IMG/VR virus record: IMGVR_UViG_3300032243_000867
Location: 201,896 to 265,895 of that record
Reading direction: 5' to 3' (one strand)
Origin: a virus
Lineage: Duplodnaviria > Caudoviricetes
Length of the DNA: 64,000 nucleotides
In this document: positions 1 through 64,000 of the stretch, piece by piece
Layout: each line of letters opens with the position of its first letter
How positions within the stretch are numbered: position 1 is the stretch's first letter
The notes under the pieces: model-generated
The model's database searches: none
Told to the model about the DNA's origin: nothing
What the model saw: the letters and a program-made list of their open reading frames with translations, nothing else
Position numbers and translations under genes: made by a program

Positions 1-414
1 GACGATGTCCTCGGCCTCGGCCAGAACGGACTTCGGCACCTTCCACGTCTTCTCCTCCGCGTACCAGCGGGCTCCGATGGCCTTGAGCTTTTCCTTCACG
101 TCGTAGGTGCGACCGCGCACCGGGACGTAGTCGTCTTTAGACGACACCCCCGACAGGATGCGCGTCTCGTCCAAGGAGAGGTACAGAACCGCCCCGCGCA
201 GCACCAGCCCGTTGTTTCCGCCACGGGCACGGTAGAACCGGGTAGCCCGTTCGTTCTCGGGAATCTCGAACGGTTGCGCCTCCCACCAAGTGGAACCGTC
301 CGGGGCGAGGTGCTTGTAAGTACCCGGAGCGCCGAGAAGTTTGGCAATCTCTCCTTCGCTCTTCGGGGGGACGATCTCAGAAGTCTCGCCCGAGACGGGA
401 ATCAAGGTGGACAT
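1..414 (-). CDS. Hypothetical protein, 3'-partial (runs off the window start)
   Basis: Manually translated from ATG 414: MSTLIPVSGETSEIVPP...VRGRTYDVKEKLKAIGARWYAEEKTWKVP. Stop-free for 138 codons; GGGCGTAA lies 8 nt upstream. The C-terminal motif resembles small DUF5710-like phage domains. Confidence 0.7.
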   Translation of the reverse strand, partial: MSTLIPVSGETSEIVPPKSEGEIAKLLGAPGTYKHLAPDGSTWWEAQPFEIPENERATRFYRARGGNNGLVLRGAVLYLSLDETRILSGVSSKDDYVPVRGRTYDVKEKLKAIGARWYAEEKTWKVPKSVLAEAEDIV

Positions 415-422
415 GACCGACG

Positions 423-430
423 TTACGCCC
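423..430 (-). promoter_or_regulatory. GGGCGTAA motif
   Basis: Exact motif 8 nt upstream of ATG 414. Confidence 0.55.
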
Positions 431-447
431 GCGCGTAGGGTAGAGGA

Positions 448-741
448 ATGAACTTGACGGATTCGGAAGAAGTCAGCTTGCGAACCCGCGCCAACCTCGG
501 GCGCAGCTACTTGGGAGTTCCGGCGTTCTTCTTGACCATCGTCGGGGCAACCGTGGCGCTCGTTGCCCCCGTTGCTCACGAACCCGACAAAGCCGTGTAC
601 GGCGTGTACACCTTGGGAGCGGCCTTCGCCCTCTACCTACTCGGTGAGGTGGCGAACTTTCGGCGGGCGCGTGCTCGGGCCATCGTGCAGATGATTGACC
701 GGGAGCGCGCCTTCAGTTCGTCTATGACCCCCTTGGAGTAG
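448..741 (+). CDS. Small membrane protein, two predicted TM helices
   Basis: Hydrophobic stretches YLGVPAFFLTIVGATVALVAPVA and AVYGVYTLGAAFALYLLGEVA; GAGGA just upstream. Confidence 0.55.
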   Translation: MNLTDSEEVSLRTRANLGRSYLGVPAFFLTIVGATVALVAPVAHEPDKAVYGVYTLGAAFALYLLGEVANFRRARARAIVQMIDRERAFSSSMTPLE

Positions 742-748
742 GGAACGA

Positions 749-877
749 ATGCGAAAAGCAGCACAGGCACGGCCCCGTCGAACGAACAGCCCGGAAACGA
801 AAGAGAAAATGCGCCAGTCCGCTATCGAGGCGCATCGCGCTCGACGAGAGAAAACCTCAATGATTTCGGAGGGTTGA
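749..877 (+). pseudogene. 42-aa NUMOD3-like mini-ORF, possible homing endonuclease remnant
   Basis: Manual translation MRKAAQARPRRTNSPETKEKMRQSAIEAHRARREKTSMISEG; SPETKEKMRQS matches the repeats in the 6285-7361 protein. Confidence 0.35.
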
Positions 878-878
878 G

Positions 879-1760
879 ATGTCGTTTGGCTGGCTAGGGT
901 TTTTTCGCGCCGGGGCGTGGCTCTCCTACCGCACTTTCGTCCTTAATCAACGCCGGGACGTAGGCGCGCGTATCACCGCTATCAACGCGGAACTCGACCG
1001 CATTGGGTACGTTCGCATTCTGTACGCGGCGAACGCGAACAACCGGAACGTTCTGACCGAGAGGCGCATCGGGCTAGACGTTACGCCGAACACTTCCATC
1101 GAGCAGCTACTCCGCGCCTACATCGCGGCGGGGGGCAACCCCTTCGACATCTCGATGTTTCTCACCCCAGAATCTATCGAGGTGACGGAGAACGCTTCGG
1201 AACCGAACGCAGACGGGACGCTCTCCCAGACCTCGGTGAGACAGACGCAGCCCTACGGGGGGATCGCTACCTCTGCCACTACCGACCCTGTGACACCCGG
1301 CTTGTATATGGGAGGTTGGCTCCCCCTGTGGAGGTATCCCCCGCGCCGCTTCGGAAACACCGTAAGCTACACGGCCCAGGCTGCGGACATGACCCGGACG
1401 ATTCACGCGACGCGGGAATGGGTGACTCAGGAGATTCGTACCCTTCGGAACGATCTCGAAGCCCGGATCATCAAGCTCATGGATCTCCGCGAACAGCTCA
1501 CCAAGGAGAGGGACGAGCTCCTACCGCAGTCCGTCGCCGGGGCGGTGCCGAGCATTCCATGGTCCGACAACGGTCAGTTTGCCGTGAGCCACAACGTCGC
1601 CCCTATCGTCGAGGGTATCGACGCGGTTTTCTTTCCGACGAAGCTCCCGGACGGGAGGCGGGATTTCGACAACCCGCGTGTGTCGGGTCCGAACCCAGAG
1701 AGTCCGATGCTCCTGGACGACGCGCCGAACGGCGAAGAGGATTTTTGCGCGATTGGTTGA
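879..1760 (+). CDS. Hypothetical virion-module protein
   Basis: 293-aa ORF with genome-typical codon use, heading the baseplate operon. Confidence 0.7.
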   Translation: MSFGWLGFFRAGAWLSYRTFVLNQRRDVGARITAINAELDRIGYVRILYAANANNRNVLTERRIGLDVTPNTSIEQLLRAYIAAGGNPFDISMFLTPESIEVTENASEPNADGTLSQTSVRQTQPYGGIATSATTDPVTPGLYMGGWLPLWRYPPRRFGNTVSYTAQAADMTRTIHATREWVTQEIRTLRNDLEARIIKLMDLREQLTKERDELLPQSVAGAVPSIPWSDNGQFAVSHNVAPIVEGIDAVFFPTKLPDGRRDFDNPRVSGPNPESPMLLDDAPNGEEDFCAIG

Positions 1761-1796
1761 AGCGGTTTCCCCGCTATTGCACGCCCACGGTGAACC

Positions 1797-2900
1797 ATGT
1801 CGCTCGACGTGCAATTGGCTTTTTTGTGCCCCCACCTGATCGGTGAGGAACGGGTTGCTCTGGGTAGCGACCGCCGCACGTTGTACACGTCAAAGCCCAT
1901 CAACGGACCGTCCCTTCTACGAGTGCAGGCCAACGACGGGACGGACATCTCCCCTTACACGGGGCTTGTGACGCTCGCTTCGGTGAAGTCGTACCGCCGC
2001 GAGCCGTACAAGATCACCCTTGCGACCCGAACGCTCGTCGTCGTCTCCCAGACGGGTACGGCCACCGTGACGTTTCCCCAGGGGTACCTATCGGCGGCGC
2101 GGGTAACGGACGCCCTCAACGCCGGGGCGGGGAGCCTCATCGTGGCGGCAGCTTCCACAACGGGCTACGTCACGATCACGGACAAGGGCAATCCCGGACC
2201 CGCTTCGCGCGTGCAACTCTCGGGAAGCGCGCTGGAACCTCTCGGGTTCGACCTTCAATCGGGCGCGAAGGGGCGCACGGTTGTCCCGCCGTGGAGGCTG
2301 TACTCTCGGAACGTCGTGAACCCGCAGGATGCCGTGGATTCCCTCGGGTACTACGTCGGGTTCGATGCCCCCGTATCGCAGAACCCCTACTTCACGGTGA
2401 CGTACACCGTGGCCCCGAACCTGTGCCTTCGGTGCCTGACCACGGAGGTCGAGAACGATTACCGCTTCGACGCGCAGGGCGCGGCGCTGGTGGTGAAGGA
2501 CGAGAACCTCCTGTACCAATCCGTCCTGAAGTACCTTCTCACCGACATCAAATCGAATATGTACCACCCGTGGTACGGAAGCACTCTGAAGTCCCTTATC
2601 GGCACGAAGGTTCTGAGCGGCGCGGCGGCGGGTATCCGTCAGTCGGTGAGCACGGCGCTGTCTACCTTCAAGGCGTTGCAGGACGCCCAAGCGAAGTACC
2701 AACGGATCACGGCCAAGGAGAGACTTTTCTCCGTGGACAACATCGCCGTGGCTCAGTCCCCCGTTGATCCGACGGTGTTCTACGTTCAGGTCAGCGTGCG
2801 AAACTACGCGAACGAACCCGTGGACATCACCATCGCGTACGCGGCACCGGGGACGTTCGCGCTACCGGGCACCAACCAGATCTCACTAGGGAACTATTGA
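1797..2900 (+). CDS. Baseplate wedge protein with C-terminal gp25/sheath-initiator-like domain
   Basis: C-terminal ENLLYQSVLKYLLTDIKSNMYHPWYGSTLKSLIG...FYVQVSVRN resembles the gp25/GPW family; directly upstream of baseplate J. Confidence 0.7.
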   Translation: MSLDVQLAFLCPHLIGEERVALGSDRRTLYTSKPINGPSLLRVQANDGTDISPYTGLVTLASVKSYRREPYKITLATRTLVVVSQTGTATVTFPQGYLSAARVTDALNAGAGSLIVAAASTTGYVTITDKGNPGPASRVQLSGSALEPLGFDLQSGAKGRTVVPPWRLYSRNVVNPQDAVDSLGYYVGFDAPVSQNPYFTVTYTVAPNLCLRCLTTEVENDYRFDAQGAALVVKDENLLYQSVLKYLLTDIKSNMYHPWYGSTLKSLIGTKVLSGAAAGIRQSVSTALSTFKALQDAQAKYQRITAKERLFSVDNIAVAQSPVDPTVFYVQVSVRNYANEPVDITIAYAAPGTFALPGTNQISLGNY

Positions 2901-5900
2901 TGGCCACCTCGGTACAGATTCTCGGTCCCGACAATGTCCTCCGGGAAACCCTCATCTTTAGCACGACGCAGACCGCCCGGTTCTTCACGGGGGTTCTCCC
3001 CGATGACACGGTGGACGTGGAGGTGTCCCTCTTCGGCCAGCCTTTCACCACGGACCCGACGCTGGTCGCGTTTCAGGGCACGGGCTTCGTTGTCCCGAAC
3101 CCCACGGCATACCCCGGCGGGTTGGACCTTTTCTCGGGCGACAACGAGATTCAGGTCCGGGCCGTGTTCCTCTCGGGGACTCGTTCGCCCGCCGCGACCG
3201 CCACGGTGCATCTCCTTCCGGCGAACCAGTCCGAGACTTTCTCCCCTCCCACGGGCGTCACCCTCGAACGTCTGGACGGGTCGGTGAAGGTGACGGTGCT
3301 CGGGCTCTCGGACGCCCGCATTGTCGGATACAACTTCTACGCTTCGTCCACGCAAGGGGGCGGGACGGCGGGTTACTCTCTTCTCAACGTGAACCGGGTG
3401 ACTACGGGGACGCCCGTTCAGAACGTCACCGACCTCTACACCCTCACGGCGGACAACGTAGCTCAGACGGCCACGCCCCTCTACTACCGGGCGGTTATCA
3501 CGCAAGAGAACAGCGCCGAGACGGTTCTATCGACGGACGTAGACTCGCGGGTGGAGATCCCCAGTGCGGTGACGGCTCTTCGGTCTACCGTGACGGTTTC
3601 CTCCGTCGAGACTCTCACCTACTACAGCTTTCAGCACAACCGCTCTGCCTCGGCGCTATCTATCCCCGCCACGATCTTCAACGGGGTGTTCGCTAGCACC
3701 CCGGCGACGGACCTTCTGTACTACGTCTCCACGGCGATCTACTACGACAGCATCCTTCGGGTGGAGTACGAGTCGTACTACTCCACGGAGGTGACGGGGG
3801 CTCCCGCGCAAGTACGCCAACAGATCAACGGCATCACCGCCGTGTCTCGGCAACAGGTTCTGGAGAACGCCATCGCTAGCATCTACCGGCAAAACCCCGA
3901 CATCGCGGTTCAACCGGGCTCGGTGGTGCGGGATACGTTCCTCGACCCGTTCACCACGGAGGCCGAACGTCTCCGTCTCATGCTGGACTACGTGTACCGC
4001 GCGAGTTCGTTCGACACCCTGCTCTTGGTAGACGACCCCTCGGGATCGGGAGTCTCTCAGCCCCCGGCTTCCTCCCCCTACAAGACCGCGCTAGCGGCGG
4101 CGCTGTTCTACGCGAACGTGGACGACGTGCAAAACGTCATCGACGGAAGCTTCGACAAGATCGCCGCGAACTTCGACGTGTTCCGCCTCGCGGGCACCCC
4201 CGCCGTGGGGGAGGTTCGCTTCTACACCTCCGCCGTTCCCTCCCAGACCGTTCAGATTCCTCTGGGAACGGTGGTGAAGGGCGGTGGGGTTGATTTCCGA
4301 ACTACGCGCTCCGCGTCGATGCCGGTGTCCCAGCTCGCTTCGTTCTACAACCCCTCCACCCGCCTTTACTCGGTCACGGTGCCGGTGCGGGCGATCAGCG
4401 TGGGGGCATCTACGAACGTCGGCCCGAACCAACTCACCAACTCGAACGTGTACGGGATGTCCGTTACGAACGATGCGGCGACCTTCGGCGGCGCGGACAT
4501 CGAGACCAATGCGCGTCTCGCCGCCCGCGCCCGGAACTCCCTCGCTTCGGTGGATACGGGTACGACCCTCGGGTATCTCCAAACGGCAGCGGGGGTGCCG
4601 GGAACGATCCAGAACATGGTAGTCCGGGCGGGCGACCCCCTCATGCAGCGGGACTACGACACCACTCTTCAGCGGCACTTGGGCGGGAAGGTAGACGTGT
4701 GGGCGCGGGGGCTCCGCACCGTCACCGTCACGGACTCCTTCGCGTTCACCTACGAACGCCGAGACGGCGTGCAGTTCGTCGTGATCGGCAACCCGATGAA
4801 CTACGTGTTCCGAGCGGTGAGCGAAGAGGTGACGCCCGACAACCCTCTGGCCGCGATGCTGTACTACCCTTCGCTGGACCTGGGGCTGAAGAACGTGACA
4901 ACGGGCACGACGTTCAACCTCACCAACGTCACCTACCTGAACTTCAATACCATCCAGCTCGACGCGACCCTCACGCAACCGCCCGTCACCCTCACGGACA
5001 TCGTGCTAGGGGACTTCCGGTTCCGCCTCGGAAACAAGCACACCTTCGTGCGCCAGCCCGTGAACGCTGTGTCTTCGGTGGTCGGAGACGTTACGGGGTC
5101 GCTAGACTTCGACTTGTTCTCTCTGGTTCACCCGAACGGGCCTCTGGGCCTCGGGTGCAGCACCAAGGCCGGAGACTACCTCCAGATCAACCAGTCCACC
5201 GACCCGGCGGCGGTTACTCCCTCGGGGAACCTCATCCCGGTTTCTTCCGAACCCCACGTCATCACCGGGTTCTACACGGAGTACCTGTACTTCCTCGGTG
5301 CGGAGACTCTCTCCATCGTGGTGAAGGACAACACCAACTCGATTACCTACAAGGGTCCCTACGATCCCAGCGGGTCGCCCGATTACCTCATCGTTGAGGG
5401 CACCTCGACCACGGCGGCGGGTATCAAGCGCACCTCGACCAGCGCGATCCCGGACGGCGCGGTCATTCTCATCTCGTACAGCTACTACGAGAACTTCGCC
5501 GTGACCTACACGACGAACTTGGTGACCTCGGTGCTTCAGCAAGAGCTTGACGACATGGCTCACGCCACAGCGGACGTTCTCGCAAAACAAGCCGTTCTCA
5601 CCCCGGTGGACATCACGGCTACGGTGATTCTGAAGAAGGGCGTGGACCGCGTGAACGCGGACCTCGCGATCCGCAACAATCTCCAGTACCTCGCGGGGAC
5701 GCTCAAGCTCGGTGACCCGATGCGTCGCAGCGACGTGATCGGTGAGATCGACGGGACCGCCGGGGTGTCCTACGTCGTTGTCCCGCTCACAAAAATGGTA
5801 CGGGCGACGGGGTGCCAGATCGTGCGGAACGATCTGGCTACGGGCTCCTTCGCGGACTCGTTCCTCATCCCCGATTGGTCCAACGGCCAGTATCAGACGT

Positions 5901-6265
5901 GGCTGATTCTCGAAGAGCTCACGGCCCCGACCGCTACGGGGGGCGGGCCTATCAACGAGTTTCGTGGGGTGTACCAAGACGACAACGAGCTCACCCTTCA
6001 GTTGTCCGCGCCGCAGAACCTCGCCCTCGCTGGAGGGCAAGCCTACATCATCGGCAGCGAGGGTCAGGTGATCCCCGGTTACGGAACGGGTGCCGTGAAG
6101 AACCGTGTGCTGGTCTCCCTCCCCGTAGGGGACACCCCGACGAACCACACGTACTGGTGTACCTACACCACGTCGGAGGACGTGGGCGACAAGGACATCG
6201 ACCCGAACTCGATGGAGTTCTTGGTGCTGGGTGATGTGCAAATTACGTTTGACGAGGATAGATAG
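2900..6265 (+). CDS. Baseplate J-like (wedge) protein, extended
   Basis: PGSVVRDTFLDP, AGTPAVGEVRF and VTNDAATFGGADIETNARLAARARNSL motifs are typical of Baseplate_J; TGATG overlap with the previous gene. Confidence 0.85.
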   Translation: MATSVQILGPDNVLRETLIFSTTQTARFFTGVLPDDTVDVEVSLFGQPFTTDPTLVAFQGTGFVVPNPTAYPGGLDLFSGDNEIQVRAVFLSGTRSPAATATVHLLPANQSETFSPPTGVTLERLDGSVKVTVLGLSDARIVGYNFYASSTQGGGTAGYSLLNVNRVTTGTPVQNVTDLYTLTADNVAQTATPLYYRAVITQENSAETVLSTDVDSRVEIPSAVTALRSTVTVSSVETLTYYSFQHNRSASALSIPATIFNGVFASTPATDLLYYVSTAIYYDSILRVEYESYYSTEVTGAPAQVRQQINGITAVSRQQVLENAIASIYRQNPDIAVQPGSVVRDTFLDPFTTEAERLRLMLDYVYRASSFDTLLLVDDPSGSGVSQPPASSPYKTALAAALFYANVDDVQNVIDGSFDKIAANFDVFRLAGTPAVGEVRFYTSAVPSQTVQIPLGTVVKGGGVDFRTTRSASMPVSQLASFYNPSTRLYSVTVPVRAISVGASTNVGPNQLTNSNVYGMSVTNDAATFGGADIETNARLAARARNSLASVDTGTTLGYLQTAAGVPGTIQNMVVRAGDPLMQRDYDTTLQRHLGGKVDVWARGLRTVTVTDSFAFTYERRDGVQFVVIGNPMNYVFRAVSEEVTPDNPLAAMLYYPSLDLGLKNVTTGTTFNLTNVTYLNFNTIQLDATLTQPPVTLTDIVLGDFRFRLGNKHTFVRQPVNAVSSVVGDVTGSLDFDLFSLVHPNGPLGLGCSTKAGDYLQINQSTDPAAVTPSGNLIPVSSEPHVITGFYTEYLYFLGAETLSIVVKDNTNSITYKGPYDPSGSPDYLIVEGTSTTAAGIKRTSTSAIPDGAVILISYSYYENFAVTYTTNLVTSVLQQELDDMAHATADVLAKQAVLTPVDITATVILKKGVDRVNADLAIRNNLQYLAGTLKLGDPMRRSDVIGEIDGTAGVSYVVVPLTKMVRATGCQIVRNDLATGSFADSFLIPDWSNGQYQTWLILEELTAPTATGGGPINEFRGVYQDDNELTLQLSAPQNLALAGGQAYIIGSEGQVIPGYGTGAVKNRVLVSLPVGDTPTNHTYWCTYTTSEDVGDKDIDPNSMEFLVLGDVQITFDEDR

Positions 6266-6284
6266 CTTATACCTCTCGGAGGGT

Positions 6285-7361
6285 ATGCGGTTCATCTACG
6301 ACGGTCACGCCAATGAGGGTGGAATCTACCGGATCACCAACCAGATCAACGGTCGGTTCTACATTGGCAGCACTTGTCAGTTCAAGGTGAGATGGGCAAC
6401 CCATCGCCGTGAACTACTCAAGGGGAACCACTGTAACGCATTTCTCCAGAATGACTTCAACAAGTGTGGCGCAGATGCGTTCGTTGTTGAGGTGCTGGAG
6501 GTGATCCCGGACAGGGACTCCCGCCTCTGGGCTGAAGGTGCGCTGATCCGCCAGCACTTCGGAAAGGGGTGTTACAACCTCGAACCTGAAGTAGGCCCCC
6601 ACTATCCAGTGAACTCACGGCCCCGGAAACCGCATACCGAGGCAACCAAGGAAAAAATTCGTCAGGCCAAGCGGGGTAAGAGACTCCCCCCAGAGGTCGA
6701 GGCACAACGTGTAGATGCTGTCCGAGCATCCATGGCAAAACTGAAAGCCACCGGAGGAACCCGTGATTGGGGGGCATCCAAGCGTGGGGTACCTCGAACC
6801 GAGGAAGCCAAGGCCAAAATGCGGGAGTCCGTTGAGCAGCGCCGACAGAATGGGACACTGGTTCTGTCCCCAGAGCAGAGGGATCACCTTCGTCAGGTCA
6901 ACCTCGGCAAAGTCTACGGTCCGCGTAGCGAAGAGACAAAGGCGAAACTGCGGGAGGCCTGGGAGTATCGTCCCAGGGTAGCAACCCGTGGTCCTATGAG
7001 CGAAGAGACCAAGGAGAACATCCGGCGGTCCAAGCTCGGGACCAGCCACACGGAAACGGCACGGGCTAAGATGTCAGCATCACACAAGGGCCGACCGTTG
7101 TCCGACGAGACAAAAGCCAAAATGTCCACCGCACGGAAGGGTCAGGGCACGGGCCGACGCCACTCAGAGGAGACTCGGGCCAAGATGTCGGCTGCGAAGA
7201 AAGGCCGACAGGGACGACCCCTGTCGGATGAGACCAAGGCCAAAATCTCTGCCGCACGGAAAAATCGTAGGTCTGTGCCCCACTCAGAGGAAACGCGGGC
7301 CATGATGTCACTCGCACAACAAAACCGTAGGGCATCCGAGAAGAGTGGGGCTGCACAGTGA
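6285..7361 (+). CDS. Free-standing GIY-YIG homing endonuclease with NUMOD3 repeats
   Basis: GGIYRITNQINGRFYIGST...HRRELLKGNHCNAFLQNDFNKCG nuclease domain, then repeated (H/L/M)SEET(K/R)AK(M/I/L)S motifs; start placed at ATG 6285 after GGAGG. Confidence 0.9.
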   Translation: MRFIYDGHANEGGIYRITNQINGRFYIGSTCQFKVRWATHRRELLKGNHCNAFLQNDFNKCGADAFVVEVLEVIPDRDSRLWAEGALIRQHFGKGCYNLEPEVGPHYPVNSRPRKPHTEATKEKIRQAKRGKRLPPEVEAQRVDAVRASMAKLKATGGTRDWGASKRGVPRTEEAKAKMRESVEQRRQNGTLVLSPEQRDHLRQVNLGKVYGPRSEETKAKLREAWEYRPRVATRGPMSEETKENIRRSKLGTSHTETARAKMSASHKGRPLSDETKAKMSTARKGQGTGRRHSEETRAKMSAAKKGRQGRPLSDETKAKISAARKNRRSVPHSEETRAMMSLAQQNRRASEKSGAAQ

Positions 7362-10300
7362 CAACACCCATCATCCCGAAGTCTCCGGTCCTCTACGGGC
7401 TGTACAGGTTCTTCCCGCCGTCGGTCTACGGGCCAGCGCCGCAGAACCCCGCGCCCTTCAACCTGCACGGGCAGGTGGATCTGGACCGGGTGAAGTCCCT
7501 GGCTGACCAGATCGTGACGGTGTTCCTGAACTCTCTGCCGAGCAACTATGTCTCGCAGGTGAAGGGGCCGTACTACGTCCAGCAGTTCCAAGCAGCGGCG
7601 GAAGAACTCGCGAAGATTCAGGTACTGCTTTCCGACGCCTACGAAGACAGCGACTACGACTTCACCCGCACGGAGGTTCTGTACCAGTTCCTCGCCACGC
7701 TGGTGTTCCCGGACTCGGGGAAGTCTGGGCTACCCCAGATCGACGGGGATCTCACCTACCGTGACTTCCTCAAGCGCATGGTCGCCCTGCTGTTGCAGGG
7801 GTCGAAGTACGTCTCGCTGGTAGGCGGGCTGGAAGCCCTCACCGACGCGAACGTGTCGGTGCTGGAAAAGGTCAAGCATCTTTCCGACCCGGGAATCCTA
7901 TGGACCCTTGCCGACCAGTTCACCTTCGAGGTGGACGTGTCGAACTTCAAGCGCACGGGTACCACCACGGCGATCACCGTCGCCACGCACTACCACACCG
8001 TCACGGTGAACGTATCGGGCACGGGCACCACGGCCTCGGTGCTGTACGACGCGGGCACCGGGCCAGCGCACACGCACACGATCACCGACTTCTTGGTGCA
8101 AGAGGGCGCGGGCACGGGACAAGCCCCGCACACTCACGACCTGATCTCGACGTTCCCCGACCTGCCCATCGTCCTTCAGCGCAACGCGGCGCTGGTGCTC
8201 CAGGCCCTCGATCCGGCCAGCACCTTGTACGAGTACCGAAATCTGTTTCGCGAGAACCTACGGGGGCTCATCACCGACCAAGTGACGGCGATGGACCTGT
8301 CCTCGGGATACTACGAGGACTTCCGGCACGATTGCTCGGGCGTGCGGGAAATCTCGGGCACCGACGGCATCGTGGGCGCGGACCGCTTCCTGTTCCACGA
8401 CCCGACCCTGTCGTTTCGCAGCGTGCGTGTCGGCGCGGAACTGGTCATTCCGGTGCTCCCGCCTCCCGCACCTTCGTCTCACCTACCGCGCGAGAACCGC
8501 TACCGGGTCACGGCGGTGGTGCCCTTCCCCTACGGCGACGACCCCATTCCGCGCGCGTATACCACGTCGCCCACGGGCTTGACGGGATTCGTGACCGTGA
8601 GCGAGGGCGCGTTCACGGATACGACCCAGAACTTCACCCTGTGCGGCGAGGGTGAGACTATCACCCTCACCTCGGGGCCGAACGCAGGCACCTACCTGTT
8701 GGACGTGGCCACGGGGTTGAACGGGGGTCCGTTGGGCAACCCGGCTACTCTCGGACCGTCCACGGGCGTGCGCCCCGTGCCGTCCTACCTCCGGGTGGTG
8801 CCGCGCATTATGACCCCCGGTACGGGCATCACCTACCGGGTGATGGTGGATCACCTCGGCGTGCGCGTGCCGCAGACGGTGACGAACGAAGATGCCGGTT
8901 GGTACTTCTTCGGCCCCGCCGTCACGGACACCCTCTACACGCGCCTCGGGCCTCTGGTGAAGTCTTGGGGTGACGCAACCCCGGCGCAGGTGGCCGACGT
9001 GACGGTGCGGTACGACGGGCTCCCTATCCCCGTCAGTGCCGTCAACCCCTACACGGGGGAAGTCACCCTCGCCGCGCCCGTCGCCCCGTTTGCGCCGGGG
9101 GCTCACACGGTAACGGTGAGCTACCGCTGGTTCATCTCGCCCGTGACGGGGATGGCGGGGTTGAACACCAAGGGGCTCACCCTCAACAAGTGGTCCCTGC
9201 GCGGTGGCCGCAACACAACCACCACCCCGACGCCGACGAGCGTCTATGGCGGTTTCTACACCACCCCGTTTCCCATGGGCGTGACCCTCGGGCGGTTCAA
9301 CCGTCGGGCTCCCTCCCTTCGCATCGCTCACAGGTACATCGGGTTCGAGAAGGGCTACACGGCGAGCCTCAACTCACCGACCACGATGCTCCTCAATCAA
9401 GTGCCGGGGAGAACCTCCGTTCCGTACGCCGTCGCGGACGTATCGCCCCAGAGCTTCCGATACGAGGGTGACGTACTGCCCGCCGCACCGTGGGAGCCCG
9501 TGGGTCCGGTGCTCGGGTCGCTGAATGAGGGGTACTACACCCTCGCGGACAACAGCCCCGCGCAGGTGGGTTACTGGAAGCGGGACTTCGCCCTTCCTAC
9601 CTCCACCACCGTCGCGATGGCCGCACGCTTTCGAGTGGTGAGTGCGAGCCCTGATGGGGTGTTCGCGGGCGTGGGCTTCGGGTTCCACAACAACCGTAGG
9701 CTGTTCTTCGCGGGTGCGTTGCGGGTGCCGAACCCGGTGACGGGAGAGCCTCTTCGGCACATTGGGATTCTCCTCCGTCCGGGAGACGCCTCACTGCGGT
9801 CTTCGTGGACCATCGGGCCGAACGCAGACGGCAAAGTGCAGAAGCTGTCCGCAGGGGCGACCTACGGCACGGTGGCCGTCCCCACGGCCACCGTGCCGAC
9901 ACTGGTCACGGCGGGCGACAAGTTTCAGATTCTCGACGGCACGCAAGCTGGCGTGTACACGATCACGGACTTGTACCTGTCGCGGCGCACGGGGCAGACC
10001 TTCTTGGTCGTTTCACCCCCGTTCCCGGCGAACCCGGAGCTTTTCGGCAACCGGGACGTGACCCTGTACTTCGACACCCCGTGGGATGCGGGGATGTGTA
10101 CGTGGCGTCTGTACGCGAACACCCGTAGTCAATCCGTCACGGTGGTGTTTGGCGGCACGTCGGGGTCTACGACCTCGGTCACGACGAACACCTTGGCTAG
10201 CCCCGCGTACCTCGGCCCGGACGTACTCCCAGAGGGCTACGGGCGGGCGCTCTGGGGCTCCCTCGACCGCATCGCCACGAACACTGCGACGTGGGACTTC

Positions 10301-13000
10301 GTGCGGGTGGCAAGCACACCCGACGGGGGGTACAACTACTCGCGTGGGACGCTGATCGACACCAAGTGGGCGCGGGGCACCGTTACGGTTCTCACCCCGA
10401 TTGCCGGGGACACCCTCACCATTGATGCCTCGCCCGCGCCGATTCTGGGCCCGACCGTCACCCTGACGGCGGGCACCAGTTACTCCATCGGGGCCACGAA
10501 CGTGGACACGGCGACGAACCTCGCCGCCGCGATCAACGCGAGTATCCTCGCCCCGAACTACCTCGAAGCCGCGGCCAACGGCATTCGCGTCACCCTCACT
10601 ACCAACACCAGCGGATCACCCGGCAACGGCATCGGGCTATCTACCGTCAGCGGCGGGCGGCTGGTGCTATCGGGCGCGACCCTCGCGGGCGCAGCGACGG
10701 ACCCGGAGAACGGCGATTGGTACCTAGAAACACCCTTCGGTGACACCCGCGCCTCGGGCAGCACCGTCTCCATCACCAGCACCCCGGCGGAAGCGGGGCT
10801 GGGCACCTACTACGGCTACGGGTACACGGACCCGTTCCTCAACGGGCGACGGGTGACGGCCTTCGACGCGAAGGTATCGGTGCAGCGAGATACGGCGGGC
10901 GTCGGCGGTGCGACCCTTGTGCTGCGCGACACACACAAGGAAGCCCGCCTCGCTACCCTGCGGTGGATCGACAAGGGAGTGCTCGGGAAGTTCATCTTCC
11001 GCACGGATACCGTATCCCTCGTAGGCAGCACCCCGTACTGGCAGCAAGGCTGGGACGGGCTCGCGGGGGACCGTGCGTTTGCCAACGGCCCGGAACAAGT
11101 GCTTCGCGGGGGCGACCTCCCGTGGTCGGTGTTCCGAAACCTCACCCCGTACCACTCCCCCGACGTGGGGAGGTTCTTGGAGTTCCGCCTCGCGGTGGAA
11201 AGCTCGACCCCCGGCGCGCTGGGCCGCATCGGGCTGTCTCTCTCCTGTGAGTTTGGCCCCATCCCCCGCGCCGTGTACCTAGAGTTCCGCACGGGCGGTG
11301 TGACGCTCACCACCGCACCGGGCGCGGGTGCTATCGTAAACGTCGGCGTGCCGTGGGAAGATGGCGCTGCCCGTACCTACCGTGTCACCTACAACGTAGG
11401 TACGAACACCGTTGATCTGCACATCGACGGCGTGGCGGGCGTTCTGGGCGTCGCCCTCGGGCTGTTCTCACCGAGCTCCCTTTCGGGCAGCGCGCAGGTG
11501 CAGTCCGACGTGGTCGCGGGGGCGGGCTTCACGGCCAACCTCCGGGGCTTGTGTTACGGCGGGACGGACGAAGGGGTGTCGGGCCTCGGGCGCACCTTCG
11601 GTATCTACCTCGGCGGCGACCCGCAAGACTTCAACAACTGGCGTATCCCTCGCACGGACGGGCTGAACGTCCCGAACAGCGACCCCTCGTCGGTCATCAC
11701 CCCGATGGATTGGTCGAGCGAGTGCTGGGTGCGGGTGTTCATGGACCCGACCTTCGGCGTGGCCTTCATCCGCCCTGACCTCGCGCCCCCGCCCGGATAC
11801 ACGGGCGACTTCGCCACGCAGTCGATGAACCCCAGCGCCGGGTGGGTGAGGCTGGAGTACGCGAAGCTACCGAGATTGCCCTCCGCCGAACGCTTCGGGG
11901 CCGTTTCTTTCGGCGCACTGAACGCGAACGGCTCGGTGCTCTCGACGTGGAACGACGTGCGGTACCGGGTGTTCACGAACACGTCGGTGGACTACGCGGC
12001 TCCGCAGGGGATGGCCCTGAACCGCTGGAACGTGGTATCCAGCAACGAGTTCGCGCGCGACACCACCCCGGAAGAAGTGGTCGTCGCCAGCGTAACCCGG
12101 TTCCGGGTTTCACTCCGTCCGTGCCACATCTTCGCGGACCGGGTGTTCGCCGTGCGGGTGGGCGGTGTGACGGTGCCGCAGAACCTCTGGCGGTTCAACC
12201 GCGATAGCCAAGAGGTCACTCTGGTGCCGGGGCTCCCTTCGGAGGGCTATCCCGTGAACGTGGTGTTCGCGCCCGGTAGGCCGATCACCACCACCTACCT
12301 GCAATCGCAGCCGTTCGACCAGTCGCAGACGATTCTGAACGAGGGCACGCCGACGTTCCAAGAGTCGCAGTCGGGCACGGCGGCGTATTCCACCATCACC
12401 CTCGATACCGTCTCGGGCGACGGCGGGCGCACCCCCAAGTTCCCGCCCGCTGGCCCCACCGACCCGGAGTACTTCCTTCGGGATCAGTACCTCGTACGGC
12501 AAGCGTCGGACACCGACGCCCTGTACGAGCGCATGGACTTCATCCGCCTCGAAGACGGCGGGCAGCGCGGACGGATCTCCTCGTACTGCGAGGGCGGTCC
12601 CGGCCCGGACGGGACGTGGGCGACGACGGAGTTCGCCTTCGCGGGAGCGGCCTTCACCGACCCCTACGCGGGGCGGGTGCGCCCCCCGGTAGGCGTGCGC
12701 CCCGGTTCGTACCGCTACTCCCTCATGGCCTCGGGGGCTGGGTTCAACGGCGGCGAACTGGGAACCTACTCGTTCGCAAATCCGACAACGGGCGTGGTAG
12801 CGCCCTTCAGCGGGGCTTCTCCCGTCACGACGGGTGCCGAACCTCGGATGCTCTACGCCACGGCACCTTCCTCGGGCGTGGTGCGGGGCACCGACAATGG
12901 GGCCATCTACCGGGAAACCCTGTTCGTCCTTCGCACGGGCGCGGCACCGGGCACGGTCACCGTCTGGACGGGCGGGAGTCCGCAACAGACGTGGGGTTGA
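7358..13000 (+). CDS. Large baseplate/tail structural protein (1880 aa)
   Basis: N-terminus resembles wedge/P2 gpI-like proteins (TYRDFLKRMVALLLQGS); long beta-rich Gly/Thr/Val body; follows baseplate J. Confidence 0.75.
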   Translation: MTTPIIPKSPVLYGLYRFFPPSVYGPAPQNPAPFNLHGQVDLDRVKSLADQIVTVFLNSLPSNYVSQVKGPYYVQQFQAAAEELAKIQVLLSDAYEDSDYDFTRTEVLYQFLATLVFPDSGKSGLPQIDGDLTYRDFLKRMVALLLQGSKYVSLVGGLEALTDANVSVLEKVKHLSDPGILWTLADQFTFEVDVSNFKRTGTTTAITVATHYHTVTVNVSGTGTTASVLYDAGTGPAHTHTITDFLVQEGAGTGQAPHTHDLISTFPDLPIVLQRNAALVLQALDPASTLYEYRNLFRENLRGLITDQVTAMDLSSGYYEDFRHDCSGVREISGTDGIVGADRFLFHDPTLSFRSVRVGAELVIPVLPPPAPSSHLPRENRYRVTAVVPFPYGDDPIPRAYTTSPTGLTGFVTVSEGAFTDTTQNFTLCGEGETITLTSGPNAGTYLLDVATGLNGGPLGNPATLGPSTGVRPVPSYLRVVPRIMTPGTGITYRVMVDHLGVRVPQTVTNEDAGWYFFGPAVTDTLYTRLGPLVKSWGDATPAQVADVTVRYDGLPIPVSAVNPYTGEVTLAAPVAPFAPGAHTVTVSYRWFISPVTGMAGLNTKGLTLNKWSLRGGRNTTTTPTPTSVYGGFYTTPFPMGVTLGRFNRRAPSLRIAHRYIGFEKGYTASLNSPTTMLLNQVPGRTSVPYAVADVSPQSFRYEGDVLPAAPWEPVGPVLGSLNEGYYTLADNSPAQVGYWKRDFALPTSTTVAMAARFRVVSASPDGVFAGVGFGFHNNRRLFFAGALRVPNPVTGEPLRHIGILLRPGDASLRSSWTIGPNADGKVQKLSAGATYGTVAVPTATVPTLVTAGDKFQILDGTQAGVYTITDLYLSRRTGQTFLVVSPPFPANPELFGNRDVTLYFDTPWDAGMCTWRLYANTRSQSVTVVFGGTSGSTTSVTTNTLASPAYLGPDVLPEGYGRALWGSLDRIATNTATWDFVRVASTPDGGYNYSRGTLIDTKWARGTVTVLTPIAGDTLTIDASPAPILGPTVTLTAGTSYSIGATNVDTATNLAAAINASILAPNYLEAAANGIRVTLTTNTSGSPGNGIGLSTVSGGRLVLSGATLAGAATDPENGDWYLETPFGDTRASGSTVSITSTPAEAGLGTYYGYGYTDPFLNGRRVTAFDAKVSVQRDTAGVGGATLVLRDTHKEARLATLRWIDKGVLGKFIFRTDTVSLVGSTPYWQQGWDGLAGDRAFANGPEQVLRGGDLPWSVFRNLTPYHSPDVGRFLEFRLAVESSTPGALGRIGLSLSCEFGPIPRAVYLEFRTGGVTLTTAPGAGAIVNVGVPWEDGAARTYRVTYNVGTNTVDLHIDGVAGVLGVALGLFSPSSLSGSAQVQSDVVAGAGFTANLRGLCYGGTDEGVSGLGRTFGIYLGGDPQDFNNWRIPRTDGLNVPNSDPSSVITPMDWSSECWVRVFMDPTFGVAFIRPDLAPPPGYTGDFATQSMNPSAGWVRLEYAKLPRLPSAERFGAVSFGALNANGSVLSTWNDVRYRVFTNTSVDYAAPQGMALNRWNVVSSNEFARDTTPEEVVVASVTRFRVSLRPCHIFADRVFAVRVGGVTVPQNLWRFNRDSQEVTLVPGLPSEGYPVNVVFAPGRPITTTYLQSQPFDQSQTILNEGTPTFQESQSGTAAYSTITLDTVSGDGGRTPKFPPAGPTDPEYFLRDQYLVRQASDTDALYERMDFIRLEDGGQRGRISSYCEGGPGPDGTWATTEFAFAGAAFTDPYAGRVRPPVGVRPGSYRYSLMASGAGFNGGELGTYSFANPTTGVVAPFSGASPVTTGAEPRMLYATAPSSGVVRGTDNGAIYRETLFVLRTGAAPGTVTVWTGGSPQQTWG

Positions 13001-13036
13001 CCCGCCGTTACCTTGCCTATACTGACCTCATATTAT

Positions 13037-13192
13037 ATGGCAGCGAAGGTTCAAGTGCTCGTCGGATTCGATGCAGACCAGATTGAATGGCTCAAGTCTG
13101 AGAGCCTTCGACGCCGCGTGCCCAGAGCTCAAGTTGTTCGCGAGCTAGTCCTCCGAGAAATGACTCCGCAACCGAAAACGCCCGTCGAATGA
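13037..13192 (+). CDS. Ribbon-helix-helix (CopG-like) protein
   Basis: Manual translation MAAKVQVLVGFDADQIEWLKSESLRRRVPRAQVVRELVLREMTPQPKTPVE; ATGA overlap with tnpB. Confidence 0.6.
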   Translation: MAAKVQVLVGFDADQIEWLKSESLRRRVPRAQVVRELVLREMTPQPKTPVE

Positions 13193-14427
13193 TCTTGCGG
13201 GCCTACAGGGTAGAGCTCGACCCAAACGACCGGCAACGGACGGCCTTTATCCGTCATGCCGGGTCCGTGAGGTTCGTCTACAACTGGGGCCTCGCTACTT
13301 TGATGCAGGACTACGCGGAGCGGAAAGCTGCCACCCCCGAAGGCGAAAAGGTGAAGGGTGGGTTGCGACCTCTCGATCTACAAGCCCGCCTTCCGGCGTT
13401 GAAGATCGAGCACCCGTGGCTCGCGGAAGTTACCGCACAGTCTCTCCAGATGTCTGTTCGCAACCTCGACCGTGCGTTCCGAGGCTTCTTTCGACGGGTG
13501 AAAGCGGGTCTCACTCCCGGATACCCCCGCTTCAAGAAGCGCGGGTTGACCAAGCCCGCGTTCCAATTTGCTCAGAAGGTCAAGGCTACGGGGACTCGCG
13601 TTTGTCTCCCGAAGATCGGACCCGTGCGGTTGAAGCAGCGGGGCTACATCCCCGCAGACCTCCCCCTCAAAACCGTCACCGTCAGGGAGGTTGTGGGGAG
13701 GTGGTTCGTAACGGTTCTGGTTGAGGTTCCAGACCCACCGAAGGTCGAAACGACCGGGGGGATCATTGGGATCGACCTCGGCGTCAAGACCCTCGCCACC
13801 CTATCGGACGGAACGGTCTACCCCAACCCGAAACACCTTGAACGGTCTCAAGATTCCCTAACGCGCCTTCAACGGAAGCTCTCCCGTCAGCAGAAAGGAT
13901 CGAACAGACGGGCCAAGACCAAGGTCCGCATTGCGAAGGCCCACGCACGGATCAGTAACCAACGGGTGGGTAGCCTCCACAAGATGACCAGCGAAGTCGT
14001 GAAAACCAAGCGACCTACGACTATCGTCATCGAGGACTTGAACGTCGCGGGAATGACCCGGAATCGTCGTCTAGCGAGGGCGGTGAGTTCCGCATCGTTC
14101 GCGGAGATTCGTCGTCAACTAACATACAAGTGTGACTGGCACGGGGTGAAACTCGTGGTAGCAGACCGCTTCTATCCGTCCAGCAAGACTTGCAACGGCT
14201 GCGGGGCGGTGAAGAGCGACATCACCTTGGGGGAGCGTACCTACGTCTGCGACCTTTGCGGGTATGTTCGAGACCGAGACGTGAACGCGGCTCTCAACCT
14301 ACGGGGTTGGGGAATGAATTTTCTGGCCGGGGGAACCCCGGCGACTGCTCGCGGAGGAAACGTAAGACCCGAAGCAATTCGGGCAGATTCCGTTGAAACG
14401 AGAACCGATCAGGGGACGGCCCCGTAA
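13189..14427 (+). CDS. tnpB: TnpB RNA-guided endonuclease
   Basis: N-terminal LRAYRVELDPNDRQ HTH; RuvC motifs IGIDLG, IVIEDL and DRDVNAALNL; zinc finger CNGC...CDLC. Confidence 0.93.
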   Translation: MILRAYRVELDPNDRQRTAFIRHAGSVRFVYNWGLATLMQDYAERKAATPEGEKVKGGLRPLDLQARLPALKIEHPWLAEVTAQSLQMSVRNLDRAFRGFFRRVKAGLTPGYPRFKKRGLTKPAFQFAQKVKATGTRVCLPKIGPVRLKQRGYIPADLPLKTVTVREVVGRWFVTVLVEVPDPPKVETTGGIIGIDLGVKTLATLSDGTVYPNPKHLERSQDSLTRLQRKLSRQQKGSNRRAKTKVRIAKAHARISNQRVGSLHKMTSEVVKTKRPTTIVIEDLNVAGMTRNRRLARAVSSASFAEIRRQLTYKCDWHGVKLVVADRFYPSSKTCNGCGAVKSDITLGERTYVCDLCGYVRDRDVNAALNLRGWGMNFLAGGTPATARGGNVRPEAIRADSVETRTDQGTAP

Positions 14428-14461
14428 GCATCGGAGTTCAACGTATCCCGCCTATAAACGG
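14310..14461 (+). ncRNA. Putative TnpB omega-RNA (scaffold plus about 20-nt guide)
   Basis: By analogy with IS200/IS605 elements, the scaffold overlaps the tnpB 3' end and ends at TCAA, and the guide is the flank CGTATCCCGCCTATAAACGG; 5' boundary approximate. Confidence 0.4.
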
Positions 14462-14469
14462 GAGAGGGT

Positions 14470-15120
14470 ATGCGCTACGCCGACCGGGTCAACCGACCCC
14501 GCGAGGGACTCAAGATGGGCTTCGATTTCGGGCACGCCGATGGTGTGGTGTCCCTCAAGGGGACGTACATCATTCACCTCACGGACATCGCCACGGGTGA
14601 AGTTCTCGATCACCGAGAGAAGTCAAACATCGTCACGCTGGACGGCGGGATTCTGGTCGCGTTGCTTCTCGCCTCGGGTCCGACCCCGGTGCCTCCTTCG
14701 CAGCGCGGGCTCACCATGCTCGCCGTGGGCACGGGGGCGACGGGGCCGTTGCTGAACCCCGACGCGCCCGACCCCCGGCAACGGAAGCTCAACAGCGAGC
14801 TCTGGCGCAAGGTTTTCAGCGTTCGCCAGTTCCGCAACTCGACAGGCGGTGCCGTGAGCTATCCCACCAACGTGGTGGACTTCACGGCGACCTTCGGCGC
14901 GGGCGAGGCCGAAGGTCCCCTCAACGAGATGGGCCTGCTACGCACCCTCACCCTCGGGCCGACCCCCGGTACGCCGATTACCCCGGCCCCGGTGTTCCCG
15001 GCATATGACCCGACCGTGGATCTCACGAACTACGACATCCTCGCGAACTACACAACCTTCGGGGTATGCGTGAAACCCGCGAACAGCCTCCTCACCATCA
15101 CTTGGCGGCTTACGACGTGA
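14470..15120 (+). CDS. Tail collar/baseplate protein (DUF3751-like)
   Basis: SNIVTLDG...LAVGTG...LNSELWRK...VDFTATFGAGEAEGPLNEMGL pattern; start may be 14515. Confidence 0.65.
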   Translation: MRYADRVNRPREGLKMGFDFGHADGVVSLKGTYIIHLTDIATGEVLDHREKSNIVTLDGGILVALLLASGPTPVPPSQRGLTMLAVGTGATGPLLNPDAPDPRQRKLNSELWRKVFSVRQFRNSTGGAVSYPTNVVDFTATFGAGEAEGPLNEMGLLRTLTLGPTPGTPITPAPVFPAYDPTVDLTNYDILANYTTFGVCVKPANSLLTITWRLTT

Positions 15121-16451
15121 ACGAGAAGCTCTACGTCCTCGATACTTCCGTTCTCATCCACGACCCCGAAGCTCTGAGGTCGTTCCGCGGCACATCGGTC
15201 GCCATTCCGATCTTCGTGGTGATGGAGCTCGACGACCTCAAGGTGAGCACCCGTCACGAGGTGTCGAGTGCAGCCCGCACGGCTTCGCGGCGCATCGCCC
15301 GCATCGTTTCGCAGGGCGACGTGAACAACCCGAACGGGATCAACGATCTCAAGACCGGGAGCACGTTCTACGTCGTCGGTCAGGACGAGCACTTCGAGAG
15401 CCTCCAGAACACCACCTTGTCCCGCAAGATGGACCTGCTCATCCTCGGCAGCGCCCTGAAGCTACAGGAACGCTTTGCCAACAAAACGGTGGTGCTGGTT
15501 TCCAAGGACGTGAACCTTCGCATTCTCGCCGCCGCCAAGGGCGTCGGGGCGGAGGATTATCGCAAGGACCGGGTGGACCCGAACGAGGTTCCCTCGGGCG
15601 TTCATACCCAGGTGCTCACGGACCCCGATGCCCTTCAGCCCCTCTACGGGGCGGACCCGCCCGATACGGTGCCGTGCGTAGACCTAGACGCGGTGTCCCC
15701 CAACGAGTTCATTCGGTTCACCGGGCAAGGGTTCAGCCCCCAGTTGTTCCGATGGAACGGGACCGCCTTGCGCCCCGCTTCGCGCGGGAAGGGCATGAAG
15801 TTCGAGGCCCGCAACGACGGCCAGCGTATGGCGCTGGACCTATTGATGGACCCGAAGGTCCACCTCGTCGTGCTGAACGGCGCGGCGGGCTCGGGCAAAA
15901 CGCTGCTCAGCCTGATGGCGGGGCTGTACCAGTTGGAACGCCAATACGACAAGATCATCCTGTCGAAGCCCGTGGTGTCGATGGGCCGTGACCTCGGGTA
16001 TCTACCCGGCACCGAGAGCGACAAGATGCACCCGTGGATGTTGTCGTTCTACGACAACCTCGACCAGCTTCTCACCACCGATGCGAAGGAAAACAAGCGC
16101 AAGGGGGTCAAGGAGAAGAACTGGGAGCAACTGATGCAATCGGGGCAGGTGGAAATCCAGCCCATGCACAGCATCCGTGGGCGGTCTATCCCGCGCTCGT
16201 TCATGCTGTTCGACGAGATTCAGAACGCCACCCCCCACGAGGTGAAAACCGTGGTGAGCCGTGCGGCCACGGGGACGAAGGTAGTCCTGTGCGGTGACCC
16301 GTCGCAGATCGACGACCCGTTTCTGGATGCCTTCAGCAACGGGTTGGTACACGCCGCGAAGATGACTCGGGAATCACCCTTGGCCGGGTCGGTCTATCTC
16401 GGTGAGGGCGTCCGCAGCCCACTGGCAGAGCTCGCGGCCAAGTCCCTCTGA
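15117..16451 (+). CDS. phoH: PIN-domain PhoH family ATPase (PhoH2/YlaK-like)
   Basis: YVLDTSVLIHDP and LVSKDVNLRI (PIN); GAAGSGKT, GRDLGYLPG, IRGRSI, DEIQN and GDPSQID (PhoH); GTGA overlap. Confidence 0.92.
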   Translation: MNEKLYVLDTSVLIHDPEALRSFRGTSVAIPIFVVMELDDLKVSTRHEVSSAARTASRRIARIVSQGDVNNPNGINDLKTGSTFYVVGQDEHFESLQNTTLSRKMDLLILGSALKLQERFANKTVVLVSKDVNLRILAAAKGVGAEDYRKDRVDPNEVPSGVHTQVLTDPDALQPLYGADPPDTVPCVDLDAVSPNEFIRFTGQGFSPQLFRWNGTALRPASRGKGMKFEARNDGQRMALDLLMDPKVHLVVLNGAAGSGKTLLSLMAGLYQLERQYDKIILSKPVVSMGRDLGYLPGTESDKMHPWMLSFYDNLDQLLTTDAKENKRKGVKEKNWEQLMQSGQVEIQPMHSIRGRSIPRSFMLFDEIQNATPHEVKTVVSRAATGTKVVLCGDPSQIDDPFLDAFSNGLVHAAKMTRESPLAGSVYLGEGVRSPLAELAAKSL

Positions 16452-16505
16452 CGGCGGGTTTCCCTTCTATCCGCGTACCGTTGCGGAACTCCTCACAGGT
16501 GAACG

Positions 16506-19500
16506 ATGCCCGCTTTCAACCGCTATTACACGCCCCCCGGTTCAGCCGTTCCCTCGTCGGTATCGCGGGATCTGGACCCCGGCGAGTATTCGTGGGACAC
16601 GGTCGTCTACCAGAGTGGGCGACCGATCCTCGACGCGGAGCTCAACCTTGCCCAAGACGCCAGCGAGTACAACCGCACCCTTCTCGCGGGTAAGGCCCTG
16701 CCCTCGGGGTTCATCCGCGGGCAAAGCACCTTTTCCGCGCTGAACGACTACGCCTTCGGGTTGCCCCCCGGCGTGCCCGTGAACTCGTTCATTCTTCCCC
16801 GCTTGCTCGCCAACGTAGCGGGAATGCCCGTGGTGGTGGAGTACACGGGCACGGTCACTCCGAACGCAAACGTAGTAACGCTCCCCGCTGCGACCGCGTA
16901 CGCGGGTCTCCCGGCGAACATCAAGCGCACGGACTTCGTGTTCCTAGAAGTCTGGCGTGCACAGGTAGCACCCTCACCCCGTGCCTACGGGTACGTCCAG
17001 ATCGTGGACTCCCCGTTCGCCATCGCCCCCGGTGACACGATCACCATTGACACGACGGTGTTGGGCGGTGCCCCGGTGGTGCTCGCGGCGGTGGCGGGAG
17101 TTCCCGCCGTGGGGCAGTTCCAGATCGGGGCCAACGCCGACGCGACGGGTGTCAACTTCGCGGCGGCGGTGAACAACCCTGCAAACGGTCTGTTTCCCGA
17201 CGTGACGGCGAACGCCCACAGCTCCAGCATCGTGCAGATCACCGCGGGCACGGGCGGTGTCGTCGGAAACGGCGTCACCCTTGCGGAGAGCACGGCGGGC
17301 GCTCGCATTGTTCTCTCGGGGCCGAATCTCCTCAACGGCGCGAACCGCCCGAACAAGCCCACGCAGGACGCCATCTACCACCACGGCAACGTGGGCTCGC
17401 CCCCGGGTGTGGACCTCCCCGACAACTTGGTCGATCCCGCCCTGAACGTCGAAAGCACCCAACGGGTGCAGGTCCAGTACCGCCTACGGACGTACAGCGA
17501 CGTGGCGGCGGGCATCAACCCCAAGACTCAGCCCGACGGGTTCAGCAATACGAACCTACTGGCGCAGGGCGCGGCGGTCGCCCCCGTTGTGGGCTATCCG
17601 TTCGTCCCCGCCGACGGGGTCACCGTCACGGTTAACTCCGACGCCACGGCCTACGGGTTCGTGGACAACGGGCTGTACATTGCGGGTGATGGGACGGCGG
17701 TAAGCGCCGCTGCGCTGGGAACGGTGGACGGGTTCGTGTACGCGATCCCCGTGTGCTTTGCGTTTCGCCGCAACAACGCGGAGGGCACAGGCGGCTTCGA
17801 TCCGGCGTCGAACGCGAACGGGGCGCTGTCCTACGGGCACGCCGCACCCTTCTTGAACTCGCACCTAGAGACACCCGGCCCGGTCAACATCGCCGCGAAC
17901 GCTTCGGATCGCCCGGACGGGTTGTTCCACGACGTGATTGCGGCGGCGGACGTTCTGGACCTTCGTCGGCACGTCACCCCGCCGGGGTACGACTTCGGCT
18001 CGGAGCTCAAGTACCAGACCCAGTCCCTGCTCGACGCCACCAACCTCTCGTGGCAGGTGGAATCGTCGGACCTCGGGACGATGGGCGCGGGATCGGGCGG
18101 GGAGTCCACCACCCCGATGGTGTGCGACGAGATCGCCCGTCCCGGCAGTCCGGGGTCTGGGGTTTTCGGGGACCGCATCCGCACGTTCGACCACATCGCT
18201 CGTCGGTTTGCTTCTCAGCCCATCGTCGAACGGGTGATCTTCGAGGTGCTACCGAACGCTGTTTCCTACCCCGTGGGCTTCGCGGTGGCGAACTCGGGCA
18301 CGGGGTGGTGCGAGGACGACACCATCTCCCTCGACTTCACGGCGCTGGACGCTTCGACACTACAAGACTGGCTGCTTCCCACGGCGGCGCGGCCCGTGAC
18401 GGGCAACTGGCCCGTTGGGACGAAGGTCACCGACGTTCTGGTGAGCTACCACGATGACGGCCATAGCACCGTTCCCGTGGACCAAGTGGTTCAGTTCAAG
18501 AGCATCACGGGCGTGGGGACCGACGTGGTGACCGTCACCTTGGACCACAACCCGCAGGTAACGAACGTGGCGGCATCGGGGACCATGTTGACCGACCTGT
18601 CATTGGGAGTGAACGGTTCGCAGCGGCGCATCTTCCTAGAGGTTGAGGTCACCTACCCCACGGGTGCGGGGTTGATTCGCACGCCGCGCGCACCCCTCAC
18701 CCCTAGCGCGTCCTCGGGATACGCCCCGTACAACGGCGGGGCGATCATCGAGTTCGACCCTTCGCAGCGCCCCACGGACATGGTGGTGGGGTGGGTGCCG
18801 CAACCGAAGTTCCGCCCGCCGTTCCGAGAGGTTCTCCTCGAACAACAAACCAAGAACGTCGTGGACAGCGTCGTCACGCGGGACCCCGCCACCGTCTACA
18901 CCCCTCGGAGGGTATCCACCACGGTGGGTATGTTGGCGAACGGGGTTGCTCCCGTGAGCGCCACGGTGGGAAGCTCGGAGCGAAAGGTGGTTCTGGGCGC
19001 GGCGGCGGTGGGGCAAAGCCCCGTGCCGGTGAACTACCGACCGCAAGACCCCATCCCCGACTACGGAGCGTCGGGCTACCGTCTCGACGTGTACTACCAA
19101 GGGACCGCCCCGCAGACGTGCGGGGTTCAGCCGGGGGCGATTCCGACGAACCTTCTTCCCCACGGCTTCACCGTCGAACCCCTGGCGGTTTCCAACCACG
19201 TCTGGACGGGTCAAACGGGCGCTGGCTCGGTGGACCTCGCGTTCCCCTACGCGGTGCCCCTCGACAACATCCCGATGGCGAACTTGGTGCCGGGAAGCGA
19301 CCTTGAGTGGTACTTCGCGGCGACGGCCGCGGTGGCGGTATCCGACTTCAACGCCGACACGGGCTCGCTCACCTTGCACCCGATGGTGCCGATGGACGCT
19401 TCGGCCCCGTTGACCCTCGGGGATGTCGCGCACGGAACGAAGATCGACGGGGAGTTCCGCGCCTACTACGACTTCGTGAACGCGGGCGGGTACAAGTCCA

Positions 19501-19742
19501 CGGTGATGGCGCAGCCCTTGTCGGGCGCGACCCGTCACAAAGTGTTCACGACGATGCTCGTTCGCCCCACCACGGCGACGTTGCTCTTCCGCCCTGGTGA
19601 GCTCGTCCTTCTGGTGTTCTCTCGGTGGGCCGTGCTGGACGCCGACAACAAGGTGGTGGTGGCCGACCCGCCCGTGGGGACGGCCTCTTCCATCGTGGCC
19701 GTGTTTCGCACCAAGAACCTTCTACTCACCGCAGGTACCTGA
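16506..19742 (+). CDS. Tail/baseplate structural protein (DUF6519-like N-terminus)
   Basis: RDLDPGEYSWDTVVYQSGRPILDAELNLAQD N-terminus; beta-rich 1078-aa body. Confidence 0.7.
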   Translation: MPAFNRYYTPPGSAVPSSVSRDLDPGEYSWDTVVYQSGRPILDAELNLAQDASEYNRTLLAGKALPSGFIRGQSTFSALNDYAFGLPPGVPVNSFILPRLLANVAGMPVVVEYTGTVTPNANVVTLPAATAYAGLPANIKRTDFVFLEVWRAQVAPSPRAYGYVQIVDSPFAIAPGDTITIDTTVLGGAPVVLAAVAGVPAVGQFQIGANADATGVNFAAAVNNPANGLFPDVTANAHSSSIVQITAGTGGVVGNGVTLAESTAGARIVLSGPNLLNGANRPNKPTQDAIYHHGNVGSPPGVDLPDNLVDPALNVESTQRVQVQYRLRTYSDVAAGINPKTQPDGFSNTNLLAQGAAVAPVVGYPFVPADGVTVTVNSDATAYGFVDNGLYIAGDGTAVSAAALGTVDGFVYAIPVCFAFRRNNAEGTGGFDPASNANGALSYGHAAPFLNSHLETPGPVNIAANASDRPDGLFHDVIAAADVLDLRRHVTPPGYDFGSELKYQTQSLLDATNLSWQVESSDLGTMGAGSGGESTTPMVCDEIARPGSPGSGVFGDRIRTFDHIARRFASQPIVERVIFEVLPNAVSYPVGFAVANSGTGWCEDDTISLDFTALDASTLQDWLLPTAARPVTGNWPVGTKVTDVLVSYHDDGHSTVPVDQVVQFKSITGVGTDVVTVTLDHNPQVTNVAASGTMLTDLSLGVNGSQRRIFLEVEVTYPTGAGLIRTPRAPLTPSASSGYAPYNGGAIIEFDPSQRPTDMVVGWVPQPKFRPPFREVLLEQQTKNVVDSVVTRDPATVYTPRRVSTTVGMLANGVAPVSATVGSSERKVVLGAAAVGQSPVPVNYRPQDPIPDYGASGYRLDVYYQGTAPQTCGVQPGAIPTNLLPHGFTVEPLAVSNHVWTGQTGAGSVDLAFPYAVPLDNIPMANLVPGSDLEWYFAATAAVAVSDFNADTGSLTLHPMVPMDASAPLTLGDVAHGTKIDGEFRAYYDFVNAGGYKSTVMAQPLSGATRHKVFTTMLVRPTTATLLFRPGELVLLVFSRWAVLDADNKVVVADPPVGTASSIVAVFRTKNLLLTAGT

Positions 19743-19747
19743 ACGCC

Positions 19748-22700
19748 ATGCCGCGCACGAACGATCCCTTGGGCATTCTCACGGGCGGTGGGCTCGCGCC
19801 TCCCGGTTCCGTGAGTTCGTCGTCCATCGCTCCCGGTGAAGTCGGCCCGGTGTCGGAGACTCTTGGAGCCCACGTAGGAAACCCCACGGGGGCGCACCCA
19901 GCGAGTGCGATCTCGATCCTCGACCCCTACACCCGGTACTTCATGGGGCCGAACGTCCAGGGAGCCATCAACGAACTCGCGGCGCTGGTACCGCCGCCCA
20001 TGGGCGGTGTGGGAAGCGAGGGGGTGGCGTGGCTGGGCAGCACCAACGTCGGCACGCCCGACTGGGGCATCCTCAAGCTCCACGACGGCATCCTTCCCTT
20101 CACGGGCAACACCCTCGCGGACCCTCACGGCGTGTACCCGTACTACTACCGCGCCCCGGTGACAGACTCGGGCGTGGGGCTGACGGGAACGGGCATTGAG
20201 CCCGCGACGGACCCGACCTTCAACGTGGTGGACGGTCTGTACACGGGCGGCGGGAATGGCGCGGCACACGCGGGCTTCGCGACCCTCTCTAGCTACGGCG
20301 CGGGCTACCCGACGTGGAGGATTCTCTCGGCCATCGCGAACCCCGCCGCCGTGGTGTCTGGAATCGTTTCGCCCTCCGACCGTGGGGTGCTTGCGCTGGT
20401 GAAGTGGCCTTCGGGGGATGAGCCCGCCCCCGCCCCGGCGGCGAACGTAGGGGACATTCAGGCCCGGTGCGTCGCGGCCCTCCTTCTTGGCAAGGGCATC
20501 CTCGACAACGGGTGTGACGGCGAACCGGGCGGGGTTTTCGTCGAAGCCACGGGCGGTCTTCGGGCCATCGCCTCGGCCAAGTACAACGTGAACCCCGCTG
20601 CGGGGTACACGTTCACGCTGGACCTGTCCTCGGTAGGCGGTCCTCCCGCCCCGGTGACGTTCACGGCGGTGGCGGGTGCCCCCGCTAACCCGTACGAGTT
20701 CCAAGTAGGCGGCGGCGCGGCGGCGACGGCGGCGAACTTCGCGCTGGCCCTGAACACCCTGTACTACAGCGAGGTTCTCGCAGCGATTACCAACGGAACG
20801 GATACCGTCACCCTCTACCTGCGGACTCCCGGCACCGTAGGGAACGCTCCGACCACCACCATCACCTGCACGGCGGCACCGGGCGCCATCGGGGTTACGA
20901 ACTTCAACGGCGGGACGGACGCGATTCTCAGCCCGTACGCTTTCCCCGGACGCGCGGCGGGGCAGTACAACCTCGAAGAGATTCACGCGGGTCTTTCGGG
21001 CACAACGGGAACCGATCCCTTCTTCAACCCCGCAGCGGGTCAGGTGAGACTTCTCACCGATCCGGCGGCGGTGACGTTCGCCCCGGCGACGGTTACGGGC
21101 GGTCTGCCCATCTTCGGCGGGACCAGCAAGGCCATCGGCACGGTTACTCCCTTGTCGGGGTTTCCGTTCAGCCTCGGCGGCGGGACGGATGGAAACTTCT
21201 TCGCGTACCGACTGCCCTACCTGAAGGACTACTCGGTGGCCTCGGGGCTGGTGTACACCCCGGCGGCGGAAAAGACCCGGTTCACGACGAAGCTCGCTCC
21301 CGCGAGTGCGGGTGCCCTAACCCAAGCGGGCGACTACGACGACTTCACGACGGACTTCTGGGCCTTCCAGATCGCCCGCTACCGTCACCGATTCGTTCTC
21401 ACCCCCCCTCCCGTTGTGGCGCTCACCCGCGAGGACGGCAACTACGCCCTCGTACACTTCAAAAAGGAAGCGTACTTCGAGGCGTACGTTCGTGACGGGG
21501 TGGTTCCCGCCAGCGATCAGCTATGGTCGGTGAACCTCGTGCGGTGGACGGGAAACGTGCCCCCGTACGACCTGACCGAGAACCTCGTCACCAGCACCCC
21601 CGGAGCCTCCGCGGCCAACCCGGTGAACCGCTCGGAGGTGTTCGAGGACAAGAACGGCACCTTCGTCCCCGCGCCCGCTGGGTTGTTGAGTTTCACTTTG
21701 GGCACGGCGGCGGTTCCGACAAGGATGTACTGCTCGGGCATCGAGTACTACGTCCCCATCGACGTGACCACGGTGAACACGCCGAACGTCGCAATTATCA
21801 ACCTCGCCTTCACCTACAACGGGGTGTTCGACCGTGGGTACCGCTCGCACGACAAGGTGCCCACGGGCGGTCCCCTGTCAACGGACAACCGCAGGTACGC
21901 GCTGAACCAGAACCCGGTGTTCATCTCTCTCGCCTCGTTCAGCTACGAGGGAGATGAGGCCCTCGGGACATCTACTCTCGCGACGGGCTCTCCCGGCGCG
22001 GTCACATTTCCCGCCGAACTGGGGGAGATCCGCCGCCAGCGCATCGAGTTTGGCTACGCGGATTTGACCCCGGCGGCGACCCTTGACCCCGCCGTTGGGG
22101 ACCCGGCCTCCTACGCCTTCTCAGTTGCCCCCTACACGAAGGGAATCTACTTCACGGGCGACCCGAACACCCCGGTGTTCACAACGGATGCGAAGGTGCG
22201 GGTGTTTCTGCGCCGCCCGCTGGTGGTGGACGGCGTGACCGGGTATTCGGAACCCATCGCGGGCGCGAACGTCCCGAACAGCACGGGTGACGTGATCCTG
22301 TACCACTCCATGCAGGAGGGGAACGCGACGGCGACGGTGCCTTACGGGAACCCCTCGAACGCCGCTCTTCGCGGTCTGTCGAAAGAGAAGGACCGCGAGG
22401 AGCGGTTCCTCGACGAGATCTACCGCTACCCGGAGAACTGGGCACCCCTAGCCGTTCCCGCCGACGTGTCGCAGCTACAGGGTCCGGGGCTTCCCTTCGG
22501 CCCCGCGCCCGTATCGGTGCCTGTACGCCCCGACTCTGCCCTCAGTTATGACGGCTGGTACCTGATCGGGTACAACGCGAATGCATTGACGACGGGTGGG
22601 GGGGACCCGAACCTCAACAACGGCCTACAGGTGGCGGGGCTCCCACCGCGCGACCCTTCGTACAAAGAGGGGCTTCTATCTCCCGCCCCGTCGCGCGGGT

Positions 22701-23260
22701 TGCTCATCTACCCGCAGACGGACTACACCTCGGGCTATGTCCCGGTCCAGTCGTTTGGCGCGGCGGCGAACTACTCGGTGCTTACGGGCGACCGGGTATA
22801 CATCCGCGCGTTCGACGCGGACGCGGCCAACGCGGGCCTATCCACGGTGACCTTCCGCCTGTGGGGCGTGGAGCTCACGGACTTCCAATACGCAGCCCTC
22901 ACGGCACCCGGCGCGGTTGGAATGGCCGTGATGGTGAAAGTGCCGGGGCTTACGACGTGGATGGATGCGGGGCGGGCAGACGGCACGGGTCCGTCGAAGC
23001 AGGACATTGCCCTCGACGGCGCGGGGTGCTTGGTGAGCTCCACGGCGGCGACGGACACCGTGTCGCAGATTCGCTACACGGACGTGACGGTGAATCTCTC
23101 GCCCGCCGCGCTGTTCATCAACGGCGAAGGCAAGTGCCCGGTGCTGGTGAAGGTCATCATCAAGGACCACGTAACGGGCAAGGCGCTGAACTTCGTGGGC
23201 GCTGGCGAAACGGCGGCGACGGACACCCTTCGGGGCCTCGTTGGGATCGAGATCCTGTGA
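19748..23260 (+). CDS. Large tail structural protein (about 1170 aa)
   Basis: AHVGNPTGAHPASAI collar-type motif; shares an inserted module with neighbouring genes; start at ATG 19748. Confidence 0.7.
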   Translation: MPRTNDPLGILTGGGLAPPGSVSSSSIAPGEVGPVSETLGAHVGNPTGAHPASAISILDPYTRYFMGPNVQGAINELAALVPPPMGGVGSEGVAWLGSTNVGTPDWGILKLHDGILPFTGNTLADPHGVYPYYYRAPVTDSGVGLTGTGIEPATDPTFNVVDGLYTGGGNGAAHAGFATLSSYGAGYPTWRILSAIANPAAVVSGIVSPSDRGVLALVKWPSGDEPAPAPAANVGDIQARCVAALLLGKGILDNGCDGEPGGVFVEATGGLRAIASAKYNVNPAAGYTFTLDLSSVGGPPAPVTFTAVAGAPANPYEFQVGGGAAATAANFALALNTLYYSEVLAAITNGTDTVTLYLRTPGTVGNAPTTTITCTAAPGAIGVTNFNGGTDAILSPYAFPGRAAGQYNLEEIHAGLSGTTGTDPFFNPAAGQVRLLTDPAAVTFAPATVTGGLPIFGGTSKAIGTVTPLSGFPFSLGGGTDGNFFAYRLPYLKDYSVASGLVYTPAAEKTRFTTKLAPASAGALTQAGDYDDFTTDFWAFQIARYRHRFVLTPPPVVALTREDGNYALVHFKKEAYFEAYVRDGVVPASDQLWSVNLVRWTGNVPPYDLTENLVTSTPGASAANPVNRSEVFEDKNGTFVPAPAGLLSFTLGTAAVPTRMYCSGIEYYVPIDVTTVNTPNVAIINLAFTYNGVFDRGYRSHDKVPTGGPLSTDNRRYALNQNPVFISLASFSYEGDEALGTSTLATGSPGAVTFPAELGEIRRQRIEFGYADLTPAATLDPAVGDPASYAFSVAPYTKGIYFTGDPNTPVFTTDAKVRVFLRRPLVVDGVTGYSEPIAGANVPNSTGDVILYHSMQEGNATATVPYGNPSNAALRGLSKEKDREERFLDEIYRYPENWAPLAVPADVSQLQGPGLPFGPAPVSVPVRPDSALSYDGWYLIGYNANALTTGGGDPNLNNGLQVAGLPPRDPSYKEGLLSPAPSRGLLIYPQTDYTSGYVPVQSFGAAANYSVLTGDRVYIRAFDADAANAGLSTVTFRLWGVELTDFQYAALTAPGAVGMAVMVKVPGLTTWMDAGRADGTGPSKQDIALDGAGCLVSSTAATDTVSQIRYTDVTVNLSPAALFINGEGKCPVLVKVIIKDHVTGKALNFVGAGETAATDTLRGLVGIEIL

Positions 23261-23300
23261 CCCGTTAGAACGACGATATCCCCGCATTCTCGGAGCCCCC

Positions 23301-24818
23301 ATGACTACCCTTCGCACCAAACTGATCCGGCTGGCCCAGGTGCGGCCCGCTCTTCGATCCCAACTGTTGCCCCTGCTCACCAATCGGGTAGCAGGTGAAC
23401 CGACCCCGTTGGAGGTTTGGGAGGCTAGCCGTCCGATGATGCGGGCTGCGATCACCCCGGCTTTTTTTTTGAAGATCAAGCGGTCTCTGAGAACGGCCCC
23501 CCCTGCGGTTCTCGATTTTTTCAACCTCTACAACTGGCTGCAAAAATCGGCTGTGGGGGCACCCCTCCCTGATGGCGGGTTTCAACCCAAGATCAAGGAA
23601 GGAATGGTGGCTCTCTCTCGCTCCCTGCCTCGAATCATGTCTCGGGACATGGCCAACGAGGCCGCGGATGTGTTGAAGGACACCTACGCCCGAACCGTCA
23701 TGCCCATCAAGATGATCGACAAGGGGCGGGGGAGTAAACGAAACTTCGTTGACGTGTCGGACGCTTTGGCGAGTGGGCTCGCCATCGTTCTGAACTCTGC
23801 GGGGCTACCCACGGAGACCTTCGACATCCCCGGCACCGTCAAGTTCGTCGGGCTTCGATCCTCTCAACCGGAGGAGATGAACCCCCCGGTGCCCGAAGCG
23901 GTGGCCCAATCCTTTACCCCGGAAGAAGAATCCCTACCGGGCAAGGCTTTCCAGAACACGAAGGACATCGACGAGCTCTACGAAGGAGTGTCGCAAGCAG
24001 AGGAGTTCCAGCTCGATCTGCTGAACCGAGGAACGGGTCTGGACTCCAAGATCGGAGCGAAGGTGGTCTATCCGGGTCAAAAGGTGGACCTCATGGCTGA
24101 CGCGGGGCCGGTTATTATGATCGGCCCCCGCAAGAAGCGGGAGCGGGTGATCCAAAAAACCCAGGCCGAAGGGGAGGACGTGAACTCCGCTCTGGACTTG
24201 GTGAGGTCTACCGTCGCCGTGGACAACCTCTCTGACGTGCCCCGGGTCGTGAACCTCCTCCGAGAGATGGGGGTCGAGTTCGCCCGAAAGCCCAAGAACA
24301 GGTTCAGCAAGCCTACGGAAGTCGGGTACCGGGACCTGATGTTCAACGTCCGGTATCCCAACGGTCACGTTGGCGAGATTCAAGTGAACGTGAAGTCCAT
24401 GCTCGTCGCTAAGGATCTCGGGCACAAGCTTTACGAGAGGGTTCGCGAAATCGACGCGAAGAAGAAGGCAGAAGGCAATACGGAGCTGACCTTTGAGGAG
24501 CAGCAAACGGTTGATCTCGCCAACGACTCGCAGAAGCGGCTCTACGACGAGGCGTGGCGTCAAGTGTCGGGCGGTGTTGGCGGGGGGTTGCCGAGGCTCG
24601 CTATGGAAAAAACCGCCGAGTCCGTCAAATATTTCGAGTACGAAGACAGACCTGCTCGGGTTGTCCGCGGCAATTTCCCGATCCTCATTACGAGCAAGGG
24701 GGATGAGGTTGTCCTCTACGATCAGCAGAAGTTCTACCTGGAGGCCCATCGCATCTCGGAAGCCCAGTACAACATGATGGTCTTCTCGATCTTCCGACCG
24801 AGCTACAAGAACGGGTGA
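23301..24818 (+). CDS. RelA/SpoT-like nucleotidyltransferase domain protein with N-terminal leader
   Basis: KKRERVIQK...DLVRSTV...KNRF...GYRDLMFNV...EIQV matches RelA_SpoT synthetase-like motifs; GGAG before ATG 23301. Confidence 0.75.
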   Translation: MTTLRTKLIRLAQVRPALRSQLLPLLTNRVAGEPTPLEVWEASRPMMRAAITPAFFLKIKRSLRTAPPAVLDFFNLYNWLQKSAVGAPLPDGGFQPKIKEGMVALSRSLPRIMSRDMANEAADVLKDTYARTVMPIKMIDKGRGSKRNFVDVSDALASGLAIVLNSAGLPTETFDIPGTVKFVGLRSSQPEEMNPPVPEAVAQSFTPEEESLPGKAFQNTKDIDELYEGVSQAEEFQLDLLNRGTGLDSKIGAKVVYPGQKVDLMADAGPVIMIGPRKKRERVIQKTQAEGEDVNSALDLVRSTVAVDNLSDVPRVVNLLREMGVEFARKPKNRFSKPTEVGYRDLMFNVRYPNGHVGEIQVNVKSMLVAKDLGHKLYERVREIDAKKKAEGNTELTFEEQQTVDLANDSQKRLYDEAWRQVSGGVGGGLPRLAMEKTAESVKYFEYEDRPARVVRGNFPILITSKGDEVVLYDQQKFYLEAHRISEAQYNMMVFSIFRPSYKNG

Positions 24819-24839
24819 GATAGAGCCGGGTGTGACCCT

Positions 24840-26018
24840 TCACGCGGGCTCGCGCACCCCGTAGACGCGGGGCTTGTCCTCGGGCACCCCGCCACCGACC
24901 CACACGGGGGCGACCCACTTCAGCGACGCCTTCCGCATCGCAGGGTCGATCCTCTCGCCAGCCTCGGTCTTTCGCGGCCCCACCCGGTAGGTATGCCAGT
25001 GGCCCCGGCGAATGTGCCCCTTCACGGTGCGGGTGCCCGTGAGGTCCGTGTCGCCGCCCGCACTCGTTTCGATGGTCGGGCCGATCCACGTCACCCGGTA
25101 CTTGGGGAGGGCGTCGAGGTCGCGGGCGAGCTTCTTGGCGTCCTTGCCGTTCTTGTGCTTCTTGCGCCCCAGCGCAGTCTCTAGCTCGCGGCGCTTCCCA
25201 TCGTTGTCGGCGCTCTTGGTCTCACACGACGCGCTGTTGATGTACAGCAGGGTGTTGATCACCACCCGCAGGAACGCCTTGACCATGGCCTTGACCTCCC
25301 GCGCGAGCTCCTCGGATTGAGGGATGTTCGCGAGACGGTCACTGATGTTCGCACCGCGGTCATCGAGGATGCCGTTCACCCGCGCGTCGAGGTCCATGCG
25401 GGTGACGGCGGACTCCAGTTCGATGTTCCGCAGGGTGCCTTCGCGAAGCTCGGCCAAGTCGAGGCGCTTCTCCAAGTCGCCGTCGAGGTCCACGGTGCCG
25501 CCGTGACCCAGCTTCATCGAGAACCAGAACGTCGCATCGTCCGTGGGAAACTGCGACCGCTCGTTCGCCGCGCCCCAGATGAGGACGCTCATCACCCCCG
25601 GCTCGGCGGGGTCTTCCATGACGTAGGCACCTTCGACCCGGTGCCACAGGGTGTCACTTCCGCCCCACGCCTTGAGCTTGCTGTCGGGCGTGGCGAGGTA
25701 GAAGCAGGGGAAGGGGAAACGGATGTGCTCCGCACTCACCTCGGAGAGCGAGGTGTTGGCGAACGCCTCCTGCATTCGCGGCCCCAGCACCACCACTTGC
25801 TGCCCTCCGCGCTCGTAAGCGACGGTAGACCGCATCATGTTGTAGGTGGTGCTGTAGGCGCTGACCGTCTGCGCGGGCAGGGGGTTGTCCCCCTGCTTGT
25901 TGAAGGGGTCGTGCAGGATCTTCGACTTGATGTCTTCGGGGAACACCCGCAGCGGGTTGCGCGGGTCCTTGCGGATCATCTCGTAGTGGACGACGGGGCG
26001 GGGGAGGGAAGCGGTCAT
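24840..26018 (-). CDS. Hypothetical protein
   Basis: Long ORF with genome-typical codons; start put at ATG 26018, 8 nt after GGGCGTAA (ATG 26027 is also possible). Confidence 0.75.
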   Translation of the reverse strand: MTASLPRPVVHYEMIRKDPRNPLRVFPEDIKSKILHDPFNKQGDNPLPAQTVSAYSTTYNMMRSTVAYERGGQQVVVLGPRMQEAFANTSLSEVSAEHIRFPFPCFYLATPDSKLKAWGGSDTLWHRVEGAYVMEDPAEPGVMSVLIWGAANERSQFPTDDATFWFSMKLGHGGTVDLDGDLEKRLDLAELREGTLRNIELESAVTRMDLDARVNGILDDRGANISDRLANIPQSEELAREVKAMVKAFLRVVINTLLYINSASCETKSADNDGKRRELETALGRKKHKNGKDAKKLARDLDALPKYRVTWIGPTIETSAGGDTDLTGTRTVKGHIRRGHWHTYRVGPRKTEAGERIDPAMRKASLKWVAPVWVGGGVPEDKPRVYGVREPA

Positions 26019-26026
26019 GGTCTTCA

Positions 26027-26034
26027 TTACGCCC
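26027..26034 (-). promoter_or_regulatory. GGGCGTAA motif
   Basis: 8 nt upstream of ATG 26018. Confidence 0.55.
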
Positions 26035-26068
26035 CTCTGGACGTTGGAAGGCCGAGGATACTGACAGG

Positions 26069-26566
26069 CTAGAAGCCGAGATACTCGATCTCGGAGTCGT
26101 CCAGCGTGTGGATCACGGCGCGCGAACGAAGCTCCCCCGTCTTCTCGTCCACGAAGGGCTGGTCGTCCTTGAGGTTGCGGAGGATGAGGTCGAGGCGCTT
26201 CACCTCTGCCGTCTCGGAGGTGATGAGCTCCTTCTCGGTCACGAGGTTGGCGATCACCCCAGCGGGCACCACCGTCTCCTTGGTCTGCTTGCCCGAAGAA
26301 GTGTTGCTGTTCGGGATCGAGTAGGACATCTTGATACCTCCGCCCCGGCGCTGGTCCTGCGAGTACTGCACGATGAGGTCAGACAGGGCCTCGGGGGTGA
26401 TCTCGTTCTCGCGGGTGATCTTGTCGATGCGGCCCCGGCGCTCCTCGATCTTCGCTCGCACCGCCTCGACCTTGCGGTTCATCGCCTCGCGGATCTGCCC
26501 ACTCGTGAACTTGTTGTACTGAACTCCACGGAACATGTCGTCTACCTCGTTGAAAGCGCCCATCAT
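26069..26566 (-). CDS. Hypothetical coiled-coil protein
   Basis: 165-aa ORF with AAAGGAG RBS. Confidence 0.75.
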   Translation of the reverse strand: MMGAFNEVDDMFRGVQYNKFTSGQIREAMNRKVEAVRAKIEERRGRIDKITRENEITPEALSDLIVQYSQDQRRGGGIKMSYSIPNSNTSSGKQTKETVVPAGVIANLVTEKELITSETAEVKRLDLILRNLKDDQPFVDEKTGELRSRAVIHTLDDSEIEYLGF

Positions 26567-26588
26567 GGGTGCTCCTTTCCACGGGTAG

Positions 26589-26596
26589 TTACGCCC
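26589..26596 (-). promoter_or_regulatory. GGGCGTAA motif
   Basis: 22 nt upstream of ATG 26566; its TAA is also the stop of the upstream gene. Confidence 0.5.
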
Positions 26597-26861
26597 GCCA
26601 TCGTAGGCGCGCGGGGCCTCGTAGGCGCTTCACCAGCCTCTCGGCCCGTTGGGCGTCACCCCTCCCGTCGAACGGCCCGTACACCACCCCAAGCTCCCAC
26701 GGTCGCCATCGTTGGGTGAACCGCGCGCCCCCAGAGAGTTCTCCGTTGTGCTGGCGCACCCGCCGGGGCACGTCGTTGGTACACCCGACGTAGGTGACGG
26801 CGCGGACGGTGCTGACGAGGACGTAGACGTGCCACGGGCTAGTGCTTCTATCGCCGTTCAT
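26589..26861 (-). CDS. SLX1/UPF0213-like GIY-YIG nuclease
   Basis: WHVYVL...[35 protein letters not shown]. Confidence 0.85.
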
Positions 26862-26865
26862 AGGT

Positions 26866-28230
26866 ATGGCCCTCTACCCGCAGCCGCCGTTGAACACGAT
26901 GGTCGTGTCGCCCTTCGGCAAGGGCGTGTTGGACATCCGTTGGGATGACCCTTCGCTTATCGGCGCGAACACCGAGTACAACGTGGTGGGCGTGAACGTC
27001 TACCGTAGCGAGGCGAGCGACCGGGGGCCGTTCAAGCGGCTCAACTCTTACCCAGTGAGCGGGACGTTCTTCCGCGACTTCACCGACATCGCACAAGTGT
27101 CGCGGGAAGTCATCCCGTGGGACGGCGGGTGGCAATCGAAGGGCGACGCACCGAACGTCCTGCGGTGGACGTTCAAGACCCGGTACCCCATCGCGAAACC
27201 GCGCTTCCAAGGTGTGCCCGCGAACTCCCCGGACGACGTGCTGGTGACCATCGACGGGGTGCCCGCGTGGGTGGGGTCGGTATTCGGGCAGACGGGTGAG
27301 GTCACGATTCAGGCCATCACGGACCTAGACCCCCGCGACGACCGCAACGTGTACTCCCCGCTTCCCGGCCCGAACAGCGAGGTGGCCGTCACCTACTACA
27401 CGGCCCGGAACATCTTGTTCCCGAACACGATGATCGACCGCAAGCTGTTCTACCGTGTGACCACGGTGGCGGTCGCGGAAGGATCAACCACGGGCTACGT
27501 TGAGACGCCGTTGGATCAGACGATGCCCGCGTCGGATATGCAGATCGAGCAACTCGACTACATCTGGCGCGAGGCCATGCGTCGCAACCGCTGGATCTTG
27601 GAACAGGGCGGGGAGCGCGTGAAGCTCTTCGTTCAGAAGGTCAGCGGGATGCCCTGCCCGTGTCGCAGCGAGACCGATCCGCAATCCCGCGCCTACAACA
27701 AGCAGCCCAGCAACAGGTGCCGGGTCTGCTACGGGACGGGATTTGTTGGCGGGTACGAGGGTCCGTACGACATCTTGGTGGCCCCAGACGACGCCGAGAA
27801 GAGAATCTCGCAGACGCCGAACGGACGGAGAAAAGAGCACAGCTACGAGGTGTGGATGAGCTTCTCGCCCATCATCTCGATGCGCGACTTCGTCCTCAAG
27901 CAGAACAACGAGCGGTACAGCGTTGGCCCGGTACGCCGTCCCACGAACCGTGGCAACGTGATGCAGCAGCACTTCAACATCGCGTACATCGACCCGAACG
28001 ACATCCGGTACGACGTACCCGTGGAAATCGTGCTGGCGTCGCCGAACCTCCCGTGGCCGCAGACCCGGTACCCCTACCGCCCGTACCGTGAGACCTACGA
28101 CAAACAGACGGGAGCACCGTGGTCCGTCACGCCCGACGCGGTGTTCCCCATGTCCACGGACAAAGGCAACGTGCCGGATGGCGTGCAGATCAGAGGACGT
28201 GCGGGCACTTTTGAAAATCAGAACTACTAA
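26866..28230 (+). CDS. Putative neck/head-closure protein with FN3-like N-terminus and zinc finger
   Basis: LDIRWDDP...VVGVNVYRS (FN3-like); GGERVKLF...CPC...[13 protein letters not shown]...[10 protein letters not shown] as seen in large-phage neck proteins. Confidence 0.6.
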
Positions 28231-28403
28231 ACAGGTGAACAGTGGTCATCAGCTATCTATCACCGGGTCTGTGCGAGGCGTGGTCCACCAAGGGCCTCGG
28301 CACCTACGCAGACCAACCCTTCCCCAAGGGGTCGGTGCTTGCCGTCTTCGGCGGCGAGGTGCTTCTCCCCCTACGTCGCCAACTTGATTGAGGAAACACG
28401 AAC

Positions 28404-28799
28404 ATGACACCACTTCGATCCAGACTCATCCGCCTTGCGTATCAGAACCCGTCGATGCGGCCCCACATCCTCCCGATGCTAATGGAAGGAGATCGCACGG
28501 CGACGGAGAACCACAAACTCCCTGAAGATCCTTGGCGGTACTTCAAGAAGGTACCGGGCACCATTCTCGTGGACCTGAAGGACCTCACCCCGACCCGTGC
28601 TCGCGAGAAGGGGATCGCCAATGCCAACAGGTATATGTGGCAAGCGTACAACGGCGACACGGAGAAGAGGAAGCCCATCTCACTCAAGGACAACGGAGAC
28701 GGCACCTATACGGTTCTCGACGGCAACTCGACCTACGCGAATGCCGTGGCAAGCGGCTGGAAGAAGATCCCCGGCGTGGTCGAGGAGTCTGATCACTAG
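28404..28799 (+). CDS. ParB/Srx-like domain protein with N-terminal leader
   Basis: VDLKDLTPTR...KPISLKDNGDGTYTVLDGNSTYANAVASGWKKIPGVV; GAGGAA RBS. Confidence 0.65.
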   Translation: MTPLRSRLIRLAYQNPSMRPHILPMLMEGDRTATENHKLPEDPWRYFKKVPGTILVDLKDLTPTRAREKGIANANRYMWQAYNGDTEKRKPISLKDNGDGTYTVLDGNSTYANAVASGWKKIPGVVEESDH

Positions 28800-28872
28800 G
28801 CACTCCGTCTGAGATGCGGTCAAACACCTGATCAGTGGTTTGCGGTGACTGCCCGATAACCCGACCGTAGGT

Positions 28873-29274
28873 ATGGCTGCAACGCGCGAGTATGACGGTG
28901 TCTGTGTGAGGGTGATCGACGGCGACACGCTCGTGCTACGCCTCACGCACACCTTCACCCAAGAAGTAGACTTCGGCTTCCACGTCAAGGACACGATGGC
29001 GCTCACCAAGACTGCTGAAGTCACCTTCCGGCTCAACGGAATCAACACCCCGGAAGTGACGGGTCCGTCGAGGGCTGTGGGCCTCGCCGCGAAGGCGGCG
29101 CTGGAGGGGATGCTCGTCGGGAAGCCCTTACGGGTGACCTCCCACAAGGCCGACAAGTACGGGCGCTGGCTCGCGGACATCTGCGTCCAAGGGGAGACGG
29201 TCAGCGTCAACCAGCGGATGATCGACGGGAAGTTCGCCCTGCCGTGGGACGGTAACGGTCCCAAGCCCGTCTAG
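28873..29274 (+). CDS. Thermonuclease (SNase) family nuclease
   Basis: VRVIDGDTL, FRLNGINTPE, DKYGRWLADI, VNQRMI. Confidence 0.9.
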   Translation: MAATREYDGVCVRVIDGDTLVLRLTHTFTQEVDFGFHVKDTMALTKTAEVTFRLNGINTPEVTGPSRAVGLAAKAALEGMLVGKPLRVTSHKADKYGRWLADICVQGETVSVNQRMIDGKFALPWDGNGPKPV

Positions 29275-29633
29275 CCGTTCGACGGCGGGGGCAACGTCCC
29301 GTAGGTGAATCGCACGGCGGGGATAGTGCCCCGCCCTTCCCGCAACGCCCGCGCCACACGGTGGTAGCCGTCCATCAGCCATCCGGCTGGGTGGAGGATG
29401 ATGGGATACGAGAGGTCGGCGTCGATCACCCGCTCCATCTCGGTTATGACCATCGGGTGCGAGTCATCCCGACAGTGACGTAGCCACCCGTAGGAGAGGG
29501 TGACTTCTTCAAGGGTGTCGAGGCGAACCTCGGTCACGGGGAGGCCCTTCGATGCCTCCCACAGTCTCGGGACTACCCAGCTTTCGCGGCAACCGTCGGG
29601 AGTCGCCCACGAACAGGTGTGCCCCTCGGACAT
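29271..29633 (-). CDS. ParB N-terminal-like domain protein
   Basis: ADLSYPIILHPAGWLMDGYHRVARALREGRGTIPAVRF. Confidence 0.7.
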   Translation of the reverse strand: MSEGHTCSWATPDGCRESWVVPRLWEASKGLPVTEVRLDTLEEVTLSYGWLRHCRDDSHPMVITEMERVIDADLSYPIILHPAGWLMDGYHRVARALREGRGTIPAVRFTYGTLPPPSNG

Positions 29634-30013
29634 CAGTCCCACTTCCCCGGCCCGCTGTAGGACATGAGGACTTCTCCGTCCTTGGTGCGCTTGAACACCT
29701 TGACCCGCACGCCCAGCGCCCGGGCCAACTGATTGGCGACCACGAGGTCGGATACCTCGTGCAAGAACTTCCCAGCGCGCGTGCGGAGGACGTAGTCCCT
29801 CGGACCCGTGACGGGCTGTAGACCCGTGGCGTCGTCGTCGTCGAGGATCGCCTCGAAATCGAGGTCGGTCTGGGCTAGCTTGGGGGCGGGCTTCTTGGCT
29901 ACCGCGACCTTTGCCTTCTTCTTGGCGGGAGCCTTCTTGGCGGGAGCCTTCTTGGCGGGAGCCTTCTTGGCGGGAGCCTTCTTGGCGGGAGCCTTCTTCT
30001 TCGTCTGGGCCAT
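29633..30013 (-). CDS. Histone H1-like protein with PAKKA repeats
   Basis: KKKAPAKKAPAKKAPAKKAPAKKAPAKKK N-terminus followed by an acidic segment. Confidence 0.75.
   Translation of the reverse strand: MAQTKKKAPAKKAPAKKAPAKKAPAKKAPAKKKAKVAVAKKPAPKLAQTDLDFEAILDDDDATGLQPVTGPRDYVLRTRAGKFLHEVSDLVVANQLARALGVRVKVFKRTKDGEVLMSYSGPGKWD
29918..29992. repeat. Five perfect 15-bp tandem repeats (CTTCTTGGCGGGAGC)
   Basis: Read directly; encodes APAKK x5 on the minus strand. Confidence 0.95.
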
Positions 30014-30035
30014 CACTTCACCATACGGGGCGGGG

Positions 30036-30638
30036 TCACCCCGGAAGATTTGAAGCCTCTGGAGTCAGTTCATTGCCGAACCGATCCCACCCGTTGATCG
30101 TACTCCCACGGGCAAACATCTCCAGTCTTCTTACGCCCGGTCCGAACAGGGACTCGATTCTTGCCCGCACCTCAACGGGCTTTTGCGAGTGTGCCCCGCG
30201 AGGTGCCAGCACCACCTGTCCGACGCCCTCGTCGAACACGGGCAATGGGCGTCCAAGTTTCTGGGTGCTCCCGACCAGCACCAGTTCTGTCGTGGGCTTC
30301 ACCACCGTAGGGCGCACGCCTTGACCGTGGATCACTTTGCCACTCACGGTGGTCTTTACCCACACGAAGGCCACGCCTCGGTAGACGAAACCCCACTGTT
30401 CCATGAGCTTCATTGCGGCGTCGAGACGAGGGCACGTCGCCCACATCAGCAGGACGGCCCGGTTGCGGCACTTCGCCCGGACGGGCATCGCCGCTAGGTC
30501 CGCATCGGACATCAACCCGTAGTGCTTCCCGGCGGCACCGTACTTGTCGGACTCCCCGTAGTAGTACCAAGGGGGGTCCGCGTACACCACGTCGTAGGCG
30601 TCCTCAGGGATGTCGTTGAAGTCGGTGAAGATTGTCAC
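30036..30638 (-). CDS. MT-A70 family N6-adenine methyltransferase
   Basis: YDVVYADPPW, LLMWAT, WGFVYRGVAFVWVK, HSQKP, LEMFARG. Confidence 0.9.
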   Translation of the reverse strand: MTIFTDFNDIPEDAYDVVYADPPWYYYGESDKYGAAGKHYGLMSDADLAAMPVRAKCRNRAVLLMWATCPRLDAAMKLMEQWGFVYRGVAFVWVKTTVSGKVIHGQGVRPTVVKPTTELVLVGSTQKLGRPLPVFDEGVGQVVLAPRGAHSQKPVEVRARIESLFGPGVRRLEMFARGSTINGWDRFGNELTPEASNLPG

Positions 30639-31588
30639 AGGGAGAAGAAGTCAAGGACATTTTCGTCCGTCGCCTTGTCGAACACTCCCCCCGGATACCG
30701 TGGGTCCACGGGACCGATCTCTGCCGTGGCGCGCTTCGCATCCCCCTTCACGAACACCAGCACCATCTGGTGCCTCATGCCCGCCTTGCGGCTGGCCTCG
30801 AACTGGCGTGTCACCCGAAGGCGCAAGGTGCCTACGGAGTTCACGAGAACGAACTGGTTGTAAAACAGGGCCCCGGCTTCCTCAAAGGCCCTCACCGTTT
30901 CCCCCGTGAAGTCGAACATACTGCCGTCCTTCAGACGGTAGTTCCCCACGACGAACGCTGCGAAACGGTTGGGCTTGAGGTACTTCAGGGTGTGCTGGAT
31001 GATCGTCCGGTAGGTGGCCACGAAGTCCCGGTGGGACATGTTGGACAAGTCCTTCGGGTCGTCGCTGTACACCTCCAAGTCGCCATAGGGGGGGCAGGAG
31101 AACACGAAATCGTAGAGCGCCCCCTCGGGCAAGAGGGTAGGGATGTTCGAGCTATCCCCGCAAACCCACTTGACGTCGGCTTCAGGGCACACGACTTGGT
31201 ATTGGGTGAGGTTCTCCGTCACCTGTTCCGGCCTCAAGTCCACCCCGGTATAGCTGCGGCCCAGCCTTCCAGCTACCACCCCACGGGTGCTGCCCCCTGC
31301 GAACGGATCGAGGATAGAACCCGTGTTGGGGGTGAACCAGCGGTACATCATCTCGCACAGCACCGGGTCGAACGTGCTGGTAGTTCCAGCACTCTCGAAC
31401 TGGGACTGGAGGAAGTCCTCTATCTCCTTATCGCCGTAGGTAAGGGCTACGTCACGGCCTGACGCACTGTTGATGCCCAACTCATCCCACAGCCTCACCC
31501 GAGCGCGCCACGGACCTTGAACGGTGTCCAAGACGCTGAACGGTGGAATGATGAATCTGTCGAACAGGGCCCCACTTTTCTCGTCCAT
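30635..31588 (-). CDS. DNA methyltransferase (N4-C/N6-A type)
   Basis: FDPVLCEMMYRWF, ILDPFAGGSTRG (SAM binding), FSCPPYGDLEVYSDDP (catalytic). Confidence 0.88.
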   Translation of the reverse strand: MDEKSGALFDRFIIPPFSVLDTVQGPWRARVRLWDELGINSASGRDVALTYGDKEIEDFLQSQFESAGTTSTFDPVLCEMMYRWFTPNTGSILDPFAGGSTRGVVAGRLGRSYTGVDLRPEQVTENLTQYQVVCPEADVKWVCGDSSNIPTLLPEGALYDFVFSCPPYGDLEVYSDDPKDLSNMSHRDFVATYRTIIQHTLKYLKPNRFAAFVVGNYRLKDGSMFDFTGETVRAFEEAGALFYNQFVLVNSVGTLRLRVTRQFEASRKAGMRHQMVLVFVKGDAKRATAEIGPVDPRYPGGVFDKATDENVLDFFSL

Positions 31589-32469
31589 CACTTCACCAGC
31601 CTCGGAAGAGTTACGCCTGTCTGCCCTTGATACTTGCCCTTGCGGTCGGCGTAGGAGGTTTTGCAGGGGGAGGGGGATCGCAGGAAGATGAACTGACACG
31701 CGCCCTCGTTGGCGTAGAGCTTCGCGGGCAGGGGCGTGGTGTTCGAGAACTCCAGCGTGACGTACCCTTCCCACTCGGGTTCCAGCGGGGTCACGTTCAC
31801 GATGATGCCGCACCGGGCATAGGTGGACTTCCCGACGCACACCACCAGCACGTCCCGGGGGATGCGGAACCGTTCGACGGTGCGGCCCAGAACGAAGCTG
31901 TTGGGCGGGATGATCACGTATCCCTCGGTCGCCCGCACATCTACGAAGCCTCGGTCGTCAAAGCCCTTCGGGTCGATCACGGCACCGTAGGTGTTCGTGA
32001 ACACCTTGAACTCGTCGGCCACCCTCGCGTCATACCCGTAGGAACTCACCCCGTAGGACAGCACCCGTTGATCGTCGCGCTTCGAGACTTGCGAGCTCTC
32101 ATAGGGGGTGATCATCCCGGCTTGGGCGAGCGCGGTGATCTCGTGGTCTGGGAGGATGCCGGGAGCGCCCTTGGGGAACTCGACCTTCGCATCGCCGTCC
32201 ACGGGACGAAAGCGTTCTTTCAGCATCTCCCGCACGTCCTCCAGCTTCGCCACCACCTCATCGCGCGCATCCTCGTCCGCCTCAAGCTCTTGAAGAGCCG
32301 ACTCGATCCCCTCAAGGGCGCTCTCCCCGTTGGCATCTTCGGCCTCCAGCACGTTGTCGAGGGCTTCCTGCGCGCACTCCTCAAACGTGCGGTTGCCCAT
32401 CAAAAACTGCGTGAAGGCGTAGTCCGTAAGCGGGTTGATTTTTTCGGCCCAGTAGCGGATGTCCCTCAT
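31588..32469 (-). CDS. dcd: dCTP deaminase with an acidic N-terminal extension of about 110 aa
   Basis: [54 protein letters not shown]. Confidence 0.93.
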
Positions 32470-32605
32470 CGTCACCTCCACAGCACAAACCACGTCACGC
32501 CAAAATAGCCTACCGCCCAAGCGCCTACGACAAGGGGCACGAGATTCCAGAGGTTGACCTCGTCGGGGGGTTCCTCGGTCGGTTCGTCTCGCGTCCAGCC
32601 TTCAT

Positions 32606-32851
32606 TCATGCCACAGGGTGCATATAGGCGAGCACCCGTGCCGCGAGCGCATGGGCGCGGCAGTGGACGTACTCACCTTTCACCTCGGCGGGCATCCCGG
32701 CCACGAGGATCGTTTCGTCGAAGGTCTTACCTCCCACGGCGACCGTGACGTACAGGGAGTCGGTGTCTCGCTCCTCGGCGCGGATCGTAGCCCCGTGGGG
32801 GGTGAGGTGTGCGTCGAGAACGCCTTGGGCCTCTTCGATCAGTGTGCTCAC
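32606..32851 (-). CDS. Hypothetical protein
   Basis: 81-aa ORF, GTGA overlap with the upstream gene. Confidence 0.6.
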   Translation of the reverse strand: MSTLIEEAQGVLDAHLTPHGATIRAEERDTDSLYVTVAVGGKTFDETILVAGMPAEVKGEYVHCRAHALAARVLAYMHPVA

Positions 32852-33075
32852 GGTGTCACGTCCTTCGCCTTGGCTTCGATCCAGAATTTGTCCCCACGAC
32901 GGACGACCTTCTCCCCGGCCTCACGAAGCACCCGGATGTCTCGGCTCAGAGTCCGGTCCGACACGCCCAATTCCTCTGCCGTGCCGTAGAGGCAGATGCG
33001 CTCCCCCCGGTCGAGCCGACGCAGGAGGTGGATAGCCCGGAGGGTCTGTTGGCTGGCACCTTTCGGTCGCCCCAT
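32848..33075 (-). CDS. HTH DNA-binding protein (HTH_11-like)
   Basis: MGRPKGASQQTLRAIHLL...TAEELGVSDRTLSRDIRVLREAG; start reassigned to ATG 33075. Confidence 0.75.
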   Translation of the reverse strand: MGRPKGASQQTLRAIHLLRRLDRGERICLYGTAEELGVSDRTLSRDIRVLREAGEKVVRRGDKFWIEAKAKDVTP

Positions 33076-33479
33076 CACTTCATCCCCAGCAGGGCGAGGA
33101 GGTCGTGACCGCCCGTGTTCTTGGCGGGGGCCGTTTTCCGGGCGGGCGGTGTGGGTGACTCGGGGGTTTTGACGACGGGGCGAGCCGCCTCGACGGGCGC
33201 TTTCACGGAGGCGGCGGGAGCCTTCTTTTCCCGCGCGCTCTCGGGCGCGGCTTCGGATGTGCCCTTGGGCGGGTCCGGGAGCCGTTGACTCTCGGGGTCT
33301 CGCTTCTGTCCGTCTCTCACAACGGACGCCATGGCATTCCCGCACGGGTCGCAGTAGGGAGACCACTCGCAGTCCTCGTCCGGGAACGTCTTGAGGGACA
33401 TAGTGGCATACGTCCCGTCCCGGCAGAGACGGCAATACGGGTGAGGACTCGGGGGCAGGGGGGCCTGTCGTTTCTTCAT
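33075..33479 (-). CDS. Zinc-finger protein with Pro/Ala/Lys-rich tail
   Basis: CRLC...CDPC pair. Confidence 0.6.
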   Translation of the reverse strand: MKKRQAPLPPSPHPYCRLCRDGTYATMSLKTFPDEDCEWSPYCDPCGNAMASVVRDGQKRDPESQRLPDPPKGTSEAAPESAREKKAPAASVKAPVEAARPVVKTPESPTPPARKTAPAKNTGGHDLLALLGMK

Positions 33480-33482
33480 ACC

Positions 33483-33668
33483 CTAGCTCGCCATCAATCG
33501 GAGGTAATCCATCACGAGGGCGGAAACGCAGTCCTCCAGGGGGAGATTCGGGTCGTCGTGCCCCGACTTCACGAGAATCTCTCGAAGAGAGTTTTCCCAG
33601 CTGAGTGACTCGTCGAGGTACTTCACCAGTGCGTTCATCAGCATCTCGTTTGCTTCCGCGTCTTCCAT
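33483..33668 (-). CDS. Hypothetical protein (61 aa)
   Basis: MEDAEANEMLMNALV...; ATG 7 nt after GGGCGTAA. Confidence 0.55.
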   Translation of the reverse strand: MEDAEANEMLMNALVKYLDESLSWENSLREILVKSGHDDPNLPLEDCVSALVMDYLRLMAS

Positions 33669-33675
33669 GCGGACT

Positions 33676-33683
33676 TTACGCCC
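33676..33683 (-). promoter_or_regulatory. GGGCGTAA motif
   Basis: 7 nt upstream of ATG 33668. Confidence 0.55.
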
Positions 33684-33702
33684 GAGAGCGTGAAATCCCC
33701 CG

Positions 33703-34422
33703 ATGCCGAAACGCCTCCCCTGGACGCCCGAAGAGCTGGAAGATTTGCGGAGACTCTGCGAGAAGCGGAAGAACCACCGCCTCGACTGGAAGAAGATTCT
33801 CAAACGGTTTCCCGACCGTTCCGTTCACGCGATCAACAAGCGGATGCACCTACACGGGATGTGCAAACCCCGGTCCTGGACACCGCGCGAGGATGAAACC
33901 CTCCTCCTGAACTGGAACGATTCGGCCCTCGCCTCTCTGAAAAAGTACCTTCCGGGCAGGACGAAGGACGGAATCTACGGGCGAGCGCGGAAGCTGGGTC
34001 TGAGCGCGGGAACGCCCCAAGGGATGATCTCTTTGAAGTCGTTGTCGGAGGACCCGGCATGGGGGTACGACTACTACAAAACCCTGCGGATTCTTCAAAC
34101 GGCGGGCATCGTCGTGAGGCGATTTGGTTACACGGGAAACAAGAGCGGGGTTCGGTACGTCGAACGGGACGGGGCCCGCCGCGCCGCTGTGGAGTGGGAA
34201 CGAAAGATTGCCGAAGAGCGGGTCGGGAAAGAGACTCCGAAGGAGGCCGCGGCGAGGTTGCACGTTCGCCCGAGCACTTTTCGAGATTGGCTGACCCTAG
34301 AGGGTATGCTCCCCCCGAAGAGCCGCGAGAACAAGCGGCTGTTCTGGGCCGTGCCCGAAGTGTTCGACCGGGTGTACGCGAAGTACGGGGCTAACCGCCC
34401 GACGCGGACTGAATCTCCCTAG
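33703..34422 (+). CDS. Tandem Myb/SANT-like repeat DNA-binding protein with C-terminal HTH
   Basis: WTPEELEDL...WKKILKRFPDRSVHAINKR and WTPREDETL...LPGRTKDGIYGRARKLGL; TPKEAAARLHVRPSTFRDW. Confidence 0.7.
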   Translation: MPKRLPWTPEELEDLRRLCEKRKNHRLDWKKILKRFPDRSVHAINKRMHLHGMCKPRSWTPREDETLLLNWNDSALASLKKYLPGRTKDGIYGRARKLGLSAGTPQGMISLKSLSEDPAWGYDYYKTLRILQTAGIVVRRFGYTGNKSGVRYVERDGARRAAVEWERKIAEERVGKETPKEAAARLHVRPSTFRDWLTLEGMLPPKSRENKRLFWAVPEVFDRVYAKYGANRPTRTESP

Positions 34423-36946
34423 CCACAATGTCGATGAGAATAGAGGGAGCCGACCCCGCGACAAAGACCAGCCCGCCCGCGTAGGCTTTCGGACCTTCCT
34501 GGGGTTTTTCCCGCGCTGAGACGAGCCCCGATACGATCCCAGAGGTTCCGTTCGTGATGAGCACTAGCACCTTCGCGCTCGGAAAAGAAATCTGGTAGGG
34601 GATGTCCAGCAGGGTTTCGATGCGCCGGATGAGTTCCTGAATCTCCCGCACCCGTTGCTCCAGGAAGTCGATCACGCGGGTGATCCCGTCGGATACGTCT
34701 TCCCCCCCGGCGAACAACGTGTTGAAGAACCCGTCCACTTTGTTGAGAACGGTGAGCACCGCGCCCGTCGGGGCGCGCGGGGCGAACACTCTCTTCGAGA
34801 CCCAAGTCCCCCCTGCCGTGGAGGCGGTCTGGCTAGAGGTGAGGGCGAGAACGGTCGCCGCCTTCTCGTAGATTTCGTCCGGGATCAAGTCCCGGACGAA
34901 CCAGTATTGCGGCTGCGCTCCGCGGGAGGGGCCGATGACCGGGGAACTGTCAAGGGACGTGGGGTGGTAGGTGATCCCGAAGGTTCCTTCGAGCCACTTC
35001 GCGCGGATTTCCTCCAGAACGGCAGCGGGGGTTCCGCTGGGGTTGCTGTAGTACAGGCGGGTGGTGTTACGGTTGCGGGAGAGGGGCGTGTTGACGTTCG
35101 TGGACAGGAGGGACTGTAGGATCGTGTACCGAAGAGCGGGGTTCCCGCTTGCGACGGACGTAGGGCTATCCGACCATTTCCAATTCACCAAGTCTTCGAG
35201 AGTCGGCTGAAGAGAGTCGAGGAGGTCTTGCGAGAGGACCCCTTGGGTACGGATGTATGCGTCTGCGGCGGCTGAGATACGGGGGTACAGATCCGATACG
35301 AACCCGTTCGGTGACTCGGTAGACGGGCGCTGGTTGTAGTAGTTTTCTGGGGTGGGGATGAGCAGCTTCTGACTGATCTCGGTCGCAACGGACTCCAGAC
35401 CCGTGGGCTGGTAGGTTCTGTCAGGCGGGGGATTCTGACCGCCCGATACCGGGTCGGGTGTGTCGAGGTCGCTGCGGGAGAGGGTGACGATAGCGAGGGC
35501 CGTTTGTAGAGCCTGGGCGTAGAGGTTCTGTTGAGCGTTGGGGATGGCGATTTCGACAACCTCACTGGGCGTGCCGAGGTCGCTTGCGCCGAGGGGCTCG
35601 GGATCGCCAGAAATCACAACCGGGTTGAGGTTGACGATGGTCTGATCACTACTCGTCCAACGCTGCGGCTTCCATTGAGCGGAGCGAAAGTTGTTTTCGT
35701 CTACACGGTTCGACACCGGGATCACCCGGACGTACACCGAGCGAGGGCGCTCCTTCAAGGACGGGTCGAACTCCCCGTTCACGATGGGGCAGTACCAAGG
35801 GAGGTCCGTCTCCGAGAGGGTGATGGAGTAGTTCCCACCCATGATTCCCTGGGCGATGGCTTCAGCCTTGGTGACGAAAAATCGCTTCTGGTTGTAGTAC
35901 GTTTCGCCCGTCTTACCGAATGCCTTGCGGATCACCTCGGGCGTGCGGGCATCCCGGTAGAAGTACAGGGGGTGGGAACCGCTATCAAGGTTCGTTCCGG
36001 GAGTGAAACCCGGAGGCCATTGAACCGGGGGTTCAATGAGGATGGCGTCTTCCCCGCCGAAGATCACAAGGGGCTGTCCGGTGGTGCTGGTCTGGTATTG
36101 GCCCGTGGTGAAGGCTTGTGTGTTCCCGCCTCCCGTGGGGCTGGGGGTATTTCCAATACCCGTACCCGAGGGGGCGGGGCCGATCCACGCAGCGGTGAAG
36201 CCCTGGGGGTAGCAGGACACTTCGACGATGAACCCGCAAGGAGGAACGGTGGGCTGAGCGTCTTGGCTGTTTCCGTTCGGGGCCGGGGCGGTGTTCCAGA
36301 CGATCTGGGTGCGGGTTCTTCCGAGCAGGGACGAAAGGGCAAGAGTGAAGTCCTGGGCCGTGGATGCGTCCGGGCTGGTGTACTCAGCCCGGAGGTTCAC
36401 CGCAACGGGGAGGGAAAGGTCGTTCCCATCAAACGACAGACCGAGGAGGGTGGCGAAAGACCGAAGGAGTTGACGCAGGGGGCCGAAGCGCGAGGTGTCG
36501 ATCAGGTCGTCGATGAAAGAGATGTCCACCCCGATGTAGAAGAACAAAGCCAGCACCGTGGCCGAGTTCGTGTAGTCCGGGCGGTTGGGGTCGCTGCGGT
36601 CGTTGAGCCTTTGGAGCATCCGGCGCTCGTAGGCCCGGTATCCGCCCTTGAGCCCCGCGGTTCCTTGTCTGAGTAACCGGAGGTCCCCGAGGTTCGCGTA
36701 GACCCCGAGGCTGAAGAGGTCTTGGATGAGGCTTCGTAGTTGGTCGAGAATCTCTCGGACGAGCGCGCGAGCAGGGTTCAGGTTCGAGGTGACGAAGGTC
36801 TTGGCGATCTCACCGACTTCCAGAGCGATGCTGAGAGCTTCGTTGAGAATCTCCAGAAAGCTCTTGGCCGCTTCAATAGCCGCAACGGCTTCCTCCGAGA
36901 CGAGCTGAATATCCAGCCCTCCCCACGTCGCTACGGTGCTTGGCAT
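34391..36946 (-). CDS. Virion-module structural protein (851 aa)
   Basis: Long ORF with helical termini, last gene of the minus-strand structural block. Confidence 0.7.
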   Translation of the reverse strand: MPSTVATWGGLDIQLVSEEAVAAIEAAKSFLEILNEALSIALEVGEIAKTFVTSNLNPARALVREILDQLRSLIQDLFSLGVYANLGDLRLLRQGTAGLKGGYRAYERRMLQRLNDRSDPNRPDYTNSATVLALFFYIGVDISFIDDLIDTSRFGPLRQLLRSFATLLGLSFDGNDLSLPVAVNLRAEYTSPDASTAQDFTLALSSLLGRTRTQIVWNTAPAPNGNSQDAQPTVPPCGFIVEVSCYPQGFTAAWIGPAPSGTGIGNTPSPTGGGNTQAFTTGQYQTSTTGQPLVIFGGEDAILIEPPVQWPPGFTPGTNLDSGSHPLYFYRDARTPEVIRKAFGKTGETYYNQKRFFVTKAEAIAQGIMGGNYSITLSETDLPWYCPIVNGEFDPSLKERPRSVYVRVIPVSNRVDENNFRSAQWKPQRWTSSDQTIVNLNPVVISGDPEPLGASDLGTPSEVVEIAIPNAQQNLYAQALQTALAIVTLSRSDLDTPDPVSGGQNPPPDRTYQPTGLESVATEISQKLLIPTPENYYNQRPSTESPNGFVSDLYPRISAAADAYIRTQGVLSQDLLDSLQPTLEDLVNWKWSDSPTSVASGNPALRYTILQSLLSTNVNTPLSRNRNTTRLYYSNPSGTPAAVLEEIRAKWLEGTFGITYHPTSLDSSPVIGPSRGAQPQYWFVRDLIPDEIYEKAATVLALTSSQTASTAGGTWVSKRVFAPRAPTGAVLTVLNKVDGFFNTLFAGGEDVSDGITRVIDFLEQRVREIQELIRRIETLLDIPYQISFPSAKVLVLITNGTSGIVSGLVSAREKPQEGPKAYAGGLVFVAGSAPSILIDIVAREIQSASGG

Positions 36947-36947
36947 A

Positions 36948-37157
36948 TTAGCTTGTCTTCTCCCCCGGGATGCCGTCCACCATTAGGCAGAGCATTTCGG
37001 CGGAGGTGTGTGAGTTGTTCATGCTTGACTGGAGTATCTCGATGGAAGCGCCTTCTTTTACCGCCGCATCGAAAGCCTCCGAAGCGGCATGAAAGTCTTC
37101 CGCCCTCCCGCTGAGTAGGAACGCGAAGTAAGCATCCGTGAAGTCGGAGAGACTCAT
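36948..37157 (-). CDS. Hypothetical protein (69 aa)
   Basis: MSLSDFTDAYFAF...; ATGA overlap with the upstream gene. Confidence 0.5.
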   Translation of the reverse strand: MSLSDFTDAYFAFLLSGRAEDFHAASEAFDAAVKEGASIEILQSSMNNSHTSAEMLCLMVDGIPGEKTS

Positions 37158-37387
37158 GCCCCGCCCCCGTTCTTCATTCTCTCCCTCTGCTCCAAGGCGG
37201 CTTCCAGCTTGGACCGGCTCTCCGCGAGTTCCGTCTGAAGTAGTTCTCGGAGCTTCATCAGAAGTTCTCGGTTCTTCTGAATCGTCGGAAGCTCGTTGAT
37301 GTCTACGGGTTGGGTCTCCACCCATCGGGCATCTTCGGGCTTCAGCCCAAGAGCCTCTAGCCTCTTGAGCATTTCGGGGTCGATCAC
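37154..37387 (-). CDS. Small coiled-coil protein
   Basis: 77-aa ORF with GTGA and ATGA overlaps on both sides. Confidence 0.65.
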   Translation of the reverse strand: MIDPEMLKRLEALGLKPEDARWVETQPVDINELPTIQKNRELLMKLRELLQTELAESRSKLEAALEQRERMKNGGGA

Positions 37388-40300
37388 GGCAGCTTCTCCA
37401 CGGACTGTACGGTAAGCAGGGCTCTCTCAGCTTCGGCTTCGCGCTTGGGGCGTTCGATGTCGAAGCGGCGGATGCTTTCTAGGCTACCCGTCACGCGGTT
37501 CACGCGCAGGTCCAGCCATGCGTACCGGGTCGCGCGGAGCTTGTCCCGCCCGTCGAGGGCTTCATTCACCCGGTCCACCAGCACGGGTCGCCCCACTCCG
37601 TTCGAGAGGTCGGCATACGGGGTCACGGGGAGTGCCGCGTAGCGCGGCCCCACGGTGTCCAGCCGGTAGTCAAGGCACCAGAAGCGGCGGTCGAGGATAG
37701 AGAGACAATCCCGCACGTTCGAGAACGGCGATACCGTCCAGTTGCCGATCAGCCCCAAGAGGTACGGGTTGGTGAGCAGCCCCAGACCGCTTTCGGGGTC
37801 GGTGGTCAACCCGAGGTCGGTGATGTGCTGGTCGCGTTGGAACAAGAAGTACGTCCCGTACTTGAACCGCACGGCGCGGATCTCTTCCATCCACGACAGC
37901 ATTCGTTCGCGCATGGAAAGGATGAGCTCGACCGTCTTCGAGGAGAGCAGGGAGGTCGGTCGGATCACCCGGTACGCGAAGGGCTCGACGGACTTGAACG
38001 TGGTCGTGTACGAGTTGCCCACGGGCGGGGCGGTCTCGCGCAGGTCCATCTGCCCTTCCGTACCGCCCGTGAGCCCGCTGGCGTGGACAGTGGGGTAGAC
38101 GGTGTAGGCGTTCGTGCCCGATCCGAAGGTCACGTCCCCGCCGTTGTTGCCCGCGAGTCCTCCGATGGCTTCGACGGTGAGCTGGGTAGCCGTGCGGGAG
38201 ACGACCCGGTAGTAGCCCCGGTTGTCGTCGGCGCGGGCGGGGCTTCCCGCTGCGTAGTTCGCCCTACCCGTCACGGCGTTGTCGCCGTAGGGGCGTCGCC
38301 CGTACTGCGGCGGGGTAGTAGAACCCGCGGGGGTGGTAAGGGTTCCCGCCGGGTCGATGACGACGATGTCGCCCTCAGCTACCCCTGCCGCCGTGTAGTT
38401 CACCGTGGTGTCGGTGTCCCCGATCTTGTTCGTAGCCGGGGCGCGTCCGCCCGTTTGTGCCACGAGGTTCGCGGGTCTGTTGATCAGCACCCGGTCGGTC
38501 GCGTAGCCGAGAAGTTCCTCGTTGGATTGCTCGTGCGGGACGGGCGGAACCTTCAGGTACACCTCGAAGCGCGCACCGGGGGCGACCGTCACCTTGCGGG
38601 ACAGAGTGAGGGTACGGGCTCCCGTGACCTTCACCACCTCTGCCCGTGCGGCGATCACCCCCGAAGCGTTGATGAAACGCACCTCGTCGCCGGGGTTCAC
38701 GTTCACGAGCTTGCTGGTGAAGTCGCCCAGTTGGGTAGCGGTTCCGCCCACGGTTGCCACGGGGGGCACCGCGCCGTCCACGGCGTCGGCGGTGAGAACC
38801 CCGTACCCGCCCGAAGCGGTGACGGTGGAGACGATGCCACGGCGGATCTCGTAGCTGTACCGCAGGGACAGCAGGGCTTCCGCGAACGAGTTGCCGAGGT
38901 CATGGAAGCGGCGCGGGCGGCGCACTTCGATCTGGCCCACCTCAAGGTACGAGTTTCCTGCTACCGGGACGCTGGTCATGTACGTGGTGAGGCGACGTAC
39001 GCCGACGCGGGACGTAGTGCTGGTGTTGCCCGCGTCCACGACGTTGCGATAGATGGGGTCCGCGAGGGTGTTGCCCGTGCGCGGGAACGAGGGCTCGACG
39101 TAGATGCCCGCCGCGCCCGAATAGTCCACCGTCCAAGCGTCACCGGGCAAGAAGCACCGCGCACCGTCGATGGCGAACGGCGGAGGGTACACGCCCGTAG
39201 GGGTGTGCAAGCGGTCCCAATCGGTGCCCGCAGTGTAGATACTGGTGATGTCCATCACGCCGGGGATCTCGTCGTACACGGGCGCGGACAGGGGTAGGAA
39301 CGTCTCCGAGGTGAGCTTGATCTTCTCGTACACGTCCACCTTCGAGGTGGCTGGCGGAACGTAGCTGAGAAACCCGAGCGTACTGGCCGTCCAATTGAGG
39401 GTGTTCGCGCCGCGCGTTGCTTGAAGGGTTCGCAGCCCGTAGGCTGAGTTCGGGCTCGCGCCGTCACCGCCGTTGCAATAGCCGGGGAGGTTCTCCGGGA
39501 TGCCGTCCCCGTGCGGGTTCAGCGGGATCATCGTGAAGCCCGACACCTTCAGGCCCGCCTGTGCGGCGGTTGCGAAGGCCGCTCCCGAGATGGCGAGCCC
39601 CTGCCCGTCTTGGTAGTTGTTCAGCCCCGTGAAATCCATGGTTACGGGGTTGAAGCCCGTGTAATCGGCGCTCACGATGCTGGAGGCGAACGTCGCGGGG
39701 ACAGGGCTATTCAACCCCGCCTCGTTGACGATCACGAACACCCGCCCAGCGGGTGGGAAGGTGTGCGTTTGTGCGGTGGCCGTTCCCGCCCAGTTCTTCG
39801 ACGGCGGGAGGGAAGGGATCTCCGACACGATCAGGTTCGTGGCGGTTGCCGTTACCACCGTGGGGAACGCCACCGGGAGCCAGCCCGAGGAATAGTCCCC
39901 CGCGCCATCGGGCACGGTGTACGTCACGTCGCGCCGTTCCAACCCGCCGCCGGAAGCGATCACTCCCCGTACGAGGTGCGTTCCCACCTTGCCGTTCTGC
40001 GCGGCCTTCGTGTACGCCGGGTCTTCGCTGTTCGACCGAAGGGTTACGATGTCGCCGGGGAGCACGCTGGCCGTCGCCCCCGTGAGCGTGGCCGAGGGAA
40101 TGAAGCGGTTGTCCCCCCATGAGAACGTGTGCGCCACGGGCGTGCCGTCGATACGGTCCGTGTACACGTCGGCGGTGAGGATCGCGTTCGTGGTGTTTTG
40201 CCGTGAGGACGGGGCGGCGCTGAACGTGATGTTCGTACCCGGGATAGCGATATTCCCGTGCCCCTCGAAGGGCATGGTCTTCAGGGCGAACACCCCGGTG

Positions 40301-43300
40301 CCCGTTTCGGCCCCCACACCGAAGGTGCCCGTGGTGAAGGGCGCATAGTTACGCTGGAGGAACGTGAAAGGGACGCCCCCGTTGACGTTCGCAGCGCGGT
40401 TGACCGTGTTGTAGATGTCGGCGGTGCCTACGGGGACGGTCGTTTCGTAGGTGGACAGGGCGCGCACCACTTCGAGGCGGCACTCGACGGACTCCGCCGC
40501 CGGGTTCACCGCCCCGCGCTCGCGGGCGCTGCGGGTGTCCACGGGGCCGGATACGGTCAGCCGGTCACCCTCGATAACGTAGGCGGCGGACTTCACCGCT
40601 ACGAGGTCGATGGTGAAGTCCAGCGGGTCAAGATCGGTCACGCCTCCGTAGGCGGCGAAGTCGAACACCGGGACGGCGGTTTCGACGGTGAGCTTCGTGG
40701 TGTTGAAGAAGCACGGGCCTACGCTTGGAACGAACGACCCGCCGTTGTCGCCCGATACGTCGAACACGCACGCCGTGATAACGGGGTTCGGGGCGTTCAA
40801 TCGCATGATGAACGTCGCGGCGGGAGCGAACGTGCCCGAAGCCTTCATCACGTTGATGCGAATTTCCGAAGGCTGGTCGGACGAGGTGAAGAAGGTGTTG
40901 AACCCGCCCGTGGGGGGGACGGCCCCGCCGCCGCCGTTGTTGTCGTCGAACACGAGGTTCGGCACGCCGATGAGCTCGAACGTCGTGCGGTAGTTCGGCC
41001 CGAAGGGGGCCTGCTTCACCCGGATGCCCGTGGTATGGGGAGCGGGAAAGGGCGGGTCGGCTTCGATGAACGTCTGGATCGCCGTGACGTTCAGGTCGAT
41101 CAGGCTGTTCTTGTCGGTGCGAGAGATGAACCGTGGGGGTTCGATGACCTTCGCCCCGTAGTCCACCGCCCCCACGGTGAGGATGCCCTGCGACCCGTTG
41201 GGGAGACCGCCCGTGCCTTGTTGGACGAACACGAGGTCGTAGGGGTTCACCGTGCCCACGCCCGAGTGCGCGGCGAACGGGGGGTCAAGGGTGACCGAAG
41301 CCCGAAGGGCGGCGGGTGCGGTAGGGAGGCTGTTGACCGCCCCGGCGTTGTCGAGGATCTCGTCCGGGTACGCGGCTTCCAGCGCGTACGGCGGGTACCC
41401 CGGGGCGGGCGGGTTCGCGGGCGGCGTCACCGTATCTACGGTGTAGAAGTCCACGCCCGCCGTGAAGGCGTCCCCAAGAACGGCGAGCTCCGTGGGGGCG
41501 ATCTGGTAGTAGGGCAGGGAGTAATCCCCCGAGTCGAGACGGGATGCACCCCGTAGGGCCGGGATGTTTGACGGGCTCACGTCTCCGTTCTGGAACGTCA
41601 CCCGAGCTTGAAGGTTGCGAAGCGGGGCGGGGGGCTTCTGGCCGAAGATTTCCTTCAGCCCGAAGAGGTTGGGGTCGCTGAACGACGGCAGGGTGATGTC
41701 TACTAGCTCGCCCGAGCGCCCGTCCAACCCCACGTCCGTTCCCGTGCGGTAGGCGGGAAGGGACTGCGAGAAGGCCGCGAGTTCGGCGTTCGTCGGCGGG
41801 TCGGACACGGCGGGGAGCACCGCGCCCGTGGTAGGAACCACGAACAGGGTGTCCCCCTTCTCGACCAGCGCAGCGGTGAGGGGCACGCCGTTCGCCGGGG
41901 CCGTGAGGCGCACGAGATTGCCCACGTTCGCCGCGGTGATCAGGACCGTTGCCCCCGCCGCGTCGTAGGTCTTCAGCGTGACGTAGCACCCTTGGAGGAC
42001 CGTATCGACGAACACCCCCGCATACACGGGTTGCCCGCCCACGGTGATTGTCGTGCCCGCGTAGCCCAGCCCGTAAACCGCCCCGTCGGGGGTTCCCAGT
42101 GATAGTTGGTCGCCGGGGGCGAAGGGCGGCGTGTGAAGGCTGGGGTCGCCCGTAGACAGGTCGTACAGGCCCGAGGTGCCCGTGCCGTTGGAGTACAGCA
42201 GGGCCGTGTCGGGCGTGCCGTTGGACTTCAGCGGGAACTGATCGAGGGGGAGCACCGTCGCCGCGAAGGCGGGTCGAATGACCGGGGGGACGGCGCTGAG
42301 GTAGCCCGAGGGCGAGAACGAGAAGATGCGGGCGCGGGCGAGACGATCTTGCACCGTGGCCCCGAGCACCGACGTGAGGTTGCCCCGCACGGGGTTGCTC
42401 AACCGCGCGATGGCTTTCCCGTTGGTGGACTGAAGGTCGATGACGGGCGGCGACGCGAACAGGTCTAGAAGCAGCTTCCCGTAGCTGTACACCCCGTTGT
42501 TGCCCGTGGTCGGGTCGTACCCGATGCCGGGGTCGGTGGTAGTAAACGCTTCCGTGCGTTCGGGGTACAGCCGCGAGAAGGCCGAAGGCTGGGACAGCCC
42601 CCGGTACACGCCGTAGGAGGACACCTTGAAGTGGATGAGCCCCGTGAGGGATACCGTGGTGCCGGTGAGGCCGTTGAGCACAACGTCGTCAACGTCGTTC
42701 TTGATGGCGCGGTATTGGGCGTTTTGAAGCGTTCCGAGGGCGTTCGCGGAGAGGGCCAGACCCTCGACCGCCCCGCCCGTGAGCGTCGCGCTGTACGGGT
42801 TGACGATGGGGTCGGTGGCGAGAAGCGCGACGGGCACCGTGCGGTAGCCGTTCCAGACTTCGTTCCACACGTTGCGGGCGTTGACCGCCCCAGTGATGCC
42901 GTCCTCGTATCCCGGCGGCGTCCACGGGTCGCCCACCCCCATCCACATACGGAGCTTGCCGTCGCGGTCACCCACGGGGTTGCCCGCGATGTTCTCCAAC
43001 ACCTGCTCGAACGAGGTGATCACCCCGTTGAAGTAGCGGAGGAACGTACGGGTCACCCGGTCACGGGACACGAGGTCTTGCCGCTCGGATGTCAGCCCCG
43101 CCGTGCCTTGCGTGGACGGGGAGTTCTTGGGGAATCCCCCCACCGAGGGGTTCGTGCCCGAGGCGTTGCGGGTGACCCCCTGCACGATGCTCCGCGCCGT
43201 CTCCGTGATGTACGCGGGGAGAGGTAGCGACCGTGCATAGAAGCTATCGGGCGAATCGAACGTGTAGGTGGCGGTGAGGGTCGCACCCAGCCTCCCGTTG

Positions 43301-46300
43301 CTATCGCTGGGCGGGTCGATGTAGCCCGCCGATGCGCTCACCCGTGGGTACTGCACTTTGCCCTGAAACACGAACGGGGCGAGAGTGCCTTGCACGGTGC
43401 GGTAGAACTGCAACGAGGACAGGGCCGGGAGGCCCCGCGTGCGCGGTTCCAGCAGGGTGAGCGTGCCCGCCGAAGGGTCCAGTTGGTAGTCTCGCCCTTC
43501 CGTAAGCGTCGCGCCGGGGACGGTGCCTTCGTACAGGACCACCTCGTAGGGCTCGGTGCCAACGAACGCGCCCGCGCCGATGAACACCGTTGCGCCTTCC
43601 GAGTACACCGGGCGCACGGAGATGCGGACGTAGTTCGGGCTCATTCCCGAGGTCCAGGTCATCTGGATGGGGGACGGCGACCCGAGGGTGATGTCGGTGA
43701 ACGCCCCGTCTACGAACTCTCCCTTGGCGATGAGGAAGGGCACCCCGAAGAGTTCGAGGACGTGACCCGTCACCGCGTACCGGGTGAGATCCCCCTCGAA
43801 GCGCACGACGTTCTGGCCCTTGGTGAGGGGCTGGAAGGCCGGGACGCTAGCCAACCCGTAGGCCGCGGTGAGCAGGGGCAGGAACCCCGCGTCGGCACCC
43901 GTCGCGACGGGCGACCCCACGGGGTCCACCGTGGGTGTGATGGCCCGGTCGGTGAGGAGGTTGATGGGCGGTTCGCTAGGGGAGAGCGTGCCCACGCTCT
44001 TCGTCGGCGTCGGGTACACCGTGACGGTGGTGATGTCCGCGGGAAGGCCGCTGTAGACGGACGCCTTGATGTAGGTGAGGTAGTTGCTGATACGAAGAAT
44101 GCGCCCCGGCACCATGTCCGCAGTGCGGTCGCCGTCGAGATTGAACGTCGAGACGTTGGCTTCAAGGCGGAACGGCGGACGCCACACGGGGCCTTGAGAC
44201 ACCGTGTAGGAGGTTTCGCCGCCCGAGGCTTCGTACACCCCGTAGGTGATCAGCACCTTCGTCGCGGGGTCGTTGACGGCTTTCACCAATGAGATGGTGT
44301 TGTTCGACGGGGTGACCGTGCAGCCCTTGGGGAACCCGTACGTCACCAACGTCGCCCCCACGTACACCGAGGGCTCTACGTCTGTGTCGATGGTGCGCCC
44401 CACCGCGTTGAACGAGTAAAGCTGCGAGCTGACGCGCGCCGCGGCTTCGCGACGGACGATCACGGGCAGGAACTCCGTCACCTGCACGGGTTTCCCGTCA
44501 CTGTCTAGGTACAGCGCGCCCGAGTCGGGCACGGCGCGGTAGTAGGTGACCTCGACCAGTTGCCCGGTCTGTACCGGGCGCTCGAAGGAGAACGCCCCGA
44601 GGATCGGGTTCAAGAACACCGTCTCGAAGGTCTGGAGGTCAACGAGGTAGATGCGGTCGGTTCTGAGGGACAGCCCCGCAACGCTCACCGCACCCGTAAA
44701 CGGGCTGATCTCAGCTTCACCCGCCGGGACGTTCGCAGACGGCAGTACCTCTTCGCGGTACGTCACCGTGGCCGATTGATAGTTGGCCTTCACCGTCGCG
44801 CCGAAGCGGAGCTCCCCGTCCGTCGTGCGGTACTGCACTACGTTCGCGGGGATGGGGGCGAGGAAGTTCGGCACGGGCAAGAGGTCCACGCCGTGGGCGA
44901 ACACCTTGGTGCCCACGACAACGCTGAACGACCCGGTGGTGAAACGATCCCCCGCCGCGGGAACGTTCAGCGCCCCGTCTGCGACGGACCCGAGAACGGA
45001 ACTGGTGAGAATGGTCGCCGGGAAGTTCGCGCCTGTGAGCCCGTACCGCACGGCGAGGGAGCGACCCGAGTTCGCCGTGGGGAGGTCAACGGGCGACGGG
45101 GCGGCGGGGGCCGTGCCCAGAAGGGTCAGCAACCGCACTTCGTACGGTTCGCTGGAGAGGTGGTTGAAGTCCCGGTAGACGGCATCGCCCAGCACGGCGG
45201 GGTTGATCGTTCCCGGCGCGACCCCGTCATAGAGCTCCCACGCGACGTTGCCCGTGCTGGCGGCGATGAAGTCCGGGGTGACGGTGATGGTGGGGGCGGT
45301 AGAAGCCGTGACCGTGTACGAGCCCGCGTTCGCGCCCGAGGTCACCTTCAAGCGGTCGCCCGCGCTGGCCGTGATGGTGAGGGACGTATCGGTGAGAGTG
45401 TTGGGAAGGGTGATCGCCCCACGGTAGCCCGATTGCTTCAGTTCACCGATGCGGGTGACCAGCACCGCCTCGCCCGAGCCCGAAGGCACCAAGAAGTCCG
45501 TCCCGAGGGTGAGCGTCTGCGCCGCCCCGCCCGTCGCGGACACCTTGAGGTATCCCCCCATCGCCGGGTAGAAAGTGGACGGAACCACCCCCGCGTTGCC
45601 GAGGTTGATGGATGAGACGGGCGATAGAACCTGCCCCGCGAACGAGAAGGTGGACAGCCATCCGAAGCGTGACTGGTCGAACTGGTAAACGGCGTCCTTC
45701 CAAGGTTTGACGGTGGTGCTGAGACGCAGCGTGTTCGGGGATGCAACGCCCGACAGGGAGAAGAACTCCCCCACGTCGTAGCCCGCGATGTCCTCGCGCG
45801 GCGGGTAGCTCAGGAGCTGGTACGGGATGGTTTGAAGGTCTTCCGATAGGGCCGCGTCCGTCACCCGATAGGTAGCCCGCACGTCGGGGGCGCTTTGCGA
45901 CCCGTCGAGATTGTTCGGGCTGCGGGACAGCCCGAAGGCGAGGCCCGTATCGGGGAGCCAGTTCGGGTCCGTGGCGGTGTGCGTTCCCGCGCTGGGGTTG
46001 GAGACGCGCCACCCGGGCGGGTACCCCATCGCGCGGCACCCGTCCTCGTTGAAGCCCACGGCCACGGTGCCCGTGGGGTTGTTCGATGCGATGTACAGGT
46101 AGCCCGAGAGAACGCCCGCCGTGCCCGCCCCAGCCATGATGGCATTGAGGGCGACGGCCACCGTCGCGGCGGGTACGTTCGTTCCCGCCGCGGGTGAGTA
46201 GTTGAAAGCGGTGCCGTCCACCGAGAAGGTGAACGTCTCGGTGCCCGCGAAGGTGAACGTGTCGCGGGTGCGCGAAAACACCCTTGCACCGTCGGGGTAC

Positions 46301-48066
46301 GAGGCCGGGGTGAGGAGGGCCTGGACGAAGTACAGGGTTTTGCCGCTGATGGCTTGAGCAAGGGCGTAGCCCACCCGTACGATCCCCGTGTTGAGGGCGA
46401 CGTAAGCCGTGTCGAGCGGGAGGGAGAAGATGTCCGTGGGAAGGTCGGCGTCGTAGTTGACTGTGACGATCTTGGCGATGCGCCCCGCACGGGTAAACAG
46501 GTAGGCGTCACCGAAGCCGGGGGAAAGCCTCTCCACCAGCCCCGACGACAAGGGTCGGGGTTGTACGGGCAACGTGGGGTTGGGGGCGTTGCCTGTACCG
46601 TCGGGCACCCGGACGATTCCCGAGATGCCCGTGCCGGGGAGCCCCGCGGCGGCGGGGATCACATAGTCCGATCCCCAAGAGGTGAGGGTGACGGGGGCCT
46701 GTACGGGCTGCGGGTAGAGGTTGAGGGCTACGCCGTCGTACCGAAGGCTCGCGTCGAGGTACAGCGGGTCGAAGGCGGGGGCGGCGGGGTTGGCCTTCGC
46801 CACGTCCGTTGGGTCCAGCTTCACCCGCCCCGTGGAAAGTGACACGCCCGCTTCGCCCGGATTGACGGCGAGGCCCGCGAGGGCGGTTTCGTTGGCGACG
46901 GTGATGACGGTGAGGGGTGCGCGATTGCCGATGCGAAGAATCGGTCGGTCCGTCGGGCCGGGGACGGGAGAGATGTAGTGCGGACCGCCCAGCAAGGGGC
47001 CGACCACGCCGTCGTTCATGGCCGCGAAGTCGCGGGGTGAGTACCAGAGGGCCTCGCCCTCGTGCGCGGCGATGAACGCCGGGTTCCACGCGATCTCTCC
47101 CGAGTCGCTACCGATCACGCCCGCGAGGGCCGGGGACACGGAGCCGAAGTCATAGCTGGCGTTCGCCACGTCGTCGGCTACCACCAGCACGCCGCTGTAC
47201 GAAACCCCCGTCACCACGGGGTAAGAAGCCTCGTCGGGCGAGTTTCCGAGGCGCAGCATCGCGTACTGCCCTGTGGTGGCCGTGCCCGGAAGGTAGCTGC
47301 CGAGGGGTGCGGTGGGGACGGGCGACAGGGTGTACCGGGAGCCTGCCGAGGACAGGAGCTTGCCGAGGTTCTTGGTTGCCCCGCCCTTGAAGGGCTCCCA
47401 TTTGCGGTGCGCGGCGTTCCAGCCGAAGCGGGCCGCACCGGGATCATTCCGCGTCCAGTTGAACGTCGCGGGGCCTACCGTGTAGGTGACTGAGGTGAAG
47501 GTGTCACCGCGCGAGGCGCTCACGGCGACGGGCGCAGAAGCCGGGACGTTTACCGCCGCGCGCACGGTGGCGGTGTCGTTCAGTTTGACCGTGCCCGACA
47601 CCGGGTCGAGGGTGAAGTCTGGAGACGTAAACGTGACCTTGGTGGAGGTCCCGCCCCGCACATAGACCATGCTGGCGACCGAGGCGACGTTCGCTCCACC
47701 GTCGTCGGTGACTACCACCCGCTGCGTGCCGTCCGTGAGAACGCCCGACGTGGGCACGGTCGGGTCGTTGACCGTGAGCGTGCCCGTGGGGATTGCCACC
47801 GTGCCGTCCGTGGACGTTGTGCCGGGGGCGACGGTCAGCGGTCCCGAGGTGTTCGCCCACAGCAGGTACTCAACGGTCTGCCCGCTTTCACTCAGCGTCG
47901 CGCGGTACCGCGCGCCGTTGATGTCCGTGACCGTGGCCGTGGGGTACGCAGGGGTGGGGGAGGTGAACACCGCACGGGACACGCCCGAGGAGACCTCGCC
48001 CGTCGTGTCCGCGTTGCTGGTCGAGGCCCGAGCGCCCGGAAGTACCTGACCGTCGAAGTTGCCCAT
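37384..48066 (-). CDS. Giant tail/baseplate structural protein (3560 aa)
   Basis: Uninterrupted 10.7-kb ORF rich in Gly/Thr/Ala/Val/Pro beta-type sequence; no enzyme motif recognised. Confidence 0.75.
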   Translation of the reverse strand: MGNFDGQVLPGARASTSNADTTGEVSSGVSRAVFTSPTPAYPTATVTDINGARYRATLSESGQTVEYLLWANTSGPLTVAPGTTSTDGTVAIPTGTLTVNDPTVPTSGVLTDGTQRVVVTDDGGANVASVASMVYVRGGTSTKVTFTSPDFTLDPVSGTVKLNDTATVRAAVNVPASAPVAVSASRGDTFTSVTYTVGPATFNWTRNDPGAARFGWNAAHRKWEPFKGGATKNLGKLLSSAGSRYTLSPVPTAPLGSYLPGTATTGQYAMLRLGNSPDEASYPVVTGVSYSGVLVVADDVANASYDFGSVSPALAGVIGSDSGEIAWNPAFIAAHEGEALWYSPRDFAAMNDGVVGPLLGGPHYISPVPGPTDRPILRIGNRAPLTVITVANETALAGLAVNPGEAGVSLSTGRVKLDPTDVAKANPAAPAFDPLYLDASLRYDGVALNLYPQPVQAPVTLTSWGSDYVIPAAAGLPGTGISGIVRVPDGTGNAPNPTLPVQPRPLSSGLVERLSPGFGDAYLFTRAGRIAKIVTVNYDADLPTDIFSLPLDTAYVALNTGIVRVGYALAQAISGKTLYFVQALLTPASYPDGARVFSRTRDTFTFAGTETFTFSVDGTAFNYSPAAGTNVPAATVAVALNAIMAGAGTAGVLSGYLYIASNNPTGTVAVGFNEDGCRAMGYPPGWRVSNPSAGTHTATDPNWLPDTGLAFGLSRSPNNLDGSQSAPDVRATYRVTDAALSEDLQTIPYQLLSYPPREDIAGYDVGEFFSLSGVASPNTLRLSTTVKPWKDAVYQFDQSRFGWLSTFSFAGQVLSPVSSINLGNAGVVPSTFYPAMGGYLKVSATGGAAQTLTLGTDFLVPSGSGEAVLVTRIGELKQSGYRGAITLPNTLTDTSLTITASAGDRLKVTSGANAGSYTVTASTAPTITVTPDFIAASTGNVAWELYDGVAPGTINPAVLGDAVYRDFNHLSSEPYEVRLLTLLGTAPAAPSPVDLPTANSGRSLAVRYGLTGANFPATILTSSVLGSVADGALNVPAAGDRFTTGSFSVVVGTKVFAHGVDLLPVPNFLAPIPANVVQYRTTDGELRFGATVKANYQSATVTYREEVLPSANVPAGEAEISPFTGAVSVAGLSLRTDRIYLVDLQTFETVFLNPILGAFSFERPVQTGQLVEVTYYRAVPDSGALYLDSDGKPVQVTEFLPVIVRREAAARVSSQLYSFNAVGRTIDTDVEPSVYVGATLVTYGFPKGCTVTPSNNTISLVKAVNDPATKVLITYGVYEASGGETSYTVSQGPVWRPPFRLEANVSTFNLDGDRTADMVPGRILRISNYLTYIKASVYSGLPADITTVTVYPTPTKSVGTLSPSEPPINLLTDRAITPTVDPVGSPVATGADAGFLPLLTAAYGLASVPAFQPLTKGQNVVRFEGDLTRYAVTGHVLELFGVPFLIAKGEFVDGAFTDITLGSPSPIQMTWTSGMSPNYVRISVRPVYSEGATVFIGAGAFVGTEPYEVVLYEGTVPGATLTEGRDYQLDPSAGTLTLLEPRTRGLPALSSLQFYRTVQGTLAPFVFQGKVQYPRVSASAGYIDPPSDSNGRLGATLTATYTFDSPDSFYARSLPLPAYITETARSIVQGVTRNASGTNPSVGGFPKNSPSTQGTAGLTSERQDLVSRDRVTRTFLRYFNGVITSFEQVLENIAGNPVGDRDGKLRMWMGVGDPWTPPGYEDGITGAVNARNVWNEVWNGYRTVPVALLATDPIVNPYSATLTGGAVEGLALSANALGTLQNAQYRAIKNDVDDVVLNGLTGTTVSLTGLIHFKVSSYGVYRGLSQPSAFSRLYPERTEAFTTTDPGIGYDPTTGNNGVYSYGKLLLDLFASPPVIDLQSTNGKAIARLSNPVRGNLTSVLGATVQDRLARARIFSFSPSGYLSAVPPVIRPAFAATVLPLDQFPLKSNGTPDTALLYSNGTGTSGLYDLSTGDPSLHTPPFAPGDQLSLGTPDGAVYGLGYAGTTITVGGQPVYAGVFVDTVLQGCYVTLKTYDAAGATVLITAANVGNLVRLTAPANGVPLTAALVEKGDTLFVVPTTGAVLPAVSDPPTNAELAAFSQSLPAYRTGTDVGLDGRSGELVDITLPSFSDPNLFGLKEIFGQKPPAPLRNLQARVTFQNGDVSPSNIPALRGASRLDSGDYSLPYYQIAPTELAVLGDAFTAGVDFYTVDTVTPPANPPAPGYPPYALEAAYPDEILDNAGAVNSLPTAPAALRASVTLDPPFAAHSGVGTVNPYDLVFVQQGTGGLPNGSQGILTVGAVDYGAKVIEPPRFISRTDKNSLIDLNVTAIQTFIEADPPFPAPHTTGIRVKQAPFGPNYRTTFELIGVPNLVFDDNNGGGGAVPPTGGFNTFFTSSDQPSEIRINVMKASGTFAPAATFIMRLNAPNPVITACVFDVSGDNGGSFVPSVGPCFFNTTKLTVETAVPVFDFAAYGGVTDLDPLDFTIDLVAVKSAAYVIEGDRLTVSGPVDTRSARERGAVNPAAESVECRLEVVRALSTYETTVPVGTADIYNTVNRAANVNGGVPFTFLQRNYAPFTTGTFGVGAETGTGVFALKTMPFEGHGNIAIPGTNITFSAAPSSRQNTTNAILTADVYTDRIDGTPVAHTFSWGDNRFIPSATLTGATASVLPGDIVTLRSNSEDPAYTKAAQNGKVGTHLVRGVIASGGGLERRDVTYTVPDGAGDYSSGWLPVAFPTVVTATATNLIVSEIPSLPPSKNWAGTATAQTHTFPPAGRVFVIVNEAGLNSPVPATFASSIVSADYTGFNPVTMDFTGLNNYQDGQGLAISGAAFATAAQAGLKVSGFTMIPLNPHGDGIPENLPGYCNGGDGASPNSAYGLRTLQATRGANTLNWTASTLGFLSYVPPATSKVDVYEKIKLTSETFLPLSAPVYDEIPGVMDITSIYTAGTDWDRLHTPTGVYPPPFAIDGARCFLPGDAWTVDYSGAAGIYVEPSFPRTGNTLADPIYRNVVDAGNTSTTSRVGVRRLTTYMTSVPVAGNSYLEVGQIEVRRPRRFHDLGNSFAEALLSLRYSYEIRRGIVSTVTASGGYGVLTADAVDGAVPPVATVGGTATQLGDFTSKLVNVNPGDEVRFINASGVIAARAEVVKVTGARTLTLSRKVTVAPGARFEVYLKVPPVPHEQSNEELLGYATDRVLINRPANLVAQTGGRAPATNKIGDTDTTVNYTAAGVAEGDIVVIDPAGTLTTPAGSTTPPQYGRRPYGDNAVTGRANYAAGSPARADDNRGYYRVVSRTATQLTVEAIGGLAGNNGGDVTFGSGTNAYTVYPTVHASGLTGGTEGQMDLRETAPPVGNSYTTTFKSVEPFAYRVIRPTSLLSSKTVELILSMRERMLSWMEEIRAVRFKYGTYFLFQRDQHITDLGLTTDPESGLGLLTNPYLLGLIGNWTVSPFSNVRDCLSILDRRFWCLDYRLDTVGPRYAALPVTPYADLSNGVGRPVLVDRVNEALDGRDKLRATRYAWLDLRVNRVTGSLESIRRFDIERPKREAEAERALLTVQSVEKLP

Positions 48067-48093
48067 CGCGATACCTTACGCGGGGCGATAGGT

Positions 48094-48672
48094 TTACACG
48101 GGAACCGAGGTGGACACTCCCACAGATGAACTGGGTCCCAACGGGCCGGTGGGGGCGACGGCACCGATGCCCGTGCCCGTGATCACCACGGTGGCGATGC
48201 CCGCTGCGAGGGCATCGTAGAAAGCCGGAACGGTCGATCCCGTCCCGCCCTGCACGGCACAAGCGGCACTGTGCGCCGTGCGAAGGGCTATGGACAGGGC
48301 GGGGATGTTGGCGCTCACCACCCGAGACACGTCCGTGCCCGTTCCTACGCCTACGCTCACCCCCGCGTAGGGGAGGCCCGCTAGGCCCGCCGTAAGGCCC
48401 GCTGCGAGGGTGGCGGCGAGGGCGGGAACGTTCGGCCCGTGCAGTGCTCCCATAGCCCCCAGCACCAGCGGGGGCGTCCCGGCGAAGGCAAGGGTGCCCG
48501 TGACGGTGCCCGCTCCTACCACACCCGTGGTGACACCCGTGAGGGTCACCCCCGCGGGCAACCACGTCACCGTGGCATTGGCGATGGCTTGGCAAAGGAG
48601 GTCGAAGGTGGGACCGCCGGGGAAGGGCGCGGAGGTGCGGAGGGCGGCGGCGAGAACGGCGGGGGGGATCAT
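48094..48672 (-). CDS. Small Gly/Ala/Thr-rich structural protein
   Basis: 192-aa ORF heading the minus-strand structural block. Confidence 0.65.
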   Translation of the reverse strand: MIPPAVLAAALRTSAPFPGGPTFDLLCQAIANATVTWLPAGVTLTGVTTGVVGAGTVTGTLAFAGTPPLVLGAMGALHGPNVPALAATLAAGLTAGLAGLPYAGVSVGVGTGTDVSRVVSANIPALSIALRTAHSAACAVQGGTGSTVPAFYDALAAGIATVVITGTGIGAVAPTGPLGPSSSVGVSTSVPV

Positions 48673-48673
48673 C

Positions 48674-49411
48674 TCAACGAACGATACGCCATTGGGCCAT
48701 ACCGTCGCGGGCCAGAATGCCCTTCGCGATGAGGTTCCGGGTGATCTCGCTGACGGCGGAGCGCACGCTTTCGCCCGTGAGGTTCGCGTTCACCGTGTGG
48801 TACCATTCGGAGATTTCGGGCCGGTTGACCACGCTCTTGGTCGAGAACCGATCCAGAAACGCGCGTTCACGAGGCGCGAGGCGGTAGTGGCTGTACCGTT
48901 TGTTGTTAGGCAGAACCGTAGGGGCGGCGGGTTCGGCCACGGGAGCCGTGGGTTCGGCCACGGGAGCCGTGGGTTCGTTGAACTGCCAGCGGTCGGGGCC
49001 GATGGCCTTGAGGACGCCTTCGCTCACGAGGGACTTCGTGATTTCGAGCGACATGGTCATCATGGAGTTCCGCGCGATCCCCGGCGACATGGCACGCTTG
49101 TACCACTCGTTGATCTCTTCGCGGGTCACGGTGCCCTTCGGGGCGAACTGGTCGATCACCCGGCACCAACGGGGCTGGAGGTTCAGGTGCGCCCAGCGCC
49201 GAGAAGGAATGGCATCCGACCCGTACCCCGCAGCGGTTACGGGGAGGGTCAGAGACGCGGCTACCTGTGCGATCTTCGTCAGCGGTTCGAGCTCCTCGCG
49301 GTAGCTGGCGAGGATGGCTTCGGCCTCCGCGATGTCGGTTTTCAGTTGCGCGATGCGGCGGGTGACGACTTCGTTGATTGCGGTAAGGGCGCTAGGTGTG
49401 GTGCTGTTCAC
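48674..49411 (-). CDS. Coiled-coil protein with two winged-helix-like repeats
   Basis: Two internal repeats of R-x-x-I-x-x-WY...EIT-x-x-L-x-x-x-G...W; N-terminus paralogous to 49469-49909. Confidence 0.7.
   Translation of the reverse strand: MNSTTPSALTAINEVVTRRIAQLKTDIAEAEAILASYREELEPLTKIAQVAASLTLPVTAAGYGSDAIPSRRWAHLNLQPRWCRVIDQFAPKGTVTREEINEWYKRAMSPGIARNSMMTMSLEITKSLVSEGVLKAIGPDRWQFNEPTAPVAEPTAPVAEPAAPTVLPNNKRYSHYRLAPRERAFLDRFSTKSVVNRPEISEWYHTVNANLTGESVRSAVSEITRNLIAKGILARDGMAQWRIVR
48929..48977. repeat. 21-bp tandem repeat, about 2.3 copies
   Basis: GGGTTCGGCCACGGGAGCCGT at 48929 and 48950 plus a partial copy; encodes the inter-domain linker EPTAPVA. Confidence 0.9.
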
Positions 49412-49461
49412 TGGAATCCTCGATTCTTGGGGTTAGGTTCAAGGCACTTGGCCTGATTGCA

Positions 49462-49469
49462 TTACGCCC
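49462..49469 (-). promoter_or_regulatory. GGGCGTAA motif
   Basis: In the intergenic gap, 50 nt upstream of start 49411. Confidence 0.45.
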
Positions 49470-49909
49470 TACGGGACGATCTTCCACGACCCCTCGTCGT
49501 GGGGGATGATGAACCCTTTGGCGGTGAGGTGCCGAGTCATATTGCAGATTTCAACCCCGAGGGAACGGGGGAGAATCTTGGGGTTCACCGCACGCCGATA
49601 CCACCCGGCAATGTCCTCGCGGGTGAAAGGCTTGGACCACTTGGCGAAGTGATTGACCGCTCTCTGGTAACGGGGCGGAAGGCGGTAGGGGTTGTACCGA
49701 TTGCGTCTGGGCGGGACGGGCTCCGTGACTGGGGCGGGAATCGCCGCCGCCGCAGGGGCACCCGCACCCGTCACCTGTGTGACTTTGAGCAACAAAGCAA
49801 TCTCCTCGCGGTAGCGGGCGAGGGTGGCTTCGGCCTCCGCGATGTCGGTTTTCAGTTGCTCGACGCGGCGGGTGACGACTTCGTTGATTGCGGTAAAGGC
49901 GCTGGACAT
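49469..49909 (-). CDS. Coiled-coil protein with one winged-helix-like domain (paralog of 48674-49411)
   Basis: AINEVVTRRVEQLKTDIAEAEA is shared; start at ATG 49909. Confidence 0.7.
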   Translation of the reverse strand: MSSAFTAINEVVTRRVEQLKTDIAEAEATLARYREEIALLLKVTQVTGAGAPAAAAIPAPVTEPVPPRRNRYNPYRLPPRYQRAVNHFAKWSKPFTREDIAGWYRRAVNPKILPRSLGVEICNMTRHLTAKGFIIPHDEGSWKIVP

Positions 49910-49960
49910 GGTGTTGTTTTTCTTTACAACAGAGGCGTGAATCCTGAATGCTTTTCGCAC

Positions 49961-50347
49961 TCACATTTCTGTAGGCCCATGCAGGAACCACGGGGTGAGG
50001 GCCGGGACGTACTCGACCTTGGGGTGTGGGGGCTCCGAGCCCGTGCGCTTCTTGACTTTGGCGAGCACGTCTTCAAGGGACCGCCCGACGTGGACGAAAT
50101 CGTCCAAGGGCCACACGAGGTGGTCGCCGTAGTGCCAAGCGGTGCCCGCGCGCACGGGGACCATCACCTTCTTCGCCCCCGGTTGGCACTCCGCGAGGTT
50201 CCACGGAGACACCTGTCCCATGCGCTTTCCCCCGCCGGGTTCGGCCCATGCGGGGCAGTAGGGGCACGTCCAGAAATCTGTGTTCTTGTAGAGCTTTTCA
50301 CAGGGAGTGCCACACAACGGGCACGTCCAGAAATGATCGCAGTTCAT
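49961..50347 (-). CDS. Zinc-finger protein
   Basis: Duplicated FWTCPxC motifs. Confidence 0.6.
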   Translation of the reverse strand: MNCDHFWTCPLCGTPCEKLYKNTDFWTCPYCPAWAEPGGGKRMGQVSPWNLAECQPGAKKVMVPVRAGTAWHYGDHLVWPLDDFVHVGRSLEDVLAKVKKRTGSEPPHPKVEYVPALTPWFLHGPTEM

Positions 50348-50562
50348 AGGCCAACTTTCGACGGGTCACGGGGTTCCCTTCCCCGAAGGGCGCACCGAAA
50401 CCCGGCATCGTCGAGACGGCACGCAGGCCCGTACGTGTCGCGAGACGCGGCGCGCACCCTCGACGGTACGTTGCTGTACCAACCGCCGCCGCGTTGGACG
50501 CGAAGGCGGGTGTCGGTCGGGTTTGTTTCGTAGGGAGCGGGGGTCTTTCGTGATCTTGCCAT
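50344..50562 (-). CDS. Stand-alone DGR-type variable-region mini-protein C15
   Basis: MARSRKTPAPYETNPTDTRLRVQRGGGWYSNVPSRVRAASRDTYGPACRLDDAGFRCALRGREPRDPSKVGL; GGGCGTAA 7 nt upstream. Confidence 0.8.
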   Translation of the reverse strand: MARSRKTPAPYETNPTDTRLRVQRGGGWYSNVPSRVRAASRDTYGPACRLDDAGFRCALRGREPRDPSKVGL

Positions 50563-50569
50563 ACCCCCG

Positions 50570-50577
50570 TTACGCCC
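50570..50577 (-). promoter_or_regulatory. GGGCGTAA motif
   Basis: 7 nt upstream of ATG 50562. Confidence 0.55.
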
Positions 50578-50611
50578 TACAGGTCTTCGGGGTCTTCCAA
50601 CATCGCCCCCG

Positions 50612-51055
50612 TCAGAACGTCGCACGTCGCACGTTGGCGAAGGGTAGATTCGTGAGGTCGGCCTCTACGCGGGGAGAGTACTCGGTGGAACCGCAGAAGG
50701 GGCAGGGCTCGCCCGTGTCATGGGCGACATGGTGACACTGCGCGCAGAAGTGCTCCGTGATGCACCCCTCGTCGTCGCACGCATAACACCGCTGTCCCAC
50801 CGTGTGGATGTACGTCCGGGTGGCGATAGCGCCGCACTCGCCGCACTTGGGGAGGTGCTGGCGCAGCAAGGAATCCATCGCCTCGACACGGCGTACCAAC
50901 TCCCGTGCGATCTCCAAGATCTCCGGTCCCGAGGAGTCCACGGGCGCACCGAGGGCTTCACCGATGGCGATGATCTCGTCCAAGTGACGGGCGTCGTCCC
51001 GCAGGGCTTGTTCCAGCAGTTCTTCTTGGGGGGAGTGAATCCGTCGCGGGGTCAC
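50612..51055 (-). CDS. Cys-rich zinc-finger protein
   Basis: CGEC, CYAC, CAQC, CPFC motifs. Confidence 0.65.
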   Translation of the reverse strand: MTPRRIHSPQEELLEQALRDDARHLDEIIAIGEALGAPVDSSGPEILEIARELVRRVEAMDSLLRQHLPKCGECGAIATRTYIHTVGQRCYACDDEGCITEHFCAQCHHVAHDTGEPCPFCGSTEYSPRVEADLTNLPFANVRRATF

Positions 51056-51405
51056 GGTTCACCCCGCTTGGCCCGCAGCTTGGCGCAGTGATCTTCCCAC
51101 ACCCTCGCGGACTCTTCGTCTGACAGGGGCTCTACTTCCACGGTCACCTTCACCCGCATCACCGGGAGGGCCTTGCGGGCGGTGAGTTCGCGGTACTCGT
51201 CCCTCAAGTCCTTGAAGTAGCCGTCCTCGTCCACCTCGTCCTCAAACGCCATAGGGGCCGACGCACGGACGGTTGAACCCCCTGCGTCGAGGACGAAGGC
51301 GCTGATGCCCTTCATCACGGTCTCGTCGGTCCCGAGCCCGTAGATGTAGTTCTCCTCGTAGTCGGCCACGCACAGGGCGTGGCCCTCAAACTTGCTCGTG
51401 CCCAT
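51052..51405 (-). CDS. Hypothetical acidic protein
   Basis: Start reassigned to ATG 51405 (TGATG overlap). Confidence 0.6.
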   Translation of the reverse strand: MGTSKFEGHALCVADYEENYIYGLGTDETVMKGISAFVLDAGGSTVRASAPMAFEDEVDEDGYFKDLRDEYRELTARKALPVMRVKVTVEVEPLSDEESARVWEDHCAKLRAKRGEP

Positions 51406-51944
51406 CACTTCGCACGATACACAGAGAGCCCGTCGTGAATCCCCGACCACTGAGGAAGGCAGACGCACTGCTCCTCGCTCCAGTGCTCGTCGAGGATGCG
51501 ATGGAACTCGTCGTCGGCGGTGCAGCCCCCGGAGCCCTCACCGACGTACACGAGGGTGCTCCCGCCCGCCTCCATGAAGCGAAGGAGGCACTCCGTGCCC
51601 ATCGGCGTGGCATACGGGGGCCACACCAACATGAGCGCGTGGTCCTTGTGCGCGCGGGTGATTACGTCGCACGTCCCCTCCGACACGGGGTGCCAGAGCT
51701 TGCCCGTGGCCCCATCAGAATGGTCTCCCGGTTCGCGGTCGTAGCACTCGACGGTGCCGCCCGCTTCGGCAATGAGGCTGGCCCAGTAGCCGTTCCCGGC
51801 CCCAAGCTCGATGACGGGTTTGCAGAGTCCGACGATGGTCGCGATGGCACGGTCGTCGGGGATCGCCCATGCGTACTCGGCCACGAGGGCGGCACGGGCA
51901 CTCCACCCTCGCTCCCGTTGGGCGCGGAGTTCGTAGGCGTTCAT
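51405..51944 (-). CDS. Class I SAM-dependent methyltransferase-like protein
   Basis: YAWAIPD...VIELGAGNGYWASL...LMLVWPP...LVYVGEGSGGCTA. Confidence 0.8.
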   Translation of the reverse strand: MNAYELRAQRERGWSARAALVAEYAWAIPDDRAIATIVGLCKPVIELGAGNGYWASLIAEAGGTVECYDREPGDHSDGATGKLWHPVSEGTCDVITRAHKDHALMLVWPPYATPMGTECLLRFMEAGGSTLVYVGEGSGGCTADDEFHRILDEHWSEEQCVCLPQWSGIHDGLSVYRAK

Positions 51945-52138
51945 GCACGCACCGCGTGACCTTTGCAGGGCTCGTTTGCCGCCGCTTGCCCCGGTTCTGT
52001 TGACAGGTAGTACAGGGTGTAGTGAGCCCCGCACTTCTCACAGCAGATACGGGTCGGGAGGCTGGACCCGCCGTGGAGCTCCAGCCCCGGCTTCACCCTC
52101 CAGACGTGCGCCCCGTCGTCGATTTTGGACTCACTCAC
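51941..52138 (-). CDS. Small hypothetical protein sharing its first codons with cassette C13
   Basis: VSESKIDDG...CCEKCG; GTGA overlap with C14. Confidence 0.55.
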   Translation of the reverse strand: MSESKIDDGAHVWRVKPGLELHGGSSLPTRICCEKCGAHYTLYYLSTEPGQAAANEPCKGHAVRA

Positions 52139-52326
52139 GGTTTTACTTTCCTCTCACATCCCACACGCGCGCACCGAAACCCCAGGTTGTCGAACCGGTA
52201 CGTCGGACCGTCCCCGCGACGGTCCGCGACGCGCACCCTCGACGGATAGCTGACGCCCCAGCTACCGCCGTGGCTGAGGCGGTGAAGGGTGTCGGAGGTG
52301 GGTTGCTTGGTGGTGGGGGGGTTCAT
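52135..52326 (-). CDS. DGR-type variable-region mini-protein C14
   Basis: MNPPTTKQPTSDTLHRLSHGGSWGVSYPSRVRVADRRGDGPTYRFDNLGFRCARVGCERKVKP. Confidence 0.8.
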   Translation of the reverse strand: MNPPTTKQPTSDTLHRLSHGGSWGVSYPSRVRVADRRGDGPTYRFDNLGFRCARVGCERKVKP

Positions 52327-52334
52327 ACGGGTAC

Positions 52335-52342
52335 TTACGCCC
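52335..52342 (-). promoter_or_regulatory. GGGCGTAA motif
   Basis: 8 nt upstream of the C14 ATG; its TAA is the C13 stop. Confidence 0.5.
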
Positions 52343-52505
52343 GGGGTTCCCTTCCCCGCAGCGCGCACCGAAAACCGAGGCTGCTGTCCCGGAGCGTCGG
52401 CCCGATCCTGTTACGGAACGCGACGCGCACCCTCGACGGATCGCGGTCGTCCCAGCCACCGCCGCGGAAGACGCGGAGGCGGGTGTCGGTCTTGGACTCA
52501 CTCAC
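52335..52505 (-). CDS. DGR-type variable-region mini-protein C13
   Basis: VSESKTDTRLRVFRGGGWDDRDPSRVRVAFRNRIGPTLRDSSLGFRCALRGREPRA; GTGA overlap. Confidence 0.8.
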   Translation of the reverse strand: MSESKTDTRLRVFRGGGWDDRDPSRVRVAFRNRIGPTLRDSSLGFRCALRGREPRA

Positions 52506-52933
52506 GGCTTCACCACGGGCCACGGCACGAGGTTGCCGTCCCAATCAATCGACCGCCAGTACCACACATGGAGTCGGGGGTTCTTTCGCTGGTAGGCGGC
52601 GTACTTCTTGGCCGTCTCGCCGCCCATCACCCGGCAACACGGGCCACCAGAGCGGTGGTCGAAGCTGACCAAGAAGTCCCCTCCGTTGTCGTCGTGCGCG
52701 TCCACCTCCTCGTCGGTGGGGGGCACCGTGCGGTAGTCCTTCGCAGTGAGGGTGGCCTCTCGCAGCACCGTGCGGGCATCGAGCACCTCGATGCCCAAGA
52801 GCTTCCCGTCCGCGTCGTAGTCGATCACGAACGGGCCGTGGGTGTCCCGTCGCACGGACTCACTGGGACGGGTGCCGTCCGGGTTGACGTGCAGGTAGGC
52901 GGCGTTGGCTTCGGCGTCGTATGTGAGTCTCAT
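52502..52933 (-). CDS. DUF2283-like domain protein
   Basis: MRLTYDAEANAAYL...FVIDYDADGKLLGIEVLDA. Confidence 0.75.
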   Translation of the reverse strand: MRLTYDAEANAAYLHVNPDGTRPSESVRRDTHGPFVIDYDADGKLLGIEVLDARTVLREATLTAKDYRTVPPTDEEVDAHDDNGGDFLVSFDHRSGGPCCRVMGGETAKKYAAYQRKNPRLHVWYWRSIDWDGNLVPWPVVKP

Positions 52934-52957
52934 GGCTCTTTTAGAAGATACCGCGGG

Positions 52958-53119
52958 TCATCGCGGCATCTTTCCCGGTAGGTGCGTGCGAAAGCCCAGC
53001 GCACTGTTACATCCCGAGGGCACGCGCGAATGGCGAGCAGACGCGAGCACCCACGACGGATCGTCGTAGAGCCAAGGGCTACTGCGGAAGACGCGAAAGG
53101 CTTTGACCGACGGCTTCAC
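52958..53119 (-). CDS. DGR-type variable-region mini-protein C12 (GFRTHL subfamily; not in the ORF track)
   Basis: Manual translation VKPSVKAFRVFRSSPWLYDDPSWVLASARHSRVPSGCNSALGFRTHLPGKMPR; GTGA overlap. Confidence 0.72.
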   Translation of the reverse strand: MKPSVKAFRVFRSSPWLYDDPSWVLASARHSRVPSGCNSALGFRTHLPGKMPR

Positions 53120-53625
53120 GGCTTCGCCCACGCCTCCGCGAGCACCTCCGCAGGGGCCACGTCACCGTGTCGGGTGGCGAGGTCCGTGGCCCACTCCATC
53201 ACCAGACGCGGGTAATCCCGTGCCTCGGTCCCGTAGGGGACCAGCACCGCCGGGATCACCCCCATCGGGTCGCCGCCGCACTCGCGCGCCGTGGGGTGAT
53301 CGTAGGTATCGAACGCGGTGCGGGACGGGTCACCGGGCCACGGGATCTCCCCGGTCTTCGTCCACCCCCGCGCCACCAGCACCCGCCGCATCGCGTCGGG
53401 CGAGGTGGCCTTGAGGGAGTCCTTGTCGAGACCCGCGAGGGCACGAACCGCACGGAGCAACTGCCCCTGCCCCGCCGCCTCGTGACGGTAGAGGGCAGCT
53501 TGGGCGCGGTGTACCGTGGCTTCACAGTAACGGAGGTCACGGGGTGTCAGCTTCCCTTGGGCAAACAGTTCCGTGCCTTCCGCGAGGTCTTCGAGGGCTT
53601 GGGCGAGGGGGAGCTTCGGGTCCAT
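53116..53625 (-). CDS. Hypothetical protein
   Basis: 169-aa ORF, GGGCGTAA 8 nt upstream. Confidence 0.7.
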   Translation of the reverse strand: MDPKLPLAQALEDLAEGTELFAQGKLTPRDLRYCEATVHRAQAALYRHEAAGQGQLLRAVRALAGLDKDSLKATSPDAMRRVLVARGWTKTGEIPWPGDPSRTAFDTYDHPTARECGGDPMGVIPAVLVPYGTEARDYPRLVMEWATDLATRHGDVAPAEVLAEAWAKP

Positions 53626-53633
53626 GCCCGACG

Positions 53634-53641
53634 TTACGCCC
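53634..53641 (-). promoter_or_regulatory. GGGCGTAA motif
   Basis: 8 nt upstream of ATG 53625. Confidence 0.55.
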
Positions 53642-53807
53642 GTGGATGGGAGTCGTGACTGCGATTGAGGGTGGGACGTTCTACTACGAGAACGAACACG
53701 GGTCGGAAGTAGCTGGCGGTGACCCTACGGCATGGTGGCGATGAACTAGGGGGTCATCCGGCTGGCCCATGCCAACCCGGCGTTGCGACCGCACCTGTTG
53801 CCGTTGC

Positions 53808-54026
53808 TCACCCGTTGGTGAGCAGGGAGACCACGGCGGGACCGTGCTTCAGCGGGCACGTCTCCCATGCCCCGGTCGTGTACGGGTACACGCCGAAGAG
53901 AGCGCCCGTGAGGCGGCACTCTGGCGGGTGACCGTCGATGGCCACGGAGTCGTCGCGGAAGGGGCACGAGTTGCACCCTTCGACGGACACCCCCGTCACC
54001 GTCACCGTAGGCACCTTGGGGGTCAC
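53808..54026 (-). CDS. Small Cys-containing protein
   Basis: VTPKVPTV...GCNSCPF...PECRL...TCPL; GTGA overlap. Confidence 0.55.
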   Translation of the reverse strand: MTPKVPTVTVTGVSVEGCNSCPFRDDSVAIDGHPPECRLTGALFGVYPYTTGAWETCPLKHGPAVVSLLTNG

Positions 54027-55576
54027 CGCAGCAGCTTCGCGGCTTGATCGAGGGTGACCTTGCCCGCTGCGAGAAGTCCCAGCGCCCAGTTCGTCCGGGC
54101 CGCGTCCTTCAGCCCCAGAACGTCCCGAGCCTGTTCGACGGTGAACACCCCATCGCGGACGGCTTCCAGCGTCCACACCCGCTCGTCGCCCGTCTCGGTA
54201 GCCGGGGCGGGCGGGGGGAGGACACCGAGCTTCTCGGCGGCGAAGTCGAACGCCTCCGAGAGATTGCGGCACTTCCGCCACTTCTCTTCGATGAGGTCGA
54301 AGGCTTGGCGGGGGACGCCAATATCGTCGCCGTGCTTCCGCACCAGCGGGTGGTCGGACACCCCTTGGTACACGCTGGCGACGTGAATGTGGAGCTCGCT
54401 GGCCAGATCTTCCAGCGAGACCATCTCCCACACCGGGTCACGGTCCACCACGTCGGGCGTCCCGTCCGTCTCACCCGCTTCCTCCGGGGTCAGCGGGGCG
54501 ATGTGGTCGGTCCACGAAGTCTCGCTGGGCACGGAGGTCGGGGGCACAGGTGCGCCCGCACGCTTGAGGGCTTCCTCGACGGTGAGGCCCGACTCCCGCA
54601 GGGCGCGGATGCGCTTGAGGTCGGCACGGGTGAGGCACCACTTGCCGTCTACCTTCACGGCAGGGAACCCATCGCGGTTGATGGCCGTGAGCAGGATGCC
54701 CGTGTCCGTCAAGCCCAGCGCAGCGGCAGCTTCCTCGACGGTGAAGGCGTCCATCGCGTCGGAGTTGGGGTCGTCCAGCGTCGGGGCTTCCTGCTTCTTT
54801 TCGATGGGGAAGGGTCCCTTCAAGAAGGGGTTGGGGATGTATCCCTCGCGGACCTTGCGAGGGTCGGGCTCCGCTCCCGTAACGGCGGCGGTGGGCGGCG
54901 CTTCGGGCGCGTACAGGTGCTCGGCGGACACGATGGGGATCTCCGCGAACTTTTGTCGGACGGCCTCGCACGCCGCGTGAAACAGCAGCCCGTCAGACAT
55001 GGCTTCGTGAAGGGCCATGAACACTTCACGGCGGATCTCCCCGCCGTGCGAGGGGAGAAGCCCGGTATCGAGAGCCCCCTTGGCCACGACCGCCGACACT
55101 TGGAAGGTATCCGCGAGGTCGTCGGCACGGAACACCGTCTGCGTGAACACGGGCACCCGGTAATGCCGGGGCACGGTGTAATGCCGGGGCACGGTCGCCT
55201 TGGGGTCGGGCTTCACGAAGTTCGGGGCGGGTGCAGGGCGCGGCGGAACCACGGGCGGGGCAGGGGCGGTGTCGATCTCGTCCAGCCACGACTTCCCCGT
55301 GGTGGGCGAAGGTGCGACGGCGTCGGACTCACGGGCGACCTCCTCGGCGTTCGCACGGCTGAGGTCCAGGTAGACGGGGGTGCGGCGCGAAGCCTGGTCC
55401 CGGTGCGTGCGGCACAGGTGCGTCAGATATGCTTTGATGGAACGGTCGGGGGCGCTGGGAACTTCGGCCCGGAGGGAGGAGAAAAATTCCTCGGCGGTGG
55501 CAGTGTTCTGGAACGCCCGTTCGACGGCTTGCTTCTCGGCATCGGACCACTTGGACTTGGGACGAAACTCTGACAT
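54023..55576 (-). CDS. Multi-HTH (excisionase/MerR-like) DNA-binding protein
   Basis: FTVEEAAAALGL...FPAVKVDGKWCLTRADL, SLEDLASELHIHVASVY, FTVEQARDVLGL. Confidence 0.7.
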   Translation of the reverse strand: MSEFRPKSKWSDAEKQAVERAFQNTATAEEFFSSLRAEVPSAPDRSIKAYLTHLCRTHRDQASRRTPVYLDLSRANAEEVARESDAVAPSPTTGKSWLDEIDTAPAPPVVPPRPAPAPNFVKPDPKATVPRHYTVPRHYRVPVFTQTVFRADDLADTFQVSAVVAKGALDTGLLPSHGGEIRREVFMALHEAMSDGLLFHAACEAVRQKFAEIPIVSAEHLYAPEAPPTAAVTGAEPDPRKVREGYIPNPFLKGPFPIEKKQEAPTLDDPNSDAMDAFTVEEAAAALGLTDTGILLTAINRDGFPAVKVDGKWCLTRADLKRIRALRESGLTVEEALKRAGAPVPPTSVPSETSWTDHIAPLTPEEAGETDGTPDVVDRDPVWEMVSLEDLASELHIHVASVYQGVSDHPLVRKHGDDIGVPRQAFDLIEEKWRKCRNLSEAFDFAAEKLGVLPPPAPATETGDERVWTLEAVRDGVFTVEQARDVLGLKDAARTNWALGLLAAGKVTLDQAAKLLR

Positions 55577-55627
55577 GGGTACTCCTGCGCCCCGGAGGGA
55601 TTGTCAACCAAGGTGGGGCGAGAACCT

Positions 55628-55635
55628 TTACGCCC
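55628..55635 (-). promoter_or_regulatory. GGGCGTAA motif
   Basis: Left motif of a divergent pair; 51 nt upstream of start 55576. Confidence 0.5.
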
Positions 55636-55724
55636 GATCCGTCATCCATTTGATGACCCCCCCCGGTTCTCTCGCTAGGGGTGCCGAGAAGCCCCTGGCA
55701 CCCCTCCCCCCCCCGACCACCACA

Positions 55725-55732
55725 GGGCGTAA
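55725..55732 (+). promoter_or_regulatory. GGGCGTAA motif
   Basis: 9 nt upstream of ATG 55742. Confidence 0.55.
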
Positions 55733-55741
55733 GCTAACCCC

Positions 55742-56164
55742 ATGAAGCTCATCCCCGCCCTCTTCGCAGCCCTCGCCTACACAGGGGCACAGCGCCTCCA
55801 ACGCCTCGCCCACCGCATCGAACCCAACCTCCCCGCCCGTATCTACGTCACGGGTGACCTGTGGTGTCACCTCCCCGACCGCAAGCGCCTCGTGCTCTCA
55901 CGATGCTCGATGCCCGAAGAGGTCCGCGCCGTCCACCGCCACCCGCTGTTCACCGTCGCCGTGGTCGAAGAACCCGACGGCGAAATGTCAGCCCTGTTCC
56001 TCATCAACGCCAACGAGTCCCCCTACGTGATGTGGGGCCGGGACGAAGACGGCTACGAGATCAACGAGGACGACATCCCCGACGCACCCGAGGCAGACAT
56101 GGACGCCCTCATCCGCGCCGCCAGCAGCCTCCCCAAGAACGACCCCTCCTCCCTGCTCAACTGA
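55742..56164 (+). CDS. Hypothetical protein
   Basis: 140-aa ORF after the motif. Confidence 0.65.
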   Translation: MKLIPALFAALAYTGAQRLQRLAHRIEPNLPARIYVTGDLWCHLPDRKRLVLSRCSMPEEVRAVHRHPLFTVAVVEEPDGEMSALFLINANESPYVMWGRDEDGYEINEDDIPDAPEADMDALIRAASSLPKNDPSSLLN

Positions 56165-56243
56165 CAGCGCGCCACGGGCAACCCCTACCGAGAAACAACC
56201 GCGACGCCCGAAGCCCGCCAAACATACGAAGCACTGGCCTTCG

Positions 56244-56251
56244 GGGCGTAA
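56244..56251 (+). promoter_or_regulatory. GGGCGTAA motif
   Basis: 9 nt upstream of ATG 56261. Confidence 0.55.
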
Positions 56252-56260
56252 CACCCCGCC

Positions 56261-56998
56261 ATGACACCCACCGCGTACATACAAGCGGGCACCGTGAAAG
56301 GCTACCTCTCAGAGTCGTGCGCCCTCGCGGCAGCAGACCTCACCCTCCGAGGCTACCGGGTGATCCCCTTCGCCCGTAACAAACTCCCCCCCACCGTCAC
56401 CCCCGACACCCCCGTGAAAGGAGACACGGGAGCCGTGAAGGCCATCTACGAATGGACCTTCAAGACCCCCTACCCCAACGTGGACATCCCCACGGCCCTC
56501 AAACCCCTCGCCCACCGTAGGGTGTGGAAAACCACGCTGGGCGTACTGCGGGCACGGGAACGAGCACACCCCCATAGCACAGAGAAAATCTTCGTGAAGC
56601 CCCTCAACGAAGCCAAGGCGTTCCACGCGAGGGGTTTCCGGTACGCCGCCAACGGCCTCTGCCTGTTCCCAGACGACTACCCGATCCTCGCCCAAGAGTA
56701 CCTGCACTTCAGCCGCGAGGAACGGTTCTTCATCGGACCCCGGGGCGTCCGTAAAGACCCCACCCAGCACCGAGAACTCCGTGCCTACGCCGAGAAAGCG
56801 TACCGGGCGTGGAAAGCCGAAGCCCCCGGAGCCTACGTCCTCGACGTGGGATGGTGCGGCAAAGGACACCCCGCCGTCGTCGAAGTCAACAGCGTGCTCA
56901 CCGCAGGACGCTTCGACATGGTCACCAACCCCGGTGCCCTGCTCATCGCAGCGTGGAAGAGCTACGCCCACTACGCAGAACACGGAACCTTCCGGTAA
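56261..56998 (+). CDS. ATP-grasp domain protein (R2K/DUF4343-like)
   Basis: IPTALKPLAHRRVWKTTL, IFVKP, AQEYLHFSREERFFI, AYVLDVG...VVEVN. Confidence 0.75.
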   Translation: MTPTAYIQAGTVKGYLSESCALAAADLTLRGYRVIPFARNKLPPTVTPDTPVKGDTGAVKAIYEWTFKTPYPNVDIPTALKPLAHRRVWKTTLGVLRARERAHPHSTEKIFVKPLNEAKAFHARGFRYAANGLCLFPDDYPILAQEYLHFSREERFFIGPRGVRKDPTQHRELRAYAEKAYRAWKAEAPGAYVLDVGWCGKGHPAVVEVNSVLTAGRFDMVTNPGALLIAAWKSYAHYAEHGTFR

Positions 56999-57022
56999 CG
57001 AAACTATCGGCACCCCCCCGGT

Positions 57023-57520
57023 ATGCACCCCCACGAAGCCGCATTCCTAGACTTCCTGAAGAAACGCCCCGCCGCCCCCACGAAGAATCGTTCCGGCGTG
57101 CTCCCCTCCCTCGTGCTACCGGGGCAACCTACGGGACCGCTCGCCCGAGCCCTGAACACGGTGCGAACGCAAGGGACGCAATCCGTCAAGGTCACCGATT
57201 GGGAAACCCGCGACAACGGGGGCACCCTGATCGTGGACTTCGACGTGTACTACGAAGCACCCTCGCAACTTATCAACTACGAGAGATCCTACCAACGGGC
57301 GCTGCAACCCCTCGCAAGGGAAATCTCGGAACTACTCAACGCCCCCGCCACCGTCACCGTGAACTATGACATGGAACGGTCCCTTAGCGAAGAACTAGAC
57401 CCCGAGTTCGGTGCCCCCTACCGGGTGACCCTCAAAGTCCCCCGAGGTGCCGCTACCAACCCGATGCAACCGTCCCCCCTGCGGGTAGCCCGCCGGTACG
57501 CCTCGCGCACCCGCCGCTAG
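57023..57520 (+). CDS. Hypothetical protein ending in RVARRY
   Basis: 165-aa ORF. Confidence 0.6.
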   Translation: MHPHEAAFLDFLKKRPAAPTKNRSGVLPSLVLPGQPTGPLARALNTVRTQGTQSVKVTDWETRDNGGTLIVDFDVYYEAPSQLINYERSYQRALQPLAREISELLNAPATVTVNYDMERSLSEELDPEFGAPYRVTLKVPRGAATNPMQPSPLRVARRYASRTRR

Positions 57521-57717
57521 TACCCGTCCCGATACCAGCCCCCGCCCTTCAGTAAGAACCCCGCACCCGTAGACGGAACGATCAACCGTCGAACGGCACC
57601 GTTGCACACACCCTCACCCACGGAGACGGTACACACCGTGTCGGAAGGATCCGTGATGCGCTGCACCTTCTCGTACTGAATGTGGCACTTCGGGCACTGG
57701 TAGGTGTAGGTCGGCAT
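57517..57717 (-). CDS. FmdB-family zinc-ribbon protein
   Basis: MPTYTYQCPKCH...C...CNG...FLLKGGGWYRDGY. Confidence 0.85.
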   Translation of the reverse strand: MPTYTYQCPKCHIQYEKVQRITDPSDTVCTVSVGEGVCNGAVRRLIVPSTGAGFLLKGGGWYRDGY

Positions 57718-58189
57718 ATAAACCTTCCTTGAGTTGAAAATTCGGTTACTATACCGCCCCGTTGCGAAGACAGGGAAAGGGAGAGAGAAGAGAGGGAGTT
57801 CGAGGGAGTCCGCTATCATCCCCGAGAAGAGGCAAGGGGGACGGTCGGGCGGATAAACCGTGGGAATCCCGTCAAAACAAGGGCGGGGGGCGGTATGTGC
57901 AAGGGTGTATTACCTTCGCCCCGGCCTAGTTCCTACACCTGCCGCGAAGCGGCACCTGTGGGAACGATGGCCGATGGCTTGGGTTCGAGACGGTACATAG
58001 GGGTGCGGGGTCTGAACCCGCGTCGAAGTCAGGAGAAAAAAAATGCAAGCGGAAAACGGCGCGGTTTCCGGGTCTTTCATCTGGAATCACTGGAGCGTAG
58101 AGGTTCCCTTTCGTTCTCGTCGGGTCCTTCCTCGTCGGGGTTCTTCGGTACGGGTTCTTCCCGGCAATCCGTCTCTTCCTCTGCGGGTG

Positions 58190-58747
58190 ATGCTGGGGGA
58201 GATGTCTCGGAGGATGAACGGGGGTCTGAACGGTACTGCGCTCGGGATCGACCTGGGTTCACGGGGTCACGAGGTGCGGAAGCTTTTCTACGCCGGGGGT
58301 TTTACCGGGACTCTGGTACGGGAGGGCATCGACCCCGAGGAGTTTCTTCAGGAGGTCTACCGTGGGCTTCTCGCTCGCAACCGTGGAACGTGCCCGTGGG
58401 ATGCGAAGAAATCGTCCTTCGGTCACTACGTTCACATCGTCATTCGGTGCGTACTCAGTAACTACCTGCGGCGGGAGCGGTTGAGGGATTCTCGCGAGGG
58501 GGTGACCGAGGACGGGGAGCTTCCGGCGGTGGAGGGTTCCATCAGCGGGGGCGGGGGTACGGAGTTTCGGGATTTGCTGGAGGCCCTGTACGGGGAGGGG
58601 GAGGAGCGGGACCAGGCGGAGCGGTTTTTATCTGCGCTGTACGCGGGGATGAGTCGGCGGGAGGCTCTCTCGGCGGTGGGCGGGCGCGAAGAATGGGGTC
58701 ATCGCGTTCTGGCCGAGGTTCGTTCTGCTCTAAACGAAAGTTCGTAG
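58190..58747 (+). CDS. ECF-like RNA polymerase sigma factor
   Basis: Region-2-like DPEEFLQEVYRGLL...WDAKKSSFGHYVHIVIRCVLSNYLRRER; region-4-like C-terminal helices; start uncertain (58043, 58190 or 58202). Confidence 0.65.
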   Translation: MLGEMSRRMNGGLNGTALGIDLGSRGHEVRKLFYAGGFTGTLVREGIDPEEFLQEVYRGLLARNRGTCPWDAKKSSFGHYVHIVIRCVLSNYLRRERLRDSREGVTEDGELPAVEGSISGGGGTEFRDLLEALYGEGEERDQAERFLSALYAGMSRREALSAVGGREEWGHRVLAEVRSALNESS

Positions 58748-58832
58748 CGTCGGGAGGGGGGCGGGGTCGTCGGAGGCGGTATCCCGCTAGGGGCAAAACC
58801 TCACCCGTGGGGGGGCGGGGGTTCCCCCGGCG

Positions 58833-59156
58833 CTACGAATCTTCGTTTCGGTTGCTGACGTAAGCGCAGACGGCCCACGCGAGTACGGCGGCGATCCAGA
58901 TTGCGTTGGTGGCGGTGGTTTCGTAGCGGTAGGCGAGGAGTGCCGTTGGGACGGCGAGGTAGGAGGCGGCGGTTTCGTGGGGATTGAGCCGGGGGGGTTC
59001 GCCCCGGTGGTGGGTGGAGATGGCGGTGTAGGCGGCGAGGGCACAGGTGACGAGGTGCCAGAATTTTCCGGGGCTGTGGGGTTCTTCGTGCAGTCGGTAG
59101 GCGGCACCGAGGGTGGCCCCTACGGTAAGAACTCGCGCGATGCGGCTGCTGGTCAT
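58833..59156 (-). CDS. Small membrane protein
   Basis: Several hydrophobic segments; AGGA upstream. Confidence 0.55.
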   Translation of the reverse strand: MTSSRIARVLTVGATLGAAYRLHEEPHSPGKFWHLVTCALAAYTAISTHHRGEPPRLNPHETAASYLAVPTALLAYRYETTATNAIWIAAVLAWAVCAYVSNRNEDS

Positions 59157-59183
59157 CGGGGCATCCTACCTAGGATGCGGGGT

Positions 59184-59447
59184 TTATAGCAGCGGCAGGT
59201 GAAGCCCTACCCACGACCCTAGGGACCCGCCCACCATCAGCCCGATCCATTGGGAGCGCCGCCCGTCTTCGACAAGGCGTTTGATGATTGAGACGTTCAG
59301 CGCCGTACTCAGTACGTCCGTGATCAGCGCGAAGCGGAAGTGTCCTACTGCGGTGGAGCGGACATTCAAGTACCACAGCAGGTGGTAGACGAATTGGGCG
59401 ACCGCGACCGCTAGCGGGGAGGACATAGCCTTGTCCGTGGGGTTCAC
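59184..59447 (-). CDS. Small membrane protein sharing its start with cassette C11
   Basis: VNPTDKAMSS... with hydrophobic helices; GTGA overlap with C11. Confidence 0.6.
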   Translation of the reverse strand: MNPTDKAMSSPLAVAVAQFVYHLLWYLNVRSTAVGHFRFALITDVLSTALNVSIIKRLVEDGRRSQWIGLMVGGSLGSWVGLHLPLL

Positions 59448-59617
59448 GTTCGGGGTTCCCTACCCCGAAGGACGCACCGAAACCCGAGGTTGTTGTCCTG
59501 GTACGCAGGCTCGTCCGCGTTGCGAATGGCCGCGCGCACCCTCGACGGTCCATAGTTGTGCCAACAGCCGCCGCCGCGGAAGACGCGGTCGGAGGTGGTG
59601 GTGTCCGTGGGGTTCAC
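59444..59617 (-). CDS. DGR-type VR mini-protein C11
   Basis: VNPTDTTTSDRVFRGGGCWHNYGPSRVRAAIRNADEPAYQDNNLGFRCVLRGREPRT. Confidence 0.82.
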   Translation of the reverse strand: MNPTDTTTSDRVFRGGGCWHNYGPSRVRAAIRNADEPAYQDNNLGFRCVLRGREPRT

Positions 59618-59784
59618 GTTCGGGGTTCCCTTCCCCGCAGCGCGCACCGAAACCCGATGTTGTTGATACGGTCCGCAGGCACGTACGTGAAGCGAGACGC
59701 GGCGCGCACCCACGACGGTACGTAGTTGCCCCAACTGCCGCCGCGGTAGACGCGGGTGTCGGAGGGCTTGGTAGGAGGGTTCAT
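59614..59784 (-). CDS. DGR-type VR mini-protein C10
   Basis: MNPPTKPSDTRVYRGGSWGNYVPSWVRAASRFTYVPADRINNIGFRCALRGREPRT. Confidence 0.85.
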   Translation of the reverse strand: MNPPTKPSDTRVYRGGSWGNYVPSWVRAASRFTYVPADRINNIGFRCALRGREPRT

Positions 59785-59933
59785 ACTCGGGGTTGCCTTA
59801 CTGACAGGTGGGTTCGGAACCCGACGTATTTGTCTCGGGTCTCGGAAGAAATATCCGAGACCTCGTCCGCCGCGCGCACGTAGAGGGGGCGCTCGATGAC
59901 CCAACTTCCTCCGCGTACCATGCGGCGTTTCAT
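59781..59933 (-). CDS. DGR-type VR mini-protein C9 (GFRTHL subfamily; not in the ORF track)
   Basis: Manual translation MKRRMVRGGSWVIERPLYVRAADEVSDISSETRDKYVGFRTHLSVRQPRV. Confidence 0.78.
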   Translation of the reverse strand: MKRRMVRGGSWVIERPLYVRAADEVSDISSETRDKYVGFRTHLSVRQPRV

Positions 59934-60076
59934 CGCGGGCACCGGCACCGGGCTCGGAGGCGGAAGCCCACGGTGGTGTTGCGGTAGACAGGTTCCTTTC
60001 GCACGCGCGCGGGGACGGCGCGGGGGTCGTTGCCGAAGCTGTAGCTCCGCAGGGTGAGAGTCCCCGGTGGGTTCAT
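59930..60076 (-). CDS. Diverged VR mini-protein C8
   Basis: MNPPGTLTLRSYSFGNDPRAVPARVRKEPVYRNTTVGFRLRARCRCPR. Confidence 0.65.
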   Translation of the reverse strand: MNPPGTLTLRSYSFGNDPRAVPARVRKEPVYRNTTVGFRLRARCRCPR

Positions 60077-60225
60077 CGCGGTGCCCTCATCGTCAGGTGC
60101 GTACGGAATCCCAGTAGGCGTCCATATCGCTCCGGTCCGTAGATGTGGGCCACGGTGCTGGTCCCCAGCCATTTCGGGTCATCGCTACGAAGGCATCCCC
60201 CACGGGTGACGTTCTGGTTGTTCAC
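60073..60225 (-). CDS. VR mini-protein C7 (GFRTHL subfamily)
   Basis: VNNQNVTRGGCLRSDDPKWLGTSTVAHIYGPERYGRLLGFRTHLTMRAPR. Confidence 0.72.
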   Translation of the reverse strand: MNNQNVTRGGCLRSDDPKWLGTSTVAHIYGPERYGRLLGFRTHLTMRAPR

Positions 60226-60455
60226 GGGTCGCTCCGATTGGTGTCGGTCCAGTGTTCGAGGTCGGTGGTGTCGAGGATGTCCGTGCAAACGTCAGCGGGC
60301 GGGGTCACCTCTCGGTGTTCCCCGCCCGCCGTGATCGTGTCCGCCCACGCGAAGGACGCTCCCGCGTCCGGGTCGTAGCCGTGCCCTACCCGGACGGTGA
60401 CCACTTCGGGGTTCGCCCGGAGGTAGTCCCGTGCCCAGTCACTCGCCCGCGTCAT
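60222..60455 (-). CDS. Hypothetical protein (77 aa)
   Basis: MTRASDWARDYLRANPEVV...; coupled to C7 by GTGA. Confidence 0.6.
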   Translation of the reverse strand: MTRASDWARDYLRANPEVVTVRVGHGYDPDAGASFAWADTITAGGEHREVTPPADVCTDILDTTDLEHWTDTNRSDP

Positions 60456-60723
60456 GGGAAGGGTTACGCTGCTTGAGGTAGGCGCGGAGGATGTTCGCGG
60501 CGCTATTCGCCGCGTCATCGCAGTAGCCCACGAACTCCTGCGCGTCTTCGCCGTTCTCCACCACGCCGTCGAGGGCGGCGAGGGCCTGACCCGCAATTTT
60601 GCGGGCGGCGAGGGCGTGGAACCCCGTGCTCGCCGGGTCACTTCGGTGAAGCGAATCGAGGAGGACCGAGCACTGGAGGCTGAAGCTGACGGTGTTGACC
60701 GCGTACTGGATCTCGTTGTTCAT
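60439..60723 (-). CDS. Hypothetical helical protein
   Basis: 94-aa ORF with GAAGGG RBS. Confidence 0.65.
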   Translation of the reverse strand: MNNEIQYAVNTVSFSLQCSVLLDSLHRSDPASTGFHALAARKIAGQALAALDGVVENGEDAQEFVGYCDDAANSAANILRAYLKQRNPSHDAGE

Positions 60724-60753
60724 GGTGTGTCCCTTCGTGTGTGTGCGTTGCGT

Positions 60754-60972
60754 TCAGACGGTGCGGGTGTACCAGTTGCCGCCCTTGAGGACGACGCGGC
60801 GCGGTTGCCAGCCTTTGCTGGTCTGCACTTCGAGGCGCGAACCCGTGGGGGCGAACTGCACGGTGCGGGCGAAGCGGGCGGGCACCCGCCGCGCCCCCTT
60901 GTGGGAGCCCGTGTGGATTTCGCACTGGGCGAGGTGGGTGCCATCGGGGGAGATGAGCTTCAACGTGTTCAT
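60754..60972 (-). CDS. Hypothetical basic protein
   Basis: 72-aa ORF with AGGA RBS. Confidence 0.6.
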   Translation of the reverse strand: MNTLKLISPDGTHLAQCEIHTGSHKGARRVPARFARTVQFAPTGSRLEVQTSKGWQPRRVVLKGGNWYTRTV

Positions 60973-60984
60973 GGTGTGTGTTTC

Positions 60985-61167
60985 CTAGTGTGTGCGGGGT
61001 TGCCTCGCCCGAAGGGCGCACCGAAACCCCAGGTTGTCGTCACGGCACGCAGGCACGTCCGCGCCGCGAGACGCGGCGCGCACCCTCGACGGTACGTTGC
61101 TGTACCAACAGCCTTCGCGTTGGACGCGAAGGCGGGTGTCGGAGGTGGGTTTGGTGGTGGGCTTCAC
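60985..61167 (-). CDS. DGR-type VR mini-protein C6
   Basis: VKPTTKPTSDTRLRVQREGCWYSNVPSRVRAASRGADVPACRDDNLGFRCALRARQPRTH. Confidence 0.85.
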   Translation of the reverse strand: MKPTTKPTSDTRLRVQREGCWYSNVPSRVRAASRGADVPACRDDNLGFRCALRARQPRTH

Positions 61168-61343
61168 GTTCGGGGTTCCCTTCCCCGCAGCGCGCACCGA
61201 AACCCGATGTTGTTGCACCGGTTCGCAGGCACGTACGTGAAGCGAGACGCGGCGCGCACCCACGACGGTCCGTTGAAGTACCCACCGCCGCCGCGGTAGA
61301 CGCGGGGGCGGGTGTCGGAGGTGGGTTTGGTGGTGGGCTTCAC
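61164..61343 (-). CDS. DGR-type VR mini-protein C5
   Basis: VKPTTKPTSDTRPRVYRGGGGYFNGPSWVRAASRFTYVPANRCNNIGFRCALRGREPRT. Confidence 0.85.
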   Translation of the reverse strand: MKPTTKPTSDTRPRVYRGGGGYFNGPSWVRAASRFTYVPANRCNNIGFRCALRGREPRT

Positions 61344-61516
61344 GTTCGGGGTTCCCTTCCCCGCAGCGCGCACCGAAACCCCAGGTCGCCGTACCGGTTC
61401 GCAGGCCCGTTCGTGTTGCGAGACGCCGCGCGCACCCACGACGGAGCATTGTTGTGCCAACTGCCGCCGCGGTCGACGCGGAGGCGGGTGTCGGAGGGCT
61501 TGGTAGGGGGCTTCAC
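61340..61516 (-). CDS. DGR-type VR mini-protein C4
   Basis: VKPPTKPSDTRLRVDRGGSWHNNAPSWVRAASRNTNGPANRYGDLGFRCALRGREPRT. Confidence 0.85.
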   Translation of the reverse strand: MKPPTKPSDTRLRVDRGGSWHNNAPSWVRAASRNTNGPANRYGDLGFRCALRGREPRT

Positions 61517-61686
61517 GTTCGGGGTTCCCTTCCCCGCAGCGCGCACCGAAACCCCAGGTCGCCGTACCGGTTCGCAGGCCCGTTCGTGTTGCGAGACGCC
61601 GCGCGCACCCACGACGGTGCATAGTTCCAACAGCCGCCGCGGCCGACGCGGAGACGGGTGTCGGAGGGCTTGGTAGGGGGGTTCAT
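61513..61686 (-). CDS. DGR-type VR mini-protein C3
   Basis: MNPPTKPSDTRLRVGRGGCWNYAPSWVRAASRNTNGPANRYGDLGFRCALRGREPRT. Confidence 0.85.
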   Translation of the reverse strand: MNPPTKPSDTRLRVGRGGCWNYAPSWVRAASRNTNGPANRYGDLGFRCALRGREPRT

Positions 61687-61865
61687 ACTCGGGGTTCCCT
61701 TCCCCGCAGCGCGCACCGAAACCCCAGGTGGAGGAGCCGGAGCGCAGGCACGCCCGAGTTGCGAGACGCCGCGCGCACCCACGACGGTGCATAGTTCCAA
61801 CAGCCGCCGCGGACGACGCGGAGACGGGTGTCGGTCTTGGGTTGCTTGGTGGTGGGGGGGTTCAT
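61683..61865 (-). CDS. DGR-type VR mini-protein C2
   Basis: MNPPTTKQPKTDTRLRVVRGGCWNYAPSWVRAASRNSGVPALRLLHLGFRCALRGREPRV. Confidence 0.85.
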   Translation of the reverse strand: MNPPTTKQPKTDTRLRVVRGGCWNYAPSWVRAASRNSGVPALRLLHLGFRCALRGREPRV

Positions 61866-62038
61866 ACTCGGGGTTCCCTTACTGACAGGTGGGTGCGAAA
61901 ACTCATGTCGGTTTCGCGCCACTCGGGCTCGTACGAGCCCCGGTCGGCGGGCCGCATGAACGGGGCGTAGGAGAGTCCCCAACCTCCTCCCACCAGTACG
62001 CGGGGGAGGTTGGGGTCCGGGGGCTGTGCCCGTCTCAT
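61862..62038 (-). CDS. VR mini-protein C1 (FRTHL subfamily), coupled to the FGE scaffold
   Basis: MRRAQPPDPNLPRVLVGGGWGLSYAPFMRPADRGSYEPEWRETDMSFRTHLSVREPRV; its ATG overlaps the scaffold TGA. Confidence 0.78.
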   Translation of the reverse strand: MRRAQPPDPNLPRVLVGGGWGLSYAPFMRPADRGSYEPEWRETDMSFRTHLSVREPRV

Positions 62039-62868
62039 TTGTGGACGGTGCTGGTCCACTCCCAGACGTTGCCGCTCATGTCGAGCAGCCCGTAGGGGGA
62101 GGCACCCTTCGGGCGGGCGGGGGTGCCGTCCGGGTTGACGCACGGGGCCGTGCGTTCCTTCTGGGTGCGGATGGACGACCAGCACAGGTCGTCCGTCGGG
62201 GCCTCGTTGCCCCACGGAAACTTCCGACCGTCCCAACCGCGTGCGGCGTGCTCCCATTCCTCCTCGGTGGGGAGGCCGACACCGGCCCACTTCGCGAACT
62301 CACAGGCGTCCCAGTAGGAGACTTCCACCACCGGGTGGTCGATGAGGTCCACCGTCGCGCCCGACTGGTCCGTGGCGGTCGTGGGCTTCAGGTCTTTCCC
62401 GCACGCCGTGGCGTACCAGTTCCACTGGCGCACGGTGGTGGGGGTCTGCGCCATGAACCCACCGGGGACTCTCACCTTCCGGCGCGTTTGAGACTCGTCG
62501 TCCCCCATCTCGAACGCCGTGGCCGGGGGGACGTAGCACATGGGCAGGGTGTTGCCGTCGGGGAGGACGTGATGCACCACCCACGGGGTTCCGCCCAGCT
62601 CCGCGAGCGTGGGCCAGATCTCGCGGACCTCGCCGTCGTCGTCCTCCAGGCGGGGGACGCACCCGTAGGTGCGGTGGACGCGAAACGTCCAGACCTCCTT
62701 GGAGGTGAGCACCCGCACGCCCGTGATTCCCGCCGGGAGGTTCCCGGCGATTTGGCGGATCACCGACATCACCTCGTCGAGGTGATCGCCGGAGGGCAAT
62801 CGGAAGTCGGGCTCGATGTCGAGCCATTGGCCGAGACATGATTCGATGAAGCACCCTTGGATTTCCAT
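62035..62868 (-). CDS. FGE-sulfatase/C-type-lectin-fold protein lacking its C-terminal variable region
   Basis: FEMG, QTPTTVRQW, HPVVEVSYWDACEFAKWAG, LPTEEEWEHAARG, FPWGN, SPYGLLDMSGNVWEW, then a stop after TSTVHK; GGAGA RBS before ATG 62868. Confidence 0.9.
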   Translation of the reverse strand: MEIQGCFIESCLGQWLDIEPDFRLPSGDHLDEVMSVIRQIAGNLPAGITGVRVLTSKEVWTFRVHRTYGCVPRLEDDDGEVREIWPTLAELGGTPWVVHHVLPDGNTLPMCYVPPATAFEMGDDESQTRRKVRVPGGFMAQTPTTVRQWNWYATACGKDLKPTTATDQSGATVDLIDHPVVEVSYWDACEFAKWAGVGLPTEEEWEHAARGWDGRKFPWGNEAPTDDLCWSSIRTQKERTAPCVNPDGTPARPKGASPYGLLDMSGNVWEWTSTVHK

Positions 62869-62890
62869 TCGTTCTCTCCGTGTGTGTGAG

Positions 62891-62898
62891 TTACGCCC
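62891..62898 (-). promoter_or_regulatory. GGGCGTAA motif upstream of the FGE scaffold operon
   Basis: 22 nt upstream of ATG 62868. Confidence 0.55.
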
Positions 62899-62900
62899 GG

Positions 62901-63056
62901 TCACGGGCGGGGGGCGGGGGTTTCGGCGGGTGGGGCGGGGGCGTTCTGCGCTTCGAGCGCAGCCGCGATGCGCTCCAGGGCGCGGGCGATACGGGGGAGG
63001 GTCCCCTCGTAGTAGACGCGACCCATCATCGTCTGCCAGAACCCGGGGCCGCTCAC
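62901..63056 (-). CDS. Small hypothetical protein
   Basis: VSGPGFWQTMMGRVYYEGTLPRIARALERIAAALE; GTGA overlap. Confidence 0.6.
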   Translation of the reverse strand: MSGPGFWQTMMGRVYYEGTLPRIARALERIAAALEAQNAPAPPAETPAPRP

Positions 63057-63469
63057 GCCGCCACCTCCTCGTAGTGGTAGTTCACGTCCACGTCGGGCGG
63101 GCACTCCCGGTTGCCGGGGTAGTGCCGGATCGAAGCGAGGGCGACCCGCACGGTGCCGTCGGCGCAGCGGACGCGCGCCCGGATGTACGATTGCCCGTTG
63201 GTGTCGAGCACCTCCAGAACCTCCACCGGGGCGGGCACCTCGCCGCCGCAGTCGTCGCCGCCGTGCAGGTCCACGAGGAAGGCGAGGGCCTCGCCCGTCT
63301 TGAGGTCGCGAAGCGCCTCGACGTACATCTGGTCGATCATCGCCTCGCGGTCGTACGCCGCGTCTCGCTCGCCGTAGTACGCCTCCATCTCGGCGAGGTC
63401 CTGTTCGGACGGTTCGTACGCCTGGACGGCGCGGTCTTCGGCCTCGAAGCGGTAGCGGTCTTCGTTCAT
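63053..63469 (-). CDS. Hypothetical acidic protein
   Basis: 138-aa ORF, AAGGAGG RBS, ATGA overlap. Confidence 0.7.
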   Translation of the reverse strand: MNEDRYRFEAEDRAVQAYEPSEQDLAEMEAYYGERDAAYDREAMIDQMYVEALRDLKTGEALAFLVDLHGGDDCGGEVPAPVEVLEVLDTNGQSYIRARVRCADGTVRVALASIRHYPGNRECPPDVDVNYHYEEVAA

Positions 63470-63618
63470 CGGTCCTCCTTACGTTTGCGGTTGGTGGGCG
63501 GCGGGGCGGCGGGCTGGCGGCGACGTTCGAGCCAGCCGTCCACCAGCCCCATGAGGGCTAGTGCCGCCGCGCAGTAGGCGGAGATGCCCGCCAACTCGGT
63601 GTCGGTGATCACGGTCAT
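63466..63618 (-). CDS. Small single-TM protein
   Basis: MTVITDTELAGISAYCAAALALMGLVDGW...; GGGAGG RBS. Confidence 0.55.
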   Translation of the reverse strand: MTVITDTELAGISAYCAAALALMGLVDGWLERRRQPAAPPPTNRKRKEDR

Positions 63619-63671
63619 CCTCCCCTTCGCCCCCCTAACCGGACGGGAGGGGGGTCTATTAGTGGGAATCG

Positions 63672-63750
63672 TTAGCGCCCCGACGCGGAATCGAACCGCG
63701 CACACCCGCCCCCGGTTCAGCCGGGGGCGCGCGCCTCCTCGACCGTCGCC
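63672..63750 (-). ncRNA. tRNA-like element (degenerate)
   Basis: Perfect T-arm CGCGG-TTCGATT-CCGCG (63684-63700) preceded by an 8-bp hairpin GCCCCCGG-CTGAA-CCGGGGGC; no canonical D-arm or acceptor stem found. Confidence 0.25.
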
Positions 63751-63817
63751 TCGCCTCGCGCCCAACTGCGCGCCGGGATTGGAGGGGATGCCCGCCAAGT
63801 TGCTTGGCGGGACGCTG

Positions 63818-64000
63818 TCACTCGACGAGCGCAGCCTCGACTACCTCCCACGGCACCGCGCAACGCACGGCGGCGGCGTCGGCGGCGGAGTCGTCGGCGT
63901 AGTAGGCGGCGCGGGCGGCGGCGCGGGCGTAGACGGCGGCGGCGTCGGCGGCGTCGGCGGCGTCGTAGTAGGCGGCGCGGGCGGCGGCGTGGGAGGCGGC
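63818..64000 (-). CDS. Ala-rich low-complexity protein, 5'-partial
   Basis: Manual translation ...AASHAAARAAYYDAADAADAAAVYARAAARAAYYADDSAADAAAVRCAVPWEVVEAALVE-stop. Confidence 0.65.
   Translation of the reverse strand, partial: AASHAAARAAYYDAADAADAAAVYARAAARAAYYADDSAADAAAVRCAVPWEVVEAALVE

Follow-up and report, generated by a model that had tools for sequence, protein, structure and literature searches.

The 64,000-nucleotide window analyzed here, part of the 265,895-bp record of a freshwater jumbo phage, carries four small open reading frames (ORFs), C12 to C15, that lie on the minus strand exactly where the first-pass annotation had placed them. All are intact, with 53 to 72 codons, and the product of each is restricted to the C-terminal ∼50 residues of an FGE-sulfatase/C-type-lectin domain. 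C12 (52958 to 53119; 53 amino acids [aa]) starts at a GTG that forms a GTGA overlap with the stop codon of a 169-aa ORF (53116 to 53625, minus strand), the ATG of which has GGGCGTAA 8 nt upstream. C13 (52335 to 52505; 56 aa) likewise starts within a GTGA overlap, here with the stop codon of a DUF2283 gene (52502 to 52933, minus strand) whose last codons, GTG AAG CCG TGA, constitute the coupling junction. The 3' end of C13, CCCCGGGCGTAA, supplies the start signal of C14 (52135 to 52326; 63 aa), an ATG-initiated ORF with GGGCGTAA 8 nt upstream (52335 to 52342, minus strand, overlapping the C13 stop), a C-terminal ERKVKP tail, and a stop codon that overlaps the GTG of a 65-aa ORF. C15 (50344 to 50562; 72 aa) has an ATG preceded by GGGCGTAA at 7 nt (50570 to 50577, minus strand), and its stop codon overlaps the ATG of the following gene. 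The neighboring genes had been described as unrelated to the cassettes. In a family search, they returned only a DUF2283 domain and a single PHROG without an assigned function. No orthologs of the 169-aa ORF were found in viral contigs.

Each of the four thus has a start codon together with either an overlap or a signal of its own, as had been proposed, although GGGCGTAA is a genome-wide gene start signal and not a cassette feature. There are 51 copies in the genome, the majority 7 to 12 nt 5' of a start codon, and 13 in the window, where 2 would be expected. Either an NTGA overlap or a GGGCGTAA-N7-8-ATG start was present in 25/25 HMM-detected cassettes of this phage and in 55/58 across four phages. 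The open frame was kept in all 58 of the latter, and a check for frameshifts in relatives, which in most of them would speak against expressed genes, found no cassette frameshifted.

The Pfam FGE-sulfatase model (PF03781; curated cutoff, 23.3 bits) matched C13, C14, and C15 at 26.8 to 28.9 bits (E values of 1e-6 to 5e-6). These matches cover only profile positions ∼204 to 255 of 255; C13 to C15 are fragments of the FGE-sulfatase domain, not the whole domain. C12, the most drifted of the dispersed copies, has no Pfam match and is a member by the family HMM only (E value of 8e-10 against a cassette HMM built without C12). It nonetheless retains the fold-defining motifs R..W, VxxAxR, and GFR and is intact in the relative G003.

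The sole N-terminal FGE region in the record is the FGE/CLec scaffold gene at 62038 to 62868 (minus strand; 277 aa, Pfam positions 12 to 193 of 255). The encoded protein ends in GNVWEWTSTVHK, directly before the expected start of the variable region (VR), and all 32 aligned scaffold homologues, at identities down to 44%, stop ∼6 aa past NVWEW. Main array 1 (C1 to C6; 60985 to 62037, minus strand) is chained through ATGA or GTGA overlaps, and main array 2 (C7 to C11, including C10) occupies 59444 to 60291 on the same strand. The first cassette 3' of the scaffold is a separate ORF in every relative, and cassette-scaffold fusions are present in G003, P0042, and P0043. A programmed frameshift joining the scaffold to the first cassette was considered and rejected, as the junction, which is AAATGA here but changes to GTGA in relatives, lacks a conserved slippery site; TGA readthrough was also rejected because the cassette occupies a different frame. 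The whole-genome scan that the first-pass annotation had called for raises its count of 15 cassettes to about 26, at seven loci, for a single truncated scaffold gene. A megablast search against GenBank phages returned no match for the phage.

An exact-pattern scan retrieved a canonical DGR, with bAvd, RT, template repeat (TR), and caspase-FGE and kinase-FGE targets, in an 8.1-Mb freshwater bacterial MAG. The RT contig, L135, is 2,470 bp on record, with no longer version found, and contains, in order, an RT (motifs, YMDD and LGNLTSQ), the TR, and a convergent full-length target. The bAvd gene and further targets reside on other contigs of the MAG, adjoining CHAT-TPR and kinase genes. At the split point, the MAG target has the same sequence as the end of the scaffold, GNVWEWTSTV. 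Other matches to the 19-base pattern in bacterial genomes were dismissed as chance, with no cassette present; the exceptions were one MAG and one short mis-binned contig.

The MAG TR (L135:1163-1286) aligns to the cassettes across ∼120 nt, with mismatches clustered at TR adenines. In C10, 12/12 mismatches fall at adenines and 0/95 other sites are changed. Adenines likewise account for 15/21 mismatches in C15 (which differs at 15/26 adenine and 6/92 other sites; Fisher P = 6e-8), 17/29 in C13 (17/27 and 12/97; P = 4e-7), 18/37 in C14 (18/27 and 19/97; P = 7e-6), and 19/38 in C12 (19/26 and 19/83; P = 6e-6). Even for C12, the alignment score was 85, against a shuffle maximum of 34, and the MAG template fits each window cassette better than the templates of any relative. 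Among 36 cassettes from four phages, hypervariable codons keep a third-position C, with nearly saturated variation at positions 1 and 2. Judged from these alignments, the cassettes are DGR variable regions with a template outside the phage. Drift at non-adenine sites is graded, at 6.5% for C15, 12% for C13, 20% for C14, and 23% for C12. Given mismatches centered on adenines together with this 6 to 23% divergence elsewhere, the dispersed cassettes are older VR copies and, by the same drift, old or inactive DGR targets that may no longer be rewritten.

Phage DGR targets have a GC-rich IMH at the VR 3' end, followed by a hairpin with a 7- to 10-bp stem and a 4-nt GRNA loop (PMC3240598). In the IMH test, GGGTTTCGGTGCGC was kept in C14 and C15 and showed one change in C13. 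The Bordetella phage BPP-1 target requires an 8-bp hairpin capped by a GAAA loop, whereas the cassettes have either a stem of only 5 bp and a loop of 7 nt, with stability no higher than that of shuffled sequences (z-score of ∼0), or nothing: C14 has no hairpin after the VR, and C12 has an unrelated one of 11 bp.

No PF00078 (RT) match was obtained in this phage (G000) or its three relatives (G001 to G003) by a search that detected the MAG RT at an E value of 3e-14, and a YxDD motif scan also found nothing. None of the cassette matches in the phage genome was a TR-like copy. The two ends of G000 adjoin each other in relatives; the phage genome is therefore nearly complete, and an RT may lie on an unsampled satellite or in a small gap at the contig ends. 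Neither an adenine-rich template pattern in viral contigs nor a stricter one in metagenome contigs gave a match, a looser framework pattern gave only further phage-type VR arrays without RT, and the closest RT relatives on viral contigs were DGR RTs of only 44 to 45% identity. Similarity of the MAG to the phage was limited to the VR/TR and a weak FGE-domain resemblance, with no further phage DNA found. Freshwater and lake runs contain both the phage and the RT, and the two share one study. The MAG bacterium is probably the host, a link drawn solely through the template match and the common habitat.

Presence or absence in related phages varies among the dispersed cassettes. Neither C13 nor C14 occupies this slot in G003 or on a contig from run X4, and both are thus dispensable in these two relatives. 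The start of the gene following C14 repeats the first bases of C13, a junction duplication at the insertion point. C12 is 97.5% identical to its G003 ortholog, adenine sites included. The adjoining DUF2283 gene shares 98.4% identity with its G003 counterpart, which is followed by other genes, and the conservation of C12 may therefore reflect a recently exchanged tract. At the C15 locus, G003 instead holds a scaffold and five cassettes, the first of which has a leader identical to that of C15; C15 may therefore be a recombination remnant. Accordingly, the description of the dispersed cassettes as having no adjacent scaffold holds for this genome, where the only N-terminal FGE region is at 62038 to 62868, but not for the relative. 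Orthologous VRs at this locus and in the arrays differ at adenine sites with conserved flanks (contigs compared with G003 and L173), and array size varies between close relatives. C15 had been considered closest to C6; the cassette at genome position 41743, outside the window, is closer, with 81% identity at 27 template-adenine sites versus 63% for C6, which ranks second. C15 and the cassette at 41743 have 13 derived states in common, and C6 also takes part in the mosaic pattern. One VR of the relative G002 is identical at two distant loci, which supports duplication of cassette copies between loci. Comparison of C12 with its ortholog yielded four changes, too few for dN/dS to inform, and the pooled dN/dS of the other fixed cassettes was 0.49, a weak signal.

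A complex model seated C15 on the scaffold with a score of 0.92, compared to 0.00 for the best control. This mark was met by 58/80 solved complexes and 2/110 mismatched pairs, counts that are only approximate here because the complex model was run with alignments made for this analysis. The model may also be merely reproducing the known single-chain FGE fold. With that caveat, the cassettes are predicted to plug into one truncated scaffold as a two-piece protein. The region was found in no RNA run; two runs labeled RNA-Seq were rejected as evidence because they probably consist of DNA and because expression cannot be read from contigs. The proposal that the cassettes are independent expressed genes acting in trans gains partial support from starts, open frames, the truncated scaffold, the complex model, fusions, and copies at separate loci, with expression itself predicted and the dN/dS signal weak.

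We judge it an even proposition that C12 to C15 are stand-alone DGR VR copies packaged as translatable mini-genes that complete the scaffold fold, with a cellular DGR rewriting the cassettes in trans. The anatomy, the template match with its adenine bias, the lack of a detectable phage RT, the truncation conserved among scaffold homologues, and the gain or loss of cassettes from one relative to another are directly established; translation, scaffold binding, rewriting of phage DNA by the cellular DGR, and the biological ligand are inferred. Each cassette encodes just the C-terminal, ligand-facing ∼50 residues of the FGE-sulfatase/C-type-lectin fold, and the single phage scaffold protein ends exactly where that segment should start. 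The mini-protein would then bind the scaffold noncovalently and complete the fold, giving one scaffold many alternative binding faces. Diversity would have arisen by adenine-specific mutagenic retrohoming, and the phage lacks the template repeat involved. A near-identical template lies beside an RT, with a bAvd gene, in a freshwater bacterium, where the DGR diversifies caspase-FGE and kinase-FGE proteins; on the most economical reading, once the phage infects, this cellular DGR would also act in trans and rewrite the phage cassettes. The dispersed copies would be older duplicates, moved through recombination between cassette ends and drifted from the template, that now represent fixed specificities expressed through coupling to an upstream gene or the phage GGGCGTAA start signal. 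The more specific version, in which the DGR of the host rewrites dozens of orphan VRs at infection and the mini-proteins are displayed on the truncated scaffold by split-domain complementation, is put forward tentatively, at somewhat worse than even odds.

The same observations could instead describe decay. If the dispersed cassettes were relics, that is, duplicated VRs carried without function as operon passengers in accessory-gene slots, only the scaffold-adjacent arrays would matter. The graded non-adenine drift from C15 to C12, the loss of C13 and C14 in G003 and the X4 contig, the resemblance of C15 to a leftover of recombination across a scaffold locus, and the lack of clear constraint from dN/dS are all compatible with this view. 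We nevertheless regard it as unlikely, as every cassette in the four phages is open and 55 have start signals, C14 and C15 have the phage signal at the correct spacing, even C12 keeps its motifs and is intact in G003, and fixed cassettes taken together have a dN/dS below 1.

Somewhat less probable still is that the main role of the dispersed cassettes is that of a DNA reservoir, with recombination or gene conversion at cassette ends swapping VRs with the scaffold arrays and translation being incidental. The mosaic of derived states in C15, C6, and the cassette at 41743, the G002 VR found at two distant loci, the differences in array size between close relatives, and duplicated junctions such as that of C13 would fit such exchange. 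Classical silent donors lack start codons, however, whereas all four cassettes here have one, along with an overlap or GGGCGTAA. Moreover, the scaffold-adjacent first cassette is a separate ORF in every relative; therefore, there is no fused expression site for conversion. The caspase-FGE and kinase-FGE class of DGR targets has been proposed to act as antigen sensors (PMC10907252), and the matching DGR is cellular, with targets of this class adjoining CHAT-TPR genes and one sharing the scaffold end at the split point. The cassettes might thus be DNA decoys that soak up host DGR cDNA, or their mini-proteins might interfere with the sensors of a host conflict system. We consider this improbable, as the phage retains its own conserved scaffold, needless for a decoy, and ORFs are maintained even in copies whose drift has ended the match to the template.

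Of the known systems, the FGE-type DGR targets (the Treponema denticola TvpA class and the DGRs of multicellular bacteria; PMC5758913, PMC10907252) vary the same segment of the fold and likewise have an AAC-rich template and adenine-specific differences. One template there serves several targets, with remote ones diversified in trans within a genome. In contrast, the VR here is not the C-terminal end of a full-length ligand-binding ORF but a separate ORF of 53 to 72 codons, cut at the VR boundary, with ∼26 copies per scaffold; no RT, Avd, or TR was found on the target replicon, and the template is in a bacterial genome. The Mtd DGR of BPP-1 also diversifies the C-terminal binding face of a phage C-type-lectin fold by adenine mutagenesis, and, experimentally, a plasmid can serve its targets in trans (PMC3240598). 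BPP-1, however, has its own avd-TR-brt beside a single full-length target, while no RT was found in the present phage. Tandem VRs under one template also occur in Stenotrophomonas sp. (PMC5758913), although its eight tandem targets are full-length genes inside a complete DGR cassette. Neisseria pilS and Borrelia vls resemble the present system in having many partial copies of a variable segment, arrayed and dispersed, that exchange with one another. Their donors are promoterless, lack start codons, and convert into one expression site. Every cassette here, in contrast, has a start, including the one beside the scaffold, which is an ORF of its own.

DGRs have been described as self-contained, with the RT, template, and full-length targets on one replicon and remote targets only within the same genome (PMC5758913, PMC10907252). 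The phage departs from these descriptions in that the VR is excised as a mini-gene, is multiplied ∼26-fold per single scaffold, and has a template that turned up nowhere but in a cellular genome. Should the mini-proteins complete the scaffold, the arrangement would be a natural split-lectin design and a compact route to many specificities for one protein. If the host DGR writes phage DNA, a proposed diversifier of bacterial adaptive immunity would be tied directly to a virus, with hypermutation acting across replicons, and TR-VR matching would offer a new signal for linking hosts and viruses in metagenomes. The dispersed copies, for their part, illustrate the life history of such cassettes, which are duplicated, escape rewriting, drift, and come or go from one relative to the next.

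The first-pass annotation had described four genes consisting of little more than a variable region (VR), set among unrelated genes, and all four proved to be intact minus-strand ORFs: C12 (53119-52958), C13 (52505-52335), C14 (52326-52135), and C15 (50562-50344), with 53, 56, 63, and 72 codons, respectively. For C13, C14, and C15, the match to the Pfam FGE-sulfatase model exceeds its cutoff but is confined to the final ~50 positions; C12 is too diverged for Pfam and was retrieved by a cassette HMM built without it (E value, 8e-10). A six-frame scan with the cassette HMM gave a genome total of 25 cassettes, plus the weaker C8, at seven loci. As annotated, none of the four adjoins a scaffold, the sole N-terminal FGE region of the genome being the truncated gene at 62038-62868. 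Each also has a start, either a GTG overlapping the TGA of the upstream gene (C12 and C13) or an ATG preceded by the octamer GGGCGTAA (C14 and C15, at spacings of 8 and 7 nt, respectively). One or the other kind of start is present in 25/25 cassettes of this phage and in 55/58 across four phages. A perfect 11-bp hairpin spans the C12 stop codon just before the DUF2283 gene (52948-52975, minus strand; z score of -2.1 versus shuffled sequences).

The octamer is not specific to cassettes. It occurs 51 times in the genome, mostly 7 to 12 nt ahead of a genuine ORF, with 13 copies in the window versus ~2 expected; examples of GGGCGTAA(C) ahead of start codons lie at 53634-53641, 55725-55732, 56244-56251, and 62891-62898. 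We interpret it as a signal that marks gene starts throughout the phage, and its presence ahead of C14 and C15 thus counts as a putative expression signal. Candidate roles are a translation signal and a phage promoter with very short leaders; TAACGT resembles a -10 element.

The window forms the final 64 kb of a 265,895-bp IMG/VR virus record. The phage has been found in freshwater and lake metagenomes from 12 studies. Using the scaffold protein, we retrieved three related contigs (G001, G002, and G003), in all of which sequence from window 63000-64000 adjoins that from genome 1-1100, the opposite ends of the record; the record therefore represents a nearly complete genome of ~266 kb, and the CheckV figure of 59% completeness is probably an underestimate. 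The record terminus is a GGCGGCG-rich low-complexity stretch. Besides the cassettes, the window codes for baseplate proteins, PhoH, and a homing endonuclease. Amid the baseplate and structural genes, two insertions (6231-7361 and 13189-14427) code for the homing endonuclease and a transposase. Two paralogous minus-strand ORFs (48674-49411 and 49469-49960) have a common N-terminal motif, TAINEVVTRR..QLKTDIAEAEA, the first carrying an additional tandem EPTAPVA repeat.

A codon alignment of 36 cassettes from the four phages revealed a framework that is nearly invariant, third positions included. At about ten codons, 9 to 11 different residues occur, with positions 1 and 2 near saturation and a third-position C almost fixed. 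Adenine mutagenesis of AAC codons, as carried out by a diversity-generating retroelement (DGR), leaves this pattern. Neither a PF00078 search nor a motif scan detected a reverse transcriptase (RT) in the four phage contigs. A framework pattern of 19 specified bases was scanned against prokaryote genomes, one for each species. Among 46 matches, cassette-like sequence was present at three loci, two of them (L117 and L135) in a single 8.1-Mb freshwater metagenome-assembled genome (MAG) labeled uncultured delta proteobacterium. The 2470-bp contig L135 encodes an RT (Pfam RVT_1, with YMDD and LGNLTSQ motifs), which is detected by the same PF00078 search that drew a blank in the phages. The RT is followed by a 124-nt template repeat (TR), reading RGGSWNNNEPSWVRAASRNTNEPANRNNNIGFRCA, and then by a full-length FGE target in convergent orientation, which includes a variable region. 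In the same MAG, a DGR accessory gene (bAvd) precedes a stretch corresponding to template nt 1 to 43. Besides L135, the DGR includes loci L176 (G004:C407) and L177 (G004:C145). Its targets include caspase-FGE and kinase-FGE proteins, and 37 FGE domains occur across the MAG. Genes neighboring these targets code for CHAT-TPR and Ser/Thr kinase proteins and for a PD-(D/E)XK transposase. The system is a cellular DGR, of a class for which diversification of antigen sensors has been proposed (PMC10907252). The third locus, L140, is a 1349-bp contig in a Terriglobia MAG. It has two cassettes of the phage type that are almost the same as the genome pair at 70.9-71.2 kb, and it probably represents phage DNA misplaced among bacterial contigs during binning.

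The phage cassettes align with the L135 template over ~120 nt, and templates of related MAGs fit them worse. Mismatches are concentrated at template adenines. In C10, an array copy, 12/12 mismatches fall at adenines and 0/95 non-adenine sites are changed (Fisher P = 1e-9). The corresponding values are 15/21 and 6/92 for C15 (P = 6e-8), 17/29 and 12/97 for C13 (P = 4e-7), 18/37 and 19/97 for C14 (P = 7e-6), and 19/38 and 19/83 for C12 (P = 6e-6). All four dispersed cassettes are thus DGR variable regions. Non-adenine divergence is 3 to 4% in C2 to C5 and nil in C10, and the dispersed cassettes are older than most array copies. Ordinary genes differ by 10 to 30% among the phage genomes, and the fresh cassettes of all of them nevertheless equal the template at non-adenine sites, which favors repeated rewriting from it over one ancient capture. 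Further VR arrays of the phage type occur in other metagenome contigs, with no RT within the stretches fetched.

The dispersed copies have differing histories. In G003, which is syntenic with the window, the C12 ortholog is 97.5% identical, adenine sites included, and the upstream gene is 78.6% identical. With 98.4% identity in the DUF2283 gene on the opposite flank, the conservation of C12 may reflect a recently exchanged tract rather than selection. Four further cassettes follow C12 in G003, and there a contig from metagenome run X2 carries an additional 309 letters. The C13-C14 slot holds two unrelated small genes in G003 and 604 other letters in a contig from run X4. The opening bases of C13 are repeated where the gene following C14 begins, and a paralogous pair lies at 71 kb in reverse order; movement by recombination at cassette junctions would fit. 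The scaffold locus of G003 comprises a cassette, a cassette-scaffold fusion, and three more cassettes. The leader and upstream flank of C15 are those of the first cassette at that locus, and its downstream flank is the locus end; C15 is thus either what recombination left of a scaffold locus or the seed of such a locus. Its VR has 13 derived states in common with the cassette at genome 41743 and 8 with C6, indicating that copies were duplicated after mutagenesis. Recent copying between loci is indicated in G002, where the cassettes with ends at 9226 and 65834 (L002), separated by 56 kb, do not differ at any of the 27 template-adenine sites.

The proposal that the cassettes act in trans, rather than serving as silent storage, was supported in part. 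All 32 scaffold homologues (44 to 94% identical) stop about six residues after NVWEW; the split is conserved. Frameshifting between scaffold and first cassette is argued against, as every relative encodes that cassette as an ORF of its own, with a junction sequence that is not conserved. In three lineages a cassette is fused to the scaffold N terminus, and natural fusion is a classical hint of association between two proteins. The fusions (L003:5677-6708 in G003, P0042, and P0043) are in frame, with a linker ending in SGRNTG, and amount to a circular permutation of the FGE domain. A model of the scaffold-C15 complex, with an interface between C15 residues 19-66 and scaffold residues 264-276, scored 0.92 (best control, 0.00), a mark reached by 58/80 solved complexes and 2/110 mismatched pairs, counts that hold roughly given our own alignments. 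The predictor may have reproduced the fold of known single-chain FGE structures. On the other side stand the pooled dN/dS of fixed cassettes, 0.49, and the hairpin that follows the VR, which does not fit the BPP-1-type definition (PMC3240598). Within the family, the dispersed copies are the older, drifting, and dispensable ones.

Multiple, tandem, and remote targets and in-trans diversification within one genome have been described (PMC5758913, PMC10907252), and experimental supply of TR and RT in trans works (PMC3240598). None of the open-access papers searched was found to describe mini-genes made of a VR alone, a scaffold divided at the VR boundary, or phage targets with a cellular template. 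Taken together, the sequence comparisons identify the cassettes as orphan DGR variable regions with an external template, which is probably host-borne. This identity is a larger result than the confirmation of the mini-genes.

What the first reader, a model, noticed from the sequence alone, without database searches (positions are those of the whole stretch)
52125..52507. Direct repeat flanking C13+C14 duplicates a gene start, like a target-site duplication
Seen: TTGGACTCACTCACGG at 52125-52140 and 52492-52507 (22 bp with 2 mismatches when extended). C13 and the downstream gene both begin GTGAGTGAGTCCAA (VSESK). Similarly, C11 and gene 59184-59447 share 30 bp around their starts (59432-59461 and 59602-59631). 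Inference: cassettes insert at gene starts and capture the resident translation signal, possibly through ectopic cDNA integration.
Basis: partly seen in the sequence, partly recalled or inferred. Interest (0 to 1): 0.7.

Follow-up and report, generated by a model that had tools for sequence, protein, structure and literature searches.

The report
Linker repeat bounding a two-cassette indel
The repeat is real and marks both ends of a 367-bp block of two tiny "lectin-tip" genes that a close relative lacks, but it is the arrays' own start-signal linker recombining with itself, not a footprint of transposition or cDNA insertion.

Summary
Observation confirmed. The 16-bp repeat is exact at 52125-52140 and 52492-52507 (29 nt at 86%) and was never reached in 100 shuffles. 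The second, 30-bp repeat at 59432/59602 is also exact.

The predicted empty allele exists. In ENA scaffold L045 the DUF2283 gene abuts the 65-aa gene with one repeat copy. The window has exactly 367 bp more (C13+C14). Another relative (L029) has one cassette there, also flanked by the repeat.

The repeat is not target DNA duplicated by an inserting element. It is the array's inter-cassette linker: a Shine-Dalgarno-like tail, a GTGA stop/start overlap and the first 5-7 codons. It recurs at 9 other boundaries in three phages. Its left 13 nt are the native DUF2283 3' end, so the cassettes do reuse a resident translation signal. Its right half is cassette-type. More distant orthologues of the 65-aa and 87-aa genes lack it, so those genes took a cassette head.

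The only matching DGR template, in a bacterial MAG, covers the 118-nt core only, so the repeat lies outside it. No RT, integrase or resolvase lies on the contig.

Best reading: cassettes are gained and lost by recombination between linker copies, as with PeSL shuffling in T4-type phages. Earlier notes of this scan had already described the minigene system itself on this genome.

The parts
52485..52513 (-). JL: left copy of the linker repeat (exact core 52492-52507). It comprises the last codons of DUF2283 (GGTGAAGCC), the GTGA stop/start overlap and the C13 head VSESKTD.
52118..52146 (-). JR: right copy of the linker repeat (exact core 52125-52140). It comprises the C14 tail ..KVKP*, the GTGA overlap and the first 7 codons (VSESKID) of the 65-aa gene.
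52335..52505 (-). C13: 56-aa minigene (VSESKTD..GFRCALRGREPRA*) consisting only of the C-terminal FGE-sulfatase/CLec variable segment.
   Evidence: Pfam PF03781 E=5e-6, profile positions 207-254 of 255; cassette HMM 96.9 bits
52135..52326 (-). C14: 63-aa minigene (MNPPTTKQ..GFRCARVGCERKVKP*). Its tail holds the Shine-Dalgarno-like sequence for the next ORF.
   Evidence: Pfam PF03781 E=1.7e-6
52324..52345 (-). T1c linker between C13 and C14: TAA stop, 8-nt spacer, ATG. The same linker flanks the permuted pair U3+U4 at genome positions 71219-71568.
51941..52138 (-). 65-aa resident gene (no Pfam family). Its first 7 codons are a cassette-type head. Orthologues in L060 (MSFSNTRSTTGDAVEGHVW) and L025 (MKHEW) lack that head.
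52502..52933 (-). DUF2283 gene. Its 3' end GGTGAAGCC-NTGA is conserved in all relatives and is followed by at least 7 different contents.
59444..59617 (-). C11: 57-aa minigene starting GTGAACCCCACGGACA (VNPTD). It is absent from relative G001.
59614..59784 (-). C10: 56-aa minigene (MNPPTKPSDTRVY..). The single cassette R1 in G001 equals the C10-type head plus the C11-type tail.
   Evidence: 0 of 90 non-A mismatches to the template repeat
59184..59447 (-). 87-aa membrane gene. Its codons 1-7 (VNPTDKA) are an added cassette head. Cassette-free orthologues (80 aa) start at the internal MSSPL.
59432..59461 (-). Second repeat, copy at the start of the 87-aa gene. The partner copy lies at 59602-59631 at the start of C11.
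50344..50547 (-). Single cassette A5 with a read-through tail, followed by the 128-aa gene (49961-50347). That gene starts MNC-DHFW here and in L045, but VS-DHFW (first 10 nt of the cassette head) in G001 and L029.
52958..53119 (-). A7: degenerate cassette upstream of DUF2283. The ATGA after it opens a 6-codon remnant ORF (52961-52941). At this point G001 has five further cassette-HMM matches (one without a clear start codon) plus two genes.

Best explanation
The repeat is the inter-cassette linker of the phage's arrays of variable-region minigenes. The linker is a translation-initiation module. It consists of a Shine-Dalgarno-like AGGTGA in the last codons of the preceding ORF, a 4-nt spacer, a GTG start overlapping the TGA stop, and the first 5-7 codons of the next ORF. 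One copy precedes each cassette of this subtype. A partial copy has been fused in frame to the first resident gene after the array.

Because two copies flank C13+C14, homology-driven recombination between them removes or adds whole cassettes. This could be unequal crossing-over, slippage, or excision and re-entry of a small circle. The result is a natural allele series at this site with 0 cassettes (L045), 1 (L029) and 2 (window).

Shown: the repeat; the clean 367-bp indel; the recurrence of the linker at other boundaries; its composite origin, with a resident DUF2283 3' end on the left and a cassette head on the right; and the fact that the DGR template does not reach it.

Inferred: that recombination between linker copies, rather than an insertion machine, made the indel; that AGGTGA acts as a ribosome-binding site; and the direction of each individual event.
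For: - L045 equals the window's left flank plus its right flank, with one copy of CCGTGAGTGAGTCCAA. The window has exactly 367 bp more, and the flanks show 4-5 mismatches per 200 nt.
- L029 has one cassette (VSDPKTDN..ERKVKP*) between the same genes, and the 65-aa gene there starts VSDPKTDD.
- The junction GGTGAARCC-GTGAGYRAY recurs at 5 boundaries in G001, 2 in L029 and 1 at genome position 71398. A third copy in L029, after DUF2283, reads GCT for GCC.
- Tail type predicts head type, so tail plus head behaves as one unit.
- The pair at genome positions 71219-71568 is the circular permutation of C13+C14, flanked by the other linker.
- R1 in G001 is a hybrid of the C10 head and the C11 tail.
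- Array sizes differ between relatives: 3 versus 1 cassette after the scaffold gene, and five further cassette-HMM matches plus two genes versus none upstream of DUF2283.
- Cassette-free orthologues of the 87-aa gene start 7 codons later. A third allele carries MNPPYKA, another cassette-head form.
- The 65-aa orthologues in L060 and L025 lack the head.
- GGTGAAGCC-NTGA ends DUF2283 in about 10 alleles with at least 7 different downstream contents. Allele type is incongruent with the DUF2283 tree.
- The template repeat matches cassettes only from CTCCGCGTC to GGTGCGCGC (118 nt). Mismatches fall at A sites versus non-A sites as follows: C10 11/26 versus 0/90, L029a 18/26 versus 4/92.
- Precedent: recombination between short regulatory cassettes causes insertions, deletions, replacements and mini-circles in T4-type phages (PMC2839356).
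Against: - The two copies within a genome are more alike than orthologous copies between genomes. They read VSESK on both sides in the window and VSDPK on both sides in L029, with 1-2 versus 3-4 differences in 21 nt. Independent insertions that each duplicated the target would explain this directly. My model needs gene conversion, or contraction to one copy followed by re-expansion.
- The exact homology is short (16 nt; 23 nt with the array linker at 71398).
- The most distant relative with the same gene pair (L060) is empty, so an empty ancestor is possible.
- No circle or within-population size variation was seen; the reads available were contigs that break inside cassettes.
- The contig is only 59% complete, so a phage RT or recombinase could lie in the missing part.
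Confidence: 0.6

Rival explanations
1. True insertion into an empty DUF2283/65-aa junction, with duplication of 16-29 bp of target. The mechanism would be replicative template switching or microhomology-mediated repair that copied one or two cassettes from another array. It would have happened independently in the window and L029 lineages.
For: An empty allele exists. The most distant gene pair (L060) is empty. Repeat copies are more alike within a genome than between genomes. The left half of the repeat is resident DUF2283 sequence.
Against: The empty allele already carries the cassette-type head (SESKID), which the L060 and L025 orthologues lack. The site therefore seems to have held a cassette before. 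The same linker sits at array boundaries elsewhere. Repeat length is not constant between sites.
Confidence: 0.17
2. Ectopic integration of DGR cDNA: a reverse-transcribed cassette integrates at a gene start and duplicates it.
For: The cassette cores carry an adenine-specific mismatch pattern against a template repeat that lies next to an RT in a delta-proteobacterial MAG.
Against: That template repeat aligns with the cassettes over the 118-nt core only. The heads, tails and the repeat all lie outside it. C13 and C14 have many non-A mismatches (12/92 and 18/92), so they are not fresh cDNA copies. No RVT_1 match was found in this contig or in G001. From established knowledge of BPP-1, DGR homing replaces a variable region and leaves no duplication.
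Confidence: 0.04
3. Site-specific, integron-like cassette capture at a recombination site that coincides with the start codon.
For: Promoterless small cassettes sit in arrays at a position that supplies expression signals. Breakpoints in many alleles fall within a few nt after the start codon.
Against: No tyrosine integrase or resolvase match was found in 266 kb. The repeat contains no inverted repeat. Breakpoints vary between +4 and +21. Non-cassette genes are swapped at the same junction.
Confidence: 0.04
4. Assembly artefact: C13+C14 were looped in from another array through the shared repeat.
For: No single Logan contig spans the body of C13.
Against: Both outer junctions are reproduced without mismatch in run X1 contigs. 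The shared exact sequence (16-23 nt) is shorter than usual assembly k-mers. L029 and L062 independently show DUF2283 followed by a cassette.
Confidence: 0.03

Closest known systems
PeSL regulatory cassettes of T4-type phages (Arbiol et al. 2010, PMC2839356; PMC4122927)
   Same: Short repeated expression signals flank small non-essential genes in hyperplastic regions. Recombination between copies gives clean insertions, deletions and replacements between near-identical phages, and can release mini-circles.
   Different: PeSLs are a promoter plus a terminator stem-loop lying between genes. Here the repeat is a translation-initiation linker that is itself coding on both sides (the tail of one ORF and the head of the next). 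It joins DGR-type variable-region minigenes. No circles were observed here.
Target-site duplications of transposons and retroelements
   Same: Direct repeats flank the extra DNA, and the empty allele has a single copy.
   Different: The repeat is part of the repeated unit itself and recurs at other array boundaries. Its length varies between sites. No transposase, RT or terminal repeats were found.
DGR mutagenic retrohoming (Bordetella phage BPP-1 type; cellular DGRs with several or remote targets, PMC3521204, bioRxiv 10.1101/2023.09.22.558884)
   Same: The cassette cores are FGE/CLec variable regions whose mismatches to a template repeat fall at its adenines. Multiplication of targets by duplication is known.
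   Different: The feature examined here (linker, heads and tails) lies outside the template repeat. The targets are stand-alone 56-63-aa ORFs in tandem arrays. No RT was found on the phage contig.
Tandem-array concerted evolution and solo-LTR formation
   Same: Unit number changes by recombination between flanking direct repeats. A single hybrid repeat remains after loss. Hybrid units occur. Copies within a genome are more alike than copies between genomes.
   Different: The repeats are only 16-30 nt long and double as ribosome-binding and start signals.
Integron gene cassettes
   Same: Arrays of small promoterless cassettes are expressed from signals supplied at the insertion point.
   Different: No integrase, attI or attC-like inverted repeats were found.

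Membership tests
Target-site duplication of a mobile element | Direct repeats flank the insert, and an empty allele has one copy | tested here: met
   L045 has one copy and lacks exactly 367 bp
Target-site duplication of a mobile element | The repeat is target sequence, unrelated to the element and different at each insertion site | tested here: not met
   The same junction lies at 9 other boundaries in three phages and at genome position 71398. Its right half is cassette-head sequence.
Target-site duplication of a mobile element | Constant duplication length, and an associated transposase, RT or integrase | tested here: not met
   Repeat lengths are 16/29, 30 and 17 nt. No PF00078, PF00589 or PF00239 match was found on the contig, which is 59% complete.
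DGR retrohoming product | Differences from a template repeat are confined to its adenines | tested here: inconclusive
   Met for many cores (C10 11/26 at A sites versus 0/90 at non-A sites). C13 and C14 show 12/92 and 18/92 non-A mismatches. The template is in a bacterial MAG, not in the phage.
DGR retrohoming product | The altered or duplicated sequence lies within the template repeat / variable region homology | tested here: not met
   The template homology ends at CTCCGCGTC and GGTGCGCGC. The repeat lies outside it on both sides.
Recombination between repeated regulatory cassettes (PeSL-like shuffling / unequal crossing-over) | Short repeats at gene boundaries coincide with indel and replacement breakpoints between close relatives | tested here: met
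   Alleles with 0, 1 and 2 cassettes, plus at least 5 other contents after the same 13 nt. C11 present or absent.
Recombination between repeated regulatory cassettes (PeSL-like shuffling / unequal crossing-over) | Hybrid units or hybrid repeats at the joints | tested here: met
   The L045 junction equals the JL left half plus the JR right half. R1 equals the C10 head plus the C11 tail. The L029 cassette equals a C13-type head plus a C14-type tail.
Recombination between repeated regulatory cassettes (PeSL-like shuffling / unequal crossing-over) | Excised circles or size heterogeneity within one population | not testable with these tools
   Only Logan contigs were available, and they break inside cassettes
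Integron-like cassette system | Tyrosine integrase with attI/attC sites | tested here: not met
   No PF00589 match. No inverted repeats at the junction. The genome is incomplete.

The most novel reading that the evidence does not exclude
The variable-region minigenes are mobile as one- or two-cassette units. Recombination between linker copies would excise them as small circles, or copy them, and re-insert them at any gene start that carries the linker. The phage would then shuffle DGR-diversified binding tips between operons and between co-infecting genomes without any dedicated recombinase, each tip arriving with its own ribosome-binding and start signal.
Probability: 0.15. Interest if true: 0.65.

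Novelty: new variant of a known kind. Interest (0 to 1): 0.4.

Why it matters
It shows how a phage's library of stand-alone hypervariable "binding-tip" genes changes in size. Whole cassettes come and go between near-identical phages at a short repeat that is also the translation start signal. The neighbouring ordinary genes have been rewired to start from a cassette head. This extends the known repertoire of repeat-mediated modular shuffling in phages from promoter/terminator cassettes to in-frame translation-initiation linkers. It also removes the need for a new cDNA-insertion activity. The natural alleles with 0, 1 and 2 cassettes give a concrete system in which array dynamics could be measured.

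Tried and rejected
- Read laying on 51400-53200 with four runs. Only Logan contigs were available and they break inside cassettes. No trustworthy joint skipping C13+C14 was seen: the 541-nt skip has a side of 20 and the 142-nt skip a side of 29. One 131-nt contig of X4 joins a C14-like tail to a VSDPKPSD cassette, which hints at a longer array elsewhere but does not show a circle.
- Searches for the 128-aa and 87-aa genes in five other viral records found nothing.
- The viral-contig scan with the 65-aa gene gave only the distant L025. With DUF2283 it gave only G001.
- No empty allele was found for the permuted pair at genome positions 71219-71568. L047 has a longer type-I array in front of the same gene and the same last junction.
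- RT, tyrosine-integrase and resolvase searches were negative on an incomplete contig.
- The 19-nt motif AGGAARGTRAARCCGTGAG occurs in 7 unrelated IMG/VR contigs at apparent ..RKVKP*/VS.. gene junctions. That number is close to my rough chance expectation, so I use it only as a hint that the tail is a coupling signal.
- A simple parsimony polarity for the indel was rejected, because allele type is incongruent with the DUF2283 tree.
- An earlier idea, that the VVKP* end of DUF2283 came from a cassette, was dropped once cassette-free alleles showed the same end.

Full report
**Setting.** The window is the last 64 kb of a 265,895-bp IMG/VR phage contig (59% complete by CheckV). On the minus strand it carries arrays of 50-63-aa ORFs. 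Each ORF is only the last segment of the FGE-sulfatase/C-type-lectin fold (RGGxW..GFRCA). Pfam PF03781 matches C13 (E=5e-6) and C14 (E=1.7e-6) at profile positions 204-255 of 255. A cassette HMM finds 24 copies in the contig and 11 in the first 40 kb of a close relative, G001 = IMGVR_UViG_3300023174_000096. Earlier notes of this scan on the same genome had already described these minigenes and a bacterial template. I re-derived what I use from them.

**The observation.** The 16-mer is exact at 52125-52140 and 52492-52507. Shuffles give an expected count of 0.09, and 0 of 100 reached two matches. It extends to 29 nt at 86% with a spacing of 367 bp. Read on the coding strand, both copies are a stop/start junction.
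- The upstream ORF ends ..VKP and its TGA overlaps a GTG start, followed by AGT GAG TCC AA.
- The left copy (JL) joins DUF2283 (52933->52502) to C13 (52505->52335).
- The right copy (JR) joins C14 (52326->52135) to a 65-aa gene with no Pfam family (52138->51941).
Its 16-nt specific part, GTGAACCCCACGGACA, begins both C11 and the 87-aa gene at 59184-59447.

**The empty allele.** A protein search with the 65-aa gene returned one 94%-identical protein on ENA scaffold L045.
- There DUF2283 is followed directly by the 65-aa gene and then the methyltransferase-like gene.
- The alignment shows that L045 equals the window's left flank plus its right flank, with a single CCGTGAGTGAGTCCAA.
- The window has exactly 367 bp more, and the flanks differ at 4-5 positions per 200 nt.
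- A third relative, L029 (SXGQ01497405.1), holds one cassette at the same place (VSDPKTDN..SERKVKP*). Its 65-aa gene starts VSDPKTDD, so the repeat again flanks the insert.
- Two further contigs, known only from gene coordinates, have a 173-nt gap before the 65-aa gene, which fits one cassette.
- For the second example, G001 has one cassette (R1) before the 87-aa gene where the window has C10+C11. R1 has a C10-type head and a C11-type tail.

**What the repeat is.** Aligning 22 cassettes with their flanks shows a conserved core flanked by a few discrete tail and head types, and the tail type predicts the next head type.
- The tail ..GAAAGGAAGGTGAARCC plus GTGAGYRAYCCCAAGACCGAC (..ERKVKP* / VS[NDE][PS]KTD) is one such linker.
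- It occurs at five boundaries in G001, at two in 6.4 kb of L029, and between U3 and U4 at genome position 71398. A third copy in L029, after DUF2283, reads GCT for GCC.
- In G001 and L029 it also precedes the 128-aa gene, which starts GTGAGTGATCAY-TTCTGG there. In the window and L045 that gene starts ATGAACTGCGATCAC.
- The pair U3+U4 (genome 71219-71568) has the same heads and tails as C14 and C13 but in the other order. It is flanked by a 17-nt repeat of the other linker, CCACGGGCGTAAGTACC. The two loci are circular permutations of one two-unit period.
- The tail contains AGGTGA seven nt before the start. By inference from the usual anti-Shine-Dalgarno sequence, this is a ribosome-binding site.

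**Who captured whom.**

The left 13 nt (GGTGAAGCC + NTGA) belong to DUF2283. They end that gene in about ten alleles, whatever follows:
- cassettes (window, L029, L062);
- the 65-aa gene (L045);
- a 60-aa gene (G001, L058, L068) or its remnant (L061);
- another small gene (L066);
- a spacer (L057).

The right half is cassette-type. CCCAAGACCGACACC also occurs inside a long type-I head at 61686-61865. More distant orthologues of the 65-aa gene lack it: L060, also directly after DUF2283, starts MSFSNTRSTTGDAVEGHVW, and L025 starts MKHEW.

For the 87-aa gene the evidence is clearer. Four cassette-free orthologues are 80 aa long and start at the internal MSSPL or MASPL, behind their own intergenic region. 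One allele behind a decayed cassette starts MNPPYKA, and the window and G001 start VNPTDKA. Both are forms of the seven-codon cassette head MNPPTKP. Here the resident genes took a cassette head.

C11 in turn carries the diverged gene version of that head, so copying has gone both ways.

**cDNA.** A DNA pattern from the invariant cassette positions found one genome, a delta-proteobacterial MAG. It holds an RT, a template repeat (..RVNRGGSWNNNEPSWVRAASRNTNEPANRNNNIGFRCA..) and two full-length targets.
- Many cassette cores differ from this template almost only at its adenines: C10 11/26 at A sites versus 0/90 at non-A sites, R3a 12/26 versus 1/90, L029a 18/26 versus 4/92.
- C13 (12/92) and C14 (18/92) have many other changes.
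- Template homology stops at CTCCGCGTC and GGTGCGCGC. The heads, tails and the repeat lie outside it.
- No RVT_1, tyrosine-integrase or resolvase match is on the contig, and no RVT_1 match is on G001.
- An integrating template cDNA therefore could not have brought or duplicated the repeat.

**Mechanism.** The junction after DUF2283 is a replacement hot spot, and allele type is incongruent with the DUF2283 tree. The window's nearest DUF2283 (98%) belongs to the allele with the 60-aa and 102-aa genes. Breakpoints in several alleles lie within a few nt after the start codon. Array sizes differ elsewhere as well:
- three versus one cassette after the scaffold gene;
- five further cassette-HMM matches plus two genes versus a 28-nt remnant upstream of DUF2283.

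The simplest account is homology-driven recombination between linker copies, with selection keeping products in which every ORF retains a coupled start. This is what recombination between PeSL regulatory cassettes does in T4-type phages, including clean indels and mini-circles (PMC2839356).

**What remains open.**
- The polarity of the 367-bp event is not settled.
- The two copies are more alike within a genome than between genomes: VSESK twice in the window and VSDPK twice in L029. Independent insertions with target duplication would explain this directly. My model needs conversion, or contraction followed by re-expansion.
- I therefore give the recombination reading 0.6 and a true microhomology-mediated insertion about 0.17.

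**Verdict.** The target-site-duplication and cDNA mechanism is not supported. The feature is a new variant of repeat-mediated modular shuffling, of moderate interest.

Noticed in passing
L024 (G001) 5543-6574 and L029 4778-5938: In two relatives a cassette (VSNPKTD..GFRCARGGSE) has lost its stop and reads in frame into the FGE/CLec scaffold gene (MKIELALYS..WEWCDSLYYR*). The variable segment therefore sits at the N-terminus of the body it should complete. The join (GGGCGTAATACGGGCATGAAG) resembles the T1c linker.
   Followed up: partly
window 51415-50998 versus L045 1380-1551: The 138-aa gene (51052-51468) is absent from L045 and L029 and is replaced by a short stretch that encodes a small Cys-rich ORF (..RSHCPEVGVCVLCG..). 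In L066 that ORF follows DUF2283 directly, after the same GTGAG.
   Followed up: partly
L047 (IMGVR_UViG_3300023174_000057) about 2250-2480: The last cassette before the MDDDTLKQF gene has a head with a (Lys-Pro)n run (MKPPTKPKPKPKPKPKPTDTR). This is a hexanucleotide expansion inside the cassette head.
   Followed up: no
L061 1925-1945 versus L068 1925-2110: The 60-aa gene after DUF2283 has a CTG in place of its start in L068. In L061 it is deleted down to four codons, with a GAC microhomology at the joint.
   Followed up: partly
L036-L044 (7 unrelated IMG/VR contigs): The 19-nt motif AGGAARGTRAARCCGTGAG lies at apparent gene junctions reading ..RKVKP* / VS.. in phages without cassettes. Five of the contigs share one gene family.
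   Followed up: partly
L028 (CAISKJ010000074.1) 1-2470 and L027 4284-5999: A delta-proteobacterial MAG carries an RT, the template repeat and two full-length CLec targets. One target is fused to a caspase-like N-terminal part. The targets' ..NVWEWTSTVDGN.. matches the point where the phage scaffold gene is cut (..NVWEWTSTVHK*).
   Followed up: partly
window 52335-52505, 52135-52326 and G001 R3d (L024 6758-6931): C13, C14 and R3d share non-adenine differences from the bacterial template (GGCGGTRGCTGG, GCGCGTCGCG, GGGCCGACG). This may mark a second template subfamily or old decay.
   Followed up: no
L029 2753-3004 versus L001 4429-4611: The 60-aa gene lies upstream of DUF2283 in L029 but downstream of it in G001, so gene order is shuffled around the same hot spot.
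   Followed up: no

Follow-up and report, generated by a model that had tools for sequence, protein, structure and literature searches.

A probable split DGR variable protein in a freshwater phage, its tips probably diversified by a DGR from outside the phage, likely that of the host

Several alternative variable ends arrayed beside one constant part are known from the R64 shufflon, the tail-fibre inversion systems of Mu and P1, and Borrelia vls. Multicellular bacteria use DGRs to vary the CLec sensors of their conflict systems (PMC10907252; PMC7159879). DGRs with several targets have been described as well, with seven non-adjacent targets in Treponema and eight tandem targets in Stenotrophomonas; the survey that describes them cites an experimental demonstration of DGR action in trans from a plasmid, and expected no remote targets with phages (PMC5758913). 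The locus considered here belongs to a freshwater phage with a record of 265,895 bp (266 kb), and lies in a window of 64,000 nucleotides (positions 201,896 to 265,895 of the record).

The scaffold gene (62035–62868, on the minus strand like the other window features given below) encodes 277 aa, an N-terminal beta-rich domain followed by an FGE-sulfatase part that matches positions 12–193 of the 255 in the Pfam profile (E 8e-32). Its product ends in GNVWEWTSTVHK, the stop codon being placed six residues past GNVWEW as the initial annotation had it, and the part of the profile that is missing (about 204–254) is the part encoded by the mini-genes that follow. A Pfam search of the record gave a single scaffold N-part. 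The truncation is shared by about 45 homologous clusters (44–94% identity), which end 5–9 residues after GNVWEW or its equivalent; no C-terminally fused form was present among these relatives, and in every one found the protein is cut in the loop that precedes the variable region. The stop/start overlap between scaffold and first mini-gene recurs in four relatives (L083, L001, L002, and L080). Contigs of three runs, i.e., the source run and two other lake runs, carry the junction without indels. Source-run contigs show zero differences, and those of the other lake runs differ only by a G for A at 62038, a substitution that retains both the Lys codon and a start codon. A sequencing error at the junction and a fused gene in relatives, both raised at the outset as possible objections, find no support in these contigs and relatives, and the split is genuine and not an assembly artefact. 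Other phages share this layout, as unrelated phage-like contigs (L193 and L194) combine truncated scaffolds with units consisting of the variable region only, sometimes several units per reading frame.

Downstream of the scaffold lie eleven mini-genes (minis) of 48–60 aa, each encoding the missing C-terminal segment alone. The window contains 15 copies in all, and with an HMM made from the mini sequences about 25 are detected in the record; the counts of eleven and 15 given earlier were thus correct, as was the ATGA overlap of the first mini with the scaffold stop. Stop and start codons overlap at every mini, in the form ATGA or GTGA, and for most minis a Shine-Dalgarno-like purine-rich motif is found within the last codons of the preceding gene. 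Nine of the ten mini products scanned (m8, the most degenerate, was left out) match FGE-sulfatase at about 204–254 of 255; m1 alone has no Pfam score, yet it aligns with the mini family. This first mini (61862–62038; class II, 58 aa, core LPRVLVGGGW...SFRTHL), the ATG of which overlaps the scaffold TGA, has a nucleotide identity of 95–98% with its counterparts in L001 and L002, its orthologs in the four relatives have a GTGA overlap, and it is likely the cognate C-terminal piece of the scaffold. It is followed by the class I minis m2 (61683–61865, 60 aa, Pfam positions 204–254), m3 (61513–61686, 57 aa), m4 (61340–61516, 58 aa), m5 (61164–61343, 59 aa), in which the Trp of RGGxW is lost (GGGGY), and m6 (60985–61167, 60 aa), which ends the first array with the motif REGCW and a degraded 3′ end (RARQPRTH). 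The array is then interrupted (60222–60972) by three small genes of unrelated sequence, encoding 72, 94, and 77 aa and conserved in L083. Beyond them lie the class II minis m7 (60073–60225, 50 aa, GFRTHL type), with one amino-acid change relative to L083, m8 (59930–60076, 48 aa), where RSYSFGN replaces RGGSW, and m9 (59781–59933, 50 aa), the latter two also conserved in L083, and then the class I minis m10 (59614–59784, 56 aa) and m11 (59444–59617, 57 aa). The operon ends with an 87-aa hydrophobic protein (59184–59447) that has an ortholog in L083 and whose start (GTGA, VNPTD) repeats the cassette 5′ end; no promoter or terminator signals were found between 63500 and 59100. Dispersed copies in the window are a class II mini of 53 aa (52958–53119), a mini of 56 aa (52335–52505) with NNC-type variation in a different framework that would represent a second template type, a mini of 63 aa (52135–52326) of that same type, and a class I mini of about 72 aa (50344–50562) that starts MARSRKTPAPYETNPTD and whose ortholog in L003 reads in frame into the scaffold of that phage. 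Some copies are mosaic: m3 and m4 have a 3′ half in common, and m6 shares parts with the copies at 50344 and at genome position 41743.

A silent cassette bank of the vls, pilS or shufflon kind, in which minis are recombined singly onto the scaffold to give a fused gene, would likewise show alternative C-termini arrayed in tandem, on the same strand, after a constant gene. We consider this extremely improbable, given that none of the approximately 45 relatives is fused at the C-terminus, that no cassette lacks a start codon of its own and most have a Shine-Dalgarno-like motif, and that the inter-copy joints in repeat contigs resemble paralog cross-joins rather than scaffold fusions.

The class I minis carry the signature of a DGR. 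In 25 class I cores, six codons are of the NNC form with an invariant third C, and the framework codons show no nucleotide difference even in L003, where the scaffold is only 51% identical. A template repeat that matches them is located at 1163–1280 of L153, a 2470-bp contig of a freshwater Myxococcota MAG. The cleanest variable region, m10, differs from this template at 11 positions, all of them among its adenines (11/26 A sites against 0/90 other sites; hypergeometric p about 1e-8). For the other members the mismatches at A sites and at other sites are 17/24 and 4/91 (m2), 11/24 and 4/91 (m3), 10/26 and 4/92 (m4), 12/26 and 3/92 (m5), 15/26 and 7/92 (m6), 11/26 and 8/87 (m11), and 15/26 and 6/92 (the copy at 50344–50562). 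Pooled over 25 minis, 369 of 643 A sites are changed vs. 169 of 2257 other sites (odds ratio 16.6, p 9e-155); the rates are 57% at A sites and 5–12% at other sites. Three related templates fit m10 far more poorly than L153 does (13–24 non-A mismatches), and the mini at 52335–52505 departs from the L153 template at 12 non-A positions. The DGR label of the initial annotation, applied there to all minis, therefore holds for m2–m6, m10, and m11, which the comparison with the template confirms as DGR variable regions, and is to be withdrawn for m1, m7, m8, and m9; these class II minis match no template and are ordinary conserved paralogs. Because adenine mutagenesis of AAC codons makes no stops, the integrity of the class I reading frames is weak evidence of translation, and the sole run labelled RNA is probably DNA.

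It is conceivable that this diversity is made off the phage DNA, and that alleles already diversified are imported from host targets by homologous recombination across the framework. Phage and host variable regions have about 118 bp of near-identical framework in common, and the mosaic copies would fit such exchange. However, all class I copies share phage-specific flanks, to which an inserted T and the stop/start module belong; from the shared flanks it follows that they were duplicated inside phage genomes and diverged afterwards. Moreover, the homology blocks between variable codons span just 6–27 nt and a single host genome holds few such alleles, and we regard import as quite improbable.

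The phage record contains no PF00078 or PF05635 match, no YxDD motif and no template-like copy, and a tblastn search of it with the L153 RT and the L189 bAvd gave zero matches. Four related phage records are likewise without RT, Avd, and template, and the template pattern was not found among 2.9 million viral contigs of IMG/VR, where the nearest RT shares 45% identity with that of L153. In L153 the template adjoins a 355-aa RT with YMDD and GxxxSQ motifs; a second contig, L189, has bAvd upstream of an RT that is 98% identical. Further RT relatives (64–73% identity) are found on Polyangiales, Polyangiaceae, and Sandaracinaceae contigs of 140–606 kb with TIR-kinase-FGE targets. The GC content of L153 is 71% (RT gene 73%), about 3 SD above the phage mean (64.1 ± 2.9%). 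On the basis of GC content and RT relatives, rather than linkage, the L153 DGR looks bacterial.

The same split target could be served by a DGR on an unsampled piece of the phage, a satellite or a co-infecting element, with L153 a mis-binned fragment of it. There are reasons to take this seriously: L153 is short and comes from a fragmented bin of 1849 contigs, L167, a hit of the scan that also gave L153, turned out to be a phage fragment placed in the wrong bin, and CheckV puts the completeness of the phage record at 59%, its contig ending in a triplet-repeat tract where the assembly broke. Against this, a relative's contig bridges positions 419 and 265175 of the record within about 800 bp, so that the phage genome is essentially complete and little or nothing is missing. 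Neither the 266 kb nor the four related records contain RT, Avd, or template; this, the lack of the template in IMG/VR, the distance to any IMG/VR RT, and the GC content of L153 point the same way. In addition, L153 and L129 have conventional, unsplit targets of the caspase-FGE type (that of L129 being a caspase-FGE protein), and the source run of the phage is not among the RT holders listed. An origin of the DGR outside the host therefore seems unlikely.

The proposal that a mini could complete the scaffold in trans was borne out as a prediction. Modeled as one scaffold-X-m1 chain, the two parts gave a single FGE domain in AlphaFold2 (pLDDT 94.8, pTM 0.92) with FGE, EgtB, and the DGR protein TvpA (2y3c) as structural neighbors; 2y3c had the highest query TM-score among the matches listed (TMq 0.54), while FGE and EgtB were better by E-value. 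As separate chains, scaffold and m10 reached an ipSAE of 0.91 compared to 0.00 for the best of three controls, a mark that, in calibration, 58 of 80 solved complexes attained and mismatched pairs in 2 of 110 cases, counts that apply only roughly because self-supplied alignments were used for scaffold and m10. The pLDDT of m10 was 83 beside the scaffold and 28 beside an unrelated chain. The mini product is thus predicted to complete the FGE fold in trans; the score would indicate compatibility and not affinity, and may reflect the model recognizing a known single-chain fold cut in two.

The minis might instead act independently of the scaffold, as decoys or dominant-negatives against DGR-diversified FGE sensors of the host or as DNA sinks for mutagenic cDNA. 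Host-type DGR targets such as caspase-FGE and TIR-kinase-FGE proteins are proposed immune sensors (PMC10907252; PMC7159879), one truncated scaffold (L082) has no adjoining mini, and proteins made of tandem units alone exist. This is nevertheless very improbable, as the lone peptide is predicted to be disordered at the pLDDT of 28, the scaffold-m1 overlap is kept in four relatives, scaffold-like genes accompany the unit arrays of L193 and L194, and a fragment would not easily take the place of a segment that is covalently part of a folded sensor.

We therefore consider it likely that the locus encodes a split DGR variable protein, the diversity of its tips coming from an external DGR that probably belongs to the host. 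A single operon would encode the 277-aa scaffold as the constant part, followed by short genes for the last approximately 50 residues of the FGE/C-type-lectin fold, i.e., the segment bearing the variable region that presumably binds a ligand. The short genes may be translated by coupling to the preceding gene through the ATGA/GTGA overlaps, and each peptide would dock non-covalently onto a scaffold molecule and complete the fold, so that one scaffold gene could give rise to a mixed population of lectins with differing tips. Class I minis (m2–m6, m10, m11, and dispersed copies) would be rewritten by adenine-specific mutagenic retrohoming from the template repeat. Since RT, bAvd, and template are absent from the phage and present in a Myxococcota genome, whose caspase-FGE protein is served by that same template, the phage most likely uses the DGR of its host cell, supplied in trans and presumably homing on phage DNA. 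Several observations speak against this reading: the phage 3′ element has one extra T relative to the host variable regions and lacks the conserved downstream motif of host targets, m5 and m6 have lost conserved motif residues, and none of the phage-holding runs is among the RT holders listed, only one study being shared. The benefit of the split might be economy, as about 25 variable regions would cost about 175 bp each vs. about 1 kb each if unsplit.

Compared with known systems, the phage array resembles the shufflon, the Mu/P1 inversions, and vls in combining a constant part with alternative ends. Unlike these it has no recombinase sites or fused expression form that we could find; its cassettes all have their own starts, which makes simultaneous expression possible, and its variation would be template-driven point mutagenesis. 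The phage lectin is predicted to share the FGE/C-type-lectin fold of BPP-1 Mtd and Treponema denticola TvpA, and has in common with them a variable region in the C-terminal RGGxW...GFR segment and an AAC-rich template with mismatches confined to adenines. It differs in that a gene of its own encodes the variable segment, which in those proteins forms the end of the same polypeptide, in having about 25 such segments per scaffold gene, and in that the phage lacks RT, Avd, and template. The likeness to the DGRs of cellular conflict systems lies in the cognate template and RT, which are found in a Myxococcota MAG with a caspase-FGE target, and in RT relatives that serve TIR-kinase-FGE proteins and have bAvd; the cellular targets are large, unsplit, chromosomal sensor-effectors, whereas the phage copies are split, viral, and without an effector domain. 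As in multi-target DGRs, several variable regions correspond to one template and some are far from the RT, but the number of targets is about three times the largest in the published survey (PMC5758913), and they reside on a replicon separate from the RT, namely a virus.

The locus is best read as a split DGR variable protein: interchangeable tips would complete a constant scaffold in trans, and in one of their classes diversity would be maintained via adenine mutagenesis from a template that lies outside the phage and most likely comes from a Myxococcota host. The window is the terminal 64 kb of a 265,895-bp IMG/VR virus record (64% GC), and the runs holding the phage sequence are freshwater and lake metagenomes. 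The scaffold gene (62035–62868, minus strand) encodes 277 aa, the last of them GNVWEWTSTVHK before the stop, and matches Pfam FGE-sulfatase at positions 12–193 of 255 (E 8e-32). Directly downstream on the same strand lie m1–m6, i.e., six of 11 mini-genes that are all 48–60 aa long, followed by three unrelated small genes (60222–60972, minus strand), m7–m11 and a gene for an 87-aa hydrophobic protein. An ATGA or GTGA stop/start overlap is present at the start of all 11 mini-genes, and most starts are preceded at 10–15 nt by a purine-rich motif that falls in the final codons of the upstream gene. As the tandem period of 176 nt equals 3n+2, the frame shifts from each gene to the next. No promoter-like or terminator-like site was found on the minus strand from 63500 to 59100. 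The segment absent from the scaffold (FGE-sulfatase ~204–254) was matched by 9 of the 10 mini products scanned with Pfam (m1–m7 and m9–m11); m1 alone gave no score, yet it can be aligned with the mini family. The initial annotation, made from the sequence alone, was accurate in describing an FGE gene whose coverage stops short of the C-terminal segment, 11 downstream mini-ORFs encoding that segment, and 15 minis in the window, of which 4 lie outside the array. In the whole record an HMM built from the minis detected ~25 copies, and the N-terminal part of the scaffold is single copy there. The first ~30 nt (GTGA start, VNPTD) are common to m11 and the gene for the 87-aa protein (59602–59631 and 59432–59461, respectively), so that the 5' end of the cassette occurs again at the start of the next gene. 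Elsewhere in the window, a single 3560-aa ORF with strong GC3 bias occupies 37384–48066 (minus strand), and 56261–56998 on the opposite strand (plus), a few kb from the arrays, encodes an R2K-clade ATP-grasp protein (Pfam R2K_2, E 2e-13).

The split is conserved. The junction was crossed without indels by contigs of the source run (0 differences) and of two other lake runs, whose sole change there, an A-to-G substitution at 62038, still encodes Lys and still gives a start codon; contigs of three runs thus uphold the break, for which the initial annotation had proposed a read check. Some 45 protein clusters with 44–94% identity to the scaffold are likewise 264–305 aa long, and all relatives inspected end 5–9 residues past GNVWEW or its equivalent. 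A scaffold fused C-terminally to a mini, which had been named at the outset as an observation that would speak against the split, was found in none of ~40 full-coverage relatives, which stop just after GNVWEW. This bears also on the proposal, made in the initial annotation as a cassette-exchange donor bank, that the minis are a silent bank of the shufflon or vls type: no expression site with a cassette fused to the constant part was seen in the same ~40 relatives, which argues against it. The scaffold stop overlaps an m1-like start also in the related contig L083 (91% nt identity), in L001 and L002 (74% aa identity) and in the 392-kb contig L080 (66% aa identity), while the L082 lineage has a truncated scaffold and no adjoining mini. 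In a 51%-identical relative (L003:9629–10717; P0042, P0043) the scaffold is preceded by a class-I mini that reads in frame into it, so that the gene calls give a 347–354-aa protein with the variable segment at its N-terminus rather than a C-terminal fusion; this may reflect a circular permutation or no more than a missing stop.

Around the junction (61900–62140) the last ~100 nt of the scaffold together with m1 are 95–98% nt-identical to L001/L002, compared with 55–88% for the remaining scaffold. A 16-bp hairpin begins ~20 nt past the scaffold stop, in a region with a folding z of -3.5, and these features could stem from recombination, from strong selection or from an RNA signal for reinitiation. 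Programmed -1 frameshifting at the junction was considered and rejected, as there is no slippery heptamer. The position of the scaffold operon differs among relatives: it lies at 264 kb in the present record (G000), at the equivalent of ~12–16 kb in the related phage records G001 and G002, and in a third, G003, among minis equivalent to 50–52 kb of the window. The module therefore appears to move within these phage genomes. Among GenBank phages, megablast with the region gave no match and tblastn with the scaffold gave distant FGE domains only.

Structure prediction, which the initial annotation had suggested as a check, gave a complete fold both when scaffold and m1 were joined and when scaffold and m10 were modelled as two chains. 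The AlphaFold2 model of scaffold and m1 joined by an X at the break had pLDDT 94.8 and pTM 0.92, was confident through the m1 part, and in Foldseek matched FGE, EgtB and TvpA. As separate chains, scaffold and m10 gave ~230 contacts and an ipSAE of 0.91 in three runs, whereas none of three controls exceeded 0.00; in calibration, 58 of 80 solved complexes and 2 of 110 mismatched pairs attained this mark, a yardstick that is rough here because our own alignments were used. The prediction shows compatibility of scaffold and mini in one fold, and the model may just recognise a known fold cut in two. It is conceivable that the minis act scaffold-free. In the models, the pLDDT of m10 was 83 when paired with the scaffold and 28 when paired with an unrelated chain, and that of the scaffold itself rose from ~74 to 91 with m10. 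On the reading preferred here, completion by the scaffold, the CLec/FGE fold with its C-terminal variable region is complete only across two polypeptides (12–193 in the scaffold, 204–254 in the mini). In catalytic FGE the C-terminal segment bears a cysteine pair (Cys336 and Cys341 of the human enzyme). An alignment inspected by eye shows no mini with two cysteines at this active-site spacing, which points to a binding module rather than an enzyme.

The minis fall into two classes. Class II (m1, m7, m8, m9) has GFRTHL-type ends, is conserved between the window and L083, with too few changes among orthologs for usable dN/dS, and fits no template repeat compared. Class I (m2–m6, m10, m11 and the dispersed copies) has GFRCALRGREPR-type ends and a copy number that differs between close relatives: the first array holds 5 class-I copies here vs. 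1 in L083, and the second 2 here vs. 7 or 8 non-conserved, mixed-class copies in L083. Across 25 class-I cores taken from five phages, six codons have the form NNC, with all 4 bases at position 1, 3 or 4 at position 2 and always C at position 3, and the framework codons between them are nt-identical even in L003, whose scaffold is 51% identical. Together, these two properties predict an AAC-rich template. Two minis at 52135–52505 have NNC-type variation on another framework (CCG ACG; AAC AGG) and differ by 12–18 non-A mismatches from the bacterial template described below, which points to a second template, none having been found so far. The 13 minis of L080, with K, E, M and Q at the variable positions, look like ordinary paralogs, which suggests that the split family is older or broader than its DGR coupling. 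Contigs mapped to the locus yielded neither variation within a sample nor RNA evidence; their single variant, in m11, came from cross-mapping of a paralog at genome position 71383.

When species genomes were scanned with the class-I framework, using nhmmer as a filter, a match was obtained in L153, a contig of 2470 bp from a MAG that carries the label uncultured delta proteobacterium. It encodes an RT of 355 aa with YMDD and GxxxSQ motifs, directly followed by a template repeat of 118 nt (L153:1163–1280): LRVNRGGSWNNNEPSWVRAASRNTNEPANRNNNIGFRCA. On the opposite strand lies an FGE target of the conventional, unsplit type; the MAG contains a second target, a caspase-FGE protein (L129), and a bAvd gene precedes an RT 98% identical to that of L153 (L189); RT and bAvd adjoin the template in L153, L189 and L191. 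Relative to this template, 116 nt of m10 contain 11 mismatches, every one at a template adenine (11 of 26 A sites and 0 of 90 others; hypergeometric p ~1e-8). When 25 minis of four phages are pooled, differences occur at 369 of 643 A sites vs. 169 of 2257 others (odds ratio 16.6, p 9e-155), i.e., 57% of A sites vs. 5–12% of C, G, and T sites, and the templates of three related DGRs have 13–24 non-A mismatches to m10. Given the concentration of mismatches at adenines and the poor fit of related templates, the class-I minis are DGR variable regions of the L153 template or one nearly identical to it. The DGR label given at first thus holds for class I, and it does not extend to class II. At the 3' end, where DGR variable regions have an IMH element and a nearby hairpin, the sequence reads GCGCGCGCGGGG in host variable regions, GCGCGCGCGAGG in the template and GCGCGCTGCGGGG in the phage minis, which keep the variable-region-type G run with one extra T, followed by a 5-bp GC hairpin; a downstream motif common to the host targets is absent 3' of the phage minis. 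Of 301 genomes from the MAG's order, that MAG alone had the exact template. A metagenome scan with inferred template patterns was discarded, as it gave 13 ordinary DGR templates with different frameworks.

A DGR that is phage-borne or resides on a satellite is a less likely alternative. The phage itself lacks a DGR: the 266-kb record contains no RVT_1 (PF00078), Avd family (PF05635), YxDD motif or template-like copy and gave no tblastn match to the L153 RT or the L189 bAvd, and four related phage records are negative on the same counts. Among 2.9 million viral contigs the template pattern does not occur, and the viral RT nearest to that of L153 is 45% identical. CheckV puts the completeness of the record at 59%, a misleadingly low value, since in G003 a match to G000 419–841 lies ~800 bp from a match to G000 264966–265175; the ends of the record therefore abut, little can be missing, and the record is probably a complete, circularly permuted genome. 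It ends in a GC-rich tract of triplet, 12-mer and 66-mer repeats (63868–64000), where the contig broke. G002 was dismissed as a source of missing sequence, being collinear with G000 1.5–175 kb and adding nothing. Relatives of the L153 RT at 64–73% identity occur on Polyangiales, Polyangiaceae, and Sandaracinaceae contigs of 140–606 kb, with bAvd and TIR-kinase-FGE targets, and GC is 71% in L153 and 73% in its RT gene compared with 64.1 ± 2.9% in the phage. The DGR with the matching template thus looks bacterial, with the main caveat that L153 is short and stems from a fragmented bin. Mis-binning has a precedent in the same scan: L167 (RGPS01000530.1, 1349 bp), binned as a Terriglobia MAG, carries minis, is 88.7% identical to G000 70394–71045, and was rejected as a bacterial contig because it is a mis-binned phage fragment. 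The runs listed for RT and phage (0 runs and 1 study in common) are uninformative either way.

An external template is also suggested by the scaffolds having diverged to 51% identity, yet with mini frameworks identical to one template; bacterial templates, in contrast, diverge along with their RTs. It is possible that already diversified alleles are imported by recombination. It is tempting, if tentative, to speculate that an RT-less lytic jumbo phage keeps ~25 mini-genes tuned to the DGR template of its host, whose DGR appears to hypermutate host caspase-/TIR-type sensors and could rewrite the phage tips at each infection; the split protein would then be an effector-less, multi-specific copy of a host sensor domain, e.g., decoy receptors masking the phage trigger. 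If so, a virus would exploit a cellular hypermutation system across replicons. Rewriting of phage DNA by the host DGR would connect, in a testable manner, the hypermutating sensors of bacteria with the viruses that these presumably detect, and would allow such phages to be assigned to hosts from sequence.

The design is not confined to this group. A search of 1.84 billion representative proteins with the mini profile gave, among the top 150 matches, ~20 stand-alone proteins of 54–71 aa; many matches were proteins of 2–11 in-frame units, and in some the chain also included a scaffold (P0241, P0242). Two unrelated phage-like contigs, L193 and L194, carry genes of 3–4 in-frame variable-region-only units beside truncated FGE scaffolds. 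In the former (L193:6174–7225, 63% GC) a 162-aa truncated FGE gene has a GTGA overlap with a four-unit gene; in the latter, an 86-kb phage-like contig (L194:6468–8965, 47% GC), four genes with 13 units are followed by a 153-aa scaffold ending nine residues past GNVYEW. The search for this layout elsewhere, advised in the initial annotation, thus gave two cases, and one multi-unit chain might bind several scaffold molecules. Given unrelated contigs of 47% and 63% GC, the split design is probably widespread, possibly overlooked by gene callers and DGR finders.

DGR targets are described as single polypeptides that are diversified by the RT of the same element. Multiple and remote targets have been reported (PMC5758913), as have tandem complete CLec domains and cellular DGRs diversifying putative sensors (PMC10907252, PMC7159879), and a jumbo-phage survey reported no FGS domains (PMC7824862). 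The literature searched describes neither variable-region-only genes nor phage targets of a cellular template, in line with the initial remark that no DGR with this layout was known. Three aspects seem new relative to that literature: a split fold with its variable tip encoded as a gene of its own or as serial units; a repertoire of ~25 tips per genome, about threefold the highest number of targets given in the 2018 DGR survey (PMC5758913); and viral variable regions matching a template repeat in a bacterial genome. If the peptides assemble with the scaffold, they would form a natural fragment-complementation library, which might be of use in engineering as a compact display scaffold.
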